A stretch of DNA of 64,000 bases from a virus. Taxonomy: Duplodnaviria > Heunggongvirae > Uroviricota > Caudoviricetes. The notes beneath the pieces were generated by a model, which made no database searches, was not told the DNA's origin, and was given only the letters and a program-made list of their open reading frames with translations. The position numbers and the translations under genes were made by a program. The stretch is taken from IMG/VR virus record IMGVR_UViG_3300029743_000281; one strand, given 5' to 3'. Shown here piece by piece: positions 1-64,000 of this stretch; position 1 is the stretch's first letter; every line of letters starts with the position of its first letter.

Positions 1-380
1 TCCTTGTCCACCTTTCCCTCGAAAATGGGAATGGCGCGACACAGGTCGTAATTCACGAGTCTCTGCTGCGGATACTCAACACCCGGCAGCCGGTAGGATC
101 TTGTTCTGTCCCAGCCACAGCTCTGATAGAGCAGCCGCACAAGATTCTTGCTCTTGATCTCATATCGGTCGTCCTGATTTTTCTTTGGAACACGATTGGC
201 CCCCTCTGCATCCATCCCACACGCTTGTATTGCAAACATCTGCTTGGTCGGGTTGTAGAGAAAATGATAGAATTCTGGGCGGCCAATAGATTCAAGGGCG
301 CTCCGGAAGACCGTGATGCGACCGTCTGCATATCGAAATGTAATCCCCAGCATATTCTGCTGCCATGTCTTTGCTGGCAT
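1..380 (-). CDS. Hypothetical protein, 5' part only (continues left of window); carries a module also seen in ORF 440..1177 and in the C-terminus of recombinase 1056..3017
   Basis: ATG at ~380 preceded by GGAAGGAGGAAAAATT. Open to the window edge in a frame absent from the ORF track. Motif 'MFAIQAC...YEI..K.LV' parallels 'FNTAC...' in the neighbours. Confidence 0.45.
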   Translation of the reverse strand, partial: MPAKTWQQNMLGITFRYADGRITVFRSALESIGRPEFYHFLYNPTKQMFAIQACGMDAEGANRVPKKNQDDRYEIKSKNLVRLLYQSCGWDRTRSYRLPGVEYPQQRLVNYDLCRAIPIFEGKVDK

Positions 381-439
381 AATTTTTCCTCCTTCCTGAA
401 AAAGGGTAGACTCCCCCCCTTGGTGCCCAAATTCAATTT

Positions 440-1177
440 TTATAGATTTTGCTGTTGTCCGGGCATACCCGTAAGCATTCCAACCGAGACAAAACCATCC
501 ATTTGCCTCAGCTCAGACTCTTGGCGATGCTGCTCAACAGGCATGCCAAATGTACCCGCGATGTCATCTGGGTAGTAACCCTTCCGAGGATTCACAGGCT
601 GTTCTTCCGTATTCTCTTCGGCCACTGTCGTAGGTTGTTGATCAGCAGACTGCTTCTTTTTACACTCGTGGAACACCTCGGCCGCCACAAGGTCAAACAC
701 ATAGAGAGCTTCGCCCTCGAACTCGATGCGGTATCCGAGGATCTTATACCGGCAGTCACCGGACCAATCCATTTCCTTATAAAGCAATTCTGAAAATAAC
801 CTGCAGGACATTTTCCGACTCTTACGCTTGTCCGGTTTTGCGATACACCAGCGCAGAGCATCCCTGTCATTTTCATTACAGCCTTTAACTACAAGCCGCT
901 TTAAGTCGCTGTTAAACATGATGTTGACGTACACCACATCCTCCAAACCTGCAATGCAGGCCGTGTTGAATGTGATGCTGTCTTTCCTTATTATAATGGC
1001 GGGATCTCGAAGATGTGCAAAAAGTTCCCTCCGGGCGACCTGATAGCCATCATAATCAAAGGTCTGCTCGATCTCCGTTCTCCTCTGTTCCCGCTCCGAC
1101 ATCTGCTCCGCACTCAGTTCCAACACCTGCGGATTCTCCATCTCCATTGTCTGCTGATTCGCCAGCTCCATGTTCAT
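440..1177 (-). CDS. Hypothetical protein with a recombinase-C-terminal-like module (FNTAC..VEYV..MDW..KY)
   Basis: 245-aa ORF whose start overlaps the 3' end of the upstream recombinase by ~120 bp. Its central segment aligns by eye with residues ~410-500 of the 653-aa recombinase. Confidence 0.5.
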   Translation of the reverse strand: MNMELANQQTMEMENPQVLELSAEQMSEREQRRTEIEQTFDYDGYQVARRELFAHLRDPAIIIRKDSITFNTACIAGLEDVVYVNIMFNSDLKRLVVKGCNENDRDALRWCIAKPDKRKSRKMSCRLFSELLYKEMDWSGDCRYKILGYRIEFEGEALYVFDLVAAEVFHECKKKQSADQQPTTVAEENTEEQPVNPRKGYYPDDIAGTFGMPVEQHRQESELRQMDGFVSVGMLTGMPGQQQNL

Positions 1178-3017
1178 CTGGTATAGGCCACCCTTCTATT
1201 ATTTTCTCTGCTTCATGTAAAAGTTCTTCAAGGTCTTCTGAGGTCAATGTACTGTATTCGGCCAGTTCCTTTGCCGGCCGCAAAACATCCCATTCAGCCG
1301 CATAGTGCCTCTGCTCCAGTAGATTAATCTCTCCGATGCTGGTAATCGGTCTTCCAAATGTGTCCTCCCATTCCGGAGGCAAAATGTTAATAATCTGCTT
1401 AACTGTCCTCCCTGCGATTTCAGCTCGGTCATCTGTTTCAGCTTCTTTGGGCGGAAGAACGATGTTCTCCGTCTTTACCATTTCAGGTTCGTCCAGTTGA
1501 AACAGCATAACCTTTTGGTCATCATTCTCGATAAAGTCACCACGGAAACGGTATTTCAGGTCCTGATCCCAATCCATAATGTCAAACAGCGTTTTCGCCA
1601 GTCCACGGCACGACTTGGACAGCGCACACCACCGCCCTTCGCGCAGCTTTCCCCAGTGAATTGCATTTGGATTGTTCCCATCACACGGTCGAACAGCAAT
1701 ACACCTGTTCACTGAATTCAACAGCAGCTCTACATACTCCACATTCTCAAATTTTTTGAGGCAGGCCGTATTAAAGCACAGTTTTCCATCTGCTATTGTC
1801 ATCGCAGGGTTTTGCGTAGTAGAGAAATACTGAGACCGAACCACCTCATAGCCACGCATGTCTAATCCTGCTTTATATTCAATCTGTCGCGTGTCCTCCA
1901 ACTCGCTCATAACACTTTCAGATGCCTTTTGATATTCATCCGTTGAGAATCCGGTCCAGTCTTTATCCAGTGGTACATATCCTCGAAGGATTCCATTGTC
2001 AACAACGCTTAGTACAGGCAAGGGCCTAGCTTTCTTCGCATAGGCACGTGATGCCCGAAGAAAATTTGCTGCTTCATATACAGTTCGAGAAACTATGGCT
2101 TCATGATGATTTTTTCTTCTAAACTGCGTTCTTTCACCATTGTTCTTTTTGGCTTTGTGTGTCAAAAAATTAGGGGTAAATGTCTTCCACGCCCTAATGT
2201 CACCACAATGACGTTCATTTGCAACAATCTCGGCCAGTGTGCTTGCGCTCCACTCATAACTTCCCTGCTTTGTCTTGCGTTTATAGGCTTTAAGCAATTC
2301 TGCAATATCAGAAAATGAAACACCATTCAAGTAAAGATAGTAGATTGCTTTTACAGTTTCAGCTTCGTCCTCATTGACGATAAGGTCACCATCTTCGTCC
2401 CGGTCATAGCCAAGCAGCTCTGGTGTTAAAAACAGTCCCTTCCTAAACCGGCGTTCAATCGACCAGTTCATAATGACCGATTTTGAATGGGATTCTTCTT
2501 CAGCAACCGAGGCCAAAATCGTCAAGATCATTCGTCCATTATTGTCAAGCGTATAAATGTTGTCTGCTTCAAACTGAACACCTACAGGCGGTTCAAGGTT
2601 TTTCAGAAGGTCAATAACAGAAAGGCAATCAACGATGTTTCTTGCAAATCGAGCAATCGACTTGGTCATGATCAAATCTATTTTCCCGGCTTTGCAATCC
2701 TCAATCATCTGGAGCATGCCTTTTCGGTGTGCAATAGATGTTCCGCTTATACCTTCATCTGCATAGATTCCAACAAGTTCCCATCCAGGATGTCCTGTAA
2801 TGTACTCAGTATAATAATTCTTTTGAAGTTCATAAGAAGATGTCTGTTCGTCATTATCCGTTGAGACCCGAACATAGGCCGCCACACGGCGAATTCCACC
2901 GCTCTCCATAAAATCCGCAGTAGGCTTTGCAGGGATTATTTCGATTTCAGACGCATCCGTGCCTTTATATTTATCACGGATTTTCTGCTTACGGTCTTGT
3001 CCACTGTTTTCTTTCAC
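1056..3017 (-). CDS. Large serine recombinase (resolvase/invertase N-domain plus recombinase domain plus C-terminal extension)
   Basis: N-terminal 'RVAAYVRVSTDNDEQ...SIARFARN' serine-recombinase catalytic region; 653 aa. Confidence 0.9.
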   Translation of the reverse strand: MKENSGQDRKQKIRDKYKGTDASEIEIIPAKPTADFMESGGIRRVAAYVRVSTDNDEQTSSYELQKNYYTEYITGHPGWELVGIYADEGISGTSIAHRKGMLQMIEDCKAGKIDLIMTKSIARFARNIVDCLSVIDLLKNLEPPVGVQFEADNIYTLDNNGRMILTILASVAEEESHSKSVIMNWSIERRFRKGLFLTPELLGYDRDEDGDLIVNEDEAETVKAIYYLYLNGVSFSDIAELLKAYKRKTKQGSYEWSASTLAEIVANERHCGDIRAWKTFTPNFLTHKAKKNNGERTQFRRKNHHEAIVSRTVYEAANFLRASRAYAKKARPLPVLSVVDNGILRGYVPLDKDWTGFSTDEYQKASESVMSELEDTRQIEYKAGLDMRGYEVVRSQYFSTTQNPAMTIADGKLCFNTACLKKFENVEYVELLLNSVNRCIAVRPCDGNNPNAIHWGKLREGRWCALSKSCRGLAKTLFDIMDWDQDLKYRFRGDFIENDDQKVMLFQLDEPEMVKTENIVLPPKEAETDDRAEIAGRTVKQIINILPPEWEDTFGRPITSIGEINLLEQRHYAAEWDVLRPAKELAEYSTLTSEDLEELLHEAEKIIEGWPIPDEHGAGESADNGDGESAGVGTECGADVGAGTEENGDRADL

Positions 3018-3026
3018 GGTTTCACC

Positions 3027-3998
3027 TTATTCCCTGAGCGTCCAGTACCACTGGCGCATTTTTCTATAGCTCTGTATTCCTAGCACGCGCTTCGTCTCAG
3101 CTATGGTTCTGCGACTTATTCCAGCTTCTCCAAGCCTTTCATAGATTTCTTTTGATGCCATATCACCTTTTACAAGATACTGCTTCAAAAGAGCGCAAGC
3201 CATTTCCGTTTTTGTCTTATACTCCAAAGTCTGCACTTCTTGTTTTTCATCGCAGCTTTCAGATATGGAATCCAGCCATTGGAACCCGTAATCCTCTGTT
3301 ATCGAGAAACTGATTTTAGACCCATCTGGTCCTAAGCTGTTTTTTATCTGGTGAACGACACGGATATCCATGTTTTCTGCATCGCGCTCAATCTGCAACA
3401 CACTTCTTGCAGCCGCCACCACGTCAATGCTTCCAAGACTTCTATACAAGCCTTTTATGCCTTCCTTTTTGTTCAAGTGCCCTATCAGCACAATGGCGCA
3501 ATCATAGGTAGCCGCCCACATTCCAAGGTGCTGCATCAGCCGCCTTGCTTTTCCAGCAATCTGCAAATCGGAGTCACTGGAGAGGTATGCTTGAATTGGG
3601 TCAATCACAACAAGCCTCGGTCGAAACGCAACGATTGCATCCCTAATGCGTTCATCATCGAGTGTCAGCCCACTGTTGACTTCTTCATTGATAAATGCCA
3701 CTTTGCTGCAGTCTGCGCCCTGTTCTTCCAGACGGGGTTTTATCGTATCCGCAACCCCGTCTTCTGAGCATTGGTAGATAACCCTCTGTGGTTGCTCCAA
3801 TGGTTTTCCGTCAGGAAAGGCACCTCCTGTGGTTATTTCAGCAATCAGATTCATCATCATTGTAGACTTGCCATCACCGGGGTCTCCCTGTAGCAAGGTT
3901 ATTTTTCCAATTGCAATATATGGATACCAGAGCCAGCGGACTGGCGATGATTCGACCTCACTATACAGCGTCAAAAGTCCTTCTTGCACTCGTCCCAA
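3027..3998 (-). CDS. RecA-like AAA ATPase (AAA_25-like), partner of the recombinase module
   Basis: Walker A 'GDPGDGKST', RecA-like core, 323 aa. Confidence 0.75.
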   Translation of the reverse strand: MGRVQEGLLTLYSEVESSPVRWLWYPYIAIGKITLLQGDPGDGKSTMMMNLIAEITTGGAFPDGKPLEQPQRVIYQCSEDGVADTIKPRLEEQGADCSKVAFINEEVNSGLTLDDERIRDAIVAFRPRLVVIDPIQAYLSSDSDLQIAGKARRLMQHLGMWAATYDCAIVLIGHLNKKEGIKGLYRSLGSIDVVAAARSVLQIERDAENMDIRVVHQIKNSLGPDGSKISFSITEDYGFQWLDSISESCDEKQEVQTLEYKTKTEMACALLKQYLVKGDMASKEIYERLGEAGISRRTIAETKRVLGIQSYRKMRQWYWTLRE

Positions 3999-4256
3999 TC
4001 CCCCGTTCCCGCATTGTATAACCCTTAGAGTTCTTCAGTTTTATTATACATCTGCACTGGCGAGTTGACTGTCAAGCAGTAGACGACACGTTTTTCTAAA
4101 TGTCAACTACTGCTTGACATTTGATAGAAAATATTCTCTAAGGATGCAACACCGTAAGGGGAGGAAGGTTGCATCCTTACCGCATTAATTTGCTATGTGT
4201 TTTGTTCGGCGCAATAATTGTCTTGTTCTTATGCGGGCCCGTTTGGAGGTAAAGCC
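3999..4256. promoter_or_regulatory. Divergent control region with paired operator-like inverted repeats and a structured leader upstream of the XRE gene
   Basis: Perfect 13-bp inverted repeat TGTCAAGCAGTAG ... CTACTGCTTGACA ~25 bp apart, each overlapping a TTGAC(A/T) -35-like box. A 9-bp-stem hairpin GGATGCAAC-N17-GTTGCATCC lies in the leader. RBS GGAGGTAAAGCC before ATG 4257. Confidence 0.5.
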
Positions 4257-4598
4257 ATGCCTATAGACTACCCTGCGCTCGGAAAACGTATAGCGTTTTT
4301 TCGGAACCAGTCTCACCTCACGCAAGAATACTTTGCATACGAGGTTCATCTTTCCCGTCAATACATCAGTCAGCTCGAAACCGCTGCCTGCCGACCAAGT
4401 CTTGAAACAATCGTAGAGATTGCAAACACTCTCGGCGTTTCTACAGATGACCTGCTTGTCGATAGTCTGACCCACTCCGTTTCCACATCAGACACCGAAG
4501 TTCATCGGCTTCTGATTGACTGCAACGAACTCGAAGCTGAAATTCTCACTCGTACCTTGAAAGAATTACGCGCCATCCTTTACAGCCTCGGCGTATAA
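4257..4598 (+). CDS. XRE-family HTH transcriptional regulator (candidate prophage repressor)
   Basis: 'LGKRIAFFRNQSHLTQEYFAYEVHLSRQYISQLE' helix-turn-helix. Plus strand, opposite to the lytic genes. Confidence 0.75.
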   Translation: MPIDYPALGKRIAFFRNQSHLTQEYFAYEVHLSRQYISQLETAACRPSLETIVEIANTLGVSTDDLLVDSLTHSVSTSDTEVHRLLIDCNELEAEILTRTLKELRAILYSLGV

Positions 4599-4599
4599 A

Positions 4600-4684
4600 C
4601 AAAAATCGCCCGCATAAGCCACCGCTGCACCTTCTTTGCCAGAGGGTGCTTCTGTGGTCTATGCGGGCTACATGTAACCAAGGT
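4600..4684. terminator. Long imperfect hairpin between the convergent genes 4257..4598 and 4685..5053 (candidate bidirectional terminator)
   Basis: GCCCGCATAAGCCAC ... GTGGTCTATGCGGGC arms. Confidence 0.35.
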
Positions 4685-5053
4685 CTACATTTTAGTTGAA
4701 GTCCAACAATCGTACAGGAAATCTAACAGCCCAGTTCCTATTGTTTGAACTGCGATTGATCCGCTCATTGACTTAAGCCGAGTCTCCATTGTCTGCCGTA
4801 ATTCTGGCGCAAGTTCAGTTCTCTGGCCCATTGCTTCCAGAGAGTATTCTACCGAATTGTTCACTAAGCCAGACAGGGTTCTCCCATCGACCGACACTGC
4901 GTCTCTCTCCAAACTTATCACTGCGTTCATTTTCTTTTTCGCGTCAGACTGCGACAAGTTCATCAAGTACGCTTTGATTGCTGCGGCAACTACCATCTCC
5001 GACCCAGTCAATCCATAGGATTCAATATGTACCTGTTCAAGTTCATGCTTCAT
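4685..5053 (-). CDS. Hypothetical protein
   Basis: GGAGGAAATCGT then ATG (MKHELEQ...). The longer track ORF upstream of this ATG lacks an RBS. Confidence 0.5.
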   Translation of the reverse strand: MKHELEQVHIESYGLTGSEMVVAAAIKAYLMNLSQSDAKKKMNAVISLERDAVSVDGRTLSGLVNNSVEYSLEAMGQRTELAPELRQTMETRLKSMSGSIAVQTIGTGLLDFLYDCWTSTKM

Positions 5054-5198
5054 ACGATTTCCTCCTGATCGTGTGTCTCTGGCACCCAGCATAAAGCAAA
5101 ACTCTATACATAGCAATCCCGTCCAAATAAAAAAGCCCACCGGGTCACCATCTCCCTTTGCATATTCACAAAGCCAGAAAGTGACCCGGTGGGCTGTA

Positions 5199-6413
5199 TC
5201 AGTTCTTCTCAACTTCAATATGGTCTGGATATACTAGTACCTTCGATACTTCCTTTTCAAACCGGTCCTGATCCATGGTCGGCCACTCCAATTCTTGTAG
5301 GATTGCTTCGATAAGTTCCTTTTCCTTAACAAAGCGGTTGCCGCATCGCTCTTTACCTTTCCCCTTTTGCCGATTCCGGCAGTTCCACGCTTTATAGGTA
5401 CTCTGCGTCTTGGAACCACCAGCAGCTTTCAAAGTCCGGCGCAAAAAAGGGGCACCACATTCTCCACAGAATACTTTACCGTAGAGGAAGTGATGCTCCC
5501 TGTTCGTTTTATGAATACCGACCTGTGCCAGCTCTTTTCGTTTTTCCAGAATTTTTTGTGCCTTATCCCAGGTCTCCCGATCTATGATTGCTTCATGGTC
5601 ATCCCACAGATAATTAGATTCCACCTTCTGATTCGGATCGGGCTTCTTGGTCAGGTAGTCCAACGGAGCTTTCTTCTGTAACCGCTTGTCACCCACATAG
5701 GTTTCATTTGAAACCATGTACCGGAGAGTTTCTACTCCAAACCCCTTTTTACTGTGCAACGATTGAGCCCCCAGCTCTCCCAGCTCTTTAGCGATTTGTC
5801 TATAGCTCTCGCCTTCGATGAATCTGCGGAATACTTCCTTTACAATCCAAGCGTCCTTGTTGGGAACCAGTTCGCCATCCACACAGTCGTAGCCGAGAAT
5901 ACGATTATTGCCGAGATTGTACTCACCTCGTGCAAATCGGCTTGCATAAGCAGCCTTTTCATTTTCACTGATAGAATGACTTTCATCCTGTGCCACTGCT
6001 GCCAAGATGGATAGAACGAAATCACAGGTTGGATCATCTGTGCGGATATTTTGTTCCTCAAAAATGATTGTAACCCCCAGCGTTCTAAACCATTTGGCAT
6101 ACTGCTGGCAATCCACCATGTTCCGAGAAAACCGGGAAATACTCTTGCAAATGATAATATCCATCTTCTTGGCTTCGGCGGCCGCCACCATTTCCTGAAA
6201 ACCCGGTCGATTTTTCACTCGTGTAGCAGAATGCCGGTCAGCATATACCTTAACCAGTTCCCAGTCGGGATGACTTTGGATCAGCTCCTCGTAATACTTC
6301 TGCTGAGTTTCAAAGCTTTCATCCTGCTCGTTGCGAAAAGTGCTGACACGGCAATACGCGGCCACACGTTTCTTTGCCACTGGGATTTTTGGCATTACCT
6401 TTTTAATAATCAT
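5199..6413 (-). CDS. Large serine recombinase 2
   Basis: 'VAAYCRVSTFRNEQ...SISRFSRN' plus a C-terminal Cys-rich zinc ribbon. Confidence 0.9.
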   Translation of the reverse strand: MIIKKVMPKIPVAKKRVAAYCRVSTFRNEQDESFETQQKYYEELIQSHPDWELVKVYADRHSATRVKNRPGFQEMVAAAEAKKMDIIICKSISRFSRNMVDCQQYAKWFRTLGVTIIFEEQNIRTDDPTCDFVLSILAAVAQDESHSISENEKAAYASRFARGEYNLGNNRILGYDCVDGELVPNKDAWIVKEVFRRFIEGESYRQIAKELGELGAQSLHSKKGFGVETLRYMVSNETYVGDKRLQKKAPLDYLTKKPDPNQKVESNYLWDDHEAIIDRETWDKAQKILEKRKELAQVGIHKTNREHHFLYGKVFCGECGAPFLRRTLKAAGGSKTQSTYKAWNCRNRQKGKGKERCGNRFVKEKELIEAILQELEWPTMDQDRFEKEVSKVLVYPDHIEVEKN

Positions 6414-7914
6414 TTGCTGCTACTCCATTCTCCTTGGCACGGAGGTTCTTTGCCGTCTGCATGGCAGCATTACGCTGTGCCTCCCGCGTATTCACTGACT
6501 TCTTATCAGCCCGCACCACGCTCACTGGCTTGTTCTCGCTCCGCTGCGCACGGTCCAGCGAGTTCCGATAAAGCTCTGCCACATGGGTCGGTTCCTCAAC
6601 CTTGGATGCATTCAAAGCAACCTCGCTCTCCAGACCACATTTCCAGAACACCCGCATGGTGTCCTGTTTAAATTCAATGTGCCCCACCAAGTCATCCAGC
6701 CAGTAATACTGGACGGTGTCCAGTTTCGGGCTCTCTGCCTTGATTTCCAGCATCCTCTGCATAGCTACCGTCCGCTTCTTTTCCTTGATTTCAAGGGTGT
6801 TGTAGGCTTCCAGCAGGGCAGCATCCACAAGATACCCTTTGACCGCATACCCACGGCAGCCGTCCACATCAAAGCAGCCAAGGATGCGCTTGTGGCTGTT
6901 CACTTTCATGACCCTCGGAATCATCTTCTTCCCACACAGCGGGCAGACAATGTTTGTATCGTAGTAGGGATACCGGCTGTACTCCCCATGCGGAGATTTC
7001 AGTTTCATAATGCGCTGTACCTGCTGGTAGGTATGGCGGTCGATAATAGGAACATGGTGGTTCCTGACGTTGTAGACCGGAATCACAGTCGAGTCGTTCC
7101 GGACACTCCTATGGGAAATATGGTCAACACTGACCCATTTCTGAAGCCGCATATCACCAATGTACTTCTCGTTCTCAAGGAGATACTTAAGGGCGGTCTT
7201 GTTCCACGTCTGCTTACCCCTTGCGGAAGGAGCCTGTATAAAGGTCAGCTCATCCAGAATGTCCGTCATGGGGATGCCGTACTGGTACATTTTGAAAATC
7301 ATCCGCACAATGGCAGCTTCGTCCGGTTCAATGACAATTTCACCGTCCTTGGTCTTCCGATAGCCATAGGTCTTGGTCCAGCGCGACTCACCACTTTCAA
7401 ACCGCTTGCGAATGCCCCATTTCAGGTTTTCGGAGATGGAACGGCTTTCCTCCTGTGCAAAAGCCGCCATGACCGTCAGAATCAGTTCGGACACCGACGT
7501 TGCCGTATCCAGTCCTTCCTTTTCAAAGTAAAGCTGGACACCGATGCTCTGAAGATGGCGCACATAGGACAGACATTCGACCGTGTTGCGGGCAAATCGA
7601 GAGATACTTTTTGCCATGATATAATCGACCTTGCCTGCCTCGCAATCCTCCATCATCCGCAAGAACTCTTTACGCTTTTTCACGCTGGTTCCGCTGATGC
7701 CCTCATCGGCGTAGACATCCACCAACATCCAGCCAGGGTGCTGGGCAATCTTAGCGCGGAAGGCTTTCATCTGCTCCTCCAAGCTGTGGAGCTGAATCTC
7801 CTGGTCCGTGCTGACACGGGCATAGACTGCAACGCGGACTGTTTTCAAGGTTCTAAGTGCCTGAAAGCCAAGCTTCTGTACCCCAGTGTCTACCTTTTCT
7901 ACTGTAATTTCCAT
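6403..7914 (-). CDS. Large serine recombinase 3
   Basis: 'VAVYARVSTDQE...SISRFARN'; 503 aa. Confidence 0.9.
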   Translation of the reverse strand: MEITVEKVDTGVQKLGFQALRTLKTVRVAVYARVSTDQEIQLHSLEEQMKAFRAKIAQHPGWMLVDVYADEGISGTSVKKRKEFLRMMEDCEAGKVDYIMAKSISRFARNTVECLSYVRHLQSIGVQLYFEKEGLDTATSVSELILTVMAAFAQEESRSISENLKWGIRKRFESGESRWTKTYGYRKTKDGEIVIEPDEAAIVRMIFKMYQYGIPMTDILDELTFIQAPSARGKQTWNKTALKYLLENEKYIGDMRLQKWVSVDHISHRSVRNDSTVIPVYNVRNHHVPIIDRHTYQQVQRIMKLKSPHGEYSRYPYYDTNIVCPLCGKKMIPRVMKVNSHKRILGCFDVDGCRGYAVKGYLVDAALLEAYNTLEIKEKKRTVAMQRMLEIKAESPKLDTVQYYWLDDLVGHIEFKQDTMRVFWKCGLESEVALNASKVEEPTHVAELYRNSLDRAQRSENKPVSVVRADKKSVNTREAQRNAAMQTAKNLRAKENGVAANDY

Positions 7915-7926
7915 GTACTTTTCTCC

Positions 7927-8868
7927 TTATTGCCATTTGGGGTCGTTCAGGACCTTCTGCTGTTCATCATTGTATTTTTTTCGTCCGGAGTGGAGCAAGC
8001 CCATCTGAATCATGGTCTGCACATGCTCGAACTGTTCTCTGCTGACAATGCCTTCATGATGGTCCTCCAGATGAACTTGGGCGCGTTCTCCCCTGTTCCG
8101 CTTGCTGTATCGGTGGCCGTTCTTGCCGTAGGCCGTGTAGTAGCAATCCGTCCAGTAATCCCCCATGTATGCGACATTTTTCAGCATATTGGGTAGCCGA
8201 TTTCGATTCTGAGACCATGACACACCGGTATTTTCCTCATCCTCCATCTTATCCAAGCAAGCTCGGATATCTGCGTAGCAGACTCCTTTTGCCGCTTGGT
8301 CAAAGGCATAGCGGACACGGCGGGCCTCGGATTCTTCAATTCTCCATTCACCCTGCTTGTTGACCCTGCGAAAGCCGTAGGTCACACGGCCGGTCGGAAT
8401 GCCCTGGTCATGGAGATAGGCGATGCCTGCTCGAACATTCTCACCGATGCTCTTGGACTCCTCCTCGGCAATGATGGCAAGGATGTGGAAGAACAGCTCG
8501 CTCTGACCATCCATCGTGTTAATGCCCTCTTTTTCAAAAATGACCGGGATGCCCAGCTCTTTCAGCTGACGCACCACGGTCACACAGTCAAGCATATTTC
8601 GGGAGAAACGGGAGATGGACTTGGTGTAGATGACATCGATCTTGCCATCCACACAGTCCTGAATCATCTGTCGGAATTCCGGCCGACGCTGCGTACTGCG
8701 TCCGCTGCCCTCATCCGCATAAACCTTTACGAGTTCTTCATCGGGGTTATTGGAGAGCAGCTCCGTGAAGTAGCTTTTCTGAATCTCATAGGAGCCTTCC
8801 TGACACTCCATACCGGTGCTGACTCGGCAATAAGCCGCCGCCCTTTTGCGTTTCACTACGATTTCCAT
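7927..8868 (-). CDS. Large serine recombinase 4 (start trimmed to MEIVVKRKRAAAYCRVST)
   Basis: 'AAYCRVSTGMECQE...SISRFSRN'. RBS GGAGGATGACGCA before the internal ATG. Upstream TTGCTA-17-CATTAT promoter-like at ~8905-8935. Confidence 0.8.
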   Translation of the reverse strand: MEIVVKRKRAAAYCRVSTGMECQEGSYEIQKSYFTELLSNNPDEELVKVYADEGSGRSTQRRPEFRQMIQDCVDGKIDVIYTKSISRFSRNMLDCVTVVRQLKELGIPVIFEKEGINTMDGQSELFFHILAIIAEEESKSIGENVRAGIAYLHDQGIPTGRVTYGFRRVNKQGEWRIEESEARRVRYAFDQAAKGVCYADIRACLDKMEDEENTGVSWSQNRNRLPNMLKNVAYMGDYWTDCYYTAYGKNGHRYSKRNRGERAQVHLEDHHEGIVSREQFEHVQTMIQMGLLHSGRKKYNDEQQKVLNDPKWQ

Positions 8869-8984
8869 TGCGTCATCCTCCTTTGGGGTAGTCGTATAAT
8901 GCCGCATGTACGGCTGAATAGCAAGTTCTGTCGCCCAGATAAATCGGCATATTACCGACAAACTATCTGCCTGACAGAACGGCT

Positions 8985-9025
8985 GAAATGCAGCAGATGC
9001 GACAAATGTAAAGGGCTTCCCGGTC
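8985..9025 (-). terminator. Intrinsic terminator after the lysis operon
   Basis: Perfect 9-bp stem GGGCTTCCC-N9-GGGAAGCCC followed by TTTACATTTGT on the minus strand. Confidence 0.5.
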
Positions 9026-9110
9026 AAATTGGGAAGCCCAGAGTGCGACGTTTGAATCAGCCCGGTCTATGTGCCAGAGAGTGCTTTTGTGTCATCGCAA
9101 CGAGGTGATA

Positions 9111-10583
9111 TTAGACCTTCTTGACGTAATCGAGGCTGATCCAGCCGTTACGCTTGCTGGCATAGGATTTCAGCAAGCCCCACTTGGATGCGCCCTTGCC
9201 TGTTGCCTCCGCAACAATGGTGAACACACCCTTGCCAGTAAAACCACGGGAACCGTAGTTCGTGCCGGGGCCTTTGCGGATACGTAGGCAGTTAGTGGAC
9301 ACCCGAACCGTGTAAGGCTGGAAGGTAGTGCCGGTGGGATAGACAACCCTGCCATCCTCAGCGAACACAAAATAACCGGGATTCTTATCCGCACATGCCT
9401 TTGCGTTACCAAGGTCACGGAACGCACCCTTCTGGGATGCGGCATCCGACCAGTTCTTGCGCACACGGTACAAGGCCGTAGTGGGCGTAGTGGCTACCGC
9501 CGCATCGTACTGGGTCAGGTTCCACTGCTCAATGACCCGGCAAAGGTTCTGTACATAGTCAAGGCTCGTCGCATAACCGCCGTCCTTGATGATCTGCACG
9601 GCTTTCTTGTAGTCAGTGCAGCCTGCCAGTCCTTCGTACCGCTTTTGGCTGCCGTTCATAGCCCCCAGCAGGTAAGCGGAATGGTCGTTGATAGAGTCCT
9701 CAATGGAACTGTACTTTCGGAAGTCTGCCGTAATGCTCACATAGCTGCCGTCCGTGTTCTGCTCCCCGGTTTTCATCGAATACACGGAATGCCCATCCCA
9801 GGCAGAACCCGACCAGGTATTCCCGGAAAGCGATGCCTTCATGCCAAAACAGTTATTGGCATTCTGTGCCAGCTCAGACTTGCCGTAGCCGGATTCCAGA
9901 ATGAACTGCGCCATGGACACGCTGGCAAGGATGCCAGATTGCTTCTGGTTAGCCATGAACATCGGTGCCACCTTTGCCACGACAGCCGCAGGCTCCATGT
10001 CCTTCAAAGAGGTTGCCTGCAAACCAGTGGACACAGCCGGAGTGCCGAGTGCCGCTGTCACCTTGGCAGCCAGATCACCAAGGCGGCTGTACAGCCAGTC
10101 GCCAGGGCAGGCTTTGTTCGCATACCAGCGGTGGACGGTCAACACCATCTCATCCGGTGCCGGCGCATAGTTCAGCGTCTTGTTCTTGTCCCCCAGCCAG
10201 AGCAGCTTCACCTTACCATTTCGCTTGCAGATATCGGTGCAAAGCTCGATCAGCGAAGTGTACACGGCACTGTTCATAGCATAAGGGTGGGTCAGGTCGC
10301 TGGCGCACTCGATAGTGATAGCCCGCTGGTCGTTTGCCGCACTGGAAGTACACCAGCTCCGGTTCTTCTCCTCGACACAAAGCGACACACGACCGTCCTT
10401 GCCGATGCCGTAGTTACAGCTTGCCTGCCGCGAGGTGCTGATGAAACAGCCACAAATGCTCTCGGCAGAGAGCTGACCCACCACACAGTGCGGGGTGATA
10501 CGGTCGATGCTGTGTGTCCGCAAGCCGGAATGGTTCGGGCTGAGGTTCGTATAAGCCACTAAGGGGCTGTTAGTGTATGCCAT
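9111..10583 (-). CDS. Bifunctional endolysin: N-acetylmuramoyl-L-alanine amidase plus glucosaminidase plus C-terminal SH3-like wall-binding module
   Basis: Amidase_2/PGRP-like 'NYGIGKDGRV...', glucosaminidase 'FILESGYGKSELAQNANNCFGMKA', C-terminal SH3-like. RBS GGAGGAATCTTCT then ATG. Confidence 0.85.
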   Translation of the reverse strand: MAYTNSPLVAYTNLSPNHSGLRTHSIDRITPHCVVGQLSAESICGCFISTSRQASCNYGIGKDGRVSLCVEEKNRSWCTSSAANDQRAITIECASDLTHPYAMNSAVYTSLIELCTDICKRNGKVKLLWLGDKNKTLNYAPAPDEMVLTVHRWYANKACPGDWLYSRLGDLAAKVTAALGTPAVSTGLQATSLKDMEPAAVVAKVAPMFMANQKQSGILASVSMAQFILESGYGKSELAQNANNCFGMKASLSGNTWSGSAWDGHSVYSMKTGEQNTDGSYVSITADFRKYSSIEDSINDHSAYLLGAMNGSQKRYEGLAGCTDYKKAVQIIKDGGYATSLDYVQNLCRVIEQWNLTQYDAAVATTPTTALYRVRKNWSDAASQKGAFRDLGNAKACADKNPGYFVFAEDGRVVYPTGTTFQPYTVRVSTNCLRIRKGPGTNYGSRGFTGKGVFTIVAEATGKGASKWGLLKSYASKRNGWISLDYVKKV

Positions 10584-10651
10584 AGAAGATTCCTCCAATA
10601 GAAAAAAGCCCGGATTTCTCCGGGCCCAGATAGTGTAGATTCGATTCTTGA

Positions 10652-11335
10652 TCAGGGCAGCAGCAGCTTCATGCCAATCAGGATGCAGTTGGACGTCAGC
10701 CCATTCAGCGCCCGGATGTCCGTGTAGCGAGTGCCGCTGCCGAGCTTGCGCTCTGCGATGCGCCAGAGGTTATCACCGGGAGCCACAGTATAGACCTCCC
10801 TGCCAACAAAGGCGTAAGCGTCCTCGGCATTCAGTACATACGCCACGCCGTCTTCTGCCTCCGGGCACTTGATCTTCAGCCAGTCCCCACAGTGTTCCAG
10901 AACATCCACAATGGAGTTCTTGGCGTAAACGGCAACCACTTCTGCATCCAGACTCGGTGTCTTTCGGATGTTCATCAGAGTTTTCAGCTTGCCATAAGCA
11001 ATGGCATCCGGCAAAGGTTCTGCAGACGGAAACTCCTCAAACGGGGTGCCCTCCGAAGGCTGCTCACCTTCCACTGCGGAGTTCTCCTCCGAAGTATTCT
11101 CCTCCGGGAAATCCGTTACAGGCTTCTCCTCAGCGTTCTCCTCCCGGGTCGTAGGCTCATCCGCCGGGTAGATCACCGTGCCGTCCTCGGCGAACACATA
11201 GCTGCCGGGGTTCTCGTCACACTTTGCCTTGGCATTCGCCAGCAGCTTATATGCACCGAGCTGGGATGCGTCATCGTTCCAATCGGCCCGAACACGATAA
11301 TAGCCGGTGTTCAGCTTTGCAGGATATTCGTTCAT
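10652..11335 (-). CDS. Cell-wall-binding protein with SH3-like N-module and C-terminal LysM
   Basis: N-terminal 45 aa nearly identical to the endolysin C-terminal module (YRVRADWND..PGSYVFAEDGTVIYP). LysM 'YTVAPGDNLWRIAERKLGSGTRYTDIRALNGL'. Confidence 0.7.
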   Translation of the reverse strand: MNEYPAKLNTGYYRVRADWNDDASQLGAYKLLANAKAKCDENPGSYVFAEDGTVIYPADEPTTREENAEEKPVTDFPEENTSEENSAVEGEQPSEGTPFEEFPSAEPLPDAIAYGKLKTLMNIRKTPSLDAEVVAVYAKNSIVDVLEHCGDWLKIKCPEAEDGVAYVLNAEDAYAFVGREVYTVAPGDNLWRIAERKLGSGTRYTDIRALNGLTSNCILIGMKLLLP

Positions 11336-11534
11336 AGTCGCTCCTCCATCAAAATTGAGGGAGAGGTTGCCCTCTCCCGATAGACTCCTTCATAAAGCGC
11401 ACAATTTTTTGGCTTTTGGGAGGTACTTTTCAGAAAACTTCTCTCATTATGCTTACTGAAATTCAGCATTTGGTACCCAGTTCTCCAAATTTTCCTCTCA
11501 TAAAGCACAATGAAAATAGCGAAAAGTTGTATAG

Positions 11535-11966
11535 TTACCCTTCTTTTTCGTCATTTTTCTCCGGGACGTGCTTCTCGTTGGTCAGCTGGATCAGCATATC
11601 CTTCAGCTTTTCGGGGATGGGAATACCGATCACAGCAGAATTTTCCAGAATGGACAGACCTTCATTGGACAGGTAGAAGAAGATCACGGCGGTGCGAATC
11701 GCTGCGCCGTTCTGAAGCACCTGCGTATCGATCACATTCGCCATACCTACCAGCAGGAAGATGCACACCTTCTTAGCAATTCCCTTAAAGCCCACTTCGC
11801 TGGACAGTTCCTTGCGGATACCCGCCGCAAGGATGCCGGTGAAGTAGTCGGTCACCACAAAGACGATGAGTGCGTAGAGGAAGCCATCAAAGCCTCCGAA
11901 AAACCAGCCGAGAAAACCGCCCAGTGCCGCAAAAGCAAACTGGAGCTTGTCGATTACATTTTGCAT
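11535..11966 (-). CDS. Phage holin (holin_4_1-like, multi-TM)
   Basis: Hydrophobic 'FAFAALGGFLGWFFGGFDGFLYALIVFVVTDYFTGILAA', immediately upstream of the lysin genes. Confidence 0.7.
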   Translation of the reverse strand: MQNVIDKLQFAFAALGGFLGWFFGGFDGFLYALIVFVVTDYFTGILAAGIRKELSSEVGFKGIAKKVCIFLLVGMANVIDTQVLQNGAAIRTAVIFFYLSNEGLSILENSAVIGIPIPEKLKDMLIQLTNEKHVPEKNDEKEG

Positions 11967-12073
11967 ACTTGTACCTTGCCTTTCCTGCCCTTTGCAGGGC
12001 ATAAAAAATAGGACGGTGCTCCGTCCTTGTGTAATGGTGTTCTATATAAACACAGCCGTGTGGCTGTGGGGTA

Positions 12074-14068
12074 TTAAATGGCGTTCAGCATACGAGCAAG
12101 ACTGGCTCCGATCAGCTCGTGTCCGATGGGATTCGGATGCACACCGTCAACGATATACTCCGCTTTTACCTTGGCATTTTTTGGACTCAGGCCGACCGTC
12201 CAGCCATCCAGTACAGCAAATCCGAACTCATCTCGTGCCACGTCGTAGATAGCCTGTTTGTACTGAGCCAGTGTAGCGCCCACCTTGTTAGCCGCCTCAC
12301 TGGAACGATGGAACGGTGTCAGGAAAACGATGCGCTTGCCGGGATACTTCTCGCAAAGTCCACTGCACAGTACATGAAGGGCTCCATAGAACGATACATC
12401 CGTAGTGTCAGCAATCGTTCCAAGCGCAACGCCTGTGCCGTAATCATTGGTGCCTCCTGCGATCACGACCATGTCTGCCGCAGCGTCCATACTCGAATAT
12501 CGCAGGGAAATTGCACCGGTCGGAGACTGGTACGAGGTACTGGAAATGCTGATGCCAGATACACCATAGTTTCGGCAGGTCGCTCCCAATTGCTCACAGG
12601 CGATTTCGCAATAACGCTTTTCAGCCCGCTTATTGGGAGAAGAACCACCCACAGGGGTATATGCTCCATAAGTGATAGAGTCCCCGATAAAGTTGATGGT
12701 CTTCCCTCTCCAGTTGGAGTTCTGCACCAGCAAAGCCTGTTCAATGGACTCCTTCACGGATTCGTTCCACTGAGCGAGCTTCTCCTCCACAGCCTTGTTC
12801 TGATTGTCAATAGCTGTCTTGTTCTCTGCCACCGCAGTCCGAATCGGCTCCAATTCAGTCTGCTTGTCCTGTTCGATCTTACTCAGAATCGCAGCCTCTC
12901 TCTGGACTGCCCTCCGGTCCCTATCTGCACCCACTCGGTTCAAAAGCTCCGTCAGGCAGTTCATACACGGCGTTCCTTCCGTATCACAAACCACAACCTG
13001 TGCTTTCGCTGCTTCCTCCTCGGTCAGATTGATATAGAGATACTTCGCAGAGCTGCGGTTCCATGCGGCGATCGATGTCAGCATCATAATGCCACCGTCA
13101 TCCATCTCCCTAAAATGCTGAGCAGGAACAATGGACAGTCGTCCGGCATAATGGAAGTCACCCTCCATACCACCCCAATTACCACGCATAATAGCTAGCT
13201 TGCCGCGCAGCCCATAAAAGAGGACATTCAGCTTGGCGTCATGGAGGTTCCCGGTCGGAATCAACAAATAATAGCCTTCGCCATTGGGATCAACACACCC
13301 CGACATATCATCGCTGGTATTCAGCCCACTAACATCAACATGACCCTTGTAAAAGTTACCGTCTCGAATCAAATCATAGTCGTTGCGCCATTCTTCGTGA
13401 ATATACTTTGCAAGACTTCCGTGAGCTACGCCATCCACAGTTTCAGCGTCGGCTCCTGCATAGTAGGCATCCACTGCCTTCAAGCGCTCACTCAGATTGG
13501 CATAGGTTTTTCCATCTGCATCCACACGGGCATCAAGGATTTCCGTATCAGTGGTATTACCACCGACAATACTGTTCATCCGAGCTGTAAGCTGATTCTT
13601 GGTGCTTTCCAGGTCCTTTCTCCCGGTTGCGAGATCATTTCTGGCAGTAGTCACCTGTCCGGTCAGGGTAGTGGTCGTTTCCTGAAGATTTTTGGCAATA
13701 CGCTGCTCGGTAGTTGAGAGTTCCTGACTGATAGCCGTATGCGTATCCGTCAGTTCTTTGCTGATAGCTGTATGAGTTTCCGAAAACTCCCTGCTCATAT
13801 CAGCCTTGGTCTGTGTAAGGTCAGTGTGCATCTGCTCGACATCAGCATCAACATCCTGCTCCAGATTCCGGACCTGTGCGGAATACTCCGAGCAGATTGC
13901 CCAGTATTCCTCGCTGCTCAAAGCAGTACCCGCCGGGACGGACTTACGGCTGATATAGCTGTCGCCTGTCTCCGGCTGATACACGATACTGAGCATCTCG
14001 TACTTGCTTCTCTTATTCCATGTGCCGCAATGCTTCGGCACAATGCGTCCGCCTACGAATTCACCCAT
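12074..14068 (-). CDS. Tail fibre/receptor-binding protein paralog A with C-terminal SGNH/GDSL hydrolase domain
   Basis: Shared N-terminus MGEFVGGRIVPKHCG plus coiled-coil repeats (ETHTAISKELTDTHTAISQELS). C-terminal 'FIGDSITYG...GGTNDY...DGVHPN'. Confidence 0.8.
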   Translation of the reverse strand: MGEFVGGRIVPKHCGTWNKRSKYEMLSIVYQPETGDSYISRKSVPAGTALSSEEYWAICSEYSAQVRNLEQDVDADVEQMHTDLTQTKADMSREFSETHTAISKELTDTHTAISQELSTTEQRIAKNLQETTTTLTGQVTTARNDLATGRKDLESTKNQLTARMNSIVGGNTTDTEILDARVDADGKTYANLSERLKAVDAYYAGADAETVDGVAHGSLAKYIHEEWRNDYDLIRDGNFYKGHVDVSGLNTSDDMSGCVDPNGEGYYLLIPTGNLHDAKLNVLFYGLRGKLAIMRGNWGGMEGDFHYAGRLSIVPAQHFREMDDGGIMMLTSIAAWNRSSAKYLYINLTEEEAAKAQVVVCDTEGTPCMNCLTELLNRVGADRDRRAVQREAAILSKIEQDKQTELEPIRTAVAENKTAIDNQNKAVEEKLAQWNESVKESIEQALLVQNSNWRGKTINFIGDSITYGAYTPVGGSSPNKRAEKRYCEIACEQLGATCRNYGVSGISISSTSYQSPTGAISLRYSSMDAAADMVVIAGGTNDYGTGVALGTIADTTDVSFYGALHVLCSGLCEKYPGKRIVFLTPFHRSSEAANKVGATLAQYKQAIYDVARDEFGFAVLDGWTVGLSPKNAKVKAEYIVDGVHPNPIGHELIGASLARMLNAI

Positions 14069-14148
14069 GATTTCATTCTCCCTTCTGCTTGCTCAAAGGC
14101 TTACCAACGTCTTTTTCGCAAGCAGGGGGGGAGGATGAAAATCAGCTT

Positions 14149-14199
14149 TCAGGAGTACCCCCCCCCGAAAATTTCTTTCACATTATCGTTCATATTCAT
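14149..14199 (-). CDS. Candidate 16-aa upstream ORF (MNMNDNVKEIFGGGYS) spanning the G9 tract
   Basis: RBS GGAGTGATAACA then ATG. The GGG GGG GGG codons coincide with the homopolymer. Confidence 0.3.
   Translation of the reverse strand: MNMNDNVKEIFGGGYS
14158..14166 (-). repeat. Homopolymeric G9 tract (C9 on plus strand) in the fibre A-B intergenic module
   Basis: Read directly. A C7 run on the coding strand 26 nt downstream is its partial complement. Confidence 0.9.
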
Positions 14200-14214
14200 T
14201 GTTATCACTCCATT

Positions 14215-16833
14215 TCACAGAATCAGTCGTTCCAGCAGGCTCTGGAAGGACGCCGCGATGATCTCATGCCCCTTTTCATCGGGATGCACGCCATTGCCAC
14301 CGTCCTTAGAGAATGCGAGCTTGCGGAAATTCTCATCATCGGGTCGCAGGTTGGATTCGTGGTACAGATCCAGGCATGGGATGCTGCGCCGCTTGCAGAT
14401 CTCAACGATTGCCTCCGAGTACTTCGCCATACCGCAGGTTGTCTTAGAAGGCATACTACCGACCCACGGAGTCGGGGTCACGATACCCAGCCGAGCCAGA
14501 GGAATGCGTTCATAGATGGCATCGATGGTTGCGTTGATGCAGCCACATATCGTATCGGTTCCCGTATCCGTAACAGTTCCCAGCGACTGGTCAGACGAGA
14601 GATCGTTGCCGCTGCCAAAGATGGTGATCACATCGGCATCCTCCGGGATATCACTGACGCGCTGGTAAAATGCTCGGTTGATATCTTTCCGACGCATATA
14701 ACCAGTCCCACTGACACCGAGGTTCACAGTCTTAATGCCTGTCTTTTCGGCAATATAATCGAAGTAGTGCTTCGTGGTACGGCTATTGCTTTCCGTCAAG
14801 CTGTCACCAAGGCATACCCATGTGCGACCATACCACTTAGGTTTCATACCGATAAAATAGCCACGAGTCATAGGCTGGATGCCGCAACTCTGCATACCGT
14901 TGATGCAGGCAATCCGAATAGAAGCTGCTCGTGCCGGAGAAGTCACAACCTTATTCTCAATCTTGCGATCAGTATTGCCCGTGTTGTTTTCGCCGCCGAC
15001 TCGATTTCCGTTCACATCGTAAAACGCATAGAGGCCGTACCCTGCTTTTCCGGCTGCGCTGATACAGTACGGTGTATACGGTTCCACAGTGATAGGCTCG
15101 GACAGCCGGTAATTCGTGTTACCAGTCGGATCTTTCACTATAGCACCTGTTGTCGGATTCAGGAGCATTCCGTTGTTTTCGGTAACTTTGACAGCTTCTC
15201 CAATAGCATATTCGTAGTTCTCGTCCACGATTTTGCTTGCCAGATGGTTTTCCAAGCCGGAGATCCTGCTATCGCGTTCTGCCGCCTGTTCTGCTGCTGT
15301 GCCGACCAGCTCTGCCGAAGGATAGCTGATTCGTGTAACCTTTTTGATTACACCCGTGAAATGGTTGTTCTCCACCCATGCGATGCGTACCGTTGCGGCA
15401 GTTGCCGGAACAGGAGAAATGCGGTCACGATAACCCGCAACTCCATCCGTCTTTTCCTGATAGCCGCCAACTACCTTGTCATCCGCATCGTAGAAAGCAT
15501 ACAGATACTTATTCCAGCCGCCGGAAACCGTAAAAGCATACAGTTCACCGGGGTTGACCGGAATCGGATCGGATACACGGAACGCTGTATTCTCGGATGC
15601 CAAGGGATGGACTTCACCCGCCTTCTCATTGATGCAGCGGTTTGCGGTGTAGGTGAACTCCAGTGCCTCACCCTCAACAACGGCGGCACTAAGCAGTGTA
15701 TTCTGCTCCCCGGTTGCCGCTGCAATCAGGTCGGCCTTCGCCTTTTCCAGACCAGTCTCCACCGCAACCATCCGAGATTCAGGTTTCTCGTTTAGCTCAT
15801 TGGTCGGGAAAAGGAAACGAGTCACTTCCTCCACCTTACCCATAAAATTCGAAACCTGAATCCAGGTGATACGCATACTGACTGCCCCACCCGGCGCGAT
15901 TACGATTCGATTCTCGATTTTACCGGACTTGTTATCCGGCGCGATCTCACCAGCGAGAACATTCTCGTCGCTGTCATAGAAGGCATAGTAGTATTTCTTC
16001 CAGCCACTTGACGCGGTGATAATATACACATGGCCTGCCACAACAGGGATCATCTCCGATGTGTGCCAATGGCCGTCGCTTTCATTCGTCAGCGTACCCA
16101 CCGTGCCGTTCAGATTGATGAAGGTCCGGCTCGTGGAAGCAAAGGTCAGTTCCTTTGTCTCACGACCAGTCGCCTCATCCAGAAGCTGGGACACGATTGT
16201 AGTAAGCCAATCATCCCACAGACCGCGTGTCTTTTCCGCAGAGCGCATTGCTTCGCCTAGTGAGGTATGGGTCGTACCCTGGTTGTCCACGCGGGCATCC
16301 AGAATCTCACTGTCAGTGGTCATGCCTCCGGCGATACTGTCCATCCGCTTATTCAGCGTGGTCTTAGCATCATTCAGTTCCTTACGGCCTGTATTCAAAT
16401 CAGTTTGGGCCAGTTCGACCTTGCCGGAAAGAGTTTCTGTAGTCTGCTGCAGGCTCTCCTGCATACGGCTTTCCGTTTCTGTGAGCTCCTGACTGATAGC
16501 CGTATGCGTATCCGTCAGTTCTTTGCTCATGGCTACATGAGTTTCGGAAAACTCCTTGCTCATGTCTGCCTTAGTCTGTGCAAGATCAGTGTGCATCTGT
16601 TGAACATCGGCATCCACATCCAGTTCCAGTTGATGCAGCTGCGCCGAATACTCCGCACAGATAGCCCAGTATTCCGCACTGTCCAACAACGTACCCGCCG
16701 GGACGGACTTGCGGCTGATATAGCTATCGCCCGTCTCCGGCTGGTACACGATACTGAGCATCTCGTACTTGCTGTTCTTGCTCCATACGCCGCAATGCTT
16801 CGGCACAATGCGGCCGCCTACGAATTCACCCAT
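14215..16833 (-). CDS. Tail fibre/receptor-binding protein paralog B (three internal ~100-aa repeat domains plus C-terminal SGNH hydrolase)
   Basis: Same N-terminus. Repeated 'GGWNKYLYAFYD...' domains. C-terminal 'CLGDSLTES...GSGNDL...DGGNGVHPD'. Confidence 0.8.
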   Translation of the reverse strand: MGEFVGGRIVPKHCGVWSKNSKYEMLSIVYQPETGDSYISRKSVPAGTLLDSAEYWAICAEYSAQLHQLELDVDADVQQMHTDLAQTKADMSKEFSETHVAMSKELTDTHTAISQELTETESRMQESLQQTTETLSGKVELAQTDLNTGRKELNDAKTTLNKRMDSIAGGMTTDSEILDARVDNQGTTHTSLGEAMRSAEKTRGLWDDWLTTIVSQLLDEATGRETKELTFASTSRTFINLNGTVGTLTNESDGHWHTSEMIPVVAGHVYIITASSGWKKYYYAFYDSDENVLAGEIAPDNKSGKIENRIVIAPGGAVSMRITWIQVSNFMGKVEEVTRFLFPTNELNEKPESRMVAVETGLEKAKADLIAAATGEQNTLLSAAVVEGEALEFTYTANRCINEKAGEVHPLASENTAFRVSDPIPVNPGELYAFTVSGGWNKYLYAFYDADDKVVGGYQEKTDGVAGYRDRISPVPATAATVRIAWVENNHFTGVIKKVTRISYPSAELVGTAAEQAAERDSRISGLENHLASKIVDENYEYAIGEAVKVTENNGMLLNPTTGAIVKDPTGNTNYRLSEPITVEPYTPYCISAAGKAGYGLYAFYDVNGNRVGGENNTGNTDRKIENKVVTSPARAASIRIACINGMQSCGIQPMTRGYFIGMKPKWYGRTWVCLGDSLTESNSRTTKHYFDYIAEKTGIKTVNLGVSGTGYMRRKDINRAFYQRVSDIPEDADVITIFGSGNDLSSDQSLGTVTDTGTDTICGCINATIDAIYERIPLARLGIVTPTPWVGSMPSKTTCGMAKYSEAIVEICKRRSIPCLDLYHESNLRPDDENFRKLAFSKDGGNGVHPDEKGHEIIAASFQSLLERLIL

Positions 16834-16853
16834 GATTTCATTCTCCTTCCTGC

Positions 16854-16964
16854 TTACATAAAGGCTTCAAAGCGTCTTTGTCGGCAAGCAGGAGGAGGAT
16901 GGAAATCATTTGTCAGGGAGTACCCCCCCCCGGAAATTTTTACCATAATCACGTTCTTATTCAT
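16854..16964 (-). CDS. Candidate 36-aa upstream ORF (MNKNVIMVKISGGGYS...) spanning the second G9 tract
   Basis: RBS AGGAGCTTTC then ATG; homologous to the 14149..14199 uORF. Confidence 0.3.
   Translation of the reverse strand: MNKNVIMVKISGGGYSLTNDFHPPPACRQRRFEAFM
16923..16931 (-). repeat. Homopolymeric G9 tract (C9 on plus strand) in the fibre B-C intergenic module
   Basis: Read directly. The intergenic segment is ~80% identical to 14069..14214. Confidence 0.9.
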
Positions 16965-16977
16965 GAAAGCTCCTATT

Positions 16978-19900
16978 TTAGTTTTGCGGCAGTACACATA
17001 TTGCCATATTTCTAAAAGCAACATCTGCTATCTGCATATATCCTTCAATTGCCGGATGAACACCATTCGTTCCGACTGCCTCGGTAATCTTATTCCTTGT
17101 GTTAACCTGTTTGCTCGTTGCTGGCATATTGTATTCGCTATCAAACTGTGTGGCAACGTTCAAAAACTCCACATAATTCTTAAACTCTTCATCATTTGCC
17201 AAAGACTGATATGCCAAATTCATTCCCATTACGCTCCTACTAAGTGCATAGGGATTAGAATATGCACTATTCGCGCCATAGTTAGCTCCAGTTCCTCCAT
17301 TGAAAGACGGCATTTGAATTCCCATTACCTTTACCTTCGCTTCAGGGAATTCATCATGCAGTTTTCTAATGAACTCTTTCGCATTTTCTACATGAATTTT
17401 GACTGTATAAGCATCGGGTGTAGAGCAATATCCGCCAAGAGCATTCCAGCTGAGCAAGGTATAGACAAAATCTATCCCTGCAAAGCCATTTCTTTCACAA
17501 TATGATTTAAAGCTGATCTTATCTTGCACAGCATCCCAAAACGGATTACCTTCAGCATAACCTGTACTCGTAAAGGCGATTGCTTCCGGGTGAGTCGCAT
17601 TTGACAAATGAGTTAAGTTCCCTCCCCCCACAGGCATTTTACCTGTGTGGTTCTGAAACCTGGTAAACTTAATTCTTTTCTTCTCAATCGTCTCCATTTG
17701 CCAGACATTTCCATTTTCATCACGCCAGAGACTGTGTTGGTCCGTATTGTCTTTGTCATGTGTCGAATACACCCACATTCCGAGACTTGTGTTTGATGGT
17801 TTGGCAAGGTAACTAGCCCAAGTCCAGCCACCATAACCTTCGTAGCCTATTTGGCCTCTTTTCTTTGTTCCAATTAACTCAATATTGTTTCTACCCAGAC
17901 CGCTTGGCGAACCACCCGTTTCGAGGACACGTCTTGCCAATTCAACACACCACTCACCACCTGTCGTCAAGCTGTCCCCTATACATAGAATATTTTTCTT
18001 TTCTATCGGGCTCTGCCCTGCTTTTCTGATAGCAAGAGTAGTCGTTGCAGAGGCAATAATTCGGTCACTGCAATCTCGAACATTCAGCGTCAATTTATGT
18101 TCACCCTCTTGATCAGCTTTAGGTGTCACTTCAAAATAGCGATTTGTATTTTTTCCGATATCACAAATGCACTCCAAATTAAAGTTATATGGATTTGGAT
18201 GTTCTACAATGCCACGGTAGAAAAGTTGCAGTGTATCATCAACAACGCCATATATCTTGTCTGGCAGAACTACTCTCGGAGGAGTTTCAATGTTCAGCTT
18301 TTCAATTTTCTCATCAAAGCCCTGTTTAACACTCGAAATGGTTTCATCGATTGCAAGTTGCTTGATTGCTGCATCAATTCTCTGCTGGACATTTTCGCTT
18401 TGAGGATTGCTCAGTTGGGCTTTATCCAAGAGGTTTTCTACTACCTCAATGACTTGATCAAGCTGATGCTTCCTCAGTTGATATATACTCTCCAGGTACT
18501 CAACAAACATATCAAGTCTATCCTGATTGATCAGCTCTGTATCATGAATTGGAAACCAGTCTTTCAGTTCTTTGTCAACTCTGAACGGTCCATCTCCTGC
18601 CTGACATGTGTAACAGACTGCGCCGTAATCAGGAGGATTAAGATTCTTGCCTGTATTGCCAAACATAACACTAATATGCTGATCACAGGTAAACCCCGCA
18701 TAAAGTTCTACTGAATTCTCATTTTCAATGGGTGTTGAAAAACGAAACTCAATCTTTCTTCTCTCACCAGATTTGATATGGAAACCTTCTCTTGTTTCGT
18801 CTGCAAGAATAGCCCCCTTATGATTGTTTACAGAAACCACACAGCGTATTTTTTCAATATAGGCATTGTTTTCTTTGCGATTTTCTATCGTAAAAACTAG
18901 AGTGTTGAAATGCTTGGCTTTCCCAATTGGAGCTGCCCAACCAGTAAAGGTTGAAGTTGTATAACTCAAAACAGCATAGGATACAGGCACAAGATTTTGC
19001 TCATCCGATACAGCCCATGAATCCTGAAATGAGTTTTTCAGCTTTGCCAAGCTTTCTTTTATATTTTTCTCAACTTCTCGCCACTTTGCTTTATTCGGAT
19101 TATAGCCGGTCAGCCATACAGCCAAATTGTAACGTCCCCCCGTTGAACAATCTTCCATTTTGGCAAACTGACCGTTCGTGGTATACAAACTACCCGAAGT
19201 TGCTTCTTGACTACCAAACACGTTTGTGCAAATCACATCCGCTTGTAGAAGGATGAAGACTTTTCTTCCTTGTTCAAAGAACAACCCATTCACATCACAG
19301 TGAACACGTTTTTCATCGTTAGGCTCAATTGTGACATTGAGGTACTTGTTAAAGGAGATTTTCTCTTCACTAGCATCATCGAATGCTATTGCAACACGAA
19401 TTTGATTGATTCTTTCACTACGTGCCTTGACGATAAATTCAATTCCTGTTACAAGAATACTTTCGTCGATCAAATACGAGGAAACCCAGCCGCTAAAGGT
19501 CGATGAATCATATGGATAGTACAATTCTCCTCCGTGGATTTTCTTTACTTCTGTTTCTAAAAGCTCCTGAACATACTTTTCAGCCAGTTGTTCATGCACA
19601 GCCTCCCGCATCTCACCGGCTCTCAGAGCTCGTATCGCATTTCCAAGAGTATTATGCGTATGACCATACGAATCAACACGAGCATCCAGAATCTCCGCAT
19701 CCGAGGTCTTTCCCCCGGCAATGCTGTCCATCCGTTTGTTCAACGTATCCTTGGCATCCTTCAGTTCCTGCCGGCCGGTGTTCAGGTCGGACTTGGCCTG
19801 TTCGACCTTGCCGGTCAACTCTGAACTGGTCTGTTCCAGATTCTCATTGACTCGCTGTTCTGTTTCCGACAACTCCTGACTGATTGCCTTGTGCGTATCA

Positions 19901-20220
19901 TCCAGTTCCTTGCTGATCGCCGTATGGGTCTCCTTGAACTCCTGACTCATGGCATTTTTGACTGCCGTAACATCACTGTGCATCTGCTGGACATCCACGT
20001 CCACGTCCTGTTCCAGCTTCCGCATCTGTGCGGAATAATGGGCACACAGCGACCAGTAACTCTCATCTGCCAGCGAGATGCCCACAGGCACAGCCTTACG
20101 GCTGATATAGCTGTCACCGGTCTCGCCGTCCAGTACGATCATCAAGGGTTCATAGGTTTTCTTCTGATCCCAGACACCTACATGGTCCGGTACCACCCGT
20201 TTGCCAACAAACTCTCCCAT
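16978..20220 (-). CDS. Tail fibre/receptor-binding protein paralog C (1080 aa) with C-terminal SGNH hydrolase domain
   Basis: Same N-terminus MGEFVGKRVVPDHVG. 'ILCIGDSLTTGG...GVHPAIEGY'. Confidence 0.8.
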   Translation of the reverse strand: MGEFVGKRVVPDHVGVWDQKKTYEPLMIVLDGETGDSYISRKAVPVGISLADESYWSLCAHYSAQMRKLEQDVDVDVQQMHSDVTAVKNAMSQEFKETHTAISKELDDTHKAISQELSETEQRVNENLEQTSSELTGKVEQAKSDLNTGRQELKDAKDTLNKRMDSIAGGKTSDAEILDARVDSYGHTHNTLGNAIRALRAGEMREAVHEQLAEKYVQELLETEVKKIHGGELYYPYDSSTFSGWVSSYLIDESILVTGIEFIVKARSERINQIRVAIAFDDASEEKISFNKYLNVTIEPNDEKRVHCDVNGLFFEQGRKVFILLQADVICTNVFGSQEATSGSLYTTNGQFAKMEDCSTGGRYNLAVWLTGYNPNKAKWREVEKNIKESLAKLKNSFQDSWAVSDEQNLVPVSYAVLSYTTSTFTGWAAPIGKAKHFNTLVFTIENRKENNAYIEKIRCVVSVNNHKGAILADETREGFHIKSGERRKIEFRFSTPIENENSVELYAGFTCDQHISVMFGNTGKNLNPPDYGAVCYTCQAGDGPFRVDKELKDWFPIHDTELINQDRLDMFVEYLESIYQLRKHQLDQVIEVVENLLDKAQLSNPQSENVQQRIDAAIKQLAIDETISSVKQGFDEKIEKLNIETPPRVVLPDKIYGVVDDTLQLFYRGIVEHPNPYNFNLECICDIGKNTNRYFEVTPKADQEGEHKLTLNVRDCSDRIIASATTTLAIRKAGQSPIEKKNILCIGDSLTTGGEWCVELARRVLETGGSPSGLGRNNIELIGTKKRGQIGYEGYGGWTWASYLAKPSNTSLGMWVYSTHDKDNTDQHSLWRDENGNVWQMETIEKKRIKFTRFQNHTGKMPVGGGNLTHLSNATHPEAIAFTSTGYAEGNPFWDAVQDKISFKSYCERNGFAGIDFVYTLLSWNALGGYCSTPDAYTVKIHVENAKEFIRKLHDEFPEAKVKVMGIQMPSFNGGTGANYGANSAYSNPYALSRSVMGMNLAYQSLANDEEFKNYVEFLNVATQFDSEYNMPATSKQVNTRNKITEAVGTNGVHPAIEGYMQIADVAFRNMAICVLPQN

Positions 20221-20237
20221 TTTACTTCCTTTCCGGC

Positions 20238-20987
20238 TTACGCCTCATTGTATCTCACGATCAAGTGACCTTCATCGTCCATCTCAAAAATCAGACCCAG
20301 CGCGTCCCAGCTCTGGAACACCAGATGTCCATCCATATTGATGGACGAGGTGACTATGCCCTCCTCGATATCCTTCGCCACCTTATCAATGGTGCTGGAC
20401 ACAGACCCCTGCGCCAGTCCCAGCTTATCATCCGAGCGCATCACGAGGTATCCGTCATTGGTGATGAGGAATTCCAGGATGCCCTTGGCGGCAGCATTCA
20501 ACGCCTGCTTATAGGTCAGCGTGGCGATTTTACCGTTCTTGACCGCTGCACGGGCCACATTCAGCACCAGACTGAACGAACCAATCACATCTCCCTCATC
20601 GGACAGAAGGTAGATGTCAATCGGGAATCTGCCGTATATTTCGGTCATAAAGGATGTGACCGTCAGGATGACCGCACCGTCATCCACGAACACAAGGTCC
20701 GGGCGGGTCTCGCTGGAATACTGGAACACTGCACCGTCCGGCCGAGTAGCTGAGTAGCTGACGATGGTATCCTTACTGACCTTATACTCCAGCGAGTTCT
20801 GATACAGCCGACACCGCACTTTTCGGGCTTGGTTGTCGTACTGCTTGACCGGGATGTGGGTCGGGATCAGGTTCTCTGTGAATGACAGTTCCACGTCCTG
20901 AAACACCGTGAACGACTTAGTCACCAGTGCCTCCTGCGCCGGTTTCTCCGCTGTCTGTACCACTGCTTTCGCCTTCCTGTTTGCCAT
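20238..20987 (-). CDS. Hypothetical tail/baseplate protein (start taken at MANRKAKAV)
   Basis: Sits between Tal and the fibres. Overlaps the Tal 3' end by ~70 bp. Confidence 0.5.
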   Translation of the reverse strand: MANRKAKAVVQTAEKPAQEALVTKSFTVFQDVELSFTENLIPTHIPVKQYDNQARKVRCRLYQNSLEYKVSKDTIVSYSATRPDGAVFQYSSETRPDLVFVDDGAVILTVTSFMTEIYGRFPIDIYLLSDEGDVIGSFSLVLNVARAAVKNGKIATLTYKQALNAAAKGILEFLITNDGYLVMRSDDKLGLAQGSVSSTIDKVAKDIEEGIVTSSINMDGHLVFQSWDALGLIFEMDDEGHLIVRYNEA

Positions 20988-22857
20988 CTTCTTCGCCTCC
21001 TCCCTCTGTCGGGGTATCCGGGTCGGGCTCAGGTTCCGGTGGCTCATAGCCTACCGTCTGCCAAATTTCTCCGTCCCACAGCTTCAGCCGCAGGGCGGTT
21101 GTATCGACCCAGAGTGCATTTGTTTTCGGATTCTTTGGTGCTGCCTCCTGCGCACAGATGGGCGGAGCATACCGCTCATCCAGTTTCGCCAGCAGCGTGT
21201 CGGACAGCTTATCCGCTGTTCCGTACCGCTCGTCTAGGTTTTTGATGAGTTCTTCCGACAAAGCAGATGCCGTCTTATATCGCTCATCCAACTGTGCAAG
21301 CAGCACCTCGGACAGCTTATCTGCCGTACCGTAGCGTGCGTCCAGGCTTTTGATGAGTTCTTCAGACAAGGCGGATGCCGTCTTATACCGCTCATCCAAC
21401 TGTTCGAGCAGTTCTTCAGTCAGTTCTCCGGCTTTCTTATAGCGTTCATCCAGCTCCTGCAGGGTGTTTTCCAGCAGCAACGCCGTCTTGACCGGGGAAT
21501 CGTCCCGCTCCCAGCCGTAGCCCCATGTCTTACCGCCATCGGTGGAGATGAAAAACCCATCCGGGCTGTTCTTCCACGCAAAGGTGGACTTTGCCAGTGA
21601 CCCGGCATTGAAGGCATACCGCACGGTTTCACCGTTCACCTCGGTCACGTTCTGGTAGTGCAGACCGAACAGACCGGCCAGCAGAGTACCGTCATAGACC
21701 ATCGACACGGAAATGCCGCCGATCTGCTCACCCATGCTGGTTTCCACACGGAGCGCGGTGTTGTAGGCTTCATTGGCTGTGTTTCGGATGTTGCTCAGTG
21801 CTGTAGTCAAAGACGAGTTCCGGCTGCTGACCGTAGAGTTCGACAGCGTAATGCCATCGTACCGTTCCAGCAGACAGTCGTATTGTGTTTCGGTCACCTT
21901 GGAGCTGACCTCGATGCCGAGCTTGGAAATAAACACATGGACGGTATCGCACAGACTCACCTGCTCCGCTTCCACCACATCCTCATAGTCCGGGGTATTC
22001 CAGAGCTGGATAAAGTCGATGTCGATATCCACCTGCGGCTCGGTCAGGCTGGTGTTCTTCAGATAATCCTGTGCAAAAGAGCGCATCATCTCATCCGTGG
22101 GCTTATCCTGAAATCCACTAGTGCAATCTAGTACCGTGATCTTCTGGTACGGAACTGACCGCTGCTCCACCAGCACCACCTTCTCCGGCAACTCCGTCAC
22201 CTCGCCGGTCTCGGAATTCTGCCAGTACGGATGTACACCCGTGATGACGCTCTCAATGTTCTTCTCCATCTTGAAGTCGATGAGGTTTTTGCCGTAAACG
22301 ATATGCACGCCGTGGTCTGAGCCCCGGTGATGATGGAGCTTGACCGTGTATCGGTCCCACTCGTACTCTCCGCCAAAGGTGTCCAGCACCGAGCCGTCGA
22401 TACCGCCGAGGCAGTTCCGAAAAGAGGACGGCACCGAGAGCCGAAAAGAGGCGCTGGAGGAGATATCCGTCCAGACCTCAAAGGGGCACTCGGATGCCGC
22501 GTGGTTTCCCAGCCCCGCCAGCGCACCGGTGCAGCCGGTCGTGGCAAAAGGAGAAACCGTAATGAAGTTTAGCTGATACGAGATGTGCCTTGCCTTGACA
22601 GTCAGCTTGCCATCAATCGGCGTTGCGATTTTGTAGATACGGAACGGCTGCGATCTGCCTGTGTCGGATGGCTTTGCAAGGATGATGCTCCCTTCTTCCA
22701 GCTGATCCGCATGGATACCATCTGCTGGGTAAACCATCTCCAGCTCAAAGCTGCCGTTTCGTTTTTCCGTCACGATGCAGGACTGTGCATCTGCCAGCTT
22801 GCCGATGCCATTGTTGTCAAACTTAGACTCCATGGATGCATACAGACAAGGGATCAT
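20917..22857 (-). CDS. Tail-associated/minor structural protein (Tal-like) with an internal stalk of ~23-aa tandem repeats
   Basis: N-terminal 'SKFDNNGIGKLADAQSCIVTEKRNGSFELEMVYP', typical of the phage minor-structural-protein N-terminal region. Repeats LDERYKTASALSEELIKxLDxRYGTADKLS x4. Confidence 0.75.
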   Translation of the reverse strand: MIPCLYASMESKFDNNGIGKLADAQSCIVTEKRNGSFELEMVYPADGIHADQLEEGSIILAKPSDTGRSQPFRIYKIATPIDGKLTVKARHISYQLNFITVSPFATTGCTGALAGLGNHAASECPFEVWTDISSSASFRLSVPSSFRNCLGGIDGSVLDTFGGEYEWDRYTVKLHHHRGSDHGVHIVYGKNLIDFKMEKNIESVITGVHPYWQNSETGEVTELPEKVVLVEQRSVPYQKITVLDCTSGFQDKPTDEMMRSFAQDYLKNTSLTEPQVDIDIDFIQLWNTPDYEDVVEAEQVSLCDTVHVFISKLGIEVSSKVTETQYDCLLERYDGITLSNSTVSSRNSSLTTALSNIRNTANEAYNTALRVETSMGEQIGGISVSMVYDGTLLAGLFGLHYQNVTEVNGETVRYAFNAGSLAKSTFAWKNSPDGFFISTDGGKTWGYGWERDDSPVKTALLLENTLQELDERYKKAGELTEELLEQLDERYKTASALSEELIKSLDARYGTADKLSEVLLAQLDERYKTASALSEELIKNLDERYGTADKLSDTLLAKLDERYAPPICAQEAAPKNPKTNALWVDTTALRLKLWDGEIWQTVGYEPPEPEPDPDTPTEGGGEEDGKQEGESSGTDSGETGAGGTGD

Positions 22858-22875
22858 CCCGCTCCACCTCCTTCC

Positions 22876-23658
22876 TCACAGCGTCCACCAGCGCGGAGTC
22901 ACCTCCACCGCTGTGATACCGCCCGTCCATGCGATCTGTGTCTTTCCGGCCGGCAGTTCCGGGAAGTCGTCCGAGAGGATGGTCTCATTGCAGAAGCCGC
23001 CCGCATTGTAGGCATTGTGCGTCTCACAGTTCAGCAGGACATAATCCTTGATGCTGTAGATGGTGATGGATTCATCGCCTACATACAGCACACCGCCCGA
23101 ATCTCCGTAGACCTTGAAGATGGGCTGTGCCGGGAATGCGAAGGGGTTCATGAGGTTGCTCCGGCTTTCCAGCCGCATAGTCCTTTGTCCTTCCACGCTC
23201 CACCGCTGGGGCTTGCAATTGAACACCAGATCCATCTTGGCGGCTTTCTGCGCCGTCACATCGAACTCCATCGCTTCGGTGCAAACTGCCATCCGGAAGA
23301 AATCCGGGTCATAGGTATCCTGCAATTTCTGGTAGCCAACCGGAGACAGCAGCCACGACTTGACCGCGGCGGTCTTAGCGGGCAGACCGTTAAAGAAGAA
23401 CGCTTCATACTTGATATCCACATTCTGATACCGCCGCCGACCTGCCCTTGCATTCTCGCTGATGATGTCTCCGTTTCTGCCGGGGACTGAGGTGCTTTCC
23501 ACATCTACTGCCGGGGAATCGTACACACTGGGTCCGGACAAATATAAAAGGAAGTCCTTGCTGGACTTCCCGGCAAAGGACAGATACTGTCGTGCAAACC
23601 TGCCCCTCAAATCAAACTGGGATACTGTCTTTTTCTCAGGCAAATAGCCCATACGCAT
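22876..23658 (-). CDS. Distal tail protein (Dit-like)
   Basis: Position immediately after the TMP; ~260 aa siphovirus tail component. Confidence 0.65.
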   Translation of the reverse strand: MRMGYLPEKKTVSQFDLRGRFARQYLSFAGKSSKDFLLYLSGPSVYDSPAVDVESTSVPGRNGDIISENARAGRRRYQNVDIKYEAFFFNGLPAKTAAVKSWLLSPVGYQKLQDTYDPDFFRMAVCTEAMEFDVTAQKAAKMDLVFNCKPQRWSVEGQRTMRLESRSNLMNPFAFPAQPIFKVYGDSGGVLYVGDESITIYSIKDYVLLNCETHNAYNAGGFCNETILSDDFPELPAGKTQIAWTGGITAVEVTPRWWTL

Positions 23659-23665
23659 CACCTTC

Positions 23666-26600
23666 TTACTTATAGACCGAATCGTCCTGGTCGATCATCT
23701 CATTGATCTTGTCAGCCACGATCTGTGCCAGTTCGTTATCGTTCCGGGCGTTGTAGCCGTTCACTGTGATGTGAACGCCACCCAGATTCGTGTTCTTTGT
23801 TGTTCCGCCGCCGGCCAGAGCAGCCTGCGGAAAATTCCAACCGCTTGTGTTCAGCCGGGGAATATTGATCTCCGGCAGGCTAAAGGAGCAGATTCCCGCC
23901 ATCCCCTGCTGAACCTTAGAGGCCATAGACCGGATCTGCTTCAGCAGACCGCCCTCGCTGGCCTTGATGCCGCCAGTCAGCAGCTTCATGAAGTCAGGCA
24001 TATAGGTGTCGGCATCTGCCAGCGGTCCTTCGTCCGGCACCGAGAAGTGCAGGAAACTGCGGATGCCGTTTGCCACGCTCTTGGCGGCATTACCGACCCA
24101 CGACACGCCTTTCTTGATGCCTCCAGCGATACCACTGACCACATCCTTGCCCCAGTTTACCGCCGAGGAAGCCACGTTCTTGACGCCGCTCCAGATAGAG
24201 GATGCCACGTTGCCGATGGCAGACGCCGCATTGGAGATGCCATTCTTAATGGCAGTCACACCATTGGAGAACACAGAAGTGACCTTATTCCAGATGTTGG
24301 TCACACCCTCCCGGAAACCATCACAGTTTTTCCAGAGAGCAGTCAGTCCCAGACCGATGCCGCCGACTGCTGCCACTGCGATACCCGCAGGACCGGCCAG
24401 ACCTGCAAGTGCTGTACCCGCCGAGGCAAGCACACCGCCAGCCGAAGAAGCGATACCAGCCAATGCACTGCCTGCACCGGCAGCAAGACCAGACACCGTT
24501 GTGCCAACAGAACCGAACAGCCCCGCAATCGCAGAACCAGCCGAGCCAGCGATACCGCCCAGCGTGGAGCCCACACTGGAGAGCAGCCCGGACAGGCTGC
24601 TGCCAACACCGCCGAGTTTTGAGAGGACACCGGTCGCCACACTGCCGAGGTTCGACAAGATGCCGGTCCCGCTGCTGCCAAGGCCGCCCAGCTTCGAGAT
24701 GACACCGGTGATCCCTTGTCCCAGACCACCCATCTTAGAGGTCAGCCCGGAGATCAGGTTTCCGAAGTTCGAGACGATCTGTCCGCCATCGGCGTTGCCG
24801 ATCTTCGACAGGAAACCACCCATCTTTGTCAGCAGACCACCGCCGCCATCCGTTCCCAGTGCATTGCCGAGGTTCGTGAGCGTCTCGCCCAAGCTGCCGA
24901 AGGTACTCTTCATAGAGCCGAGCTTATCCACGATGCCGGTGACCGTGCTGACAGTATCGCCCACCTTGCTGAAGCCCTCGCCCAGTCCCTTAAGGAAATC
25001 CGAGTTGAAGGTATCACCGAGGCTGTGGATTGCATTGCCCAGAGAACTGGTCTGGTCGCTCAAGTCTCCGATGGAGGTCTTCATGTCGGAGAACCCCTGC
25101 TTCACCTCATCGCTCATGCTGCTGACCGATGTTTTGGTGATCTTTTCAAGGTCACTCCAGACAGACTTAAACTCGCTGGACATGCCTTCCAGACCGTTCA
25201 TAAGCCCAGTTCGGATGTCGGATGCCAGTCCGCTTGCAGCAGACCGTACTCTGTTGGTGCTGCCAGTGATCGTTGAAGCAAATCCGCTCACCACAGACCT
25301 CACCTTATCGCTCATGTCTCCCACGGGCGTGTTCAGGTTGGTTTTCATGGAGCCGGACAGGGTCTTGACTGCCTTGACGACCTTGCCTTGATTCTTCTTG
25401 ATACCACTCGCCAGCAGCTTCATGAAGTCCGGCATATACTCATCCGCATCGGACAAAGGACCGGTATCAGGCACAGAGAAATGCAGCAGACTTCTGACCT
25501 TACTTGCCACATTCTCTGCGGCCCGGACGACCGATCCTGCCGCCGCACGAACACCGGCCGCCATCTGGGAGCAGATGTCACTGCCCCAGCTGTATGCCGA
25601 AGAAGCAATGGAGCTGAGAGAGTTGAAGCTGTTCTTGATGCCGGACACACCGGAAGAAACCGTGGAGCGCAGATTGGACATAGCGCCGGACACCGCCGAC
25701 TGCACACTGGAAAAGGTGGAGCTGGTCGTGGATTTCACACCGTTCCAGCCCGTTGATACCGTGGACTTCACAGAGTTCACAGCCGAAGATGCCGTGCTGC
25801 GGATGGTATTCCAGCTAGAACTGAGTACCGACTGGATGCTCGACCAACTGCTGCTGGTCAGGCTGCGGAGATTGTTCCAGCCAGCCGTGACTGCGCTCTT
25901 GACCGCATTGACTGAGCTGGTGGTTGCACTCTTGATGCTGTTCCAGCTCGTATTCAGCACGGTCTGGATGGAATTCCAACTGGACGTTGTCAAACTGCGC
26001 AGATTCGTCCACCCGGTCGTGACGGAAGTTTTCACTGCGTTGACCGAGGCTGTCGTTGCGCTCTTGATGCTGTTCCAGCTTGTGTTCAGTGCCGTCTGGA
26101 TGGAACTCCAACTGGATGTTGTCAACGTGCGCAGGTTAGTCCAGCCATTGGTGACAACCGTTTTGACTGCACTGACCGCAGTTGTGCTTGCGGATTTGAT
26201 GGAATTCCAGCTTGCCGTCAGGCTCGACTGGATGCCGGACCAGCTGGATATTGTAAGGGTGTGGAGTTGCGTCCAGCCATTGGTGACAGCGGTTTTCACG
26301 CTGTTCAGGCTGGTTGTCACGGAAGTCGTGATGCCGGTCCATGCAGTTGCGAGGTTGGTCTTGACCGCATTCCATGCCGTAGCGGTGTCCGATGCAATAC
26401 CGGACCATGCCGCAGACATGGATGCCTTGATGCTGTCGATCTGACTCGTCACAGACTGTGCCATGCCAGTGCAGGCAGTTGATACGGAATCAGACACACC
26501 CGACCATGCGGTCTGGGCTTCTGTCTCCACGCCGGACCATGCGTTAGAGGTATCCGTTTTCATCTGGGTGGTAGAGTCGCTGGTCTTGCCGGTGATGGCA

Positions 26601-29491
26601 TCCCAGATACCACCAAAAAATCCGGAGATTCCTTCCCATGCGCTGGAAATGCCAGACTTGATACCCTCCCACGCAGTGCTTGCCGTAGACTGGATGCCTT
26701 CCCATGCCCCGGACAGTCCGGTCGCCACCGTATCGACCGCAGATGTCACACCCGACTGGATACTATCCCAAGCTGTAGAAATCGCACCCTTGATGCCATC
26801 CCATGCAGACGAGGCAGTGGACTGGATTCCCGTCCATGCAGTCGAAAGCCCAAAGCCGAGCGTCTCAACCGCGCCGGACACAAAGGAGGAGATTCCCTCC
26901 CATGCGCCGGAGATGACACCCGAAATACCCTCCCACACAGTCGATGCCGCCGACTTGATATTTTCCCAAGCTGTAGACCAGTCGCCGGAGATGACGCTCA
27001 TGACAGTCGAAATGACCGCCGAGATCGCATCCATAACCCCGCTGACCACGCCGGAGATTGCCTCCCAGACCGTAGAGAACACAGTCTGCAAGCCGGTCAG
27101 GATACCGCCGAGGAAATCGGAGATTCCACTGAAGGTGGACTGTGCGTTCTCGTCCATCTCCCCGGTTTTCCCCGTGAAGAACGAGACGATGCCGTTCCAG
27201 ATGCCCTCGAAGAAATCCTTGATCCCCGTCCAGACCCCGGTACAGAAATCCGAGATCCCGGTCCAGATGTTGGACGCGGTGGTCTGGATGCCTGTCAGGA
27301 TGCCGGAGAAGAAATCGCTGATTCCCGTCCAGATTCCTTCAAAGAATCCTTGGATGCTCTCCCAGACCGAGTTCCAGTCCGTACCGAACCAGCCGAGGAA
27401 CACATCTGCTACAGCCTTCAAGGTGTCCAGCACCGTGGAGAAGATGGACTTGATGCCGTCCCAAATTCCGGAGAAGATACCCTTGACGGCCGCCCATGCG
27501 CCGCTCCAGTTGCCCTGGAAGAGATTGGAGAACACATCGAACAGACCAATCAGCGTGTCGAGGACTGTTCCCAGTACCGTGGATACAACCTGAAAGGCAC
27601 CCTCAAACACAGGAGCCAAAACCTGACAGAAGCCGTCCCAGACAGCTTTCAGCACCTCTACGATATCCTTGAAATCAAAGCCGAGGGCATTGAGCCGCTG
27701 GGTCAGCTGGTCGCAGAAGCCGCGCACTTTTTCGACGATGCCATTCCAGATGTTAGTAATAGCTGTACGGAACTCTTCATTGGTATTCCAGAGGTGCATG
27801 AATGCAGCCACCAGCGTACCGATCACGGCAACCACTGCCATGACGGGAGCCGAAATGCCGCCGAGAGCTGCGCCCAGCTTCCCGAACAGTCCGCTTGCGC
27901 TGCCCACACGGGTGGAGAGCAGCCGGATGCCCTTAGCCAGCGAACTGAAGCCCTTTAATGCTGTGCCCGCTGTCGATATGGTTTTACCCAGCACGATAAG
28001 CAGCGGTCCAATGGCCGCAGCCAGAGCCGCCACCTTGAGGATGGTCTCTCTGGTGCTGTCGTCCATACTGTTGAGCTCGTCCACGAATGCCTGCACCGCC
28101 GACACGATTTTGCGGATGGTGGGCATCAAGAGGTCGCCAAAGGAAATAGCCAGCTCCTCCAACTGAGATTTCAGAATGGTAAGCTGGCCGTTGAGGTTAT
28201 CCTGCATGGTCTCTGCCATGCTCTCCGCAGAACCGTCACAGTTCTCAATGGCACCACGGAGCTTGTCGATGTCACCTTCGCCGGCATTCATCAGGGCAAG
28301 GAAACCGGACATAGCGTTCTTGCCGACCAGCGATTCGGCATTGGCTGCCTTTTCAGATTCGGTCAGACCGGAGAAAGCCACACGGCAGTCCGCAAGGATA
28401 TCGTTCAGGCTTCTCATACTGCCGTCCGCATTGCTGGTGGCAATCGTGACCTCTCCGATGTTCTTGCCTGCAAAGGTCACTTCACCGGCAAGGTTGTTCA
28501 TGATGGAACGCAGCGAAGTACCTGCCTGTGATGCCTTGATACCGCTGTTTGCCATGAGGCCGATAGCTTCCGCCGTATCCTCTGCACTGAAACCCAGCGC
28601 ACCGGCGATAGGCGCACAGTACTTGAAGGTCTCGCCCATCATGCTGACGTTGGTGTTTGCATTGGACGATGCCGCAGCAAGAATGTCCGCAAAGTGTCCA
28701 GAATCCGCGGCCGACAAACCAAAGGCAGTCAGCGCATCCGTGACGATATCAGAGGTAGTCGCCAAGTCCTCACCGGATGCAGCAGCAAGGTTCATGATAC
28801 CTTCGATGCCATCCAGCATATCCCCGGTCTTCCAGCCGGCCATCGCCATATATTCCATAGCGGAGGCGGCTTCGGAGGCAGAGAACTTGGTCTTGGCACC
28901 CATCTCGCGGGCTTTGGCACGGAGCTGGTCAAAGTCATCCCCTGTTGCACCGGAAATAGCAGAGACCTTGCTCATTTCCTGGTCGAAGTCTGCTGCGGTC
29001 TTTACCGCCGCTGTGCCTAAGCCAGTAACTGCCGCCGTAACCGGCAGGAACTTCTTACCCACACTTTCGACCTGAGAGCCAACCGTCTGGAGCTTTTCTC
29101 CCACCGCATCGATCTTGGCAAGGGTCACATTGGTGACCGCCGCCTGTTCCTGCAGGGATTTAAGGTTCTGCTCCGTCTCCACGATCTCACGCTGGAGTGC
29201 ATCGTACTGGTCCTGCGTGATCTTGCCATCTGCAAGCTGCTGATTGGCCTGCTCTGCCGCCGTCTTTAAGGTGGTGAGCTTCTCCTTGGTGGCTTCGATA
29301 GCCTCCTTCAGCATCCTCTGCTTCTGGGTGACAGCCTCGGTGTTGGAAGGGTCCAGTTTCAGGAGCTTGTTGACATCCTTCAGCTCAGACTGCGTTTTTT
29401 TGATGGTTTTGTTGACGCTTTCCAGTGCCTTGGATAATTTTGTAGTGTCGCCGCCGATCTCAACGGTAATGCCTGCGATTCTGGATGCCAT
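23666..29491 (-). CDS. Tail tape measure protein (~1940 aa)
   Basis: N-terminal coiled coil. Long arrays of W/T-rich ~35-aa repeats (TAWTGITTSVTTSLNSVKT...). Duplicated 'LHFSVPDxGPLxDADxYMPDFMKLL' motif. RBS GGAGGAGGTGG. Confidence 0.9.
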   Translation of the reverse strand: MASRIAGITVEIGGDTTKLSKALESVNKTIKKTQSELKDVNKLLKLDPSNTEAVTQKQRMLKEAIEATKEKLTTLKTAAEQANQQLADGKITQDQYDALQREIVETEQNLKSLQEQAAVTNVTLAKIDAVGEKLQTVGSQVESVGKKFLPVTAAVTGLGTAAVKTAADFDQEMSKVSAISGATGDDFDQLRAKAREMGAKTKFSASEAASAMEYMAMAGWKTGDMLDGIEGIMNLAAASGEDLATTSDIVTDALTAFGLSAADSGHFADILAAASSNANTNVSMMGETFKYCAPIAGALGFSAEDTAEAIGLMANSGIKASQAGTSLRSIMNNLAGEVTFAGKNIGEVTIATSNADGSMRSLNDILADCRVAFSGLTESEKAANAESLVGKNAMSGFLALMNAGEGDIDKLRGAIENCDGSAESMAETMQDNLNGQLTILKSQLEELAISFGDLLMPTIRKIVSAVQAFVDELNSMDDSTRETILKVAALAAAIGPLLIVLGKTISTAGTALKGFSSLAKGIRLLSTRVGSASGLFGKLGAALGGISAPVMAVVAVIGTLVAAFMHLWNTNEEFRTAITNIWNGIVEKVRGFCDQLTQRLNALGFDFKDIVEVLKAVWDGFCQVLAPVFEGAFQVVSTVLGTVLDTLIGLFDVFSNLFQGNWSGAWAAVKGIFSGIWDGIKSIFSTVLDTLKAVADVFLGWFGTDWNSVWESIQGFFEGIWTGISDFFSGILTGIQTTASNIWTGISDFCTGVWTGIKDFFEGIWNGIVSFFTGKTGEMDENAQSTFSGISDFLGGILTGLQTVFSTVWEAISGVVSGVMDAISAVISTVMSVISGDWSTAWENIKSAASTVWEGISGVISGAWEGISSFVSGAVETLGFGLSTAWTGIQSTASSAWDGIKGAISTAWDSIQSGVTSAVDTVATGLSGAWEGIQSTASTAWEGIKSGISSAWEGISGFFGGIWDAITGKTSDSTTQMKTDTSNAWSGVETEAQTAWSGVSDSVSTACTGMAQSVTSQIDSIKASMSAAWSGIASDTATAWNAVKTNLATAWTGITTSVTTSLNSVKTAVTNGWTQLHTLTISSWSGIQSSLTASWNSIKSASTTAVSAVKTVVTNGWTNLRTLTTSSWSSIQTALNTSWNSIKSATTASVNAVKTSVTTGWTNLRSLTTSSWNSIQTVLNTSWNSIKSATTSSVNAVKSAVTAGWNNLRSLTSSSWSSIQSVLSSSWNTIRSTASSAVNSVKSTVSTGWNGVKSTTSSTFSSVQSAVSGAMSNLRSTVSSGVSGIKNSFNSLSSIASSAYSWGSDICSQMAAGVRAAAGSVVRAAENVASKVRSLLHFSVPDTGPLSDADEYMPDFMKLLASGIKKNQGKVVKAVKTLSGSMKTNLNTPVGDMSDKVRSVVSGFASTITGSTNRVRSAASGLASDIRTGLMNGLEGMSSEFKSVWSDLEKITKTSVSSMSDEVKQGFSDMKTSIGDLSDQTSSLGNAIHSLGDTFNSDFLKGLGEGFSKVGDTVSTVTGIVDKLGSMKSTFGSLGETLTNLGNALGTDGGGGLLTKMGGFLSKIGNADGGQIVSNFGNLISGLTSKMGGLGQGITGVISKLGGLGSSGTGILSNLGSVATGVLSKLGGVGSSLSGLLSSVGSTLGGIAGSAGSAIAGLFGSVGTTVSGLAAGAGSALAGIASSAGGVLASAGTALAGLAGPAGIAVAAVGGIGLGLTALWKNCDGFREGVTNIWNKVTSVFSNGVTAIKNGISNAASAIGNVASSIWSGVKNVASSAVNWGKDVVSGIAGGIKKGVSWVGNAAKSVANGIRSFLHFSVPDEGPLADADTYMPDFMKLLTGGIKASEGGLLKQIRSMASKVQQGMAGICSFSLPEINIPRLNTSGWNFPQAALAGGGTTKNTNLGGVHITVNGYNARNDNELAQIVADKINEMIDQDDSVYK

Positions 29492-29539
29492 GCGGATAAC
29501 CACCTCCTCCGGGGCATAAGTAAAGACCCATCCGCACAA

Positions 29540-29729
29540 GGCGAATAGGCCGAAAGTTCTAAACTTGAAATTGCTCGTTAGTTTTTAGCATTGAAATTTC
29601 AGAAAACTCGGTTTTTCTGAAATTTCTTAATTTTTGCAATTTCAAATTATCTTGATTTTCTGAAATTTCTATGGTAAAATCTCTACAGTAATTTCATTTT
29701 CCTGCTTTTCAGGAAAGAAAGGAGCATCT
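29540..29729 (+). promoter_or_regulatory. AT-rich promoter/operator region for fic with three copies of the 8-bp palindrome GAAATTTC
   Basis: TTGATT - 17 bp (containing GAAATTTC) - TAAAAT with TG extension, giving an operator between -35 and -10. Further GAAATTTC copies at ~29590 and ~29615. Confidence 0.55.
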
Positions 29730-30875
29730 ATGAGCAATCGAGCTGGTACACTTGTCAGCAATCTGTCTGGCGATATGGCATACCAATCTTTTCGTCCTGC
29801 ACCCCTTCCTCCTTACCCTCCCATCGAGCTTAGTGGAGAATTAGTCACCAAACTTATTGATGCCAACAAAAAGCTGGCTACGCTAGATGGTCTTTCTTCA
29901 CGCATTCCGAATATGGATCTTTTTGTGTCCATGTATGTTCGGAAAGAAGCCCTTCTCTCCTCGCAAATTGAAGGTACACAATGCACACTGGATGATATTC
30001 TGAATCCTCTAATGGAGGAGAACACGAATCTGAACGTTTCCGATGTTGTCAATTACATTAAGGCAACAGAATTCGCACTGAACCGTCTCCACACCCTCCC
30101 ACTGTGCAATAGACTCATCAAAGAAACTCACGCTGTTCTCATGGAAGGGGTACGGGGGCAGGAAAAAAGCCCTGGTGAATTCCGCTATTCTCAAAACTGG
30201 ATTGGCGGTCAGGGCAGCACCATACGAAACGCTCGTTATATTCCTCCAAATCCTGATGATATGCAAACCGCCATGTCTGATTTGGAAAAATACATGAATA
30301 GCGATGACGCTCTCGATCCATTGATTCAGGCCGCTTTGATTCACTATCAGTTCGAGACAACTCACCCATTTCTGGATGGTAACGGTCGTGTTGGACGACT
30401 GCTGATCACGCTATTCTTAATGGAAAAAGGGATCTTATCTCGTCCGGCACTGTATATCTCCTACTTTTTGAAAATGAACCGCGTTGAGTATTACGACAGA
30501 ATGACTCAGGTTCGCAAAACCGGCGACTATGAACAATGGGTCATCTTTTTCCTGCAAGCACTCTCCGATTCTGCCAGCGATGCTATTCAAACCATCGACA
30601 AGCTCACAGTGCTTCACAATAAAAGCATTGCTCAGTTCGATGACCTCTCAAAACGTCAAAAGACCAATGTCCTCAAGGTGTTTAGCTATATCGAGACTAA
30701 TCCGATTATTGACATCCAGAAAACAGCGACTGCTGTTGACCTTTCCTACAACACAGTCTCTAAGATTGTCTTGCTCCTTGTTGAAAAGGGCATTCTTCAG
30801 CAGACGGACAAATCCGGAAAGGCAAAGATTTTCTCTTATCCTGAATACCTCGATATTCTTCGCAAAGACACCTGA
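29730..30875 (+). CDS. fic: Fic/Doc family protein (AMPylation-type motif HPFxDGNGR)
   Basis: 'HPFLDGNGRVGRLLITLFLM' canonical Fic motif; 381 aa; local GC visibly lower than the flanks; opposite strand to the tail genes. Confidence 0.9.
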   Translation: MSNRAGTLVSNLSGDMAYQSFRPAPLPPYPPIELSGELVTKLIDANKKLATLDGLSSRIPNMDLFVSMYVRKEALLSSQIEGTQCTLDDILNPLMEENTNLNVSDVVNYIKATEFALNRLHTLPLCNRLIKETHAVLMEGVRGQEKSPGEFRYSQNWIGGQGSTIRNARYIPPNPDDMQTAMSDLEKYMNSDDALDPLIQAALIHYQFETTHPFLDGNGRVGRLLITLFLMEKGILSRPALYISYFLKMNRVEYYDRMTQVRKTGDYEQWVIFFLQALSDSASDAIQTIDKLTVLHNKSIAQFDDLSKRQKTNVLKVFSYIETNPIIDIQKTATAVDLSYNTVSKIVLLLVEKGILQQTDKSGKAKIFSYPEYLDILRKDT

Positions 30876-30884
30876 TATCACTTT

Positions 30885-30925
30885 CCCGCCCAGCACACGC
30901 TGGACGGGATTTTTCTTTATCCTCA
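30885..30925 (+). terminator. Intrinsic terminator after fic
   Basis: CCCGCCCAGC-acac-GCTGGACGGG then TTTTTCTTTAT. Confidence 0.6.
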
Positions 30926-30972
30926 CAAGCTTTCATGCTAATTTCGTAATCAATATAAGCACGAAAGCTTGG

Positions 30973-31514
30973 TTAGAACCGGTCAAAGTCAGCCTGCGAT
31001 GCCAGCTCCTGATACGGATACTCATCGTTCTGCCGCTCTGTGAACATGTCATTGACCAACCCGATGGTCAGCAAGTCGAGGTCGGCGATGCTGATACCGA
31101 GCTGCACACAGCGCAGCATGAAGAGCGGGGTGGTCATTACCCGCTCACTTTTGCGAGGTTTTTTCTTGCCTCTACCTCCGTCTGGACATTCAGACCCCAC
31201 AGTTCGATCAGCTGAGGCAGAATCTGGTAGATAGAGAAGGTATTGAAGTTTTCCAGCCACTCATCCGGGGTGTCCGGCACCTGGTCCGGATGGGCGTGCT
31301 TCGCCATAATATAGGCGATATTCTCGAACATCTCCAGACTAAACAGGTCAAGGCTGGAGCTTTCCTCATCGTTATCCCCCACGCTCTTTTCCAGAGAACG
31401 CAGGTCTTTGTAGATATCCCGGCCGAACTTAATGCGATACAGCCTCGGCACGGCTGCGCTGGCGCGGAAATCAACCTGCTGTCCATCGATCTCGATTTTC
31501 TTCGTAATAGCCAT
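30973..31514 (-). CDS. Tail assembly chaperone G-T fusion product made by programmed -1 frameshift
   Basis: The G frame ends at 31137; the overlapping -1 frame stays open to 30973. A slippery heptamer lies 20 nt before the G stop. Confidence 0.5.
31137..31514 (-). CDS. Tail assembly chaperone (gpG-like)
   Basis: 125 aa, acidic, between the major tail protein region and the TMP. Confidence 0.65.
   Translation of the reverse strand: MAITKKIEIDGQQVDFRASAAVPRLYRIKFGRDIYKDLRSLEKSVGDNDEESSSLDLFSLEMFENIAYIMAKHAHPDQVPDTPDEWLENFNTFSIYQILPQLIELWGLNVQTEVEARKNLAKVSG
31158..31164 (-). other. -1 ribosomal frameshift slippery site A_AAA_AAC (plus strand GTTTTTT)
   Basis: Codons AGA|AAA|AAC in the G frame; the shifted frame reads AAA AAA CCT. 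Confidence 0.55.
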
Positions 31515-31580
31515 AAGTCAAATCCTCCATTTCATGTAGAAAGGGCAGAGCCTCCGCCCTGCCCTCAGTTCGTGTCGTGC
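31515..31580 (-). repeat. ~50-bp intergenic element (hairpin GGGCAG..CTGCCC plus CTACATGAAAtGGAG), copy 1
   Basis: Near-identical copy at 32423..32470; the two copies bracket the SPFH gene. Confidence 0.6.
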
Positions 31581-32414
31581 TTACTCTGCCGGGTCGATAC
31601 TGACCAGTGCATTGCTGCCGCTGACGGTGGGCAGCTTGCCATCCCATTTCTGGATCTTCTGGTACTCGATCAGGGTATCAGACAGGCTTTCTGCAATCTT
31701 GCGGTTTGCCTCAGCCTGAGCATCTGCGGCAATGGAGGTCTTCTGTGCCTCCGCCTCGGCATTGGTGATTGCCACTTGCTTGTCGGCTTCTGCCTTTGCA
31801 ATGGCGGCCTCATTCTCGATTTTCTGCTTGTCAGCGTTCTGCTGGGCAATGGACTTCTGCTGGATGGCAGTGTTGTATGCCTCTTCAAAATCCATGTTGT
31901 TGATGACCACCTTATTGATGAACACAGCACCCTCGCCATACTTCTGGTTCAGGGACTCTGCCAGCTTCTGCTGTGCCAGCGGCTCGATCTTGGTGCGGTT
32001 GGTGACCTCATTGGGGCCAAGCTCGGCCATGGCAGACTTGATGGCAGATGCCACCAACTCGTCACCAACCAGATTCTTGGTGTCGGATACATTGGCATAC
32101 AGCCATGCACTCCTTTCGGGAAGCACCTGATAGGTCACGATCACATCTGCGGCATACACAGGAGTCTTGTCGGAGGCTTCGCCCCAGATCTGTGCCTCGA
32201 TGTGCTTGTCCTGCTGCTTGTTGGACACGGTATGGATGCTCTGGACAAACGGAATGGTGAAGTTGAGCTTGCCACTCTGGATGGTGGCCTCCTGAATCTG
32301 GCCGAAGCTGGTCTTCACGCCCGTGTAGCTGGTTGGGACGATGGTCACCGACTGGAACAGCAGGAAGGCCACAAAGATGACAGTAAACAGAGAAAATACA
32401 CGACGACTCTTCAT
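31581..32414 (-). CDS. SPFH/band-7 (stomatin/prohibitin/HflK-C-like) membrane protein
   Basis: N-terminal TM 'VFSLFTVIFVAFLLF', then an SPFH core, then a C-terminal coiled coil 'AEADKQVAITNAEAEAQK'. Confidence 0.75.
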   Translation of the reverse strand: MKSRRVFSLFTVIFVAFLLFQSVTIVPTSYTGVKTSFGQIQEATIQSGKLNFTIPFVQSIHTVSNKQQDKHIEAQIWGEASDKTPVYAADVIVTYQVLPERSAWLYANVSDTKNLVGDELVASAIKSAMAELGPNEVTNRTKIEPLAQQKLAESLNQKYGEGAVFINKVVINNMDFEEAYNTAIQQKSIAQQNADKQKIENEAAIAKAEADKQVAITNAEAEAQKTSIAADAQAEANRKIAESLSDTLIEYQKIQKWDGKLPTVSGSNALVSIDPAE

Positions 32415-32422
32415 AATTCATA

Positions 32423-32470
32423 AACTCCTTTTCATGTAGTGGCAGAGCCGAAGCCCTGCCTCGTTTTCAT
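32423..32470 (-). repeat. ~50-bp intergenic element, copy 2
   Basis: GGCAGGGCTTCGGCTCTGCC hairpin plus ACTACATGAAAAGGAG. Confidence 0.6.
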
Positions 32471-33078
32471 CAGCCCTGAGGATCAGACTCTTCAGTCACC
32501 ACACTGGATGCCTCAGACTGCGGCTCGTAGACCTTCTCGTACCACTTGTTGTAGACATCATCGCTGGTATTGGTGCTGGTCTTGGCCTTGACATAACCGT
32601 TTGCCAGCGGCGTTGCCTGCAATGTCAGGGTGTCGGTCTTGACCTCCTTGCTGTCCTCGTTGGTATCACCTTCGATGGACGGACGGCTTGCCACACAGTT
32701 GTACATAACATGGCGGATATGCCGCTGGTCGCCATCGAACTCGAACAGGAATGCGAAGTGCTCCAGCTCGGCATTGGCGTTTTCCGCCAGAACGCCGTTG
32801 CCATCCAGTTCCTCGTGCATAATGTCCGTGAGGAAGGACTCCGGAATCAGGGCGATTTCCAGATCACCCTCATAGCCGGAGTTGTTATTCACGACATAGT
32901 AGGCGATATTGTCCGCATAGAACGGCTCAATATCACCATTGGCATCCAGGGACAGACTGACCGCACCGGGGATGCGTACCGGGGTATCGTAGGTAACGCC
33001 GCCGTCCTCGTCAAAGGTTGCCTTGGCGTAATGGCAGTTTTTCAGGCCGTACTTGACCTTGTTGCTTTTCTTACCCAT
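32470..33078 (-). CDS. Major tail protein (phi13/TP901-1-like family)
   Basis: 'MGKKSNKVKYGLKNCHYA...' characteristic N-terminus; 202 aa. Confidence 0.8.
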   Translation of the reverse strand: MGKKSNKVKYGLKNCHYAKATFDEDGGVTYDTPVRIPGAVSLSLDANGDIEPFYADNIAYYVVNNNSGYEGDLEIALIPESFLTDIMHEELDGNGVLAENANAELEHFAFLFEFDGDQRHIRHVMYNCVASRPSIEGDTNEDSKEVKTDTLTLQATPLANGYVKAKTSTNTSDDVYNKWYEKVYEPQSEASSVVTEESDPQG

Positions 33079-33115
33079 TGCTTTCTCCTCTCGTGAAAAA
33101 AGTCCTGCGGCTGAC

Positions 33116-33433
33116 TCAGACGGTCAGCTCATACAGGACTTCATACATCTTTTCCGTCTCAATCCAAACCTCGCTCTTTTCATAGAAAAGCTCGTGGGCG
33201 GTCAGGACTTCTTCGATTGCTGCCTCCGTATCCGGATCTTTGTAATCGGTGTACACCTCAATGTCCAGCCGATTGAAGTGGTGGTACACGATGCCGTCCG
33301 CACTAAAATTTGCGGCTTTCGGATACAGAAAACAGATGAATGGCGGATCAGGGCTTTCCCCTTCTGCAAAATGGTCATACGCATAGGGCAGCCCCATTTC
33401 TTCCACCATCGCTTTGACTTCTGCGTGGGTCAT
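33116..33433 (-). CDS. Hypothetical tail-module protein
   Basis: 105-aa ORF in the tail-completion position. Confidence 0.45.
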   Translation of the reverse strand: MTHAEVKAMVEEMGLPYAYDHFAEGESPDPPFICFLYPKAANFSADGIVYHHFNRLDIEVYTDYKDPDTEAAIEEVLTAHELFYEKSEVWIETEKMYEVLYELTV

Positions 33434-33442
33434 GGCATCCTC

Positions 33443-33823
33443 CTACTTCAGTGCTTTCTCGATGAGGCTTTGGAGCAGCTCGACCCCCTCCTGCTCGGCA
33501 GGAGCAATGTGCGGTCTTGCCGCCACACGCCCACCGCCGCGCTTGGCGTGGCCCTTTTCCAAAAGATGCGCCAGCTGGTATCGGTCTTTGGAATGGACGA
33601 CCATCTGAAGGCTCTGACTGGATTCCTCCTGCTTGGTCGCCACCCAGCTCGACTTATACCGACCGGTCCGGGATGGCGCGCCGGCCTCGATTTCCTCCTT
33701 GACCGTCTTTGCTGATTTCCGAACCGCTCGTTTGACCTCGGAGGATGCCAGCTTCGCATATTCCTGCAAGCCCTCATTGACGGCCGCCGCAAGCCCGTCC
33801 ACGCTGACGGTTTTACTGCTCAT
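33443..33823 (-). CDS. HK97 gp10-like tail-component/neck protein
   Basis: 'SSKTVSVDGLAAAVNEGLQEYA...' resembles the HK97 gp10 family. Confidence 0.6.
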   Translation of the reverse strand: MSSKTVSVDGLAAAVNEGLQEYAKLASSEVKRAVRKSAKTVKEEIEAGAPSRTGRYKSSWVATKQEESSQSLQMVVHSKDRYQLAHLLEKGHAKRGGGRVAARPHIAPAEQEGVELLQSLIEKALK

Positions 33824-34152
33824 CTCTGCCTCCGTTCCAGCCTGCAATGCAGCTTTGTGGTTTTCTTGTTGTAGTTCATGGGGTCAACTGACGTGATGTC
33901 ATAAAGCTCACCACGAAACAGTACCCGGAACCCGGTAGAAGTCAGCTTATTGACCTCGCTGCACCAACGTACCGTGAACACCACGCTTTTCTGTTCGGCC
34001 GTGACTTCACCTTCATCCTCCTGCGCCTCAAAGGTCGAAGCGTAGGCGAAGCAGGTGTAATAATCCACCCATGCGTTCCGATGATTGCCGACCTTATCGG
34101 TCATGTGCTTACTTTGCTGGATCGTGATCCTCTCATTCAGCTTATCGATCAT
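33820..34152 (-). CDS. Head-tail adaptor/head closure protein (SPP1 gp16-like)
   Basis: 110 aa with 'ITIQ...VDYYTCFAY...FRVLFRGELYDITSV'. Confidence 0.65.
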   Translation of the reverse strand: MIDKLNERITIQQSKHMTDKVGNHRNAWVDYYTCFAYASTFEAQEDEGEVTAEQKSVVFTVRWCSEVNKLTSTGFRVLFRGELYDITSVDPMNYNKKTTKLHCRLERRQR

Positions 34153-34490
34153 CAGAACACCCCCTCCCTCACAGCAAACAGAATCGAACGGAGCGTCAGC
34201 ATCAACTGCTTATGGTCCGCTTCGTCCCGGTGTTCGTACAAATAGCCCAGCGCATACAGAATTGCCACACGGCAAGTGCTGCGGAGGGCTTCCAGCTCCC
34301 TCGTCGGTGTGACCCCGTTCTCGGCATCCCGGTCAGCGGCATTGACTGCCTCCCACTGGTCGTCCGTGAGCCGGCCCACATCCTTACACATCTGCTCGGC
34401 CGAGGAAAGCATAATGCCGATCAGGGCATCTTCATCCCCGCTGTCCACGCGCAGATAGGTCTTCGCTTCAAAAAGCGGGATCAGTGCCAT
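34152..34490 (-). CDS. gp6-like head-tail connector protein
   Basis: 112 aa; 'AKTYLRVDSGDEDALIGIMLSSAEQMCKD' resembles the gp6-like family. Confidence 0.65.
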   Translation of the reverse strand: MALIPLFEAKTYLRVDSGDEDALIGIMLSSAEQMCKDVGRLTDDQWEAVNAADRDAENGVTPTRELEALRSTCRVAILYALGYLYEHRDEADHKQLMLTLRSILFAVREGVF

Positions 34491-34512
34491 GATCGGTCAT
34501 CCCCCTCTCTTA

Positions 34513-35718
34513 TCAGCCGCCGGCAGCCATCTGAAGGAGCTGCACGGACTCGGGCAGGATCAGCTTGCCATCGACACGCTGGGTGGTCAGGAAGCCGACC
34601 TGATCCGTGCGGGCATACAGCTCGTTCAGGCGACGGAAGGTGCGGTTCTGGCGGTCAGCCACCCAGTAGTAGCTGTAGTCACCAAAGGCCATGACCTTGT
34701 TACCGCCCTTGATCTCCGGCATAAAGGCGGAGGTCTTCAGGGGACGGTTCAGCAGAGTATCGGGCTTGCCGATCTCCAGACCCGGCTTCCAGATATAGTT
34801 GCCGTTGTTGTCCTTGATGGTCATCAGCTGCAGCACCAGTGCCTCGTTGCAGAGGAACTGCGCCTTCTTGCGGTAAGGAGCCTTCAGTGCGTAGTACAGC
34901 TTGAAAATCTCATCAAAGGTGACAGCATCCTGCTTGGCAGCCTTGACACCGACCTTTGCGCCGCCGGTCTCAGCCAGCAGACCCAGAGGCTTACCAACAC
35001 CGTCACCGGTGATGAAGGCGCGCTCCTCCGCATTACCCATACGCACACCGAAACGGCGGGCAATATAGGTGGCGAGGTCAAAGGCGGAATCGTTCAGCAG
35101 CTCGTTGGAAATCTTGATCATGGTGCCCAGCTTGTAGGCGGACAGCATAGTCTGGCCGAAGGTCGCATCGCTTTCGGGGATCTCCTCGCCCTCATCGATC
35201 CAGCTTGCCTCGCCGGTATCCTCTGCGATGGGGATCTTGCGGGTTCCGGAGCTGGTACGGATGACAGTCGCCATGCCGCGGAAGATGTTGTTCTCCTCCA
35301 GTGCCTCCACCAGCTTCTTCTCGAACTCATCAGGAACGGTAAAGCCGCCCTCGGTGTCCTCGCCCACGGACAGAGCGTTGCGAACCTCACCGTAATGACC
35401 ACGGTTGCGGATCATGTTCCAGAAGTTCTCGGCGTACTCGGCAGTAGCAGTCGGCTTCACATCCTTCTTGCTGCCGTTCTTGGGATCGGCATGGACGGGG
35501 TTGGAAGTGGGCGCAGACAGCTGTGCCTCGATCTGTGCCTGCTGTTCCAGCCGCTCGATCTCAGCACCCAGGTCCTTGACCTCCTGTGCCATCTTGTTGT
35601 ACTGCTCCACAGCCTCGGCCTTGACCAGACCGTTATCGCCGCGGTTCTTTTCCAGGAAATCCTTGGTCTGCTCCCAGAGGGTATTGCGCTTGGTGCGCAG
35701 TTCCAGAATCTTACTCAT
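34513..35718 (-). CDS. Major capsid protein, HK97 fold
   Basis: RBS GGAGGTACAACACT then ATG (MSKILELR). ~400 aa with an N-terminal coiled-coil delta domain. Confidence 0.85.
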   Translation of the reverse strand: MSKILELRTKRNTLWEQTKDFLEKNRGDNGLVKAEAVEQYNKMAQEVKDLGAEIERLEQQAQIEAQLSAPTSNPVHADPKNGSKKDVKPTATAEYAENFWNMIRNRGHYGEVRNALSVGEDTEGGFTVPDEFEKKLVEALEENNIFRGMATVIRTSSGTRKIPIAEDTGEASWIDEGEEIPESDATFGQTMLSAYKLGTMIKISNELLNDSAFDLATYIARRFGVRMGNAEERAFITGDGVGKPLGLLAETGGAKVGVKAAKQDAVTFDEIFKLYYALKAPYRKKAQFLCNEALVLQLMTIKDNNGNYIWKPGLEIGKPDTLLNRPLKTSAFMPEIKGGNKVMAFGDYSYYWVADRQNRTFRRLNELYARTDQVGFLTTQRVDGKLILPESVQLLQMAAGG

Positions 35719-35772
35719 AGTGTTGTACCTCCATGAATTTCGTGTTTTCGGCATGAAAAAAGCCGGGGCGCA

Positions 35773-36624
35773 TTATTTCATGCACTCCAGCTGTTTCATC
35801 AGGACGTTATAGGAGTAATCCCCTTCCTCCGTCTTACCGTCCATGTCAAGGACAGGACCGGCCTCCGCAGGGGGATCACTGGGCGGCTCCGTTTGAGCCG
35901 CAGGGGTATCAGGCTTGACTCCCAGACGATTCAGGACGATTAGATCCATCTGACGACTGGAGAAAAGGTGCCCTGCCGCATCCTGCTGGAACGGCTTCTT
36001 TTCTTCGCCCTCGCCCGGTTCCTCATCGGGAGTCTCCTCCAGCTTATCGGGGTCCGCCGGGTCACTGTCAGGTTCATCCTCTTTCTTTGAGAAAAGGATC
36101 TCATCCGCAAAGCCCAGCTCCACTGCTTTCTTGGCATTCATCCACGTTTCGTTGGACATGAGGTTTGCAATGCGGGCATGGGTCAGACCGCTTTTGGCTG
36201 CATAAGCGTTGATGATGCTTTCCTTGACCTCATTCAGCACCTCGATGGCTTTCTCCATATCCTTGGTGTTCCCCATCGCAACGGTACTGGGGTCGTGGAT
36301 CATCAGCATAGCAACCGGGCTCATCTGGACGGTATCTCCGGCCATGGCAACAACGGATGCCGCAGATGCAGCAATCGCATCGATCTTGACCGTGATGCTG
36401 CCCTTGTAGTCCTTGAGCATGGTATAGATTTCGGCAGCAGCAAACACATTGCCGCCCGGACTGTTGATCCAGACGGTCACATCACCCTCACCGGCATTTA
36501 GCTCATCCCGGAACATCTGCGGTGTAATTTCATCACCCCAGAAAGATTCCTCGTCGATGGGACCTTCCAGCCGGAGGGTTCTGGTCTCGTCACTGTCCTT
36601 GATCCAGTTCCAGAACTTTTTCAT
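35773..36624 (-). CDS. Prohead protease (ClpP/S14-like)
   Basis: 'VWINSPGGNVFAAAEIYTML...ASAASVVAMAGD' ClpP-like Ser/His region. Confidence 0.8.
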   Translation of the reverse strand: MKKFWNWIKDSDETRTLRLEGPIDEESFWGDEITPQMFRDELNAGEGDVTVWINSPGGNVFAAAEIYTMLKDYKGSITVKIDAIAASAASVVAMAGDTVQMSPVAMLMIHDPSTVAMGNTKDMEKAIEVLNEVKESIINAYAAKSGLTHARIANLMSNETWMNAKKAVELGFADEILFSKKEDEPDSDPADPDKLEETPDEEPGEGEEKKPFQQDAAGHLFSSRQMDLIVLNRLGVKPDTPAAQTEPPSDPPAEAGPVLDMDGKTEEGDYSYNVLMKQLECMK

Positions 36625-38021
36625 ATTGCTCTCCTTTCTTTCTGTCGTTTTGGCGTACTCTCACTCTGCCGGTTTTCGCTGTCAGGGGTTTCTTCCTCCG
36701 GCTGTGTCTGCTGAGGCTGATTCTGCTGGGCCGCGGCAGCCTTGTTCTGCTGCGCCAGTCCAGCATCCTTCAGCTTCACATAGCCACCGTTGAGGTAGTA
36801 GTCATCACCGCCCTGGTCAGCCGGGATCAGATCCATGTTTTCCAGACGATGGATATCGTTGGGAGACAGAAAACCATTGCTGATGCCGGTGGCATAGCCG
36901 TTCATCCGGCTCTGGTAGTCGCCGCGCAGCAGACCGTCCACATTGAACTTCGGAAAGTAGGTATCCTGCTCTTCCTCCAGCAGCAGATCCTTGATGATGC
37001 TCTGCTCAATGCGGACGAGCCACGGAGTCAGGGAATGCATCACGAAGTTCAGCGACTGGTATTCGATGTTGGAGAAGGTCGCATGGGACAGATCCGCTAC
37101 CAGATGCGGAGGCACACGGAAAATGCGACATATCTCCGTGACGGAGAACTGCTTGGATTCAAGGAACTGACTGTCTTCCGGCGGCAGCGATACAGGCTTG
37201 TAGGTCATGCCTTCTTCGAGAACCGCCACACGATGGGCGTTGGCTGCGCCACCGTATGCCGCTTCCCAGTTATCCCGGACACGATTCGGGTCCTTGATGA
37301 CCCCGGGATGTTCCAGCACACCGCTGGGCTGAGCGCCGTTCTTGAAGAACGCCGAGCCGTACTTATCCACCGCAATGGAGGTGCCAAGGCTGTTTTTCAT
37401 CATGGCAATCGGTGAGAAACCGATCAGGCCATTGAAGCCCAACCCCGGCACATGGAATATCTCATCCCGGCGAAAGTAGATATCCTTGTTCTGCTCTCCC
37501 GGAACTTCATCCGTATAGGCGTGGTAGATGTAGTACAGTTCTCCGCTTTCATCGCGATCCACTTCGACGTTTTCCGGCAGCAGCGGATACAGACCCAGTA
37601 CCGTGTTCTTTCCATCCCGGACGATCTGTGCGTAGGCATTGCCCCAGAGGAGCAGATGGGTCATCAGGGTCTCCCAGAAGACGAAAGCCGTCATCTCCGG
37701 GTTCGGCTGCCGATACAGGATTTTGTACAGCGGATGATCCCGTGCCTTTTCCTTGTTGCCGTTGTCATCCGTCACCCGATACAGATGCAGCGGCAGGGCC
37801 GCAATGGACTCTGCCAGCAGTCGAACACAGGCATACACGGTCGGGATCTGCATGGCGGCTTTTTCGTCCACCTGCTCTCCTGCATTGGAACGACCAAACA
37901 CAAAGGTCTGCCCGGAATCGCGGACATTGTCCGTGACCTCTGGCAGACCTTGTTTGGGTGGTGATTCTGTTTTGGGGGAGTCCCTTGGGTTTTCAAAACC
38001 TAGCCATTCCCAGAATGTCAT
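36621..38021 (-). CDS. Portal protein (HK97 family)
   Basis: 466 aa between TerL and the protease. Confidence 0.8.
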   Translation of the reverse strand: MTFWEWLGFENPRDSPKTESPPKQGLPEVTDNVRDSGQTFVFGRSNAGEQVDEKAAMQIPTVYACVRLLAESIAALPLHLYRVTDDNGNKEKARDHPLYKILYRQPNPEMTAFVFWETLMTHLLLWGNAYAQIVRDGKNTVLGLYPLLPENVEVDRDESGELYYIYHAYTDEVPGEQNKDIYFRRDEIFHVPGLGFNGLIGFSPIAMMKNSLGTSIAVDKYGSAFFKNGAQPSGVLEHPGVIKDPNRVRDNWEAAYGGAANAHRVAVLEEGMTYKPVSLPPEDSQFLESKQFSVTEICRIFRVPPHLVADLSHATFSNIEYQSLNFVMHSLTPWLVRIEQSIIKDLLLEEEQDTYFPKFNVDGLLRGDYQSRMNGYATGISNGFLSPNDIHRLENMDLIPADQGGDDYYLNGGYVKLKDAGLAQQNKAAAAQQNQPQQTQPEEETPDSENRQSESTPKRQKERRAI

Positions 38022-38049
38022 TTTTCAGCAAATCCTTTCATTTTTTCTT

Positions 38050-38109
38050 TCCTTGTGTTCCAACAAGTGGTATAATATAGTCTATACTGTTGCTTACGGA
38101 GGTTTTTCC
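38050..38109 (+). promoter_or_regulatory. Promoter for abi (extended -10 TGgTATAAT)
   Basis: cttgtgttccaacaagTGgTATAATatag, then RBS GGAGG. Confidence 0.5.
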
Positions 38110-39081
38110 ATGCTGACGATAAATCAGTTGATGCGATATCTGCGTTCCAAACATCATATTACTGTCAAAAGCAATCAGTCCCAGTCATTGCGCAACATGG
38201 GCTACTATCATGGTTTTAAAGGCTATCGGTTTATCCGAACCCCGAACCAAAGGATTGCTTTTTCTTCGTTTGATGAAGTCTCTGCTTTAAACAATTTCGA
38301 TATGAAGTTGAAAGCGTTGTTTTACCCTAAGGTCATGTTTATCGAAACTGCATTAAAGAGCTATGTGATTGAAGCCACACTTAAGGATTCTCATTCTGAG
38401 AACATCGACACAATCTTCGGTAAATCAATCACAAACTACCGTTCCTTCACTCCAGGTAGCAGAAACTATCATCAGGAATACGCAAAACGTATGTCGCTTC
38501 GTAGCAAAATCAATAGTGCTTTGCTTCGTGATTATGGAAACAAAAAGCAAACCGTCAATCATTTTTTTGACACTGACCGGTCCATACCTATTTGGGCGGC
38601 TTTTGAATCCCTGGCACTAGGTGAATTCGGAACTTTCTTTGCGTGTGCAAACGCGAATGTCAAAAAGAGTACTTCTGCAATACTTCACCTGCCCAGTCAA
38701 CTTGACGCTGATGGAAGAATTACAGAGTTCATTATTTATTCAATCAAAGACCTCCGTAATGCTGTTGCTCACAACAACACTATTTTCGACACGCGGTTCC
38801 AAACTGGTGAGATCAATCAGCGTCTTGTTGCACTTTTAGAAACCGAAATAGGCATTTCAAATCTGGATTTCAAATATATTTATTCATACGTCATACTCCT
38901 AACCTACGTTCTCAGAAAAATGGGTGAAACCAAAACATCCTGCAAGCAATTTTTGAATGCGTATATTGCCTTGACCGATGAATTGCGCACACAACTCCCG
39001 GCAAATGTCTGCAATCAAATTCTAGGCACTCAGCAACGTCCACATCTGCGCCAGCTGCAAAATTTCATTTCCAATTCGTAA
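38110..39081 (+). CDS. Abortive-infection protein, Abi_2 (AbiD/AbiF-like) family
   Basis: Low-GC, plus-strand gene inserted between portal and terminase. Layout 'FDMKLKALFYPKVMFIETALKS...NAVAHNNTIFD' typical of Abi_2. Confidence 0.75.
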   Translation: MLTINQLMRYLRSKHHITVKSNQSQSLRNMGYYHGFKGYRFIRTPNQRIAFSSFDEVSALNNFDMKLKALFYPKVMFIETALKSYVIEATLKDSHSENIDTIFGKSITNYRSFTPGSRNYHQEYAKRMSLRSKINSALLRDYGNKKQTVNHFFDTDRSIPIWAAFESLALGEFGTFFACANANVKKSTSAILHLPSQLDADGRITEFIIYSIKDLRNAVAHNNTIFDTRFQTGEINQRLVALLETEIGISNLDFKYIYSYVILLTYVLRKMGETKTSCKQFLNAYIALTDELRTQLPANVCNQILGTQQRPHLRQLQNFISNS

Positions 39082-39099
39082 GATTCTCTTGCATAATTT

Positions 39100-39186
39100 C
39101 TTTTCTTGTGGTATAGTATAGCTATGAATTGCGGTGGTCGTCTTCGGACAACACCTTGAAAGAGCCTGATGCGTCGGGCTCTTTTT
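39100..39186 (+). ncRNA. Candidate short transcript (sRNA or micro-ORF MNCGGRLRTTP): promoter, ~60 nt, terminator
   Basis: TTGCAT-17-TATAGT at 39096-39124. Terminator AGAGCC-N9-GGCTCT then TTTTTCTTTTTG at ~39150-39186. Confidence 0.3.
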
Positions 39187-39197
39187 CTTTTTGTCTT

Positions 39198-39404
39198 TTA
39201 TTCTTTCTCCAGCTCCGGCAGACCGGCCAGGCTGGTGCCGAGAGATGCCACGCCAGCCACGATCGCTGCGCTGCCTACCGCCATCCAGTCCACCGTACCG
39301 CTGGGCATCTGGGTCACGACCAGAGCTGCACCGGTCTGGAACATGGTCTTTGCGGCGCGGATACTTGCTGCGCGCCACCAGTCTGCACTCATTAGATACT
39401 TCAT
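39198..39404 (-). CDS. Small membrane protein (holin-like?)
   Basis: RBS GGAGGATAAGAAT then ATG. Hydrophobic 'AALVVTQMPSG..WMAVGSAAIVAGVASLG'. Confidence 0.4.
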   Translation of the reverse strand: MKYLMSADWWRAASIRAAKTMFQTGAALVVTQMPSGTVDWMAVGSAAIVAGVASLGTSLAGLPELEKE

Positions 39405-39430
39405 ATTCTTATCCTCCATGATTTTGTATA

Positions 39431-41056
39431 TCAAAAAACGATCATGTCACGTTCATCGTAGATGCTGCCCTGCTGCTGTCCTTCATTTCGGATGCAGCGG
39501 TCCAGTGCCATGATCGCAGCGACGATACCGTCAATTTTCTCCGGCGACTTTGCCTTGGTAGGCTTAATATTGCCGGCCGGATCAGTGTCCACGACCACAT
39601 TGCCGGCCATCCATGCCATGATGGGGTTGCCGCCGTGAACGATACGTCCTTCCATCAGGAGCTTATAGAACTCCTTGGTGGGTGGACTCATATCCTTAAA
39701 CCCTTGTCCGAAAGGCACAACGGTAAAGCCCATCCCCTCTAGGTTCTGGGTCATCTGCACCGCTCCCCATCGGTCGAAGGCGATTTCCCTAATGTGGTAT
39801 GTGTTTCCAAGTTCCTCAATGATCTTCTCTATGAATCCGTAGTGGATGACATTTCCCTCGGTCGCCATCAGATACCCTTGCCGGTACCAGACATCGTATG
39901 GCACAGATGCCCTGCGCACCCGCTGCGGAATCGTATCCTCCGGAATCCAGAAGAACGGCATCATGATGTACTTTTCATCCGAGGTTCTGGGTGGGAACAT
40001 CAGCACAAAAGCCGTGATGTCACCGGTGCTGGACAAGTCCAGTCCACCGTAGCAGTCACGGCCTTTGAGAGCTTCCATATCGATTGGTTGGTTGCCGAGG
40101 TCATAGATGTGTTCCGGGATAAATCGGGTCAGTGAGGACACCCACATATTCAAACGGAGCTGCTTGAACACATTCTCCTCTGCGGGATTATCCAATGCCT
40201 CCTGAAACGCATCCCGGACACGCTGGATCTGGATGGTCTGTCCCAGTGAGGGATTGGCCTTGTACCAGTTGGCTTCATCATGCCAGTCATCTTCATCGGT
40301 CAATCCATAGACCACCGGATAGAATGTGTGGTCTATCTTGCGACCGGCAAGAAGATCAAGGGCTTTCATATGCAGCTCATAGCAGATGCTCTCCTTGTCC
40401 GTGCCGGCCGTGGTGATCAGGAAGAACAGCGGCTGTTCACGGGCATCACCGGAACCTTTGGTCAGGACATCGTAGAGCTTGCGATTGGGCTGGGCATGGA
40501 CTTCGTCCAGCACCAGACCGGACACGTTCAAGCCGTGCTTCGTGCCGACTTCCGCCGACAACACCTGATAGAACCCGGCGTTGCTGTAATTCACAATGCG
40601 TTTGGTTGCCGCCATAATCTTGCAGCGCTTCATGAGTGCCGGCGTCATCTGCACCATCTGGTTGGCAACGTCAAAGACGATGGATGCCTGCTGCCGGTCG
40701 GCGGCAGCGCCATAGACTTCTGCGGAGGGCTCGTTATCGGCAAACAGCAGATACAATGCCACCGCAGCGGCCAGCTCCGACTTGCCGTTCTTCTTTCCGA
40801 TTTCGACATAAGCTGTGCGGAACTGTCTGTTTCCGCGCTCATCCACAATACCGAAAACATCCCGGATGATCTGCTCCTGCCAAGGGAGCAGCCAGAACCG
40901 CTTGCCCGCCCACTTGCCTTTGGTGTGTCGGAGGTTTTCGATAAAGCGCACGGCGCGGTCGGCCTTGGCTTTATCGTAGTGACAGGTCGGCAGCATGAAG
41001 CGGCTGGGCTTGTAGTCTTTGAGTTTTGGGTAGTTCTTCGGTCTGCTCTCCATCAT
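39431..41056 (-). CDS. Terminase large subunit
   Basis: Terminase_1-like ATPase 'GKKNGKSELAAAVALYLL' plus a nuclease domain; 541 aa. Confidence 0.9.
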   Translation of the reverse strand: MMESRPKNYPKLKDYKPSRFMLPTCHYDKAKADRAVRFIENLRHTKGKWAGKRFWLLPWQEQIIRDVFGIVDERGNRQFRTAYVEIGKKNGKSELAAAVALYLLFADNEPSAEVYGAAADRQQASIVFDVANQMVQMTPALMKRCKIMAATKRIVNYSNAGFYQVLSAEVGTKHGLNVSGLVLDEVHAQPNRKLYDVLTKGSGDAREQPLFFLITTAGTDKESICYELHMKALDLLAGRKIDHTFYPVVYGLTDEDDWHDEANWYKANPSLGQTIQIQRVRDAFQEALDNPAEENVFKQLRLNMWVSSLTRFIPEHIYDLGNQPIDMEALKGRDCYGGLDLSSTGDITAFVLMFPPRTSDEKYIMMPFFWIPEDTIPQRVRRASVPYDVWYRQGYLMATEGNVIHYGFIEKIIEELGNTYHIREIAFDRWGAVQMTQNLEGMGFTVVPFGQGFKDMSPPTKEFYKLLMEGRIVHGGNPIMAWMAGNVVVDTDPAGNIKPTKAKSPEKIDGIVAAIMALDRCIRNEGQQQGSIYDERDMIVF

Positions 41057-41529
41057 CCGCCACCTCCCAGCAGGTTTTCCATCTCATCAGCAGCATCCGC
41101 AGGGCTGCAATCCGAGGCAATGATCCGGCTTCGGGAGGATGGGGTCAGACCGAACTGCTCGGCAAAGCGGTTCATGATTTTCAGATAGGTCTGTGCAATG
41201 GAGACCTGCGGCACCTGCTGCCAATAGCCGGAGGGCGTTTTGACGATGGTGCCGTGCTGGGTGATGAATTCTTCTGCTTCTTTCCATCGTGCGTATGCCT
41301 GACAATAGCCGGCGAAGGCAGCCATGTCCACTTCGGTCAGGATGCCGATGGCTTCCATCTGCTTGGCAAGACGCCGCCATTCTTTTTTTGCTTCCGGCTC
41401 CAGCCATTTCGGACACGCCGGTGCTTTCTTTGTGGGCTTCGGTTCGCTGGTATTCAGCGGATGCTTGCCCGGATTGCCTTCCAGTTCCTTCATGGCGGTC
41501 GGCTTCGGTTTTCTGCCTCTGGTAGCCAT
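41053..41529 (-). CDS. Terminase small subunit (P27 family)
   Basis: 'MATRGRKPKPTAMKELEGNPGKHPLN' typical P27-family N-terminus. Confidence 0.8.
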   Translation of the reverse strand: MATRGRKPKPTAMKELEGNPGKHPLNTSEPKPTKKAPACPKWLEPEAKKEWRRLAKQMEAIGILTEVDMAAFAGYCQAYARWKEAEEFITQHGTIVKTPSGYWQQVPQVSIAQTYLKIMNRFAEQFGLTPSSRSRIIASDCSPADAADEMENLLGGGG

Positions 41530-41554
41530 TGGCTATCCCTCCCTTCTGTAAAAA

Positions 41555-41605
41555 TGGGCAAAAGAAAAAGGACCTCCGAAGAAGTCCTTTGTATATCAAA
41601 CACGG
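41555..41605 (-). terminator. Intrinsic terminator separating the early small genes from the packaging operon
   Basis: Minus strand AGGACTTCTTCGGAGGTCC then TTTTTCTTTTGCCCATTTTT. Confidence 0.5.
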
Positions 41606-41650
41606 CGGATACGAGACACAGCCCCCTGCGGGGCGTGTGTCCTTTATTGG

Positions 41651-42028
41651 TTATGCGTTGGGGTTGGCTTCTTTCCAAGCCTCGTACTCATCGACCAGCT
41701 CTGCCTCCTCGATGACCTGCCAGACCGCGCAGAATCGGATGCGCTGGCGTTCTATGTCCTCGGCCGTCCAGCTCTCCGGCTTGTGGCTCATGTCGTGGTA
41801 GGCATCCATCTCGGCTCTCGTCCGCTGGAAAAGGATGTCCTTGAGCTGCAGGGTTTCGGCGTTGTTCCGCAGGGTGTACCGCTTGTCCTCGGCTGCCCGG
41901 CAAAGTTTGCCAAGGTCATCGCAGTTGATGCTCATGTCCTGCTTGAACATGAGCTCAATGCCGGTCAGCTCTCGCTCGGTGGCAGCCGCCTGAATGCTGG
42001 CAAGGTAGGTTTTGGCTTTCTTCATCAT
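41651..42028 (-). CDS. Hypothetical protein
   Basis: RBS GGAGGATACAGACC then ATG ATG. Confidence 0.5.
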   Translation of the reverse strand: MMKKAKTYLASIQAAATERELTGIELMFKQDMSINCDDLGKLCRAAEDKRYTLRNNAETLQLKDILFQRTRAEMDAYHDMSHKPESWTAEDIERQRIRFCAVWQVIEEAELVDEYEAWKEANPNA

Positions 42029-42034
42029 GGTCTG

Positions 42035-42231
42035 TATCCTCCGTATGCTTTGTTTTCCGTGGGGCTTCTCCCCTTCGGTGTGACTGTATATTACCGTCAC
42101 TGGGGAAGTATATCAAGCGGCTATGATACACGATCATTCGCCCACAGTCTTGTCGGATATGTGTATATCCTGCGCACGGAAGATCTGCCGCAACGAGCAA
42201 AAGCCCCCCGCAGGGAGCCCCCGCCCATATC
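42035..42231 (-). repeat. Repeated promoter-leader module, copy 1
   Basis: Coding strand TTGATA - 17 bp - TAATAT, conserved upstream GGGCGAATGATCGTGTATCATAGCCGC, leader hairpin GGGG..CCCC, RBS. Confidence 0.7.
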
Positions 42232-42516
42232 TCAGTGTGCGTTCCGGATGCACCATTCGATGGCGTGTCCGGCATCCGAGAAGACCTCATCCGAAATCTT
42301 CAGCAGTTCCAGTCGGCACTCGATCGATGAAAGCCCTTCCTTGGGGTCCTCAGCGAATCCGTAAACCGCAGCCTCCACGCCGCCCTTCCAGTTCGTTTTG
42401 GCAACCAGAACCCGGTCGCCAAACTGCAGGATGCTGTCGTTGCAGGGACTGAGCAGGTCGTAGTAGCTCTCAATGCTGATGCTGTGTTCCGGGAAGTTGT
42501 TCAGATGCTTCTTCAT
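42232..42516 (-). CDS. Hypothetical protein
   Basis: 94-aa ORF, RBS present. Confidence 0.5.
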   Translation of the reverse strand: MKKHLNNFPEHSISIESYYDLLSPCNDSILQFGDRVLVAKTNWKGGVEAAVYGFAEDPKEGLSSIECRLELLKISDEVFSDAGHAIEWCIRNAH

Positions 42517-42649
42517 GGTGAAATCCTCCGTGTTTTTTCATTCCGTAGGGTCTTCCCCTTTCGGTATGCACATATTACCGTCATGTGGGGAGGATAGCAA
42601 GCGGCTATGCTGCACGATCATCCGCCCGGAATACCGGGCAGAATGTACA
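42517..42649 (-). repeat. Repeated promoter-leader module, copy 2
   Basis: TTGCTA-17-TAATAT; same conserved core. Confidence 0.7.
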
Positions 42650-42868
42650 TCACTCTCCGTCCTCGGCATCCTGTTCAATGAATTCCCGGATTACTTCATA
42701 AAAGAGCTGGGGGTCGTATTCCAGCGGCTCACGACCTTGGGAAAAATCAATTTCAATCTGGTCCTTGACCATCTCCTTGGCAGCTTCCAGCGTGAAGCCA
42801 GCCTTATCCTCGTCATTCATATTGTTGTAGATGTCCACGATAAGGTCCATGACTCTTTCGTCGTTCAT
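42650..42868 (-). CDS. Hypothetical acidic protein
   Basis: RBS GGAGGAATGAGT then ATG (MNDERV). Confidence 0.5.
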   Translation of the reverse strand: MNDERVMDLIVDIYNNMNDEDKAGFTLEAAKEMVKDQIEIDFSQGREPLEYDPQLFYEVIREFIEQDAEDGE

Positions 42869-42987
42869 ACTCATTCCTCCGTTGCCCCACCACCTCGCCA
42901 CACAGCCCCTGTGTGGGGCTTGTGCGGTTTGGTTGGGGGAGTTTGTTGGCTTGCATCTGCGCCCCCTTTGTGGGGGCTGTGTCGGGC

Positions 42988-43182
42988 TTACTTCTCCGCC
43001 TTGCCCAGAAGGTAGGCTTCCTCCATGGCTTTCTGGATGCCCCAGACGGGAACCTCGATGAAATCCTCGCTGTCGCAGCCGCGCGCTTCAAGGTCGCCTC
43101 GGTTTTCCACCTCCACCATCAGGCGCTTTGCGATGTCCAGCAGGGCTTTCTGCTGCTTCCTGGTCAGGGTCTGCTTTTTCAT
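42988..43182 (-). CDS. Hypothetical protein
   Basis: 64-aa ORF directly downstream of repeat copy 3. Confidence 0.45.
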   Translation of the reverse strand: MKKQTLTRKQQKALLDIAKRLMVEVENRGDLEARGCDSEDFIEVPVWGIQKAMEEAYLLGKAEK

Positions 43183-43350
43183 GTCTATGTACCTCGCTTT
43201 CGTTTTTGTGACTGTATATTACCGTCACGTCCCGCAGATAGCAAGGCCGCAGATTACACGATCATTCACGCCAGGATCGGTGTATATTTGAGAGCCCTAG
43301 CACAGGAAAAGGGGCCGCCCTTTCAGGCAAGCCCCCCCGCAGTTTTCTGC
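43183..43350 (-). repeat. Repeated promoter-leader module, copy 3
   Basis: Same conserved core (ttaccgtcac ... gatagcaaggc ... acacgatcattc). Confidence 0.7.
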
Positions 43351-43800
43351 TCAGTAGTCTTCTTCCTCATCGTAGTCGTCTTCGCAGTCGTCGTAGTCCT
43401 CTTCCTCATCGCAGCTGTCGTCCCAGTCTTCCGCCATATCGCGGTAATCCCACATATCCTTGGTGGGCTGGCTGCGAAGGTCGGGGTTCTGCTTGATGTA
43501 GTCGGCAACCGCACCCTCAAGGGTATCCAGAACCTTTTCGTAGGCATCCTCGCTGAAGATCTCCCAAAGGGCTACGGTCAGGCTGCTGATTTCTGCGTTG
43601 CCCTTGGCGATCAGGAACCGGGCCGCGGGGTTGCAGGTTTCTTTGCCGTAGCCCTGGTTGACCATGTCGCCGTCGTTGAAGAATCGGTACCCGATCCGTG
43701 CGGTGGCTCTGACCAGTTCTCCGGCGAGGCTATCCGCCTTGCCGCTCGTGGGAACCAGTTCCTCGAAAAGCTTATTGATGCGGTTTTCATTCTTCGTCAT
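43351..43800 (-). CDS. Hypothetical protein with an extremely acidic C-terminal tail
   Basis: RBS GGAGGATACAAAA then ATG; C-terminus DSCDEEEDYDDCEDDYDEEEDY. Confidence 0.5.
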   Translation of the reverse strand: MTKNENRINKLFEELVPTSGKADSLAGELVRATARIGYRFFNDGDMVNQGYGKETCNPAARFLIAKGNAEISSLTVALWEIFSEDAYEKVLDTLEGAVADYIKQNPDLRSQPTKDMWDYRDMAEDWDDSCDEEEDYDDCEDDYDEEEDY

Positions 43801-43970
43801 TTTTGTATCCTCCAGCGTGTTTTTTGTGTTTTCCGTGGGGTTTTCCCTTTCGGTATGCACATATTACCGTCACTTTCGCACACTATCAAGCGGCTATGAT
43901 ACACGATCATTCGCCCCTAGATTTGTGTACATTCGGGCGGTATGACATTGGATGGACACGAGCAAAGGGC
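43801..43970 (-). repeat. Repeated promoter-leader module, copy 4
   Basis: Same conserved core. Confidence 0.7.
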
Positions 43971-44004
43971 CGGTTTCCCAGCCCCTTGCCCCTATCCATC
44001 CGGT

Positions 44005-44265
44005 TTATTTGCGGATTTCGAGGTAGCTTATATTGCCCCAGCAATCGGTGGTCTTGAACCGCACCTTCTGTTCGGTTTCCCGGTCGAGGGCTACCTTCCT
44101 CAGAAGTTTCATCTTCTGGATGCGCCGCAGAAGGTCTGCTGCGTTCTTGGCATCTTCAATGGCGTCTTGGATCTCGACCACCGAGCAGTCGGTACCGTAC
44201 CAAAGGTTGCTGAGTGCCTCCGGAATGCCGTTGGCAGTGAAAAGTCGGATGTTCGTATAGGTCAT
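44005..44265 (-). CDS. Hypothetical protein
   Basis: RBS AAGGAGATAAACACC then ATG. Confidence 0.5.
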   Translation of the reverse strand: MTYTNIRLFTANGIPEALSNLWYGTDCSVVEIQDAIEDAKNAADLLRRIQKMKLLRKVALDRETEQKVRFKTTDCWGNISYLEIRK

Positions 44266-44371
44266 GGTGTTTATCTCCCTTCGTTTTTGTGACTGTATAT
44301 TACCGTCACTCAGGGCTGATAGCAAGCGGCTAATGTACACGATCATCTGGCTCTTCACTCCGGAAAATGTG
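44266..44371 (-). repeat. Repeated promoter-leader module, copy 5 (shorter)
   Basis: Same conserved core. Confidence 0.65.
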
Positions 44372-44926
44372 TCACTTTATGCCGCCGTGGTATTCCTCGA
44401 TATACTGCCTTCCGTCCGGTTCGGTGACCACCGCAGGGTAGCGCACACGGCTGCCGTGCCGGGTCAGGAGCTCGGCGGCAAGGTCTGCCAGTTCTCCGAG
44501 AATCTCCATGTTCCACTCGAGGCGGTCATCCTCCGCCATGACCTTGCAGAATTCATACGCAGCGTTGTAGATCTCATCGTTGCGGGCACTCTGGGCATCC
44601 GAAAGTTCCAGTTCCTCCTCCGTCTCCGGCACCGTAGGCTTCGGGCACTCCGCCCAGCGCCCTTCGTAGGTCTCGCCGGCCTCACAGCCGTCGGCGTCGT
44701 ATTCGTTGACCCGAACCCACCGGTTCGACTGGAACACTCGCTCGGTGATGCCATTCTTCCGGATGCTGAGCATCACCTTCTCTCCATTTTCATTGACACC
44801 CCACAGGGCGTCCGGGTAATCCCCGAACTCCTGAATCATCTGACGGCGAGTGGCAAGGTCGCCAAAATTGGCGGCCAATACATTGAGCCGGATCGTGTCC
44901 AGCTTCTTGTCCAGTTCCATTTTCAT
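44372..44926 (-). CDS. Hypothetical protein
   Basis: 185-aa ORF with RBS. Confidence 0.5.
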   Translation of the reverse strand: MKMELDKKLDTIRLNVLAANFGDLATRRQMIQEFGDYPDALWGVNENGEKVMLSIRKNGITERVFQSNRWVRVNEYDADGCEAGETYEGRWAECPKPTVPETEEELELSDAQSARNDEIYNAAYEFCKVMAEDDRLEWNMEILGELADLAAELLTRHGSRVRYPAVVTEPDGRQYIEEYHGGIK

Positions 44927-44943
44927 ATTCGTTCTCCCCTTTC

Positions 44944-45150
44944 TCAAAAATCCAAGGTCTCCAGAACCTCGTCCGTGCCGGTCTCCCAGTCGTGGCGGGT
45001 CAAGCGGATGCGGCTGTACAGCTCGGTGCTGTCCGGCTCATCGAAAAGCCGGAAGCATTCCCTGGCAAACCCCTCGTCGGTGTACTGCTGGGTCTCGTCG
45101 GGCTGGCCGTCCAGCCGGGTGAAGGTGATCTCGTAGGTGTAGCGTTCCAT
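44944..45150 (-). CDS. Hypothetical small protein
   Basis: RBS GGAAAGGAAGGAAAAAC then ATG. Confidence 0.45.
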   Translation of the reverse strand: MERYTYEITFTRLDGQPDETQQYTDEGFARECFRLFDEPDSTELYSRIRLTRHDWETGTDEVLETLDF

Positions 45151-45355
45151 GTTTTTCCTTCCTTTCCGTTTCGGTATGTGCATATTACCGTCGTTTCGGC
45201 ATAATAGCAAGGCCATAAAACGTCATATTATCGACGATCATCAGCCCATATCTTTGGTGGATCTATGTCGATAAATGGCCTTGATAAATATGTGTTTTAG
45301 AGCGAATATACAGACACCGAAAGGAAAACACACACAGAAAACGGAGGCAAACACC
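45151..45355. repeat. Repeated promoter module, copy 6, arranged as a divergent pair
   Basis: The minus-strand copy serves 44944..45150. A plus-strand TTGATA-17-GAATAT plus a similar leader serves 45356..45604. Confidence 0.6.
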
Positions 45356-45604
45356 ATGAAAAAGACCATCAGCGAGATCGAAAGCATCATCGAGGACCAC
45401 ATTGCAGAGCTTGAAGAAGAATACGAGCTGGACATTTTCGACCGCAACGACATCCGGGAAGAAGAATACCGCAAGGGCGGTTGGAAGCACGACCCCTTCC
45501 CCGAAGAGCTGGAGGAGGAAGAGGACGAGGAAGAAGAATGGCATTACATGAGCCTTGAGCAGCAGCTCTACGAAGTCGGCATGAGCATGCGGGATTTCCT
45601 TTAA
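45356..45604 (+). CDS. Small acidic protein (plus strand)
   Basis: RBS GGAGGCAAACACC then ATG; EEEEDEEEE stretch; terminator hairpin CCCCAGC-AAG-GCTGGGG at ~45623-45640. Confidence 0.5.
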   Translation: MKKTISEIESIIEDHIAELEEEYELDIFDRNDIREEEYRKGGWKHDPFPEELEEEEDEEEEWHYMSLEQQLYEVGMSMRDFL

Positions 45605-45714
45605 GAGAATCCGCCAAGGAACCCCCAGCAAGGCTGGGGCTGTTCCCCGTTGTCCCCGTTTTCCGTTGACCATATACACAGTTCTGCCGCCTAAAGATCG
45701 TGGAAGATCCTGCT

Positions 45715-45840
45715 CTTTCCCGGCTTGCTATTCTTGCAAACCAGAGCTAATATACAGTAAACTGGGAAAGGATTCTCGATGATCCGAGGCCCCCCACCAG
45801 CCCACAAGCCAGCCCCTCCTGCCTAGGCAGAAGGGGCCGT
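45715..45840 (+). ncRNA. Candidate short plus-strand transcript (sRNA or micro-ORF MIRGPPPAHKPAPPA)
   Basis: TTGCTA-17-TAATAT at 45715-45750. Terminator: near-palindrome CCCCTCCTGCCTAGGCAGAAGGGG then CCGTTTTCTTTATT. Confidence 0.3.
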
Positions 45841-45845
45841 TTTCT

Positions 45846-46217
45846 TTATTCGGGCTGTGTGCCGTCGCTTGTTTGGATGGCCGCAAGTCCCGATGCGGTG
45901 CGAACGAAAAGCTCCGGATTCCAGAACCGTTTTCTGAACCTGTCCATGAGTTCCTGCGGCAAGTCCGTGAAGTCTTCCTTGCCCAACCCGCAGAGGAAGA
46001 AGCGGCCGCGGATCGGCTGTCTCAGTTCCCGGATATACCGGCTGAACAGCTTGTCCGTAAACAGTCCGTTGTCATCCGTGACCAGGGCGACCGGTTCCGG
46101 CCACGGGTAGGTTGCCGTGATGCAGTCGCAGTCCAGCACCTTATAGTACTCTTCCAGCGTGGGCTGGATATCGATCTCCTTCGGATGTTCCATCGGCTCG
46201 ATCAAAAGCACCTTCAT
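45846..46217 (-). CDS. Hypothetical protein
   Basis: Start MKVLLIEPMEHPKE overlaps the upstream stop. Confidence 0.5.
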   Translation of the reverse strand: MKVLLIEPMEHPKEIDIQPTLEEYYKVLDCDCITATYPWPEPVALVTDDNGLFTDKLFSRYIRELRQPIRGRFFLCGLGKEDFTDLPQELMDRFRKRFWNPELFVRTASGLAAIQTSDGTQPE

Positions 46218-46672
46218 TCGACCCACCCCGCTTTCACGATTGCCCAGTCGGTCAGCGATGTCTTTTCCCCAAGAAAGTCTTCCATCGCTTCGACCGTACC
46301 GCAAGTGTTGCACACCATGATCTCTGCGTAGCGGCTGATGGCTTGCTGTTGGTGGTCGTAACAGTCCGGCTCAGCGCCGCACCGTGGGCAACGTGGGCCC
46401 GTCTGTCGCGTCTTACCGAGGTGGTCGAGCGATTCCTTTACCTCGGCCTCGGACGCCACACGGTGGCAACTGTCCGCGCCGTAAGCAACGTTCAGGCTGC
46501 CGCCTGTATCCCAGGAAACCATCACATTGCCGGCATCGTCCACACCACGGCAGGTTCCCTGCGTGCCCAAGGCCGGTGCCTGGGCATCTTCCATTCGGTC
46601 CAGCACCACACGGCAGCCGACCGGGAACTGTGTCCGCAGAGTTTCTACGGTCTTTCTATCCGGAAATCTCAT
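46214..46672 (-). CDS. Hypothetical protein with C-terminal Cys4 zinc ribbon
   Basis: RBS AAGGAGGTGCAGGG then ATG; 'CPRCG...CNTCG'. Confidence 0.5.
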   Translation of the reverse strand: MRFPDRKTVETLRTQFPVGCRVVLDRMEDAQAPALGTQGTCRGVDDAGNVMVSWDTGGSLNVAYGADSCHRVASEAEVKESLDHLGKTRQTGPRCPRCGAEPDCYDHQQQAISRYAEIMVCNTCGTVEAMEDFLGEKTSLTDWAIVKAGWVE

Positions 46673-47151
46673 CCCTGCACCTCCTTGATCATCTTCTCCG
46701 CGAGTTTCTTGTTGTTGGTACACTTCTTCAGTGCGCCCTCCAAGATGTGCATCGGGAAATGAAATGCTTTATAGCCATCGTGAAGGACTCGATAGTAGTA
46801 CAGACTCGGCATTTTCTGCCCATAGTCGTGTTCCATGATGTAGACCATGGCGATGACGGTCATGGGCTCCGCATCCTTGCTCACCACCTCGACCGTCATA
46901 TTTTCCTTGCGGTAGTAGTGCGGGAAGCCCTCATAGATGTCGAGGTTCTTCTCATCGCCAGCGGAGATTTCCCACACCAGGACCGGTGTGTTCTTTCCCT
47001 TGTTCGGCAGGATGGTCGCGCAGCCGTGGAAGGCCAGCTCCCAGTCTTCCAGAACAGCCTGGCCCACAATGCGGGCATCCGGGCACCGCTGTGCCATCTG
47101 CTCCACCGACAAGTTGCTGCCGTATGCGATGTAATACTTCTTTTCGTTCAT
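46669..47151 (-). CDS. Gamma-glutamyl cyclotransferase-like (GGCT/AIG2 family) protein 1
   Basis: 'YYIAYGSNLSVEQM' signature N-terminus; 160 aa. Confidence 0.75.
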   Translation of the reverse strand: MNEKKYYIAYGSNLSVEQMAQRCPDARIVGQAVLEDWELAFHGCATILPNKGKNTPVLVWEISAGDEKNLDIYEGFPHYYRKENMTVEVVSKDAEPMTVIAMVYIMEHDYGQKMPSLYYYRVLHDGYKAFHFPMHILEGALKKCTNNKKLAEKMIKEVQG

Positions 47152-47283
47152 AGTCGCTTGCTTCTTTCGTTTCCGCTGTTGTCTGGCGGTATGCTATATA
47201 TGCCTCTGTTTTGCCCGAATAGCAAGGCCAATGTGCATCATATCCTGCACAATGATTTCCTCACAGGATCGGCAAAATTGTAC
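47152..47283 (-). repeat. Repeated promoter-leader module, copy 7
   Basis: Same conserved core. Confidence 0.65.
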
Positions 47284-47820
47284 TCAGTCGATTTCTTTGA
47301 GGAACTCCACCGCTGCCGCCTTTCCGATGCTGGAAGACAGCCCGCTGTGCAATGTATCTGTCGGGAATCCCCACTCCGTATACCCGTCTGCCAACAAGTC
47401 GAAGTACTCATGGCTGGGGCAGCCGAGCTGCCTTTCTTCGTGCAAGATGTATGCCATACAGGTTTTCAGCTTCTTCATCCGATGCCCATCCAGATTCCAG
47501 ACGGGAAGCTGGAACTGCTTCTTGTAATAGTACCGAGGGCAGCCCTCATACCGATCCAGCAGCAGTTCATCAAACTCGGAAAGCAGCCATACCACAGCTG
47601 GGACGCTTTCATTGGCATCCTGCTCGATGGTGGCGTAGCACCCGGTCTTACTTTTCTTGAACAGGAGTCGGTATCCGTAGATCTCGGTAACACCGACCGG
47701 CACCGCATAGGGGCATCTGTGCCCCATCCGTTCCATGTCAAGGTTGCTGCCGTAGGCAAGATAGTACCGAGACGGCTTTCTGCTGATCCCGCCCTTGTCG
47801 AACCGGAAGTGATCAATCAC
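47284..47820 (-). CDS. Gamma-glutamyl cyclotransferase-like (GGCT/AIG2 family) protein 2 (GTG start)
   Basis: 'YYLAYGSNLDMERM'. Proposed GTG start overlaps the upstream stop (GGTGATTGA). The longer ATG ORF would overlap gene 47813..48043. Confidence 0.65.
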   Translation of the reverse strand: MIDHFRFDKGGISRKPSRYYLAYGSNLDMERMGHRCPYAVPVGVTEIYGYRLLFKKSKTGCYATIEQDANESVPAVVWLLSEFDELLLDRYEGCPRYYYKKQFQLPVWNLDGHRMKKLKTCMAYILHEERQLGCPSHEYFDLLADGYTEWGFPTDTLHSGLSSSIGKAAAVEFLKEID

Positions 47821-48043
47821 CGACCTCACCGCCTTCCGCTGCGGAAAAGTCCACGCCGTCAAAGTCCTCAGCTTCCAGAACGATCTGTCCGTTGTGCCAC
47901 CAGTCGCTGACCGCCTGGACGGCCTCATCCATCGTGGGTTCCTTGATCTCAGATTCGTTGACCTCGACCACCCGTTTGAGGGTCTCGGTGATGACCACCC
48001 GGAACGTTCTGCCGGGTGCGGTTTCTCTGGTTTCATTTTTCAT
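47813..48043 (-). CDS. Small acidic protein (76 aa)
   Basis: RBS AGAAGGAGGGCGATACGCC then ATG. Confidence 0.55.
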   Translation of the reverse strand: MKNETRETAPGRTFRVVITETLKRVVEVNESEIKEPTMDEAVQAVSDWWHNGQIVLEAEDFDGVDFSAAEGGEVGD

Positions 48044-48113
48044 GGCGTATCGCCCTCCTTCTACCGCCTAAAGGGCGGTTGCCCGCCCGATAGGTGCCCG
48101 TGCAAGTCGGCGC

Positions 48114-49049
48114 TTATGCGTTGCGCCAGCTTGCGTTGCCCTCCATATTCCGCAGAAGGATCTCCCGTGCTGTTTTGAACTCGTCCCCGATGAAGCCCAG
48201 CCGAAGCATCCAGCACCGCATTGCGTATTTCTCATTGTCAGTCTGCTGGGGCTTGGGGCTTGCGGTCTTCACCATCTTGGCAAGCTGGCTCATTGCGAGG
48301 CAAAGCTGGATGTAGGCTTTCAGCTCACCGGCGTGAAGTCCGTTCTGCTTGCCGTCGCTGGGGTCGGCAAACTGGAAAAGCCGGAATTCAATCGTGCCCT
48401 TGGTGAAGGTGGCGTGGAGGTTCAGCATATGGTATCGGCTTTCATTGTAATGTGCCGTTCTGCCGTAGTTTGCGTGGTTGCCGGCGTACCAGATGTCGGC
48501 AAGCTCGGTCATGGTCGTCGGCTTTCTCTTGTTCAGCTGGTCAAGGAATCGGGGGTCGACCACTCGGCAGTACTGTCCGGTTCTGCCTGCATCGATGCGA
48601 ATCGCTCTGCCGATCTGTTCTTCGTGGGCGGCCATGATGTTGACCAGATTCCGCAGAGTCTTGGGGGTGTGGCTGCCCTTGCCGATGTGGATGTGAACGC
48701 CGCATCCCCGGCTGGGGCTGGACTTTGCGCCAGCCTTGCGGAGCAGTCGGATGATCGCCTGCAAGGTCTCGATGTCCTCGTAGGTAAGGATGGGGGTCAC
48801 CATCTCGCACTTTTCAGCTTCCGGTCCGTGGATGCTGATGTCTCGCTGGAATTTCCAAACCCTGCCCTGCTGGTCCTTGCAAGCCCAGCTCATGTACCCG
48901 TACTCGCCGGCTGCGTACCATGCGGTCGTTCCGAAGAACTCGGCAACCTTTCTGGCTGCTTTCTCGCGGGTGATGTTGTTCATCTCAACCTCGACCCCGA
49001 TGGTCTGCATCTTCATGGCTTCGATCTGCTCTCTGGTCTTATCGTTCAT
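48114..49049 (-). CDS. Amidoligase (Amidoligase_2-like, glutamine-synthetase-like fold)
   Basis: 'QTIGVEVEMNNITR...GCGVHIHIG'; RBS AAAAGGAGATAAACACC then ATG. Confidence 0.7.
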   Translation of the reverse strand: MNDKTREQIEAMKMQTIGVEVEMNNITREKAARKVAEFFGTTAWYAAGEYGYMSWACKDQQGRVWKFQRDISIHGPEAEKCEMVTPILTYEDIETLQAIIRLLRKAGAKSSPSRGCGVHIHIGKGSHTPKTLRNLVNIMAAHEEQIGRAIRIDAGRTGQYCRVVDPRFLDQLNKRKPTTMTELADIWYAGNHANYGRTAHYNESRYHMLNLHATFTKGTIEFRLFQFADPSDGKQNGLHAGELKAYIQLCLAMSQLAKMVKTASPKPQQTDNEKYAMRCWMLRLGFIGDEFKTAREILLRNMEGNASWRNA

Positions 49050-49240
49050 GGTGTTTATCTCCTTTTGTCTTGTTCTGTTCCCCTTGCGGTATGTGCATAT
49101 TACCGTCATGTGGGGAGGATAGCAAGGCCATAAAGGGTCAAATAATCACCGATCATTCAGGGCAAAGATCGTGTACATTATGGCGAGAAATACACTTGAT
49201 ACTGTACATTTTCAGAGTTAATATCGGTACAATGGAAGAA
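49050..49240 (-). repeat. Repeated promoter-leader module, copy 8
   Basis: Same conserved core. Confidence 0.7.
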
Positions 49241-49364
49241 GCTCTCTCTTATCCGGCGGCCCCCATAAGGGGTCAGGAGCTTACGCTCCCGCCTCCTGCG
49301 CCTGGGGTGCGCCGTCAGCCCCACAGTCGGGCTGTGTGGGGGCTTCCGCTGCCGCTTCGGCCGT

Positions 49365-50411
49365 TTAAACGCCGCCGTGTGTCGCCTGTTTTGCGACTTT
49401 CAGCGCATCTCGTTTTGCCTTTTCCTTGACCCGGAACTTTTCGGCATCTTCCTTGGTGCGGAATGCCGCATGACCGGTAAGGTTCTGCATCAGGAGCTTG
49501 CGGATGGTCTTGTGTTCATCCCCGTTCAGACCCAGTCGGATCAGCCAGATGCGAAGTGCGTACTTCTCATTGGCATCGTTGACGGTCTTTGCCTGAATCC
49601 GCTTTTGGGTAACTGCCATCCGGTTCATAGCGGAACAAAGTTCTGTGTATGCACTCACCTTCTCCTGCGTCAGCGGACCGGCAAAGGTCAGGCTGATTTT
49701 TTCTGCCGTGATAGAGATTCCAGTCATGCCGGTTGTGCCGGCACCCAGGCGGTACTCTTCCAGCTCATCCAGCATCTCCTCCACCGTGCGGGTAGATGCC
49801 TGTTCCAAGGCATCCAGCAGGCTGTTCGATACCGAGAAGTTCGTGCCCATTGCTTTGTTCAACAAAGGACCGCGGCTGTACATCAGGTTCAGGAAGTTGC
49901 GGATGCTCTGGGCTGTATGCCCCGCCATCGGTAGGCTGATGGTCAGTTCGTCCACATCCTGCAAGGTCGGCTGTTCGGTCGGAACAGGCGCCTCATCCGC
50001 ATCGGTGTCGTTCACGGTGTCCATCGGCTCATCCTCGTCCACCGGTTCCTGAACTTCCGGGGATTCCTCGGCAGTTGCGCCCGACTCCTCAGTGGGCTGA
50101 GTATCCTCTGTGCTGTCCACGGTCTCATCTGACTCTTCACACTCCGATTCCGTGGTCTCCCCGCAGGCAGCTTCGGTCTCCGGGGTCTCCACGCCTTCTT
50201 CACGGATGATGCCCTCGTCCAGCAGCGTCCGGATGATCTCCGGCGCAGCGTTATCTTCGATCACAAGCGTCCCCTCCTTTTCTACGGTGTAGCTGCCGAC
50301 AATGTAAGCGCACCGCGGCATGAAAGTGTACCGGGAATGAAGCCCGGTCAACTCCATCAGGCGGCTTACCAGCACCTTGCGATCCTCGATGTTCAATGCG
50401 TACTTTTTCAT
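49365..50411 (-). CDS. Amidoligase-like paralog with a long acidic insert
   Basis: C-terminal 80 aa align with amidoligase 48114..49049 (NEKYALRIWLIRLGLNGDEHKTIRKLL vs NEKYAMRCWMLRLGFIGDEFKTAREIL). Confidence 0.55.
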   Translation of the reverse strand: MKKYALNIEDRKVLVSRLMELTGLHSRYTFMPRCAYIVGSYTVEKEGTLVIEDNAAPEIIRTLLDEGIIREEGVETPETEAACGETTESECEESDETVDSTEDTQPTEESGATAEESPEVQEPVDEDEPMDTVNDTDADEAPVPTEQPTLQDVDELTISLPMAGHTAQSIRNFLNLMYSRGPLLNKAMGTNFSVSNSLLDALEQASTRTVEEMLDELEEYRLGAGTTGMTGISITAEKISLTFAGPLTQEKVSAYTELCSAMNRMAVTQKRIQAKTVNDANEKYALRIWLIRLGLNGDEHKTIRKLLMQNLTGHAAFRTKEDAEKFRVKEKAKRDALKVAKQATHGGV

Positions 50412-50619
50412 AGCTTTGTGCTCCTTTGCCTTTGTTTTTTCGGTAGCACATATATCGCTCTAATTCGATAATATAGCAAGGCCATTTAGCGACATTTCTC
50501 ATATTCGACCCATTACACAAACCGTGCCAAACACGACTGTGCAGGATCGTCCGATATGTATGCCCACTGTATCACGGGGGCATTCTAACCTCGCAATACG
50601 GTGGGCCGTTTTATAGGAT
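50412..50619 (-). repeat. Repeated promoter-leader module, copy 9
   Basis: TTGCTA-17-GATATA; same conserved core. Confidence 0.65.
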
Positions 50620-51429
50620 TCAGCCAGCTCCGCCCTCCAGCACAGCGATGCGACGCTCAAACTCTGCCGCCTGGTTTTCCAGTGCTCCGAGTCTCTCGGC
50701 ATCCGTCTTGGGCTTTTCCTCGGTTTCTCCGTCAAGGATCAGGTAGCGTTCCATGACATATCCGGGAATGGTGTCGTAGGTTACAGCACACCAGCCGTCT
50801 CCCTGCCCGGTCACATCCAGCCGGGTACCATTGGGAATCCATGCCAGCCGGTCTGCGGTCTTGGACGGAGCTTGACGCAGACTCAATCGCCCGCCCGTGA
50901 CGGTCGCCTTGTTTCGGGTCTCCTGCATCTTGACTTCGCTCATGTCTGTTTCCTCCTGAGTCGTTCCATAGTCGATGCCCTTCAGCCGGCCACCGTATTT
51001 CCACTTACCGAGCGTTGCATCCCGGTGGATGCTGTTGCCGTTCACCGTAGTGGAACAGTGGGTGATTTCCAGCGGACGCACCTTGGTGACGATGCCTACA
51101 TGATAGTAGTCCAGCAGATCACCGCCATCCGCCTTGTAGCGGTCCGGCAGATTGTAGCTGCTGTCTCCCGGTTTTCGGGCTTTGTAGACGATCTCACCCA
51201 CAAACAGATCAGCAGATTTGATCTCTGCAAAGTCGGTCATCTGTTTCCGGGCTGCGTAGTTACTGCCGTGGATGCCATTCCAGCCTCCACCAGCCCTGCG
51301 GACCGCACCGATGATGAGACCGATGCAGTCACAGGTGCCATCCGTGCCGCTGCCGCCGATGCGATAGTCCGGTTTCGTAGCACAGATGGCTTCGAGCTGC
51401 TCCAGAAAAGCAGCTAGTTTGATGCTCAC
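50620..51429 (-). CDS. NlpC/P60-like cysteine peptidase with C-terminal SH3b domain
   Basis: 'GTCDCIGLIIGA' resembles the NlpC/P60 Cys motif DCSGLV. 'DYYHVGIVTKV' resembles the His motif. C-terminal SH3b-like region. Confidence 0.55.
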   Translation of the reverse strand: MSIKLAAFLEQLEAICATKPDYRIGGSGTDGTCDCIGLIIGAVRRAGGGWNGIHGSNYAARKQMTDFAEIKSADLFVGEIVYKARKPGDSSYNLPDRYKADGGDLLDYYHVGIVTKVRPLEITHCSTTVNGNSIHRDATLGKWKYGGRLKGIDYGTTQEETDMSEVKMQETRNKATVTGGRLSLRQAPSKTADRLAWIPNGTRLDVTGQGDGWCAVTYDTIPGYVMERYLILDGETEEKPKTDAERLGALENQAAEFERRIAVLEGGAG

Positions 51430-53678
51430 TCCGATTCACTTCCGTTCACGGGCAATCCGGCCGCCCATGCGATGCCGGACAGTACAAAAAAGACACACGG
51501 CAGCGCGACACCATTGCCCCAGAGCTTATACTCTGCGGCATCCGAATACGGATCAGCCAGCCACTTACGGATCTGCTTTTCCGTTTTCGGTTTCTTGGCA
51601 TGGGTCACAAGTCTGCGGTGTGTTTCAAACGCATCCTGCCAGAAGGCAAGTTCCTCCTCGGTGGGGTTCTCTGTAGCGAGGTCATGGCACCACCAGTCCG
51701 GAAAACCTTGCAGCCGTGCGCACTCGGTCGGGGTCAGACGGCGGACAGTATAGGATACGGGAGCCGGCTGTGCCTCCGGGTTGTCGATGACCAGCCGGTC
51801 ATTGAAAGCATCCTGCCCGTTGAAGCCGCTGGGATGCGCCCCAGTCGCCACCGTTCCCGACACGCCATCGTTCAGGTGCGGCACCGGTGCTATGGTAGTG
51901 GGGTCCTTAAAGTCCCGGGCCATAAGGGTGGGAGATACATTCTCCTCGACCCTCATGAAGGAGCCGGTGGTCATAGCGTAGACATCTTCCGGTGCGCAGA
52001 CTGCGTGACGGTCAGTGGCATCCAGCGTAAAGCAGACATCTTCGTTGATGCCGTCGCCTTGCGGACCATTCTCGTCTTTGCGACCGATCATGTTGCCCTG
52101 CAGTACGAAGGTCTGCATCTGATCGCTCCGGGTCGCCATGAGCGCACCGGACTTTCCGTGCAGGTCGATCAGCTCATTGCGCTGATTTACATGGAATGCC
52201 GTCACGTCATCCGGCTGCGCCACAAAGGTCTGCTGTTTCATTCCCGGCTGTGCAGACAGCGAACCCGCCGTCTCGCCCAGATCCCGGACTTCATCCCGCT
52301 GGTTCTGGGTAAAGGCAACCGTCTCGACCACACAGATGCCGCCCTGGTTACAGGTCGGGTCACCGCCGCTGCGATCCAGCGTCCGGGAAGTTTCCGCTTC
52401 ATAGAATCCGCTGTGGGGGTTATCCGACATCATGGAATGGCTGGCTTTCGAGCAGACACCGTAGCACTTCGGGACGAATACAGTTTGGTCATTGTTGCAG
52501 CCGAGGGTGGCGGACTTATCCTCCTGCCAGATGGCGCCCTTGCCGCCTCCTTCACACCCAGAGCGAATCTTCAGCGTGACGGCCGGCAAGTTTTCCACCC
52601 CTTCCCTACTGTTTTCCACGCCATCCAGAACCAGCGGAACATTGCCGCCGCCCGTACCGCATCTACTGGTCAGAGTCTGTACCTTGCCATCCTTGGAAAT
52701 TTTCACTCGACTGTCAGTCGGATGATTTTCCAAAGCGATGGCGGCAGGCACGACTCCGGCCCGGAGTGTAGGAGAACGTTCTTCCTCATATCCGATGCTC
52801 CTCGCATTGGCGGAGTGTTCGGTGCAAAAACCTGCGGATTCCAAAACGCAAGGCGGGTGATGTGCCTCTGCACGGAGAATGGAGGTCACCTCTTCGGTCA
52901 CATCCATCCTCTCCCCACCCTGATCGTTCAGGCATATTCTTCCGCAGCAGCCTGCCGTTCCAGTGCCGCCTTCAGCACCGGAGGCAGCTCTTTGCCACGC
53001 ACGGAAGCTCTCCGCAGAATACCCAGACACGCCTTCGGACTCAAATAATACTTTTGGAGCACCGTGGTCTGCAAAATCTGCGACAAGGTAGATGCGTTTT
53101 CTCCTTTGGGGTACGCCCCACCATTGAGCGTCAAGAACTCGATATGCGACGCTCCATCCGTCTCCCAGATAGTAATCTGCATCGGGCCAGCCTTTTTTGT
53201 CAGGCGCAGGCACCTCGGTGGACGGTTCCTTAACACCGATGACGGCTTCGAGGACTGCCTTGAAGTCCTGTCCTTTGTTTGAGGAGAAGGCCCCCGGCAC
53301 ATTCTCCCACACGATAAATCTTGGTTTTGCTCCATTGGTCTTACACCTCATTTCCTTCACGATTCGAATCGCTTCATAGAACAGGCTGGACCGTGAACCA
53401 TCCAGACCGTCTCTTTTACCGGCAATGGACATATCCTGACAAGGACTGCCAAAGGTGATGATATCCACCGGCGGCAAGTCTGCGCCGTTGATGGCGGACA
53501 CATCTCCGTAGTGCTTCACCTCCGGCAGACGCTTGGTCGTGACCCGGATGGCGAAGGGCTCCACTTCGCTGCTCCACAGCGGCGTGATACAGCCTGTCAG
53601 TAAACCGCCCAAAGGAAAACCCCCGGAGCCATCAAAGAGGCTGCCGAGGGTCAGTTGGATATTCGATTCGGTGCTCAT
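51426..53678 (-). CDS. DNA (cytosine-5)-methyltransferase, large (750 aa)
   Basis: Motif I 'FDGSGGF', motif IV 'GSPCQDMSIAG', motif VI 'ENVPG'. Confidence 0.85.
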   Translation of the reverse strand: MSTESNIQLTLGSLFDGSGGFPLGGLLTGCITPLWSSEVEPFAIRVTTKRLPEVKHYGDVSAINGADLPPVDIITFGSPCQDMSIAGKRDGLDGSRSSLFYEAIRIVKEMRCKTNGAKPRFIVWENVPGAFSSNKGQDFKAVLEAVIGVKEPSTEVPAPDKKGWPDADYYLGDGWSVAYRVLDAQWWGVPQRRKRIYLVADFADHGAPKVLFESEGVSGYSAESFRAWQRAASGAEGGTGTAGCCGRICLNDQGGERMDVTEEVTSILRAEAHHPPCVLESAGFCTEHSANARSIGYEEERSPTLRAGVVPAAIALENHPTDSRVKISKDGKVQTLTSRCGTGGGNVPLVLDGVENSREGVENLPAVTLKIRSGCEGGGKGAIWQEDKSATLGCNNDQTVFVPKCYGVCSKASHSMMSDNPHSGFYEAETSRTLDRSGGDPTCNQGGICVVETVAFTQNQRDEVRDLGETAGSLSAQPGMKQQTFVAQPDDVTAFHVNQRNELIDLHGKSGALMATRSDQMQTFVLQGNMIGRKDENGPQGDGINEDVCFTLDATDRHAVCAPEDVYAMTTGSFMRVEENVSPTLMARDFKDPTTIAPVPHLNDGVSGTVATGAHPSGFNGQDAFNDRLVIDNPEAQPAPVSYTVRRLTPTECARLQGFPDWWCHDLATENPTEEELAFWQDAFETHRRLVTHAKKPKTEKQIRKWLADPYSDAAEYKLWGNGVALPCVFFVLSGIAWAAGLPVNGSESE

Positions 53679-54445
53679 ACAGCCTCCTCTCCGAGCATCT
53701 GCTCTTTGGCTTTCAGGTAGAAATCCCTTGACACTTCAAATCCGTAGCTGTCACGTCCCAGTTCTCTGGCAGCCCGGAGCGTTGCACCGCTGCCGGCGCA
53801 AGGGTCGATGACCACATCTCCGGGATCGGTAAAGATCTTGATCAGGCGTTTCAGCACGGACACCGGTTTCTGGGACGGATGGATCTTCGGATAGTCCTTG
53901 CCATCCCGTTTCCAGTCAAACCAATTGAAGATCATGTGGGACTTGCCGTCCTCGCCGACGTTGTTGAACTTCGGGAGCTTGCCCCGGTACAAGACCAGCG
54001 CATACTCCGTTGCACCCACGATCTTCATGTTGGCTTTCAAAACCTGCGGGCTGTAGTTCTTACAGAAGGTCAGCGGGATATAGTTCTTGAAGCCGTACTT
54101 CTCAGCTTCCGTGATGACCTTGGGGATCTGCTGGAACGCACAGAACACGATCATGCACGGTGCGCCCTTTTCCCCTTTCATGGGTTCTTTCTTCAGCAGC
54201 CGGTTACAGAAATGGAAATATTCTGCGATATTGAAAGTGAAGTCGGTGTTGAATGCCGCTTTCCGGGCCTTATCGCTCTCTCCATTCCGGTTATCTCCGT
54301 CCACATACCAATCCGGGCGGCTGGCGTAGAAGTCCGACCCGATGTTATACGGGATGTCGGCGATCACCAGCTGTGCCTTGGGGATGTTGTAGGACTTGAA
54401 GTTCTGGAAGTTGTTATGGAACAGGACACATCTGGGTTCAGTCAT
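53675..54445 (-). CDS. DNA N6-adenine/N4-cytosine methyltransferase (N6_N4_Mtase family)
   Basis: 'LVIADIPYN' DPPY-type motif and C-terminal 'VIDPCAGSGATL'. Confidence 0.8.
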   Translation of the reverse strand: MTEPRCVLFHNNFQNFKSYNIPKAQLVIADIPYNIGSDFYASRPDWYVDGDNRNGESDKARKAAFNTDFTFNIAEYFHFCNRLLKKEPMKGEKGAPCMIVFCAFQQIPKVITEAEKYGFKNYIPLTFCKNYSPQVLKANMKIVGATEYALVLYRGKLPKFNNVGEDGKSHMIFNWFDWKRDGKDYPKIHPSQKPVSVLKRLIKIFTDPGDVVIDPCAGSGATLRAARELGRDSYGFEVSRDFYLKAKEQMLGEEAV

Positions 54446-55706
54446 CTGCGTCCTCCTGTTCCGGCTGAAAGGACGCCACCTCATCGAACTTCAGCTTTTG
54501 ACCGTCACGGAGGACATACACATCCTCGTAGCGACCTTCGCTGTGTTCGATATAGCGCTTGACGATAACATCCACGAACTTGGGGTCAAGCTCAATGCCC
54601 CGGCACACCCGGTCAGTCTCCTCACAGGCGATCAAGGTCGAGCCGCTGCCGAGGAAGGGGTCAAGGACGATGCCGTTGGTCATGGTGGAGTTGCGGATGG
54701 GATAGCTCATCAGGCCGATGGGCTTCATGGTCGGGTGATCTTTGTTTGCTTTGGGACGGTCGTACTCCCAGATGGTGGTCTGCTTACGGTCGGAGTACCA
54801 CTGGTGCTTGCCCTTCAGTTTCCACCCATAGAGGCAGGGTTCATGCTGCCACTGATAGGGACTGCGACCCAGCACCAGAGCATTCTTTTTCCAGATGCAG
54901 CAACCGGACAGATAGAATCCCGCATCCTTGAACGCCTTTCGGAAATTCAGACCTTCCGTATCGGCGTGGAAGATGTAGATGGAACCGTCATCCGCCAGAT
55001 GACCGTGCATCTGCTTAAACGCCGCCAGCAGGAACTCGTAGAATTCCGAGTCGCCCATGTTGTCGTTCATGATCTTACCGGCCGATTCTTCCACATCTAC
55101 ATTGTACGGGGGATCGGAAAGCACAAGGTTGGCCTTCACGCCGTCCATCAGGGTATCGTAGCACTCAGCCTTCGTAGAATCACCGCACAGAACACGGTGC
55201 CGGCCCAGCATCCAAAGGTCACCTGCCTGCGAGAAGGTCGGCTGCTTCATCTCAGATTCCACATCGAAGTCATCTTCCTTGATGTCCTTGTCGTGGACCT
55301 TGTTGAACAGCGTCTCGATCTCAGGCGGCTCAAAGCCCGTCTTGCCCAGGTCGAAGTTGGAGTTCTCGATATCCTTCAGCAGGTCAGCCAGCAGGGAATC
55401 ATCCCACGCGCCGGTGATCTTGTTGAGCGCAATGTTCAGAGCTTTTTCTCGGTTCTTGTCGATGTCCACCACCGCACAAGGCACTTCGGTATAACCCAGT
55501 GCCATCGCAACGGTCAGGCGTTGATGGCCGCCGATGATCGTCATATCGGCATTGACCACCAGCGGATCGGCAAAACCAAACTCCTCAATGGAGTTCTTAA
55601 TCTTCTCGTACTCCTTGTCCCCCGGCTTCAGCTTTTTTCGGGGATTGTATGCAGCCGGCTTGAGTACGGTCACCGGCAGCATTTTCAGTTCAGCAGTTGC
55701 TTTCAT
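54438..55706 (-). CDS. ParB-like nuclease domain fused to a DNA methyltransferase
   Basis: N-terminal ParB-like 'LKPAAYNPRK...GGHQRL'; C-terminal 'LVLSDPPYN' and 'VLDPFLGSGSTLIAC'. Confidence 0.8.
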   Translation of the reverse strand: MKATAELKMLPVTVLKPAAYNPRKKLKPGDKEYEKIKNSIEEFGFADPLVVNADMTIIGGHQRLTVAMALGYTEVPCAVVDIDKNREKALNIALNKITGAWDDSLLADLLKDIENSNFDLGKTGFEPPEIETLFNKVHDKDIKEDDFDVESEMKQPTFSQAGDLWMLGRHRVLCGDSTKAECYDTLMDGVKANLVLSDPPYNVDVEESAGKIMNDNMGDSEFYEFLLAAFKQMHGHLADDGSIYIFHADTEGLNFRKAFKDAGFYLSGCCIWKKNALVLGRSPYQWQHEPCLYGWKLKGKHQWYSDRKQTTIWEYDRPKANKDHPTMKPIGLMSYPIRNSTMTNGIVLDPFLGSGSTLIACEETDRVCRGIELDPKFVDVIVKRYIEHSEGRYEDVYVLRDGQKLKFDEVASFQPEQEDADD

Positions 55707-55950
55707 GTAGTTCCTCCCAGTTCAGATTCACACACGCATGACCTCGGAGAACGGTACGAAAAAGGAGCCGAACTCAAAGCCCGACTCCAATTCATCGCTG
55801 TCCCCGCCCATCTCCGACTGCGGTTTTTCCGTAATCGGATACCATTCCGGGTCTTTCTCGTTCATGGATGCAAGGACCCTGTCCTCTGCATGGTCAATCG
55901 CGTGTACACAGATGCCTGCGGTGTTGCAGACTGCAAATACGCCAATCACT

Positions 55951-56253
55951 TTATTTTCCAATGCTGCTCTCTCCCTTCGCCCTGCCTTTATTGGCACAGG
56001 CTCGACTGCAATATTTTCTCGGAAGTCCGTACTGGTGCCGATAGGAAAACTCTCTGCCGCACATCGGGCAGACCTTTGACCACACGGTCTTCCAGTTCTG
56101 CGGTCTTGGGTGGGTGTTGTTCCACTTGGATCGGCATTCCGGGGAACAGAATTTTCTCGGTCGTCCCCGATGGTTCGGAACGATGGCAGCACCACACTGC
56201 GGACAGAAGGAAAATGCCATGTCCTTGATCATCTCGGCCGTGTAATCTTCCAT
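55951..56253 (-). CDS. Zinc-ribbon protein (two CxxC pairs x2)
   Basis: 'CPQCG...CSPEC...CPMCG...CSRAC'. Confidence 0.5.
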   Translation of the reverse strand: MEDYTAEMIKDMAFSFCPQCGAAIVPNHRGRPRKFCSPECRSKWNNTHPRPQNWKTVWSKVCPMCGREFSYRHQYGLPRKYCSRACANKGRAKGESSIGK

Positions 56254-56362
56254 CCATCCTCACCCCGTCCTCATTTTTCGCCGTTTCTATGTCAGTTCCA
56301 GTGGAAAATCTCAAAAAGCATACGAAAAGAATCGAAGCGGCAGCCGGCCCTGCCCCGCCGGG

Positions 56363-57013
56363 TTAGCTTGTTTTTGCGGCGTCCGGCTGCTGCTGGCTTC
56401 TCCATGTCCCGGAACAAGCTAAAACGTGCGAAAAAGCCCATGTTGCAAGGGTTTTCACACGCTTTGGTTCATTTCGGGGGAAAACAAAAGGCACCGGAGC
56501 GTTCACCCCGATGCCATCATCTTCACCTTGTTCATTTTGCGCCGTTAATTCCGGGACCCCCGGCCTATGAATTTTGCGTTTTTTTACACGAAAGGGGCCA
56601 CCGGTCTTCTGTTGACTTCGCCACAGAGAAGTGACCCCGGCCCCCGGTGGGGGTCTGTAGCGGTACACCGGGTGGATGTCTTTGGTCAGAGTCTTGCGGT
56701 CATGGCAGGCTTTGCACATCGGCTGCCAGTTTGCTTCGTCCCAGAATAGTCCGGAATCGCCACGGTGCGGTGTGATATGGTCTACCACGGTGGCTTTCGT
56801 GTATCTCCCCTGCCTCATGCACTCGGCGCAGAGCGGATGGGCTTGGAGGTACTGCCTGCTTATTTTTTGCCACTGTCTTGTATAGCCACGCTTACCCGCT
56901 GGGCGTGTGACTTCCGGGTGCAGCGGCAGATGCTTCGCACAGTAAAGGCTGCCCGGCTCAACCAGCTCCGGGCAACCGGGGTGTCGGCACGGCACCTTGG
57001 GTCTGCGGGGCAT
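56363..57013 (-). CDS. HNH endonuclease
   Basis: 'CAECMRQGRYTKATVVDHITPHRGD...NWQPMCKACHDRKT'. Confidence 0.75.
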   Translation of the reverse strand: MPRRPKVPCRHPGCPELVEPGSLYCAKHLPLHPEVTRPAGKRGYTRQWQKISRQYLQAHPLCAECMRQGRYTKATVVDHITPHRGDSGLFWDEANWQPMCKACHDRKTLTKDIHPVYRYRPPPGAGVTSLWRSQQKTGGPFRVKKRKIHRPGVPELTAQNEQGEDDGIGVNAPVPFVFPRNEPKRVKTLATWAFSHVLACSGTWRSQQQPDAAKTS

Positions 57014-57016
57014 GGG

Positions 57017-58084
57017 TCATTCCTCCCACGGCAGACCGGGCTTGCCGAAGTGACCGTAGGCACTGACCTTGTTGTAGTCCACGTCCAGCAGACCCAGACG
57101 CTGGATGATACCCTGCGGGGTCAGGTCGTAGCTGTCCTTGACGTAAGCCTGGATGAAGTCCAGCGGCTGGTGTTCCGTGCCGAAACACTCCACCGCCACG
57201 CCCACCGGCTGTACCACACCGATGGCATACGCCAGCTGGACTTCGCACTTGTCAGCGTAGCCGGCCTGCACGATGTCCTTGGCGATCTTCCGTGCCATAT
57301 ATGCTGCGGACCTGTCCACCTTGGTGGGGTCTTTGCCACTGAGGGCACCGCCGCCCATTCGACCGATACCGCCGTAGGTATCGCACGCCAGCTTACGGCC
57401 GGTGACACCACAGTCGGCGTAGCTGCCACCCAGCACGAACCGACCGGTGGGGTTCACCAGTTTCTGGAAGTTCCCGTCCAGACCGTACTCACAGGCAGCC
57501 AGCACCATCATGGATTCGATGATGTGGCGGAAGTCGCTGACCTCCACGTCCGGGCTGTGCTGCACGGAGCAGAGGAACGTAGTGATTCGGCCGGTGTCGT
57601 AGTCGTAGCTGACCTGCGCCTTGGCATCTGCCCGGAACATCTTGCTCGGATGGTTCTTCAGCAGTTGCAGGAACTTGGTGGCGACCATGTAGGGGATCGG
57701 CATCTGTTCGGCAGTCTCGTTGGTGGCATAACCGTACATGATGCCCTGGTCACCGGCACCGCCCTTATCCACGCCCAGTGCAATATCCGGCGACTGCTTA
57801 TCGACCAGGATGCCGATGCGGAGCAGTTCCCGGAAATCAAAGCCCATCTTGTCTGCACCGATACGGGTGATGACCTCATGGACGATCTGCTGGTAGTTGG
57901 GCTGGTAATCGGTGGTGACCTCGCCAGCGATAAAGAGCTGGCTGCGTTTCAGCAGACACTCGGTTGCCACACGGGCGTTCTTGTCGTGCTGGAGGATGTC
58001 GGTCACAATGGCATCTGCGATCTGGTCGCAGATCTTGTCCGGGTGGCCGTTGCTGACCTGCTCACAGGTGATAATCTTGCTCAT
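57017..58084 (-). CDS. metK: S-adenosylmethionine synthetase (MetK homolog, short form ~355 aa)
   Basis: Signatures 'GHPDKICDQIADA', 'GAGDQGIMYGYA', 'DTYGG', 'GGGALSGKDPTKVDRSAAY'. Confidence 0.85.
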   Translation of the reverse strand: MSKIITCEQVSNGHPDKICDQIADAIVTDILQHDKNARVATECLLKRSQLFIAGEVTTDYQPNYQQIVHEVITRIGADKMGFDFRELLRIGILVDKQSPDIALGVDKGGAGDQGIMYGYATNETAEQMPIPYMVATKFLQLLKNHPSKMFRADAKAQVSYDYDTGRITTFLCSVQHSPDVEVSDFRHIIESMMVLAACEYGLDGNFQKLVNPTGRFVLGGSYADCGVTGRKLACDTYGGIGRMGGGALSGKDPTKVDRSAAYMARKIAKDIVQAGYADKCEVQLAYAIGVVQPVGVAVECFGTEHQPLDFIQAYVKDSYDLTPQGIIQRLGLLDVDYNKVSAYGHFGKPGLPWEE

Positions 58085-58099
58085 AGCTGTTCCTCGCTT

Positions 58100-58560
58100 T
58101 CATGTATCACAAAGCAGGCCGCCTTTGCCGTTGCCCACAAACGTAGGCTCCCACAAAAGCTGCCTGCTCAGTATCGTGTGGTTTTCATCTTTTTGTTGCT
58201 GGTCTGTTGCCAGTTCTTCCCTCACAAAATGAGGGGTCAGATTCTTAAAAAGCATTGTTATTACGATGTTTTCAAGGCTTTCATTCTACTCTTTTTATCT
58301 TTTGTTGCTAATGTTGCTGGTAAAAAGTAAATCGCATATAAAAGAAAAGAATAATAAAAAAATAGGGTTTTGAGTCGCAACATCAGCAACACGTCCAAAA
58401 GCGCCGATATATCAGCGTTTTTCTGTTGCCGGTCTGTTGCCGATGTTGCTGGTCGAGGCTCAGAAGTGGTCTTGCAGTTCTGTAAAACCCAACTTTTGTG
58501 GCCATGGTGAGTCGCTTTCACGACTGAGCCGTGCCGCCCTTGTGTTCACTCTGCGGTCAC
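58100..58560. promoter_or_regulatory. AT-rich region with clustered TGTTGC iterons (candidate replication origin and/or operator array)
   Basis: At least 9 copies of TGTTGC in paired arrangements (TGTTGCtggtcTGTTGCcag; TGTTGCtaaTGTTGCtggt; TGTTGCcggtcTGTTGCcgaTGTTGCtggtcg) around an A-rich tract. Lies directly upstream of the primase-helicase gene. Confidence 0.5.
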
Positions 58561-60965
58561 TCCGGCACTACATTGAAGTCGCCTTTTGTGGTTTCGGAGA
58601 GGCAGAATTCCACGCCCAAAACGATCTGTGTTGTACTGCCGACACCATCCGCCGGACGCTTTTTCTGCACTGTGTACCTCTTGTCGATCTCGGCATTCAG
58701 CACCTTGGCCGAGTCTGCCCTGTACCCGTTTTCAGCACACCATTCCTTGTAGCGTGTATAAACGGCAGCACGGCGAAGCTCACTATCTGCTTTCGGTTGG
58801 AGACATTCACTGAAGAACTGCCCCATCTTATCCGAGAACATCTGGTAGTCCATGGTGGCCTGCACGACAGAATCCGGCATCTCCAGACCCTGACTGCGAA
58901 ACAACTTATACCCTTCCAGCATCCAGTTCAGGATACCAGACATATTTTCCGGTTCCGCAAAGAAGCCCTTCAATCCCTTATCCTGCTCTTTTTCATCAAA
59001 GTGGCGGTCAAAGGGAATGATTTTGATACGACCGGACTCGAACAAGGTCAGGTCCGTGATGTTCGGACGGTGGTTCGTGTTGATGAAGATCTTGAAGTTC
59101 GGACGGAACTCGAAGCTATTCTCATGCAAATATCGGGCCGTGATGGTGTCGTTACCAGTCAGGCGTTTGGTCAGGGCTGCATCCAACGTGATCTTCTTCT
59201 CCGGCTCAGAGATATTAACAAACCGGGAGCCGGCAAGGCGTGCAATCTCCTCAGACGGTCCGCCACTTTGGGCATTGAACTTTGCCTGCAGCATAGTCGG
59301 GTCGGCGTTTTTGCCGTACTCGCCCATGATCCGCAGGATGCTTTCCATGGTGGTGCCCTTGCCGTTTCGGGAAGTAGGACCATAGAGGATGAACAGACAT
59401 TCCATCCTCGTATCACCGGTCAAGGCGTATCCGATGGCTTTTTGCAGATAGTCGGCTCTCGCCTTATCCCCTTGCATGATCTCTGTGATGAAAGTCCGCC
59501 AGCGAGGGCAGTCTGCTTTCGGGTCATAGATGACCGGGGACACCTTTGTGAGGTAGTCGTCCGGGCGGTGTTCCCGGAACTCCATCGTCCGCAGATCCAG
59601 CGTTCCGTTCTGGCAGTTGAACAGGTAGATATCCCGGTCGTAGTGTTTCATGGACAGTGGGAACACAGACTTTGCATCCTTCAGCATGGTTTCCCGATGC
59701 TTTCTGAGCTGGAGCTTCCGCACCCTGTCGATGAATCGCTTTCGGGCATCTTCCTCTGTGATCGTCAGGGCAAACACATACAGCTTGTCTGCCAGCAGCT
59801 TCGCTAGTTCCGCCACCTTGAGGTTTTCTGTGTCCGGCTGCCAGACCTTCCCGTCATAAACATACCAGATGCCGCGCTCACTGTTATACCGGGCGATGGG
59901 CTTGAAGAAATCGGCAAACATATTGCCCATGCCGATCTCATCCCTGCCGTATCTGGGATTGGTGTGCGGAGCCATCTCATCCAACGACAGGGTGAGCTTT
60001 GTGATGTCCGGCTGGAACTCCGGGGATTTAGACTCCGGGTCAAGGTTTGTGAACTCCTCGTCCACGATGTCCTGTGCGTTGACCGGAACGTACACCGCTG
60101 CACAGGTGTTGACGGTGTTCCGAATGGAGATCGCACCGTAAGTCGTACCGGCCTGCCGGCGATCCCACTTGTCACGCATCAGGCCGGAGGTGCGAAAGAT
60201 GCGGTCCATCTGTTCTTCATCGCAGCCGCACCAGAACGCAAGGATGGACAGAAGTGCCATGTCCGCATCCGACTGGCTGTCATAGAGTTCTTCCCAGTCA
60301 CCGGCGTAGAGCTTCTTGAACTTGTCGCTGTTGCTGGCCTCCTCTGCATGGGCAATGACCGCGTCATCGTCCAGATACGAATGATGCCGAAGCTGTGTGT
60401 TCTGCACCTGCTTGTTGCGCTTCATCAGCGAATCCAGCAAGGTGGTCATAGCCGTCTCATCGTTGGGGATCTCCCCTGTGCGGTAAACATCTCCCGTCAC
60501 GGTGACGAAGCGGTTTGTCGCACCGGGCATGTACACTTCCAGCCCTTTGCTTCGGTTGTTGATGTAATAGACCGTCTTGTCATAGACAAAATCTTCCGGC
60601 ACACAGAAAAAGCCTCGCAGTCCCTTGCCGGACGGAGACTTCTCAACGTATGCCGTGGGGAAAATAGAAAGGACGGTCGCCGCTGTGTCATTCAGCGTAC
60701 CGTCCTCTCGGATACAGTGGTCTATATCGAATGCGCCGATGCCGTTTCCAACTGCAATGCCGATGCCGTCATAACCACCCATCGCGTAAGCCATGAGGGT
60801 GGTTTTGAAATCGGCAAATGTGCGCAGGTCGTTGATTCTGGCCCGGTCTCCATTGACCGGGTTGTACGGCATCTTGGTCTTCTGACCGCTGCGCTTTTCA
60901 AACTTCCAGACGCAGAACCGGCAGTCACTCTTCAGTTTCGCCGGAATGTTCTTGATGTCTACCAC
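58557..60965 (-). CDS. Replicative primase-helicase (PrimPol-like N-terminus, primase C-terminal domain, D5/P4-type SF3 helicase)
   Basis: 802 aa; Walker A 'GPTSRNGKGT'; N-terminal PrimPol-like 'GIAVGNGIGAFDIDH'. Confidence 0.8.
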   Translation of the reverse strand: MVDIKNIPAKLKSDCRFCVWKFEKRSGQKTKMPYNPVNGDRARINDLRTFADFKTTLMAYAMGGYDGIGIAVGNGIGAFDIDHCIREDGTLNDTAATVLSIFPTAYVEKSPSGKGLRGFFCVPEDFVYDKTVYYINNRSKGLEVYMPGATNRFVTVTGDVYRTGEIPNDETAMTTLLDSLMKRNKQVQNTQLRHHSYLDDDAVIAHAEEASNSDKFKKLYAGDWEELYDSQSDADMALLSILAFWCGCDEEQMDRIFRTSGLMRDKWDRRQAGTTYGAISIRNTVNTCAAVYVPVNAQDIVDEEFTNLDPESKSPEFQPDITKLTLSLDEMAPHTNPRYGRDEIGMGNMFADFFKPIARYNSERGIWYVYDGKVWQPDTENLKVAELAKLLADKLYVFALTITEEDARKRFIDRVRKLQLRKHRETMLKDAKSVFPLSMKHYDRDIYLFNCQNGTLDLRTMEFREHRPDDYLTKVSPVIYDPKADCPRWRTFITEIMQGDKARADYLQKAIGYALTGDTRMECLFILYGPTSRNGKGTTMESILRIMGEYGKNADPTMLQAKFNAQSGGPSEEIARLAGSRFVNISEPEKKITLDAALTKRLTGNDTITARYLHENSFEFRPNFKIFINTNHRPNITDLTLFESGRIKIIPFDRHFDEKEQDKGLKGFFAEPENMSGILNWMLEGYKLFRSQGLEMPDSVVQATMDYQMFSDKMGQFFSECLQPKADSELRRAAVYTRYKEWCAENGYRADSAKVLNAEIDKRYTVQKKRPADGVGSTTQIVLGVEFCLSETTKGDFNVVPE

Positions 60966-61363
60966 GTTCTCGCCTCCTTCTTGGTAATAGTGTCGGCAGT
61001 GCCCATGTTAAAGAACACCGCGATTGCCTGCTCCACTTCCCGCTGCTTGGCGGTAGAGGTCAGGCTTCCCAGCTTGTTCAGCAGGGCGTTCTTTCCGATG
61101 GTCGTGACCTGCTCTGCCAGTGCGACAGAGTTGCGCAGATACGCATGGTCATTGATCATTTGACAGTCTGCCTCTGCGATCTGAATGTGCGTGGGCAGAC
61201 CCTGCTTCTTCTGCACGGTGGTCAGGGGGATCACCGTCAGGGTGCTGGAGAAGCGGTTTGCCACATCGTTGCTGATGACCAGCACCGGGCGGCTGCCGCT
61301 CTGCACGGAACTGCCGTAATGGTCGCCCAGCTCGGCAAACCAGATTTCAAACCGCTGCACCAC
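60959..61363 (-). CDS. MazF/PemK/EndoA-family endoribonuclease toxin (GTG start proposed)
   Basis: 'FEIWFAELGDHYGSSVQSGSRPVLVISNDVANRFSSTLTVIPLTT' closely parallels B. subtilis EndoA/MazF. The track ORF extends 100 codons upstream as basic low-complexity sequence with no ATG. Confidence 0.7.
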   Translation of the reverse strand: MVQRFEIWFAELGDHYGSSVQSGSRPVLVISNDVANRFSSTLTVIPLTTVQKKQGLPTHIQIAEADCQMINDHAYLRNSVALAEQVTTIGKNALLNKLGSLTSTAKQREVEQAIAVFFNMGTADTITKKEARTW

Positions 61364-61689
61364 CTGCTGCGGAGAATCCTGCTGCGGTATGTCCTGCCGC
61401 AACGCTTCCTTCTGGGCAGACTTTTCAGATCGGGCAGTGTGCTGCTTGCGGAGCAGCCGCCCTTTCTGGTTGATGTATTTATTCACATGAGGTCTTGAAC
61501 GACCGTTCTTATTCTTGCGACCCAATGAAAACTCACCTCTTTTTCCCGGTCGATAGACCTTGGGTTGATGTAAAAGTAAAAAGCCGGACAGAGAAGTCAC
61601 AGCTTTGGCGGCGAATCGATCGCCGCAACAAAAAAGCCGAAGCAAAGTCATTTCTGACCGCCTCGGCAATACGCTTCTCTATCCAGCTT

Positions 61690-61730
61690 TTCCAGTATAA
61701 ATTATACCAAATTGAGGGCGTACCGTAAAG
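61690..61730 (-). promoter_or_regulatory. Near-consensus sigma-A promoter driving the mazF-primase operon
   Basis: Minus strand TTTACG-17-TGgTATAAT (with TTGACA further upstream). Followed by a ~330-nt leader with a hairpin GCCGAGGC-N16-GCTTCGGC then TTTTTTGTTG. Confidence 0.5.
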
Positions 61731-61791
61731 AAATGATTTTGTCAAGAAACCCTTGAAAATGTCAATAAACTACTGTAATGTGCGGTCTATT

Positions 61792-62229
61792 TCAACTTTT
61801 TTCTTCAAGTTTTCGCAGCTCCAAAGCAAGCAGCTCCAAGCCCAACTTTTTGAAGTGTCGGGCACGATTTACTCCAAGTACATGATCTTGCAAATCACAG
61901 ATTTCTTTGAGTGCTTTACCGTCCAAATAAAAGCCAACAACAGCCTCTCTTGCATTGGCATGTGGAATTGCCCATATCGCACGGATCAGCTTCTCCAGTG
62001 ACTCCCATTTCTGCTGACACTTCTTTTCCTTTTCTTCGAGCATGAATTGATACAGTTCTTGCTCGTTCTGGCTCTCGGCTTTACCCAGACTTTCCTTGAT
62101 GTCTGACATTTCCTGCTCCATAGCCAGCAGTTCCTCTCGAATGTGGGGAATCGCCTTGCAACATTCAAGAGCGTGGTTCACCTCCGCCTCAGTTGGCGGA
62201 TGATTTCCCAGAATACTCGGTCTTGCCAT
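61792..62229 (-). CDS. Hypothetical protein (possible small regulatory protein)
   Basis: 145-aa ORF, helical, no assignable family. Confidence 0.45.
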   Translation of the reverse strand: MARPSILGNHPPTEAEVNHALECCKAIPHIREELLAMEQEMSDIKESLGKAESQNEQELYQFMLEEKEKKCQQKWESLEKLIRAIWAIPHANAREAVVGFYLDGKALKEICDLQDHVLGVNRARHFKKLGLELLALELRKLEEKS

Positions 62230-62794
62230 TCTGTTTTCCTCCTCTCATGCGGTCTTTGTACTCCAAGACGACCGCAATTTTCTCTAGTGCCCTCTCCCGT
62301 TCAGCCTCCACAGTCTTCCGCCCCAGCACCTTGCCGGAGCTATCCTCCACCGTAGGGATGGCTTTCCGCTGCACAAAGAGCTGATGGGCAACAAGCTGTG
62401 TCCGTCCTCGCAGACTGCGCAGCCCGATTTCAAACAACTCGATCTCCTCACAGACCCGGCGGTACGGAGTGATCAGTTCTTCCTCCCGGCGCTCCTGAAT
62501 CTCTCGGTTCATGGATGCCAGTACCTTGTCGCAGTTGAGGACGGTGCGTTCCACCGGGTTGGACGTACCGCTTGTTTTAACTCGCTCGCCCTGCTCATGC
62601 GCTCCCTGCGACAGCTTGTAGATGACCTCGTCCCGGGTATAAAACCAGGCGTGGGATTCGTCGATCTGCCGCTTGAGTTCCTGCTTTCTCGCCAGAAGCT
62701 GTGGATAGGAATCGGCCAGTTCTCTGGCTTTTTCCATATAATCCGGTGTCCCAACAGAGGTCTGCGCCTCACCGGGATGTGTTTCTTCGCTCAT
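62189..62794 (-). CDS. Hypothetical protein
   Basis: RBS AAAGGAGGGCTTGACC then ATG (MSEETHPGEAQ). Confidence 0.5.
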   Translation of the reverse strand: MSEETHPGEAQTSVGTPDYMEKARELADSYPQLLARKQELKRQIDESHAWFYTRDEVIYKLSQGAHEQGERVKTSGTSNPVERTVLNCDKVLASMNREIQERREEELITPYRRVCEEIELFEIGLRSLRGRTQLVAHQLFVQRKAIPTVEDSSGKVLGRKTVEAERERALEKIAVVLEYKDRMRGGKQNGKTEYSGKSSAN

Positions 62795-62827
62795 GGTCAA
62801 GCCCTCCTTTCTGACCGATGTTCTGTA

Positions 62828-63157
62828 TCACATGACTGCCGCAGCCGAGAGATTCCTTTTAGCAGCTTTTCTCTCGGCTCGTTCCCGTGCCTTTGCCCTG
62901 CCTCGCTCCCAGCGTTCAACATTGATATCTGCCTGCCGCTTTGCCTCCTGCATCAGGATTTCCGGGTCCAGTTCAGTCAAAGTCCGATACCACTTCGAGT
63001 GGAAGAATCGCTCCAGTTTCTTTTTGCTGGACCGGTGTTTCCATTCCTCCGGCTCCTGCACCAGCTTGAACAGTGCTTTCCGATAATCCTTGAATGCCTG
63101 CAAAACGATGGCGTTTGCCAGTTCTGCGTAGCACTCGGCATACTCAACATTTCCCAT
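62828..63157 (-). CDS. Hypothetical basic protein
   Basis: 109-aa ORF; K/R-rich C-terminus. Confidence 0.45.
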   Translation of the reverse strand: MGNVEYAECYAELANAIVLQAFKDYRKALFKLVQEPEEWKHRSSKKKLERFFHSKWYRTLTELDPEILMQEAKRQADINVERWERGRAKARERAERKAAKRNLSAAAVM

Positions 63158-63860
63158 CGCCACTCTCCTTTGTGTCGTACCACGGCTTCACGAGCCGCTT
63201 GCCCTCAAGGCTGCAAGGATAGAGCTGGATGTCGTACCACGCCAGCTCATACATCTCATCCAGCAGACGGCGGTTGGGTTCCGGCAGGTTTGCGGCATAC
63301 TGGATGAACGCCTCGATAAACCGGGACTGGCTCGTTTCATCCTTCATCTGCCGTGCATAAACCGCCTCAGCGAACCGAAAGCACTGTTTCTTGTGCTGCT
63401 GAATCCAGTCGTACTTCCAAGTGATGGCTTTGAGGAGCGTTTTGCGGCTCTCATCCGACGTGACCTTGGGCATGGCCGCCTGCTGGCCCTTTTCTCGCAG
63501 ACGGGTGTAGCGTTCCCACGCTCTGTCCTCACTGCTGAAAATCAGCCGACAGCGTAGTTCCTCCAGTCGGACGACATACATAAGCCGACTGATTTCATTT
63601 TCGTAGAGGTCTTTGACCAGAAAGTCAAAGTTCATTTTGAGGTCAGCGGTGCGGCGCACCGGATTGTCCCCCAGCAGCTCACAGAGCAAGCCGGGTTCCC
63701 GGATGGGACGGAACATCGCATACGGAATTGTGAAGCCAACTTCATCGTGCTTGGGCTTGGTTGTTGCCACCGGCTTGGCAGTTTTATAGCGGTAATCGCT
63801 GTGTTCAAGGCTCAGACCAGTATTGCGGTCTTTCTCGTTCAAAAACAAAATCTTATCCAT
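63144..63860 (-). CDS. Hypothetical protein
   Basis: RBS GGAGGAATGAGA then ATG (MDKILFLNEK). Confidence 0.5.
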   Translation of the reverse strand: MDKILFLNEKDRNTGLSLEHSDYRYKTAKPVATTKPKHDEVGFTIPYAMFRPIREPGLLCELLGDNPVRRTADLKMNFDFLVKDLYENEISRLMYVVRLEELRCRLIFSSEDRAWERYTRLREKGQQAAMPKVTSDESRKTLLKAITWKYDWIQQHKKQCFRFAEAVYARQMKDETSQSRFIEAFIQYAANLPEPNRRLLDEMYELAWYDIQLYPCSLEGKRLVKPWYDTKESGDGKC

Positions 63861-63865
63861 TCTCA

Positions 63866-64000
63866 TTCCTCCAGCCGTGCTTTGACGGCAGAAATCAGCT
63901 TTTCCTGTGTCATGTCTTTCTGTTCCAAGGCTGCCATCACATCCTCGTCCACTGTGTCCTTTGTGATGATGTGGTGGATGGTGACCACCTGTGTCTGGCC
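63866..64000 (-). CDS. SNF2-family helicase, C-terminal fragment (gene continues right of window)
   Basis: 'GQTQVVTIHHIITKDTVDEDVMAALEQK' resembles the conserved SNF2 helicase C-terminal motif region. Stop at ~63866. Confidence 0.5.

What the first reader, a model, noticed from the sequence alone, without database searches (positions are those of the whole stretch)
12074..20220. Three tandem tail-fibre paralogs with a shared anchor N-terminus, variable centres and C-terminal SGNH esterase domains
All three start MGEFVG(G/K)R(I/V)VP(K/D)H and share ~200 aa including THTAIS coiled-coil repeats; their 5' ~450 bp are ~90% identical at DNA level (e.g. 13739..14068 vs 16490..16833), which favours recombination. 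Each ends in a GDS(I/L)T...G.NDY/L...GVHP SGNH hydrolase fold, suggesting glycan deacetylase/esterase activity on a surface polysaccharide receptor. A three-protein arsenal suggests host-range breadth or serotype switching.
Basis: partly seen in the sequence, partly recalled or inferred. Interest (0 to 1): 0.6.

Follow-up and report, generated by a model that had tools for sequence, protein, structure and literature searches.

The report
Tandem esterase tail fibres, poly-G gated
A prophage of a human-gut Clostridia bacterium (closest relatives sit in Faecalibacterium genomes) has three adjacent tail-fibre genes that share one attachment module and end in sugar-deacetylating enzymes. The second and third genes each sit behind a slippery run of G's that looks like an on/off switch, so one virus could make particles with different host-recognition equipment.

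Summary
The three ORFs are real: f3 16978-20220, f2 14215-16833 and f1 12074-14068, all on the minus strand. They lie between Tal and the holin of a complete siphovirus-type prophage. All share a gap-free 196-aa N-terminus (60-73% identical): a small CBM5/12-like beta domain, a long helix and a hinge. The claimed 90% DNA identity is overstated. f1/f2 are 85.5% identical over 330 nt; f3 is about 63% identical to either. f1 and f2 end in clear Pfam GDSL/SGNH domains. f3 has no Pfam hit, but a confident AlphaFold model shows a divergent SGNH fold resembling carbohydrate O-acetylesterases. f2 and f3 carry Asn in place of the triad Asp. Sister prophages carry one, two or three such fibres, with breakpoints at the end of the anchor, so cassette exchange is supported. 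SGNH tail fibres are a known kind. Unexpectedly, every non-first fibre gene of this family (48 of 48 instances, 0 of 76 first-position genes) is preceded by a short leader ORF. The leader runs into a G7-G17 tract of variable length, followed by a hairpin that pairs the fibre's ribosome-binding site. This suggests a phase-variable translational switch, which is inferred and not demonstrated.

The parts
16978..20220 (-). f3, first fibre gene (1080 aa). It comprises the anchor, two STFSGW beta modules, an FN3/Ig-like domain and a divergent SGNH esterase.
   Evidence: ORF. 99% identical cluster P0001 and 44-50% full-length homologues. The part after the anchor has 41% GC (GC3 37%) against 51-53% elsewhere.
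19636..20220 (-). f3 anchor (aa 1-195): N-terminal beta domain, coiled-coil helix and hinge EILDARVD..G.TH..LG.
   Evidence: Alignments. 90-95% identical anchors are fused to CotH, GDSL and other distal modules. Backbone homology ends at 19643.
18019..18276 (-). f3 FN3/Ig-like beta-sandwich preceding the esterase (about aa 649-734).
   Evidence: Model strands 26-103. Foldseek hits to FN3-like modules such as 3pe9.
16993..17997 (-). f3 divergent SGNH esterase domain (about aa 742-1076). Ser750 lies in GDSLT, block II is YEGYGGW, Asn926 lies in SWNAL, and block V is Asn1052-x-x-His1055. An ~80-aa beta insertion lies at about 17557-17793.
   Evidence: Family alignment with invariant GDS, E-G..G, N and NGVHP. 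Profile hits to CE3 acetyl esterases 5b5s/2vpt. AF2 model pLDDT 85.8. Foldseek hits to Ape1, CE2 and sialate O-acetylesterases. The insertion is absent in the collagen-type homologues.
16834..16977 (-). Intergenic control region upstream of f2. It holds a leader ORF at 16854-16964 (36 aa in this register), a G9 tract at 16923-16931 and a hairpin at 16834-16907 that pairs the f2 Shine-Dalgarno sequence.
14215..16833 (-). f2, second fibre gene (872 aa). It comprises the anchor (16249-16833), three tandem ~125-170-aa beta modules (14839-16221) and an SGNH esterase (14260-14814; Ser678, Asn847-x-x-His850).
   Evidence: 93.5% DNA identity to the 872-aa gene of two-fibre sister prophages. dN/dS 0.08-0.19.
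14069..14214 (-). Intergenic control region upstream of f1. It holds a leader ORF at 14149-14199 (16 aa in this register; 35 aa with G10), a G9 tract at 14158-14166 and a hairpin at 14071-14140 that pairs the f1 Shine-Dalgarno sequence.
   Evidence: It is paralogous to the f2 upstream region (D4).
12074..14068 (-). f1, third fibre gene (664 aa). It comprises the anchor (13484-14068), a central region without a known family (12692-13483) and an SGNH esterase (12113-12691; Ser464, Asp641-x-x-His644, a full triad).
   Evidence: The exact sequence occurs on at least 17 metagenome contigs. dN/dS 0.05-0.13.
20238..20924 (-). Conserved ~228-aa protein immediately upstream of the first fibre. It has no family match and is a candidate baseplate partner of the anchor.
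   Evidence: No Pfam or PHROG hit. Called as 228-249 aa in sister loci. Its C-terminal ..MDDEG.L.V.Y motif precedes first-position anchor genes in distant lineages.
20917..29539 (-). Tail context: tape measure (23666-29539), Dit (22876-23661) and Tal with a Prophage_tail domain (20917-22857).
   Evidence: Pfam PF06605 and PHROG Dit/tail families.
9111..12002 (-). Lysis cassette downstream: holin, LysM/SH3 protein and amidase+glucosaminidase endolysin. Terminator-like hairpins at 12010-12068 separate it from f1.

Best explanation
These are three receptor-binding tail fibres of a temperate siphovirus integrated in a gut Clostridia genome; the closest relatives are in Faecalibacterium prausnitzii MAGs.

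Anatomy. Each protein is built from the same N-terminal anchor: a ~55-aa CBM5/12-like beta domain that docks on the baseplate, a ~110-residue helix (presumably a trimeric coiled coil) and a conserved hinge. Different distal parts follow the hinge: beta-sandwich modules, probably glycan-binding, and a C-terminal SGNH carbohydrate esterase.

Mechanism. The most likely action is that each esterase recognises and removes O-acyl (acetyl) groups from a cell-wall glycopolymer of the host. That gives the particle up to three enzymatic specificities.

How the array arises. It is built and remodelled by homologous recombination within the shared anchor and the duplicated upstream region. Sister prophages therefore carry one, two or three fibres with other enzymes, including CotH-domain modules.

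Expression. The first fibre is translated conventionally. The second and third are each preceded by a leader ORF that runs into a hypermutable poly-G tract, followed by a hairpin that sequesters the fibre's Shine-Dalgarno sequence. In one of three tract registers the leader is translated through or up to that hairpin and should open it (fibre ON). In the other two it stops early (fibre OFF). In this window f2 would be ON and f1 OFF.

Shown: gene anatomy, domain folds, catalytic motifs, synteny, recombination breakpoints, purifying selection, the tract/position rule, tract-length polymorphism and SD pairing. Inferred: virion location, trimer state, substrate, and the direction and reality of the switch.
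For: Position. The order is TMP-Dit-Tal-228 aa-f3-f2-f1-holin-endolysin.

Anchor. The AF2 model (pLDDT 83.7) shows a beta domain at residues 5-58, a helix at 60-170 and a hinge. Foldseek PDB finds the beta domain at the N-termini of the tail fibres of cyanophage A-1(L) 8kec and Agrobacterium phages Milano 8fqc and 7-7-1 9rkv (rmsd 1.4-1.7 A over 42-51 residues, prob 1.0, E 0.04-0.06), and in CBM5/12 chitin-binding domains. The hinge matches the phi11 RBP 5efv. BFVD gives hits at E 1e-4 to 1e-6 to N-termini of phage pectate-lyase, collagen-like and tail-fibre proteins.

Esterases. Pfam GDSL_2 matches f1 and f2. Their sequences match the 80alpha Tal gp59 SGNH domain 6v8i and the virion SGNH protein 8egr.

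Modularity. The same anchor (90-95% identical) is fused to CotH, GDSL and other modules. The f3 distal module also occurs on a BppU_N anchor. A census of 55 diverse anchor proteins found 16 GDSL, 4 GDPD, 2 CotH, 2 Metallophos and 1 CE4 deacetylase. The family has 172 clusters at E<=1e-30.

Arrays of 1-3 genes and breakpoints. dN/dS is 0.05-0.19.

Switch. The tract is G6-G11 in 32 instances in sister loci, including one 153-nt flank class that is identical in 9 samples but carries G7, G9 or G10. All 41 later-position genes have a tract, against 7 of 83 genes scored as first-position. All 7 turn out to follow a truncated or undetected upstream ORF, six of them recognisably fibre genes. Exactly one long-leader register occurs in every lineage despite unrelated peptide sequences. 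SD pairing probability is 0.75 against 0.40 for first-position genes, p 1.5e-12.
Against: There are no proteomic or EM data placing these proteins in the virion. The fold matches for the anchor domain are short and have weak E-values against the PDB.

f2 and f3 have Asn instead of the triad Asp. Activity may therefore be reduced, or rely on a Ser-His dyad (dyads are known in some carbohydrate esterases, from memory), or be lost in favour of binding only.

The best structural neighbours of f3 are peptidoglycan O-acetylesterases. The substrate could be peptidoglycan rather than a strain-specific receptor.

For the switch, homopolymer lengths in short-read assemblies are error-prone. The long register is seen in 15/48 and 16/32 instances, close to the random 1/3 expectation. 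Only one base pair of the hairpin shows a compensatory change. The SD-pairing test is not corrected for relatedness. One tract hairpin also scores as a weak terminator-like site.
Confidence: 0.72

Rival explanations
1. The three proteins are virion-associated cell-wall penetration enzymes rather than host-range determinants. On this view they are peptidoglycan O-acetylesterases, analogous to the Tal SGNH domain of staphylococcal phages, that strip O-acetyl groups so that the phage's glucosaminidase/amidase can cut the wall.
For: The top fold matches of the f3 esterase are the peptidoglycan O-acetylesterase Ape1 entries 4k3u and 8gkd. f1 and f2 match the SGNH domain of 80alpha Tal gp59, which that paper proposes acts in cell-wall degradation without having measured activity. 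The genes abut the lysis cassette, whose endolysin is an amidase plus glucosaminidase.
Against: Peptidoglycan is conserved, yet the locus is the most variable part of the prophage. It carries three divergent esterases, 1-3 genes per phage and swaps with CotH or GDPD modules. Long stalks and repeated beta modules are typical of receptor-binding fibres. Sialate, xylan and other polysaccharide esterases score almost as well as Ape1.
Confidence: 0.15
2. All three fibres are co-expressed constitutively and occupy fixed positions on one baseplate, giving a branched multi-RBP particle. The poly-G length differences are assembly noise or neutral drift. The intergenic hairpins only stabilise or process the polycistronic mRNA, or tune stoichiometry.
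For: Multi-tailspike phages with fixed branched RBP complexes are well known (from memory: CBA120, G7C). Homopolymers are error-prone in short-read assemblies. The long-register frequency is near the random 1/3. No promoter-like site lies in the spacers, which is consistent with one operon.
Against: The tract is present upstream of 48/48 non-first fibre genes and 0/76 first genes, across lineages whose anchors are only 33-45% identical and whose leader peptides are unrelated. Each lineage keeps stop codons so that exactly one register reaches the fibre start. Lengths range from G6 to G17, not plus or minus 1. The neighbouring C7 run is invariant in the same contigs. SD sequestration is specific to tract-bearing genes.
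Confidence: 0.25
3. The G tract acts at the RNA level rather than as heritable DNA phase variation. Transcriptional slippage or ribosomal frameshifting on the G run would produce a fixed fraction of leader read-through, and so set a constant sub-stoichiometric amount of fibres 2 and 3 in every cell.
For: Homopolymer runs of nine or more are classic sites of RNA-polymerase slippage (established knowledge). The three-register architecture works equally well for RNA-level register changes.
Against: DNA-level length polymorphism is directly observed between samples whose flanks are otherwise identical. The two mechanisms are not exclusive.
Confidence: 0.15
4. f2 and f1 are redundant duplicates on the way to decay. 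Only the first fibre is used.
For: Some related contigs carry truncated or frameshifted fibre genes (L020, L025, L057, L058). In L013 the f2 stop codon is lost.
Against: dN/dS is 0.05-0.19 for f1 and f2 against diverged orthologues. The ORFs are intact, with catalytic motifs, in hundreds of cluster members (P0080 has 950, P0087 has 745). The distal parts are unrelated to one another, not duplicates.
Confidence: 0.03

Closest known systems
SGNH-esterase receptor-binding proteins of other phages: E. coli phage G7C gp63.1 (O-antigen deacetylase) and the SGNH tail fibres of Klebsiella prophages shown to be active acetyl esterases (PMC13123978)
   Same: A tail fibre or tailspike carries an SGNH esterase that modifies rather than depolymerises a surface polysaccharide. 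The proteins are prophage-encoded and serve as host-specificity determinants.
   Different: Those hosts are Gram-negative and the anchors are unrelated. Here three paralogues share one anchor in tandem, two of them have Asn in place of the triad Asp, one is a divergent SGNH with an inserted beta subdomain that Pfam does not detect, and the substrate is unknown.
Staphylococcus phages 80alpha/phi11: Tal gp59 with a C-terminal SGNH/GDSL domain (6v8i) and RBP gp61/Gp45 (5efv) (PMC7048315)
   Same: A Gram-positive siphovirus baseplate with an SGNH domain on a virion protein. The sequences match f1 and f2 (E 3e-6 to 4e-8). The hinge motif after the coiled coil resembles the RBP stem.
   Different: In 80alpha the SGNH domain sits on Tal itself. 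Here Tal has no SGNH domain and the esterases sit on separate fibres with a different N-terminal domain.
Hypermutable poly-G tracts in Campylobacter phage receptor-binding genes (Sorensen et al. 2021, Cell Rep 35:109214; cited in PMC12823448)
   Same: A phage uses a slippage-prone poly-G run associated with receptor-binding protein genes to create subpopulations with different host-recognition equipment.
   Different: As I recall that work, the tract lies inside the coding sequence and switches the protein by frameshift; I did not read the paper, only its citation. Here the tract lies in a separate short leader ORF 61-102 nt upstream and is coupled to a hairpin that hides the Shine-Dalgarno sequence. 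It marks only the non-first genes of a tandem array. The hosts are gut Clostridia.
Multi-RBP phages with shared or adaptor N-terminal domains (from memory: CBA120 TSP1-4, SP6/K1-5 dual tailspikes, PhiK64-1)
   Same: Several enzymatic RBPs are encoded side by side, have modular N-terminal attachment domains and exchange distal modules horizontally.
   Different: Those systems use distinct interlocking N-termini for a fixed branched complex. Here the anchors are paralogous (60-73% identical) and the gene number varies from 1 to 3 between near-identical prophages.
Other tail-fibre switching systems: Mu Gin / P1 Cin invertible segments and the BPP-1 diversity-generating retroelement (cited in PMC12823448 and PMC11792537)
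   Same: The presumed purpose is the same: tropism diversification within one phage lineage.
   Different: No inverted repeats flank the fibre segments. No reverse transcriptase was found among the ORFs scanned. The mechanism here would be homopolymer slippage plus translational coupling.
Carbohydrate esterases CE2/CE3, peptidoglycan O-acetylesterase Ape1 and bacterial sialate O-acetylesterases
   Same: These are the best structural and profile neighbours of the f3 catalytic domain. The HEG(H/Y)(S/G)GW block II resembles CE3, and like Ape1 and CE2 the f3 protein combines an SGNH core with an extra beta-rich domain.
   Different: Sequence identity is 10-13%. The invariant Asn-x-x-His replaces Asp-x-x-His. 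The domain is fused to a phage fibre.

Membership tests
SGNH/GDSL hydrolase superfamily | Block I GDS(x) with the nucleophile Ser | tested here: met
   f1 GDSIT Ser464, f2 GDSLT Ser678, f3 GDSLT Ser750. It is invariant in the f3-type family.
SGNH/GDSL hydrolase superfamily | Block II Gly and block III Asn (oxyanion hole; consensus GxND) | tested here: met
   f1 YGVSG / GGTNDY; f2 LGVSG / GSGNDL; f3 YEGYGGW / SWNAL. In f3 the Asn is invariant, but the flanking G and D of GxND are absent.
SGNH/GDSL hydrolase superfamily | Block V DxxH (catalytic His with its Asp partner) | tested here: inconclusive
   His is present in all three. Asp is present only in f1 (DGVHP). f2 and f3 read NGVHP, and the Asn is invariant in 17 f3-type sequences. 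This is compatible with a Ser-His dyad, but activity cannot be inferred.
SGNH/GDSL hydrolase superfamily | Three-layer alpha/beta/alpha SGNH fold | tested here: met
   f1 and f2 give full-length Pfam PF13472 matches above the curated cut-off. The f3 AF2 model has pLDDT 85.8 and pTM 0.82. Foldseek probability is 1.0 to many SGNH esterases, with TM (target-normalised) 0.55-0.65.
SGNH/GDSL hydrolase superfamily | Measured esterase activity | not testable with these tools
   Requires purified protein and pNP-acetate or native polysaccharide assays.
Siphovirus tail fibre / receptor-binding protein | Encoded in the tail module after Dit and Tal and before the lysis genes | tested here: met
   The same synteny is seen in all sister loci.
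Siphovirus tail fibre / receptor-binding protein | N-terminal baseplate-attachment domain followed by a trimeric stalk | tested here: inconclusive
   The beta domain matches the N-termini of solved tail fibres (8kec, 8fqc, 9rkv) at rmsd 1.4-1.7 A but E 0.04-0.1. Matches to phage proteins in BFVD are stronger. A 110-residue helix is predicted. Oligomeric state was not modelled.
Siphovirus tail fibre / receptor-binding protein | Physical presence in the virion and a role in adsorption | not testable with these tools
   Requires proteomics, cryo-EM and adsorption assays.
Hypermutable poly-G phase variation of phage RBP genes (Campylobacter-phage type) | Poly-G tract of slippage-prone length associated with an RBP gene | tested here: met
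   G9 at 14158-14166 and at 16923-16931. G6-G17 in 80 related instances.
Hypermutable poly-G phase variation of phage RBP genes (Campylobacter-phage type) | Tract-length polymorphism among otherwise identical genomes | tested here: met
   Nine samples share an identical 153-nt flank but carry G7, G9 or G10. Other flank classes carry G9, G10 or G11. Within-population heterogeneity could not be tested because no reads are available.
Hypermutable poly-G phase variation of phage RBP genes (Campylobacter-phage type) | Tract lies inside the RBP coding sequence, so that slippage frameshifts the RBP itself | tested here: not met
   The tract lies in a separate leader ORF 61-102 nt upstream of the fibre start codon. 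This is therefore not a member of that type but a different arrangement with a similar presumed effect.
Invertible-segment (Gin/Cin) or DGR tail-fibre diversification | Inverted repeats flanking alternative fibre segments, or a reverse transcriptase with template/variable repeats | tested here: not met
   Only one weak 23-nt inverted pair (83% complementary) was found. The direct repeats are the paralogous anchors only. No RT domain was found among the 39 window ORFs scanned. Small ORFs were not all scanned.

The most novel reading that the evidence does not exclude
A previously undescribed, family-wide regulatory device may gate the extra tail-fibre genes. In prophages of gut Clostridia that carry tandem fibre genes with this anchor, every additional fibre gene is gated by a leader ORF, a poly-G tract and an anti-Shine-Dalgarno hairpin. 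Slippage of the G run moves the leader ORF among three registers. Only one register carries ribosomes into the hairpin and switches on translation of the downstream fibre. Each extra fibre is therefore an independent, heritable but reversible ON/OFF unit. A single lysogen population would release a mixture of particles armed with different combinations of receptor-modifying enzymes, which amounts to bet-hedging on host surface types.
Probability: 0.45. Interest if true: 0.8.

Novelty: new variant of a known kind. Interest (0 to 1): 0.62.

Why it matters
Host recognition by phages of dominant gut Firmicutes is almost unknown, because few of these phages are cultured. This locus gives three concrete leads.

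(1) It defines an unnamed but large N-terminal anchor family: 172 clusters at E<=1e-30, and thousands at looser thresholds. The anchor carries interchangeable glycopolymer-modifying enzymes (SGNH, GDPD, CE4, CotH). It can be used to find receptor-binding genes in metagenomes.

(2) It suggests that deacetylation, rather than depolymerisation, of wall polysaccharides is a common entry strategy in gut Clostridia phages. This parallels recent findings in Klebsiella prophages.

(3) It offers a simple, testable genetic switch that could explain how one temperate phage maintains several host specificities. Such a switch would also complicate host-range prediction from assembled genomes, because one G more or less would change the virion.

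Tried and rejected
- **Known isolate.** Megablast of the 12-kb tail-fibre region against 50,697 phage records found nothing. tblastn with the anchor found only two weak hits, a crAss-like contig and Eggerthella phage LE1-1. tblastn with Tal found only 33-70% identical relatives in uncultured or Ruminococcus phages. No described isolate therefore carries this locus.
- **Pfam on the parts without a family.** The anchor alone, the central regions and the 228-aa upstream protein gave nothing meaningful. The precomputed PF28217 (FAM81B), PF27984 (CRLF3_N) and Apolipoprotein hits are coiled-coil noise, marked weak or faint.
- **Sequence search of f3 against the PDB.** It gave only apolipoprotein and coiled-coil noise. 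A profile and a structure model were needed.
- **Rfam.** There was no family at gathering score in the whole window. Only a chance-level twister-P3 hit (E 0.75) appeared near the spacers.
- **Promoter scan.** No sigma-70-like site lies in the spacers. One tract hairpin is listed as terminator-like, which I regard as weak because the T-run is poor and is absent in the f2 copy and in distant lineages.
- **Invertase or DGR switching.** Considered and rejected.
- **Self-BLAST for internal repeats.** It found none, but direct alignment shows three 28-34% identical modules in f2.
- **Pseudogene decay.** Rejected by dN/dS.
- **Literature.** Searches of the held library found no description of this anchor family or of a poly-G leader element in gut phages. 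Papers outside the library cannot be excluded.

Full report
**1. What is in the sequence**

The interval holds three intact ORFs on the minus strand. In order of transcription they are f3 (16978-20220, 1080 aa), f2 (14215-16833, 872 aa) and f1 (12074-14068, 664 aa). They follow a tape-measure gene (23666-29539), a Dit homologue (PHROG 33), a Tal with a Prophage_tail domain (PF06605) and a ~228-aa protein without family. They precede a holin, a LysM/SH3 protein and an amidase+glucosaminidase endolysin.

The rest of the window encodes terminase, portal, ClpP-type protease, capsid, tail tube, a primase/helicase, methyltransferases and several large serine recombinases. It is therefore a complete siphovirus-type prophage. 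Near-identical tail regions (93-95% DNA identity) occur in human-gut metagenomes and in two NCBI MAGs whose protein is labelled Faecalibacterium prausnitzii. No record in a 50,697-genome phage collection matches the region.

**2. Check of the observation**

All three proteins start MGEFVG and align without gaps over 196 residues. Protein identity is 73% (f1/f2), 65% (f2/f3) and 60% (f1/f3). The DNA claim is overstated. f1 and f2 are 85.5% identical over the first 330 nt and 78% over 450 nt. f3 is only 62-65% identical to either.

The duplicated unit extends upstream of the start codons of f2 and f1. Their 144- and 146-nt spacers are paralogous (D4). The part of f3 after the anchor has 41% GC (GC3 37%) against 51-53% for everything else, which points to a foreign origin for that cassette.

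**3. The C-terminal domains**

f1 (aa 460-652) and f2 (aa 674-858) match Pfam Lipase_GDSL_2 over the whole model (E 4.6e-20 and 2.1e-19). They also match solved SGNH proteins, including the Tal gp59 of staphylococcal phage 80alpha (6v8i) and a virion SGNH protein (8egr).

f3 gives no Pfam hit and only coiled-coil noise against PDB sequences. I aligned its last 451 residues with 16 homologues of 21-60% identity. The invariant columns include GDS, E-G..G, a single Asn and NGVHP. A profile of that alignment hits CE3 acetyl esterases 5b5s and 2vpt at E 1e-4 to 3e-4, with blocks I, III and V aligned in 5b5s.

An AlphaFold2 model (pLDDT 85.8, pTM 0.82) shows an FN3/Ig-like sandwich followed by an alpha/beta domain with an inserted beta subdomain. 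Foldseek places the alpha/beta domain with peptidoglycan O-acetylesterase Ape1 (4k3u, 8gkd), CE2 (2waa), sialate O-acetylesterases (6njc, 7pzg) and Est24 (5hoe). Probability is 1.0 and target-normalised TM is about 0.6 for the single-domain SGNH esterases (0.34-0.37 for the two-domain Ape1 and CE2 entries). The ~80-residue insertion is absent from shorter homologues that carry collagen repeats.

The catalytic Ser, the oxyanion Gly and Asn, and the His are present in all three. The triad Asp is present only in f1 (DGVHP). f2 and f3 have Asn (NGVHP), which is invariant in the f3-type family. From memory, Ser-His dyads occur in some carbohydrate esterases (CE2, NanS). Activity therefore remains plausible but is unproven.

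**4. The shared N-terminus**

A model built from 25 diverse anchors (pLDDT 83.7) shows a small beta domain (residues 5-58), one long helix (60-170), a short hinge and a further helix.

Against the PDB, the beta domain superposes on the N-termini of the tail fibres of cyanophage A-1(L) and of Agrobacterium phages Milano and 7-7-1. It also superposes on CBM5/12 chitin-binding domains. The fit is rmsd 1.4-1.7 A over 42-51 residues at 22-31% identity, but E is only 0.04-0.1. Against predicted viral structures the hits are stronger (E 1e-4 to 1e-6). They all fall on N-termini of proteins annotated as pectate lyase, tail fibre or collagen-like, from uncultured gut phages including crAss-like ones.

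The hinge motif (LNxRMDSIxGGxTxDxEILDARVDxxGxTHxxLG) weakly matches the stem of the phi11/80alpha receptor-binding protein. Pfam has no model for this anchor.

In a library of 1.84 billion cluster representatives, the anchor profile finds 172 clusters at E<=1e-30 and 4,846 at E<=1e-10. The match is at residue 1 in almost all of the listed hits, and full-length proteins run to about 1650 aa. Among 55 diverse members the distal domains recognised by Pfam are GDSL/SGNH (16), GDPD (4), CotH (2), metallophosphoesterase (2) and CE4 polysaccharide deacetylase (1). The anchor is thus a general adaptor for enzymes that act on wall glycopolymers.

**5. Central regions**

f2 contains three tandem beta-rich modules (28-34% identical, motif ..W.KYLYAFYD.D.NVVGG..) separated by helical linkers. 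f3 contains two modules marked by STF(S/T)GW. These recur in homologues that have a BppU_N anchor instead (P0022). None has a Pfam family. I read them as glycan-binding modules by analogy only.

**6. Cassette exchange**

Sister prophages share the same backbone but differ at this locus:
- a single 813-aa GDSL fibre (L005-L008);
- a 1654-aa CotH fibre plus the 872-aa fibre (L001-L004, L027, L028);
- the same 1080+872+664 trio as here (L009-L012);
- 1080+664 without f2 (L022).

DNA homology between the window and the one- and two-fibre phages runs from the tape measure through the f3 anchor and stops at 19643, which is f3 residue ~193, the hinge. It resumes for spacer+f2 (16964-14219), and again from 12078, the f1 stop, into the holin. 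The 813-aa protein combines an f3-type anchor (94% identical) with an f2-type esterase (92-96% identical).

f1 and f2 are under strong purifying selection (dN/dS 0.05-0.19), so they are working genes.

**7. An unexpected feature: poly-G leader elements**

Each of the two spacers contains the following elements in order:
- a Shine-Dalgarno-like sequence and an ATG;
- 11 codons;
- a G9 run (16923-16931 and 14158-14166);
- a C-rich stretch that RNAfold pairs with the fibre gene's own Shine-Dalgarno sequence and start region. The whole-spacer folds are -42.7 and -45.1 kcal/mol, with z -2.6 and -2.4.

In 13 sister loci and 16 further metagenome contigs the run is G6 to G11 while the flanks are unchanged. 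One 153-nt flank class is identical in nine samples that carry G7, G9 or G10. The nearby C7 run does not vary in the same contigs.

The leader reading frame depends on the run. Upstream of f1, G9 gives a 16-aa peptide that stops 80 nt before the fibre start. G10 gives 35 aa ending 24 nt before it, after passing through the 5' arm of the hairpin. Upstream of f2, an extra C shifts the register, so G9 gives the long (36-aa) form.

The same architecture appears upstream of the second fibre gene in distant lineages whose anchors are only 33-45% identical. Their leader peptides and hairpin sequences are unrelated.

I then took 124 anchor genes from 79 loci in IMG/VR and GTDB genomes. All 41 genes that follow another anchor gene have a G7-G17 run within 160 nt upstream. 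Of 83 genes scored as 'first', 76 have none. The other seven all follow a truncated or otherwise undetected upstream ORF, six of them recognisably fibre genes.

In all 48 instances exactly one register carries the leader to -55, -20, -4 or +8 relative to the fibre ATG (or, in two, past the end of the segment analysed), and the other two stop at least 26 nt earlier. The Shine-Dalgarno region has a mean pairing probability of 0.75 in tract-bearing genes against 0.40 in first-position genes. The Mann-Whitney p is 1.5e-12, not corrected for relatedness.

RNAalifold gives a conserved hairpin, but with only one compensatory pair because the close sequences vary little. Rfam has no such family.

In the held literature, the only phage poly-G precedent I found is the Campylobacter-phage work (Sorensen 2021, cited in PMC12823448). 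I did not read that paper; as I recall it, the tract there lies inside the RBP gene.

**8. How it most likely works**

*Shown:* the anatomy, folds, motifs, synteny, breakpoints, selection, and the tract rule with its polymorphism.

*Inferred:* the fibres trimerise through the helix and dock by the beta domain onto the baseplate; the conserved 228-aa protein or the Tal C-terminus are candidate docking sites. The beta modules bind a wall glycopolymer. The SGNH domain removes O-acyl groups, enabling productive adsorption, as in G7C gp63.1 and the Klebsiella prophage SGNH fibres that were shown to be active esterases.

The first fibre is made whenever the late operon is expressed. The second and third are translated only when the leader ORF is in the register that lets ribosomes melt the anti-SD hairpin. 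In this window that would mean f2 ON and f1 OFF.

The long register is seen in 15/48 and 16/32 instances, close to one third. That is what unselected slippage in a silent prophage would give. It is equally what a functionless tract would give. The strict positional rule and the conserved three-register design are the arguments for function, not the state frequencies.

**9. Rivals**

- The esterases might serve wall penetration (peptidoglycan de-O-acetylation) rather than host discrimination. The Ape1 matches and the 80alpha Tal analogy support this. The extreme variability of the locus argues against it.
- The tracts might be neutral or assembly noise, and the hairpins mere mRNA structure. The 48/48 against 0/76 association across unrelated sequences argues against that.
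- RNA-level slippage could act instead of, or in addition to, DNA slippage.
- Decay of redundant copies is excluded by dN/dS.

**10. Comparison and verdict**

SGNH-bearing tail fibres, modular anchors and multi-RBP phages are established. The finding as written is therefore a new member of a known kind, correctly interpreted apart from the inflated DNA identity and the atypical f3 and f2 motifs.

Three things raise its interest: the unnamed and widespread anchor family, the divergent Asn-His SGNH subfamily, and above all the leader-ORF/poly-G/anti-SD element that marks every additional fibre gene. That element resembles Campylobacter-phage poly-G switching in its presumed effect. It fails that family's defining feature, a tract inside the RBP coding sequence. 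I therefore file it as a new variant rather than a member.

Noticed in passing
window 14069-14214 and 16834-16977 (minus strand); also L001-L112: Upstream of f1 and f2 there is a leader ORF, a hypervariable poly-G tract and an anti-Shine-Dalgarno hairpin. The same element lies upstream of every non-first fibre gene of this anchor family (48/48) and of no first-position gene (0/76).
   Followed up: yes
L013:1090-3831 (sister locus): The f2 stop codon is mutated (TGA to GGA). With G10, the ORF reads 41 codons further through the spacer, giving 913 aa. This is a natural read-through variant that overlaps the leader and hairpin region.
   Followed up: partly
L022:2997-8400; the same hybrid spacer occurs in L017, L020 and L023: This is a two-fibre array, 1080+664, lacking f2. 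Its spacer is a hybrid: f2-upstream type to the left of the G tract and f1-upstream type to the right. That implies deletion by recombination between the paralogous spacers, with the crossover at or next to the tract.
   Followed up: partly
window 16978-19635: The distal part of f3 has 41% GC and 37% GC3, against 51-53% and 55-63% for the anchors and for f1 and f2. This suggests recent acquisition from a lower-GC phage or host.
   Followed up: partly
window 20238-20924 (minus strand): A conserved ~228-aa protein with no Pfam or PHROG family always lies directly upstream of the first anchor gene. Its C-terminal motif ..F.MDDEG.L.V.Y.. is kept in distant lineages. It is a candidate docking partner for the fibre anchors.
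   Followed up: partly
window 21169-21384 (minus strand, within Tal): The Tal C-terminal region contains a tandem 108-nt repeat (81% identical). It encodes repeated LDERYKTASALSEELIK-type coiled-coil units, followed by a Pro/Glu/Gly-rich tail.
   Followed up: no
window 5199-9027 and 1056-3998 (minus strand): Three large serine recombinase genes lie in tandem directly after the endolysin. A fourth lies further on, next to an AAA_25 ATPase. The same trio is conserved in sister prophages. The reason for three is unknown.
   Followed up: no
window 51426-58084 (minus strand): The prophage encodes a SAM synthetase and three DNA methyltransferases: one C5 and two N6/N4, one of which is fused to ParB_N. 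An amidoligase and a GGACT-like protein lie at 47284-49109. This looks like an anti-restriction or epigenetic module.
   Followed up: no
window 31581-32414 (minus strand): An SPFH/Band-7 family protein is encoded between the tail tube gene and the tape measure region, where tail assembly chaperones are usually found.
   Followed up: no
window 12010-12068 (minus strand): Two terminator-like hairpins lie between the f1 stop and the holin start. One is followed by ATTTTTT. This suggests that the structural operon ends after the third fibre and that the lysis genes are transcribed separately.
   Followed up: no
window 19636-19700; f1, f2 and f3 residues ~165-195: The hinge motif EILDARVD..G.TH..LG coincides with the recombination breakpoint. 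It is also kept in homologues that have entirely different N-terminal anchors (P0013, P0014). It may be a general junction or recombination hotspot between anchors and distal modules.
   Followed up: partly

Follow-up and report, generated by a model that had tools for sequence, protein, structure and literature searches.

A hypermutable G tract in a leader ORF as a candidate frame-gated switch of auxiliary tail fibre genes in gut prophages

The window analyzed here, a stretch of 64,000 nt from a tailed phage (Caudoviricetes; IMG/VR record IMGVR_UViG_3300029743_000281), contains only two homopolymers of at least 8 bases. Both are runs of nine G, and each of them lies between two tail fibre genes. 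What is a run of G doing ahead of a fibre gene, and does its length matter to the fibre? Slipped-strand mispairing is an established behaviour of homopolymer tracts, and a sequence-only reading of the locus had proposed that a change in the length of these runs would alter the frame or the stop of a short upstream ORF, as well as a promoter or an RNA structure, and might switch the downstream fibre. When the window was shuffled, at least two G9 runs were found in 14 of 100 shuffles. Two such runs per 64 kb are therefore not improbable, and what makes them significant is that they occupy homologous positions, together with the comparison with relatives.

All genes around the two runs are on the minus strand and make up the part of a siphophage-type prophage that encodes the distal tail and lysis (Table 1). 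The three fibre paralogs have about 200 N-terminal residues in common and differ in their central parts. The C-terminus of the 1080-aa fibre shows an SGNH-like/GDSL-like motif by eye and had no Pfam match. This first fibre follows the 269-aa ORF after a spacer of 17 nt and has no leader module. The genes for a holin, a LysM protein, an endolysin and serine recombinases lie downstream of the fibres. Because terminator-like hairpins follow the last fibre gene, we believe that the fibre genes close the structural operon. The same hairpins suggest that the lysis genes are transcribed apart, and the silencing of a fibre need not harm lysis. The sole match in a species-level genome collection was a Lawsonibacter asaccharolyticus MAG; several metagenome matches came from assemblies labelled human-gut, and the others carried no label. 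The comparison of the fibre region with GenBank phages by megablast gave no match. The covariance models of Rfam 15, applied to positions 11000-24000, had no match in the modules and only two sub-threshold chance hits elsewhere.

Table 1. Positions of the two leader modules, their parts and the neighbouring genes in the 64,000-nt window (SD, Shine-Dalgarno sequence).
Feature	Position	Strand	Remark
Tape measure	23666-29539	(-)	upstream end of the listed gene order
Dit-like ORF	between tape measure and Tal protein	(-)	
Tal protein, Prophage_tail domain	20917-22857	(-)	
269-aa ORF	20238-21047	(-)	directly precedes fibre paralog 1
Fibre paralog 1, 1080 aa, N-terminus MGEFVGK...	16978..20220	(-)	
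Module 2, ahead of the 872-aa fibre	16834..16977	(-)	homologous to module 1
SD AGGAG of leader ORF 2	16970..16974	(-)	5 nt before the leader ATG; read from the sequence
Leader ORF 2, observed long state, 36 aa, MNKNVIMVKISGGGYSLTNDFHPPPACRQRRFEAFM (MNKNVIMVKISGGGYS...FM), then stop	16854..16964	(-)	crosses the anti-SD arm; TAA 20 nt before the fibre ATG
G9 tract, module 2	16923..16931	(-)	G9, G10 or G11 in relatives of this module type
5' (anti-SD) arm of predicted hairpin 2, AUGAUUUCCAUCCUCCUCCUGCUUGC	16884..16909	(-)	
3' arm of predicted hairpin 2	16832..16857	(-)	fibre SD GGAG (16843-16846), spacer and AU of the fibre AUG
Fibre paralog 2, 872 aa, N-terminus MGEFVGG...	14215..16833	(-)	Pfam GDSL/SGNH hydrolase C-terminal domain
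Module 1, ahead of the 664-aa fibre	14069..14214	(-)	homologous to module 2
SD GGAG of leader ORF 1	14208..14211	(-)	8 nt before the leader ATG; unpaired in the predicted fold
Leader ORF 1, observed short state, 16 aa, MNMNDNVKEIFGGGYS, then stop	14149..14199	(-)	ends ahead of the hairpin; TGA 80 nt before the fibre ATG
G9 tract, module 1	14158..14166	(-)	G7 to G16 in near-identical relatives
TGA, second short-frame stop, module 1	14142..14144	(-)	at the hairpin base; kept in 54 of 55 modules
C7 run, module 1	14125-14131	(-)	26 nt downstream of the G9 tract; within the anti-SD arm
5' (anti-SD) arm of predicted hairpin 1, UGAUUUUCAUCCUCCCCCCCUGCUUGC	14118..14144	(-)	includes the C7 run
3' arm of predicted hairpin 1, GCAAGCAGAAGGGAGAAUGAAAUCA	14068..14092	(-)	fibre SD GGGAG (14078-14082) and first base of the fibre AUG
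Fibre paralog 3, 664 aa, N-terminus MGEFVGG...	12074..14068	(-)	Pfam GDSL/SGNH hydrolase C-terminal domain
Two terminator-like hairpins with T-tails	12010..12068	(-)	directly 3' of the last fibre gene, before the holin gene

The two fibre-fibre intergenic regions were aligned and are homologous, as the sequence-only reading had stated. The homology spans the stretch between the leader ATG and the fibre ATG and runs on into about 600 nt of shared N-terminal fibre coding sequence. The other elements named in that reading, which were a G9 run on the coding strand and a short RBS-equipped ORF in each region and a C7 run downstream of the first tract, were also present at their positions (Table 1). 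The feature is larger than the span first given for it and comprises a whole module of about 145 nt, with the leader RBS, the leader ORF, the G tract, an anti-SD arm, a loop and an arm that contains the fibre SD and AUG. The leader ORF, whose RBS is predicted to be accessible, begins just past the stop codon of the preceding fibre and holds the G tract. The tract lies in a separate ORF, 89-91 nt ahead of the fibre ATG, and the fibre ORFs stay intact at any tract length.

Homologous modules were sought with sequence patterns in IMG/VR and in one collection each of metagenomes and genomes. At first 55 modules were obtained, and a later pass gave 56; altogether about 57 came from viral, metagenome and Lawsonibacter contigs, and every one of them had an uninterrupted G tract. 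The tract lengths ranged from G6 to G16; G9 and G10 occurred 18 times each, and G7, G8, G11, G12, G13, G15 and G16 were also found. A generic pattern (G7...CATCCTCC...GGAGAATGA) retrieved no loci from IMG/VR beyond those already collected. When loci were compared over up to 800 nt of flank, 52 pairs had no more than 1% mismatch, and the tract lengths were unequal in 36 of them. Seven loci whose 800-nt flanks matched with 0 mismatches had tracts of G7, G8, G8, G9, G10, G10 and G10, which indicates that the tract is hypermutable. After the removal of duplicates, there were 45 haplotypes on 36 flank backgrounds, of which 21 had the leader ORF in the long form and 24 in the short form. On six flank backgrounds the tract occurred in different lengths, such as 7/8/9/10 and 9/13/15. 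Invariance of the tract across related phages, which the sequence-only reading had named as part of what would speak against its proposal, was not what we found.

Errors of sequencing or assembly in homopolymers could also produce differences in length. Many of the metagenome contigs have low coverage (several only 1.5-6x), so that single tract lengths may hold an assembly error, and two whole contigs end at the G tract. The range from G6 to G16 is not open to the same doubt. It comes from many independent studies and assemblers, with one long-read assembly among them, and the same lengths recur in independent samples. The C5 and A6 runs in the same flanks, which served as an internal control, had no indels in the same contigs, and this argues against a generic homopolymer error. 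We therefore regard error as an extremely unlikely source of the variation. The tract is long enough to slip (at least about 7 units), its polymorphism is far above the background mutation rate, and its length alters a reading frame, which are properties of a contingency locus. The two contigs that end at the tract may be a hint of frequent switching within a clonal population. We are highly confident that it is a genuine hypermutable contingency tract.

The consequence of a length change can be read directly downstream of the tract. Two of the three frames run into a stop almost at once (...GGG UAC UCC UGA and ...AGC UGA), 71-84 nt ahead of the fibre AUG. The third frame continues for a further 25 codons or so. 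Its typical stop, inside GGAGAAUGAAAUCAUG, is a UGA 4 nt ahead of the fibre AUG; sublineages have a UAA 20 nt ahead of it, a UGA 24 nt ahead of it or a UAG 16 nt beyond the first base of the AUG. Two short frames and one long frame were found in this way in all 55 modules, except one with two long frames. The leader ORF moves between these frames with tract length, as had been expected from the sequence, and it has 14-19 aa in the short forms and about 30 to 48 aa in the long form. The typical relatives have a C5 run in the anti-SD arm, and their long-frame stop 4 nt ahead of the AUG is a TGA that corresponds to 14073-14075; module 1, with its C7 run, would have the long-frame stop at 14093-14095, which is 24 nt ahead of the AUG. 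In the window, module 1 was observed in a short frame and module 2 in the long frame, the latter because an extra C (UACUCCCUGA) is combined with G9. Leader ORFs of 14-47 codons, and with them the state of the downstream fibre, are missed by standard gene-calling pipelines.

An imperfect hairpin of some 22 bp, with a CCUCC-type anti-SD as its 5' arm, was predicted for the sequence that separates the short-frame stops from the fibre AUG. In general, the 5' arm UGAUUUUCAUCCUCC(C)nUGCUUGC pairs with a 3' arm of the type given for hairpin 1 in Table 1. When folded in isolation, the core of hairpin 1 had an energy of -32.0 kcal/mol (z = -5.6) and the 81-nt core of hairpin 2 had an energy of -32.9 kcal/mol (z = -6.6), and in both cases none of 200 shuffles was as stable. 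The consensus fold of 24 distinct sequences contained 32 pairs, with 97.5% of the cells paired compared with 39-46% in slid controls. Compensatory changes were found at two pairs (U-A to C-G and C-G to U-A); this covariation is modest because the main lineage is closely related. The RBS of the leader itself was unpaired in the predicted fold. The fibre SD and start codon are thus paired, in the predicted folds, with sequence inside the upstream ORF, as in translational coupling. In its long frame, the upstream ORF also ends close to the downstream start or overlaps it, both in the main lineage and in the divergent lineages L201, L208 and L214, which are described below.

The length of the tract might also act through structure itself, either as a promoter spacer, as a tuner of a terminator or antiterminator, or as a graded anti-anti-SD. 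Some features of the locus agree with this. A weak terminator-like hairpin (UUUUCGGGGG...CUCCUGAAAG, then GAUUUUCA) spans the tract of module 1. At G10 or longer, the tract of module 1 is predicted to pair with the C7 run (4.8-9.8 expected pairs), which lowers the probability of a paired fibre SD to 0.73-0.87, and in lineage L201 the tract pairs with a downstream CCCC in the predicted fold. However, when the tract was varied in silico from G5 to G16, the probability of a paired SD was 0.95-1.00 in typical C5 modules and 1.00 at each length in module 2, so that length alone does not free the RBS. We therefore rejected the tract as an RNA rheostat in typical modules. A direct stem between G9 and C7, which the sequence-only reading had considered, was not borne out as the operative structure at G9 either, since only 0.16 pairs between the tract and the C run are expected there, and the C-rich stretch is the anti-SD arm instead. 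The C7 run is found in this window only; most relatives have C5, and L154 has C6. The suggested change of a promoter was not supported, nor was a promoter spacer of the type known in Neisseria opc/porA or Bordetella fim, as a scan of the coding strand with the sigma-70-type consensus found no such hexamers flanking the tract at either module. For the terminator version, 8 terminator-like sites were found in the region against 8.3 expected in shuffles, and the flanking half of the weak stem that spans the tract of module 1 is not conserved in KKKKS-type modules. The action through structure would also leave the conserved one-in-three arrangement of the frames unexplained, and we give it a small probability.

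We prefer a mechanism in which the reading frame opens the hairpin. In the auxiliary fibre genes, by which we mean the paralogs downstream of fibre 1, the SD and AUG would be locked in the predicted hairpin. Slippage in DNA replication would alter the length of the tract far faster than point substitution alters the sequence; the rate is seen in the relatives, and slippage is its probable cause. The tract length sets the frame of the leader, and two frames stop before or at the hairpin base, while the third traverses the anti-SD arm. Only ribosomes in the long frame would melt the hairpin and expose the SD, either for fresh initiation or for termination-reinitiation, and fibre synthesis would follow. 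With the leader in a short frame, the hairpin would stay closed, and the fibre would be off or low. A slipped-strand switch that would act on fibre expression in this direction by frame-gated translational coupling is, in our judgement, the probable function of the module. On this basis, the 872-aa fibre is predicted to be ON, and the 664-aa fibre is predicted to be OFF or low in this window. A ribosome at the second short-frame stop, which lies at the hairpin base, might partly open the hairpin, and that frame could be leaky.

The G run might instead serve mainly for slippage by RNA polymerase or for ribosomal frameshifting. At any tract length in the DNA, the leader would then be translated as a fixed mixture of short and long forms and the fibre made at a fixed low ratio, with the polymorphism of the DNA as a by-product. 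Long homopolymers are known sites of transcriptional slippage, and such recoding could operate on top of the variation in the DNA. However, a fixed recoding site should keep one length, whereas the DNA tract differs among otherwise identical genomes and falls in all three frames. The tract also has no heptameric slippery-site architecture. We consider it very unlikely that recoding is the role of the run.

If the long frame is translated, its product of about 40 aa could itself be a functional small protein, such as a fibre assembly factor, and the tract would then phase-vary that protein. The long ORF is open in all lineages, a central segment (LLKADFHPPP) is conserved in the main lineage, and in lineage L214 the leader ORF was called as a 46-aa gene. 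On the other hand, this central segment, the sole conserved part of the long leader, coincides exactly with the anti-SD arm of the RNA, and the N-terminal part of the leader varies and has a low complexity. For the C-terminal half, the frame depends on the sublineage, with three in use (...ACKKDVGKPLSKQKGE, ...CLRKRRWKAFEQAEGRMKSWVNS and ...ACRQRRFEAFM); these frame differences result from differences of 1-2 nt in the C-rich run, and the peptides are unrelated. This indicates that translation itself matters rather than the peptide. The long peptides of five divergent lineages also have nothing in common after the glycines. We attach very little probability to a small protein as the target of the switch.

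Divergent lineages were sought by a profile search with the N-terminal domain of the fibre, followed by inspection of the context. Five further lineages were found, with tracts of G11 in L201, G12 in L208, G9 in L212, G11 in L214 (grouped with L216) and G11 in L215. The fibre N-terminal domains of L201 and L208, for which identity was measured, were 42-43% identical to that of the window, and the intergenic sequences were largely unrelated. All five lineages have a leader ORF with its own RBS and a tract of G9-G12 followed by UA, and in all five, two frames stop before the anti-SD arm and exactly one frame crosses it or reaches the fibre start. In L201, L208 and L214 the long frame overlaps the fibre start (AUGNNUAA); where such an overlap occurs, in these lineages or in a sublineage of the main one, the stop is 8-16 nt beyond the first base of the AUG. 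The long frames of L212 and L215 end directly behind the anti-SD, 56-65 nt ahead of the fibre ATG. Coupling by reinitiation would therefore not be universal, and only the melting of the hairpin fits all lineages. The predicted probability of a paired SD was approximately 1.0 in four of the five divergent lineages, and L208 was the exception, with no predicted sequestration of the SD. Over 204 nt, the tract is the only difference between L214 (G11, long) and L216 (G9, short). Among the IMG/VR relatives of L208-type and L201-type fibres, none had the module.

The module is always ahead of a downstream paralog and never ahead of fibre 1. In 12 related loci with fibre-1-type starts, which directly follow a homologue of the 269-aa ORF, a G tract was present upstream in none. 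At its 3' end, the module is similar to the sequence where the 269-aa ORF meets fibre 1 (GTAAGCCGGAAAGGAA compared with GTAAGCAGGAAGGAG). A derivation of the leader from the 3' end of the 269-aa ORF was considered and rejected, as the similarity was marginal, with a shared CTGATTTT and a similar stop/RBS junction. The fibre genes are split in some relatives, and given this, not all copies may be functional.

These data bear on whether the tract has a function at all. The leader might be a decaying remnant of the duplication of the paralogs that contains a hypermutable tract without function, and the fibre would then be translated regardless. The likeness of the 3' end of the module to the junction upstream of fibre 1 suggests such an origin by duplication, and both states are common, with 21 long against 24 short distinct haplotypes. 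But an unselected homopolymer should be interrupted or lost, and about 57 modules together with five further lineages keep at least six G's in an ORF with its own RBS. The short-frame stops, the open long frame and the SD hairpin have also been retained or re-created where the sequence is unrelated. We consider a tract without function unlikely.

Homopolymer variation has been described in other phages. As summarized in PMC12633550, the Campylobacter Fletchervirus phages have hypermutable polyG tracts (7-11 G) in receptor-binding protein (RBP) genes (Sorensen et al. 2021, Cell Rep 35:109214). The module resembles this system in that the G tract is encoded by the phage, varies in length (within and between phage populations in Fletchervirus), and would diversify the receptor-binding equipment. 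The Fletchervirus tract, however, is inside the RBP coding sequence and truncates the protein, whereas the tract described here is in a separate leader ORF of 14-47 codons, the fibre is never frameshifted, and the proposed effect is on translation initiation through a hairpin that sequesters the SD. The host also differs, being Campylobacter in the one case and a Gram-positive gut anaerobe in the other (Lawsonibacter, Oscillospiraceae-type prophage). In T2/T4 and other phages, homopolymer contingency loci have been proposed as reversible frameshift hot spots that serve bet-hedging, and such repeats are reported to be under-represented in tail-fibre genes (Gomez, Barrick & Waters, bioRxiv 2025, PMC12633550). 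Those loci are mostly short runs (at least 6 bases) within ORFs and inactivate the gene that carries them, whereas a long conserved tract would here control the fibre from outside its gene.

A hairpin that sequesters an RBS and is opened by translation of an upstream ORF is known from classic cases in operons and RNA phages. A Salmonella intergenic small ORF is described in PMC8092293 as promoting the translation of a Mg2+ transporter. As in translational coupling, the downstream SD and AUG are here predicted to be paired inside an upstream ORF that ends near the downstream start, and exposure of the RBS would need the transit of a ribosome. The known coupling is constitutive or responds to physiology, whereas here a mutable repeat would gate it and produce a heritable stochastic switch.

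Repeats in leaders are also known from bacteria. In Haemophilus influenzae, lex2A carries repeats and is a small ORF upstream of lex2B, which is similar to the placement of the tract in an upstream small ORF here. The 5'-UTR of H. influenzae hmw1A has heptamer repeats with an RNase III hairpin (PMC12721329). As in the module, the repeat is outside the effector gene, and it acts through the mRNA leader, as is proposed here, but the hmw switch is graded by repeat number and RNase III processing and not by reading frame. Neither hmw1A nor lex2 is a phage system, and neither has a frame-gated anti-SD hairpin. Our search of the literature found no paper on a repeat-bearing leader ORF that gates an anti-SD hairpin before a phage fibre gene. 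The parts are known (poly-G variation in phages, repeats in leaders and ORFs that unmask an RBS), and their combination ahead of a fibre gene appears to be new. We lean, by a small degree only, towards an undescribed class of phage contingency switch in which each auxiliary SGNH-esterase fibre would be toggled independently and heritably, with the design conserved or re-created in at least six divergent lineages of gut Clostridia prophages.

The means by which temperate gut phages meet variable host surfaces are known mainly as diversity-generating retroelements and invertible segments. In the papers found, poly-G phase variation of phages has been described mainly inside coding genes of Campylobacter phages, has been noted in BPP-1 and PB1-like phages, and was recently reported in T-even phages. 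If our interpretation is true, the element in Gram-positive gut prophages is of a different design, in which the fibre gene stays intact and its translation is gated. This would make the switch cleanly reversible and modular, with one module for each extra fibre, and tract length modulo 3 would be a predictor of the fibre state that can be read from the sequence. Phage or prophage lineages would differ heritably and reversibly in each auxiliary SGNH-esterase fibre, which would amount to bet-hedging on the recognition of the host surface, and stacked modules, such as the two in this window, would generate combinatorial types of virions.

The C-rich run in the anti-SD arm, the 5' hairpin arm that pairs with the fibre SD, was polymorphic in length: it was C5 in most relatives, C6 in the related contig L154 and C7 in the window only, while CCTCCTCCC or CCTCCTCC occupied its place in other sublineages. 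Depending on the C run, the long leader frame, which reads across this arm, stopped ahead of the fibre ATG, at a distance of 4, 20 or 24 nt, or 16 nt beyond it; the C7 version additionally makes pairing of the G tract with the C run possible at G10 or longer. In the window and at the equivalent codons of relatives, the long frame reads the anti-SD arm as His-Pro-Pro-Pro, a motif that was missing from distant lineages. We speculated that a polyproline stall on the anti-SD arm would hold the anti-SD within the ribosome and lengthen the exposure of the RBS.

Two complete metagenome contigs, L203 and L154, terminated in the G tract or 9 nt away from it. This is the expected behaviour of an assembler at a heterogeneous or low-quality homopolymer; these ends lend anecdotal support to length heterogeneity within samples. 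In the distant relative L210, the 92-nt spacer before a fibre-1-type gene contained a 17-nt unit (GACTGAYACAGCACCAC-like) in approximately three tandem copies, and this sequence pattern may represent a different kind of repeat-based variable element.

The 872-aa fibre carries three internal repeats in its central part, recognized by eye from the motif ...G(W/Y).(K/L)Y(Y/L)YAFYD..., and these probably represent carbohydrate-binding modules arranged in tandem upstream of the GDSL/SGNH domain. The module-controlled fibre of several relatives was broken into at least two ORFs, as fibre 1 sometimes was; these could be true frameshifts of decaying prophages or assembly errors. The 3' end of module 2 (..GTAAGCAGGAAGGAGAATGAAATCATGGG) was similar to the sequence where the 269-aa ORF meets fibre 1 (..GCGTAAGCCGGAAAGGAAGTAAAATGGG), and this similarity suggests that the module may stem from duplication of a fibre along with the tail end of its upstream gene. 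The 269-aa ORF as listed shares 131 nt with the end of the Tal gene; relatives point to an internal Met (MANRK.../MASRK...) as its true start, which would give a protein of approximately 249 aa.

The last of three adjacent ORFs by the endolysin gene, the one that was scanned, is a large serine recombinase according to Pfam. In the related locus L212, Resolvase/Recombinase Pfam matches were found in all three ORFs that follow the endolysin in tandem, which raises the possibility that this tandem arrangement is conserved.

Coordinates of the features described (window positions unless a relative is named)
Feature	Position	Strand
C7 run, module 1 anti-SD arm	14125-14131	minus
C6 run	L154:41-46	
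His-Pro-Pro-Pro codons	16890-16898	
Contig end at G tract	L203:9131-9140	
Contig start at G tract	L154:1-17	
Tandem 17-nt units	L210:200-291	
872-aa fibre	14215-16833	minus
Split fibre	L010:7108-9102	
Split fibre	L131:5038-7032	
Split fibre	L135:7624-9618	
Split fibre	L201:7532-9032	
Module 2 3' end	16834-16870	
269-aa ORF/fibre 1 junction	20221-20260	
269-aa ORF	20238-21047	
Tal	20917-22857	
269-aa ORF/Tal overlap	20917-21047	
Three ORFs by endolysin, span	5199-9027	minus
ORF by endolysin	5199-6413	minus
ORF by endolysin	6403-7914	minus
ORF by endolysin (large serine recombinase)	7927-9027	minus
Promoter-like match, inside fibre 1 3' end	17128-17156	minus

Promoter-like sites were overall fewer than the shuffle expectation. 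The best match of the region, TTGCCA-17-TACAAT (10/12), lies ahead of module 2 at a distance of approximately 150 nt, and a genuine promoter there could provide the auxiliary fibres with a transcript of their own.

Follow-up and report, generated by a model that had tools for sequence, protein, structure and literature searches.

A single-gene SoFic-type Fic cassette with a phased operator array in a variable tail-module slot of a Heliusvirales-like gut phage

A temperate, Heliusvirales-like gut phage carries, on the opposite strand and in a variable slot that separates its tape measure gene from the tail chaperone genes, a single-gene cassette encoding a SoFic-type Fic protein. On the whole we consider it probable that this cassette is repressed by its own product and has an anti-phage function. 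Repression of the Fic promoter by the Fic protein is strongly suggested by the arrangement and distribution of the operator sites, while the anti-phage function, the target and an antisense silencing of the cassette during prophage induction are proposed with less force. Fic proteins of the SoFic type are already known; the additions made here are modest and consist of a sequence-level operator rule and a newly noted cargo slot. All coordinates refer to the window, i.e. the whole stretch of DNA that was analyzed (64 kb).

Insertion site and phage context

The window represents a temperate siphophage related to Ca. Heliusvirales and belongs to a widespread gut lineage. The phage was judged temperate because four large serine recombinases (1056-9027) adjoin its lysis genes (endolysin at 9111-10598); 97.9% of the Heliusvirales have been reported to be temperate (PMC11283538). 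Replication and methylase genes are located on the right of the window.

The Fic open reading frame (29730-30875, + strand, 381 amino acids) contains HPFLDGNGRVGR and runs against nearly all other long open reading frames of the window, which are found on the - strand. It is flanked on one side by the tape measure gene (- strand, open reading frame 23666-29539, probable ATG start at 29494), with PHROG tape-measure matches down to 3.7e-301, and on the other side by an overlapping pair of tail chaperone genes (- strand, 31137-31514 and 30973-31260; phrog_709 and phrog_3033). An SPFH/Band 7 gene and the major tail protein are further immediate neighbors of this region. The first-pass annotation had placed an opposite-strand Fic gene between the tape measure gene and the tail chaperones and had described its GC content as visibly lower than that of the flanks. 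Open reading frame, Pfam and PHROG calls agree on this position, and the GC content in 300-nt windows is indeed 0.39-0.47 over 29450-30950, compared with 0.52-0.58 on both sides.

The boundaries of the insertion were obtained by a blastn comparison with a related phage that lacks it (NatCom_42228, L006). Window positions 29200-29473 correspond to 3201-3474 of that phage and positions 30973-31200 to 3507-3734. The distance from the chaperone stop codon to the tape measure start is 14 nt in L006 and 1478 bp here, and the whole insertion spans positions 29495-30972, from the tape measure start codon to the chaperone stop codon. With its own promoter and terminator, a deviant composition and its absence from related phages, this autonomous insertion is a moron, as had been claimed from the first reading.

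The clean intrinsic terminator that had been noted behind the Fic gene is present on the + strand at 30884-30921. It consists of a hairpin (30884-30909, -19 kcal/mol, z = -6.5) followed directly by the U-tract AUUUUUCUUUAU. The stem contains one bulge and was hence not flagged by a simple terminator scan. Read on the - strand, the hairpin precedes AAAGUGAUAUC in place of a U-tract, so that the terminator should stop transcription of the + strand only. The 97 bp from the Fic stop codon to the chaperone stop hold this terminator and, behind it, a second hairpin (30926-30971, -16.2 kcal/mol, z = -5.3). At the corresponding place, L212 has an inner sequence that is similar. A further, weakly terminator-like hairpin with a poor U-tract lies on the strand of the tail operon (-), 30 nt before the tape measure start (29525-29551, -16.6 kcal/mol, z = -4.1).

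The chaperone/tape-measure junction was examined in eight related phages. It is empty in one of them and filled with other cargo in seven: an opposite-strand HNH nuclease (PADLOC HNH, 9.3e-30), a GNAT acetyltransferase, an HTH_3 protein together with an uncharacterized protein, and, in the other four phages, different uncharacterized proteins. Five of the slot cargo proteins gave no match in Pfam or PADLOC. At the same junction, a Fic gene was found in four diverged IMG/VR phages, with tape measure N-termini that are 56-83% identical and Fic proteins that are 78-85% identical; each of these cassettes has its own terminator of similar design. The present phage carries a second opposite-strand insertion of the defense type, an AbiD gene (6.8e-23). 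The slot separates two elements that usually adjoin each other, the chaperone pair and the tape measure gene, so that late transcription has to proceed through 1.5 kb of antisense cargo. On the - strand, a promoter scan detected no promoter-like site from the chaperone genes to the tape measure start. We infer that expression of the tape measure gene depends on read-through antisense to Fic, and the one-way terminator is consistent with this.

The cassette is mobile. A 425-kb contig of chromosomal, non-phage origin (L130) shares 93% nucleotide identity with the window over 1361 nt, and only over positions 29526-30886. This stretch is the mobile core of the cassette and comprises the operator array as well as the promoter and the Fic gene (+ strand). 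The Fic protein of this locus is 97% identical, all six operator sites described below are present, and the neighbors are an ATPase_2/DUF234 gene and a UDP-glucose dehydrogenase; no tail genes were found at the locus. The assembly collection lists the exact protein of the phage in 793 indexed blocks, and the contigs that were read with it always showed the same phage context. Homologues with 47-97% identity occur in metagenome-assembled genomes and isolates labeled as many phyla. Their neighbors are unrelated to each other and include, besides the two genes just named, an ABC transporter, a PBP5-type carboxypeptidase, aconitase, and IS605 or PDDEXK transposases. No partner gene recurs among the homologous cassettes, save for synteny within one Collinsella lineage.

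Family, motifs and domains of the Fic protein

Judged by its sequence, the protein is a full-length class II Fic protein of the SoFic type, an already-catalogued single-gene defense type. Pfam recognizes a Fic_N domain (residues 40-117, 1.8e-25) and a Fic domain (residues 125-230, 5.8e-22). The PADLOC model for SoFic matches residues 17-379 on model positions 5-360 of 361 (5.8e-118), and there is a match to phrog_5978 (3e-92). The sequences of crystallized SoFic (3eqx, 9tch) align with residues 15-380 (3.6e-36), at an identity of only ~30%. Against the NCBIfam SoFic equivalog NF046030 the protein scores 176.3 bits. The curated cut-off is 550 bits, and the protein is therefore a family relative of SoFic, not an equivalog or orthologue. 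In view of this score and of the low identity, its target and trigger may differ from those of SoFic.

The catalytic motif HxFx(D/E)GNGRxxR is intact (H212-P-F-L-D-G-N-G-R-V-G-R223). The first-pass annotation had suggested a search within the protein for an inhibitory helix with the motif (S/T)xxxE(G/N); it is present N-terminal to the Fic core as S77-S-Q-I-E81-G82 and aligns with SSEIEN of SoFic. Both motifs are invariant in 49 homologues. Because the inhibitory motif resides in the same chain, the protein is assigned to class II; it is self-inhibited and has no separate antitoxin.

The C-terminal 80 residues align, through residue 380, with the winged-helix domain of SoFic. We predict a winged helix at residues ~305-375, with a recognition helix at ~340-352. 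The predicted helices 308-323, 329-335 and 340-352, together with two short strands, fit such a fold, in a model that is poor (pLDDT 41). It was calculated by AlphaFold from the single sequence, as the homologues returned were all at least 87% identical and thus too shallow for a useful alignment. Weak matches to a MarR PHROG and to Penicillinase_R were also obtained.

A SoFic-type protein of E. coli H397 is accompanied by a small antitoxin, AS1. No contained open reading frame of at least 20 amino acids that could encode an AS1-like protein was found in 30876-30972. As there is no counterpart of the 47-residue AS1, the control of toxicity may work differently here.

The operator array and its probable regulator

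The Fic gene is preceded by a promoter of the sigma-70/SigA type (29652-29680, + strand) with the hexamers TTGATT (29652-29657) and TAAAAT (29675-29680) at a spacing of 17 nt. The latter is part of an extended -10 element, TGgTAAAAT; the hexamers and the TG are retained in homologues. The window contains exactly three copies of the octamer GAAATTTC (29593, 29619 and 29662), the last of which is located between the -35 and -10 elements. When the AT-rich region of 190 bp was shuffled 5000 times with its dinucleotides preserved, three or more exact copies never arose (mean 0.05). A longer repeat unit, TTTTCTGAAATTTC, is likewise present three times.

Three perfect palindromes, one of them between the -35 and the extended -10, had been reported before. 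This part stands, but the number was an undercount. Additional sites with one mismatch are located at 29552, 29567, 29636 and 29688. With up to one mismatch allowed, the window contains 32 sites like GAAATTTC, which is about the chance expectation; seven of them are concentrated in the 144 bp at 29552-29695, where 0.64 are expected and where none of 5000 local shuffles reached seven. Six of the seven, three perfect and three with one mismatch, form an array phased at 26-26-17-26-26 bp that spans the -35 element, the spacer and the start site. Site S1 (29567-29574) reads GAAATTGC and matches at 7/8 positions; many homologous cassettes retain it as CTAAACTTGAAATT at their left edge. It is followed at 26 bp by S2 (29593-29600) and, after another 26 bp, by S3 (29619-29626), both GAAATTTC, which together form a 14+14 inverted repeat. 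S4 (29636-29643; GCAATTTC, 7/8) follows S3 at 17 bp and lies just upstream of the -35 element. Again at 26 bp, the perfect site S5 (29662-29669) abuts the -35 element and fills the promoter spacer. S6 (29688-29695; GTAATTTC, 7/8), a further 26 bp downstream, is situated at the probable transcription start and belongs to the best-conserved position class in homologues (-44/-40 bins). The leader contains another hairpin, UUUCCUG-CUUUU-CAGGAAA (29698-29716), directly before the Shine-Dalgarno sequence AAGGAG (29719-29724). Its energy by itself is unremarkable (z = -0.03); the stem is kept via compensatory changes in 11 of 13 homologous leaders, each folded separately.

The phasing is found again in relatives. 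Among 25 non-redundant close homologues (at least 70% identity) with 90 sites of the GAAATTTC type, successive sites are spaced at exactly 26 bp in 44 of 65 cases, and the information in the 90 sites is confined to (T/A)GAAATTTC(A/T). Of 220 fetched loci, 15 contain the 26-bp pair GAAATTTC-N18-GAAATTTC, in each case no more than ~170 bp ahead of a Fic start. A scan of IMG/VR for the lone 14-mer TTTTCTGAAATTTC gave scattered single matches only. These loci served as controls, and the pair was absent from all 120 of them, although each contains the 14-mer. The spans of exact-arm inverted repeats are noisy, as their outer boundaries differ, and show a broad enrichment at 30-38 and 51 only. In distant homologues, alternating half-sites surround the -35, the -10 and the start at a spacing of ~24-31 bp, with differing sequences: TTATTTCA(A/G)TTT, TTATTATAG, TTATTATAC, TTATTATAGTTT, TTATTATACTTT, ATTTTAGTTT, CTAAGTCCA and CTAAGAACA. 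The core of the site is tracked by position N341 at the recognition helix: N goes with TTTCA, K, R or V with TATAG, TATAC or TTTAG, and S or T with CTAAG. The corresponding helix starts are S-Y-N-T, T-F/Y-K/R/V-T and S-K/R-S/T-S. This correlation follows the phylogeny, with few independent changes, and is only suggestive.

Binding of a Fic protein to the promoter of its own gene has been shown for two relatives. CccR, a class II Fic protein with a C-terminal HTH, represses its promoter as a dimer at AGATAATCAT-N26-ATGATAATCT near the -35 and -10 elements (PMC9755527). Dimeric SoFic binds within the 100 bp that precede its start codon, while the monomeric form does not; this study reported no motif (bioRxiv 10.64898/2026.07.09.737422). 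In the promoter DNA given in its Table S2 we find five copies of ATGTCGAT in alternating orientation (-137R, -107F, -68F, -57R, -28F). Only 1 of 2000 shuffles of this DNA contained at least four copies of any 8-mer.

The most likely regulator of the GAAATTTC sites is the Fic protein itself, which would bind through its own winged helix. This is favored because such a regulator is encoded in cis, because the motif co-varies with the protein, because the 26-bp pair is confined to Fic promoters and because of the two relatives just described. A phage-encoded repressor, CI-like or other, would instead wire the cassette into the lysis-lysogeny circuit. The gene does lie within a prophage, and palindromic operators that overlap a promoter are typical of phage repressors. 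This explanation is nevertheless hardly credible, because the motif is absent elsewhere in the window and the array travels with the gene to non-phage contexts. Even with two mismatches allowed, the 14-mer is found just once elsewhere in the window, unpaired; the chromosomal locus L130 has all six sites next to a 97%-identical Fic gene, and homologous cassettes do without common neighbors.

A role for CodY or another global regulator of the host in binding these sites is very unlikely; Fic would in that case be expressed according to the nutritional state of the cell. Three of the six matches to AATTTTCWGAAAATT in the window (at most three mismatches) fall into this region, with 2, 3 and 2 mismatches, and the cassette circulates largely in Bacillota. 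However, the left arm needed for CodY, TTTTC, shows no conservation; only 30% of the 90 sites of 25 promoters have C at -2. Distant homologues hold the layout with unrelated motifs, which are GC-rich in Collinsella, and the 26-bp pair is restricted to regions upstream of Fic genes. The inverted repeat of S2 and S3 could also act as an RNA hairpin, a terminator or insulator against upstream transcription, rather than as protein-binding DNA. It looks terminator-like in the scan (14 pairs, then TTAATTTTTG; -15.8 kcal/mol, z = -4.8). It has only three G-C pairs, however, and in homologues the arms shrink to a core of 8-9 bp around unrelated spacers of 16-18 nt. Moreover, S4 to S6 show the same 26-bp phasing without such a hairpin, and there is no + strand transcription upstream to be stopped. 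We regard this possibility as highly improbable.

Proposed function and comparison with known systems

Based on the operator array and the family assignment we propose the following mechanism for the probably self-repressed cassette. A Fic dimer would bind adjacent sites, using both of its winged helices, and would repress the promoter of its own gene, which would keep the level of a potentially toxic enzyme low in the lysogen. Upon infection by another phage, Fic would be released from self-inhibition and would AMPylate a host protein. By analogy with SoFic this protein would be EF-Tu; translation would stop and the infection would be aborted. When the prophage is induced, late transcription of the tail genes would run antisense through the cassette, past the one-way terminator, and should dampen the expression of Fic.

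Defense by SoFic-type proteins has been catalogued and validated against phage T5 (PMC12249575, PMC11514479). SoFic and Abi2 are among the defense systems most frequent in phages, and both the AbiD insertion of the present phage and the HNH nuclease in the same slot of another phage are in line with such a role. A function other than defense has an appreciable but clearly smaller chance of being correct. Here the protein would modulate growth or translation, for example by reversible AMPylation of EF-Tu or by acting on FtsZ like CccR, or would be an addiction-type toxin of some other benefit to the prophage or its host. SoFic is an efficient deAMPylase and has been proposed as an endogenous regulator of translation, CccR targets FtsZ and acts in bacterial competition, and SoFic homologues of Streptococcus thermophilus conferred minimal protection against phages (PMC11514479).

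A more far-reaching proposal combines several elements: the array would store several inactive Fic dimers, late transcription would silence the cassette, the phage would thereby be spared its own abortive-infection toxin while superinfecting phages would not, and the junction would be a dedicated slot for defense cargo in Heliusvirales. That all of this holds jointly is decidedly unlikely. The anti-phage reading itself has a consequence for the host: with the exact protein in 793 blocks and in a widespread gut lineage, a common prophage may provide its host with a translation-targeting abortive-infection enzyme. For SoFic and CccR relatives, the data suggest an operator rule of lineage-specific sites of 8-10 bp in alternating orientation, ~26-31 bp apart, over their own promoter. 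This is a step beyond the recent work on the SoFic promoter, which defined none. The chaperone/tape-measure junction is a variable cargo slot worth mining for defense genes.

The closest known system is SoFic of Shewanella oneidensis (SO_4266; PDB-entries 3EQX, 3ZCN, 9TCH), together with the SoFic class of single-gene defense in PADLOC and DefenseFinder. As far as sequence comparison can tell, both proteins have the same architecture from end to end, with an N-terminal dimerization helix region, the SxxxE(G/N) motif in Fic_N, an HPFxDGNGRxGR core and a C-terminal winged helix. Both are encoded by stand-alone genes with their own promoter, in which an 8-mer is repeated in alternating orientation. 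They differ in the motif and the start of the helix (ATGTCGAT and KRQT in SoFic, GAAATTTC and SYNT here) and in the location of the present gene inside a phage tail module. The Sofic protein of E. coli H397 is also a SoFic-type class II Fic, and its toxicity requires dimerization and the C-terminal domain (PMC12249575). In contrast to the present cassette, its gene is followed by the 47-residue antitoxin gene AS1 (PMC12249575).

CccR of Yersinia pseudotuberculosis resembles the present system in its widely spaced inverted boxes over its own -35 and -10 elements, to which the present protein would bind correspondingly, and in a spacing of the centers near half-integral helical turns (36 bp in CccR, 26 bp here). 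CccR uses two boxes of 10 bp that are 26 bp apart, whereas six sites of 8-10 bp with centers at 26 bp are found here. Furthermore, CccR is a secreted T6SS effector that acts on FtsZ, and the present protein bears no sign of secretion. In its organization as an autonomous unit of promoter, gene and terminator with deviant GC content, in a slot with varying cargo, the cassette is similar to morons and defense slots such as the P2/P4 hotspots and the lambda bor/lom-type genes. What sets it apart from these is the position of the slot, which splits the chaperone frameshift pair from the tape measure gene, normally its direct neighbor.

Insertions and an apparent module exchange among the structural genes

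A second low-GC insertion on the opposite strand (GC 0.40) is flanked by the portal and terminase genes. It carries an Abi_2/AbiD-type abortive-infection gene (38110-39081, plus strand; Pfam 1.9e-27, PADLOC AbiD 6.8e-23) together with a terminator of its own (39158-39185). Among five near-identical phage contigs, this insertion is confined to L003, the contig that is identical to the window.

An SPFH/Band 7 gene (31581-32414, minus strand; Pfam 8.1e-16, phrog_200) has the major tail protein gene on one side and the chaperone genes on the other. L211 and L214 carry it, and it is missing from the NatCom relatives L006-L009 as well as from L212 and L213. The gene looks like cargo on the same strand. 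The distal tail ORF of 1080 amino acids (16978-20220, minus strand) is also low in GC (0.40-0.45). Near-identical phages encode other proteins in its place, a GDSL-lipase protein of 872 amino acids (L001) and a CotH protein of 1654 amino acids (L002), and this stretch has the appearance of a swapped receptor-binding module.

Hairpins flanking the Fic gene and its relatives at other loci

A short hairpin in the 5' UTR of the Fic gene (29698-29716) is located directly 5' of the Shine-Dalgarno sequence. It is retained in 11 of 13 homologous leaders, across which its stem shows compensatory changes (CCUG/CAGG, CCG/CGG, CCGC/GCGG, CCAUG/CAUGG, CUGC/GCAG). Another hairpin of 9+4 bp (30926-30971; z = -5.3) occupies the interval from the Fic terminator to the chaperone stop codon. 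A sequence similar to its inner part is found at the same position in the diverged phage L212. This hairpin is possibly a part of the phage backbone and not of the Fic cassette.

A Fic homologue with 55% identity is encoded by another phage (L216, IMG/VR contig 3300029268_002483, 4001-5125). It is placed approximately 2.5 kb away from the gene of a terminase large subunit, which shares 66% identity with its counterpart in the window. Related phages therefore hold SoFic-type genes in more than one slot. The rearranged locus L140 (4470-9656) combines a Fic cassette (83% identical) with inverted chaperone genes and two 5' fragments of the tape measure gene. The locus probably represents a relative of the window's prophage that is in decay and has retained the Fic gene.

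Recombinases and early genes

Four large serine recombinase genes (653, 404, 503 and 366 amino acids) cluster at 1056-9027 on the minus strand, next to the lysis genes. Three are arranged in tandem (5199-9027); between them and the fourth (1056-3017) lie one unassigned ORF and a gene for an AAA_25 ATPase (3027-3998). The early region (51426-61669) encodes, likewise on the minus strand, a C5 methylase of 750 amino acids (51426-53678), a ParB_N-N6/N4 methylase (54438-55706), a SAM synthetase (57017-58084) and a fusion protein of 236 amino acids with a MazF/PemK-like domain (60959-61669). These genes are likely to serve in counter-defence or self-protection.

Repeats in the SoFic promoter

The preprint describing dimeric Shewanella oneidensis Fic protein (SoFic) bound to its own promoter DNA (bioRxiv 10.64898/2026.07.09.737422) reports no motif in that DNA. 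In the promoter sequence of its Table S2, ATGTCGAT occurs five times with alternating orientation, at -137R, -107F, -68F, -57R and -28F, and the best-bound fragment holds three of the five copies.
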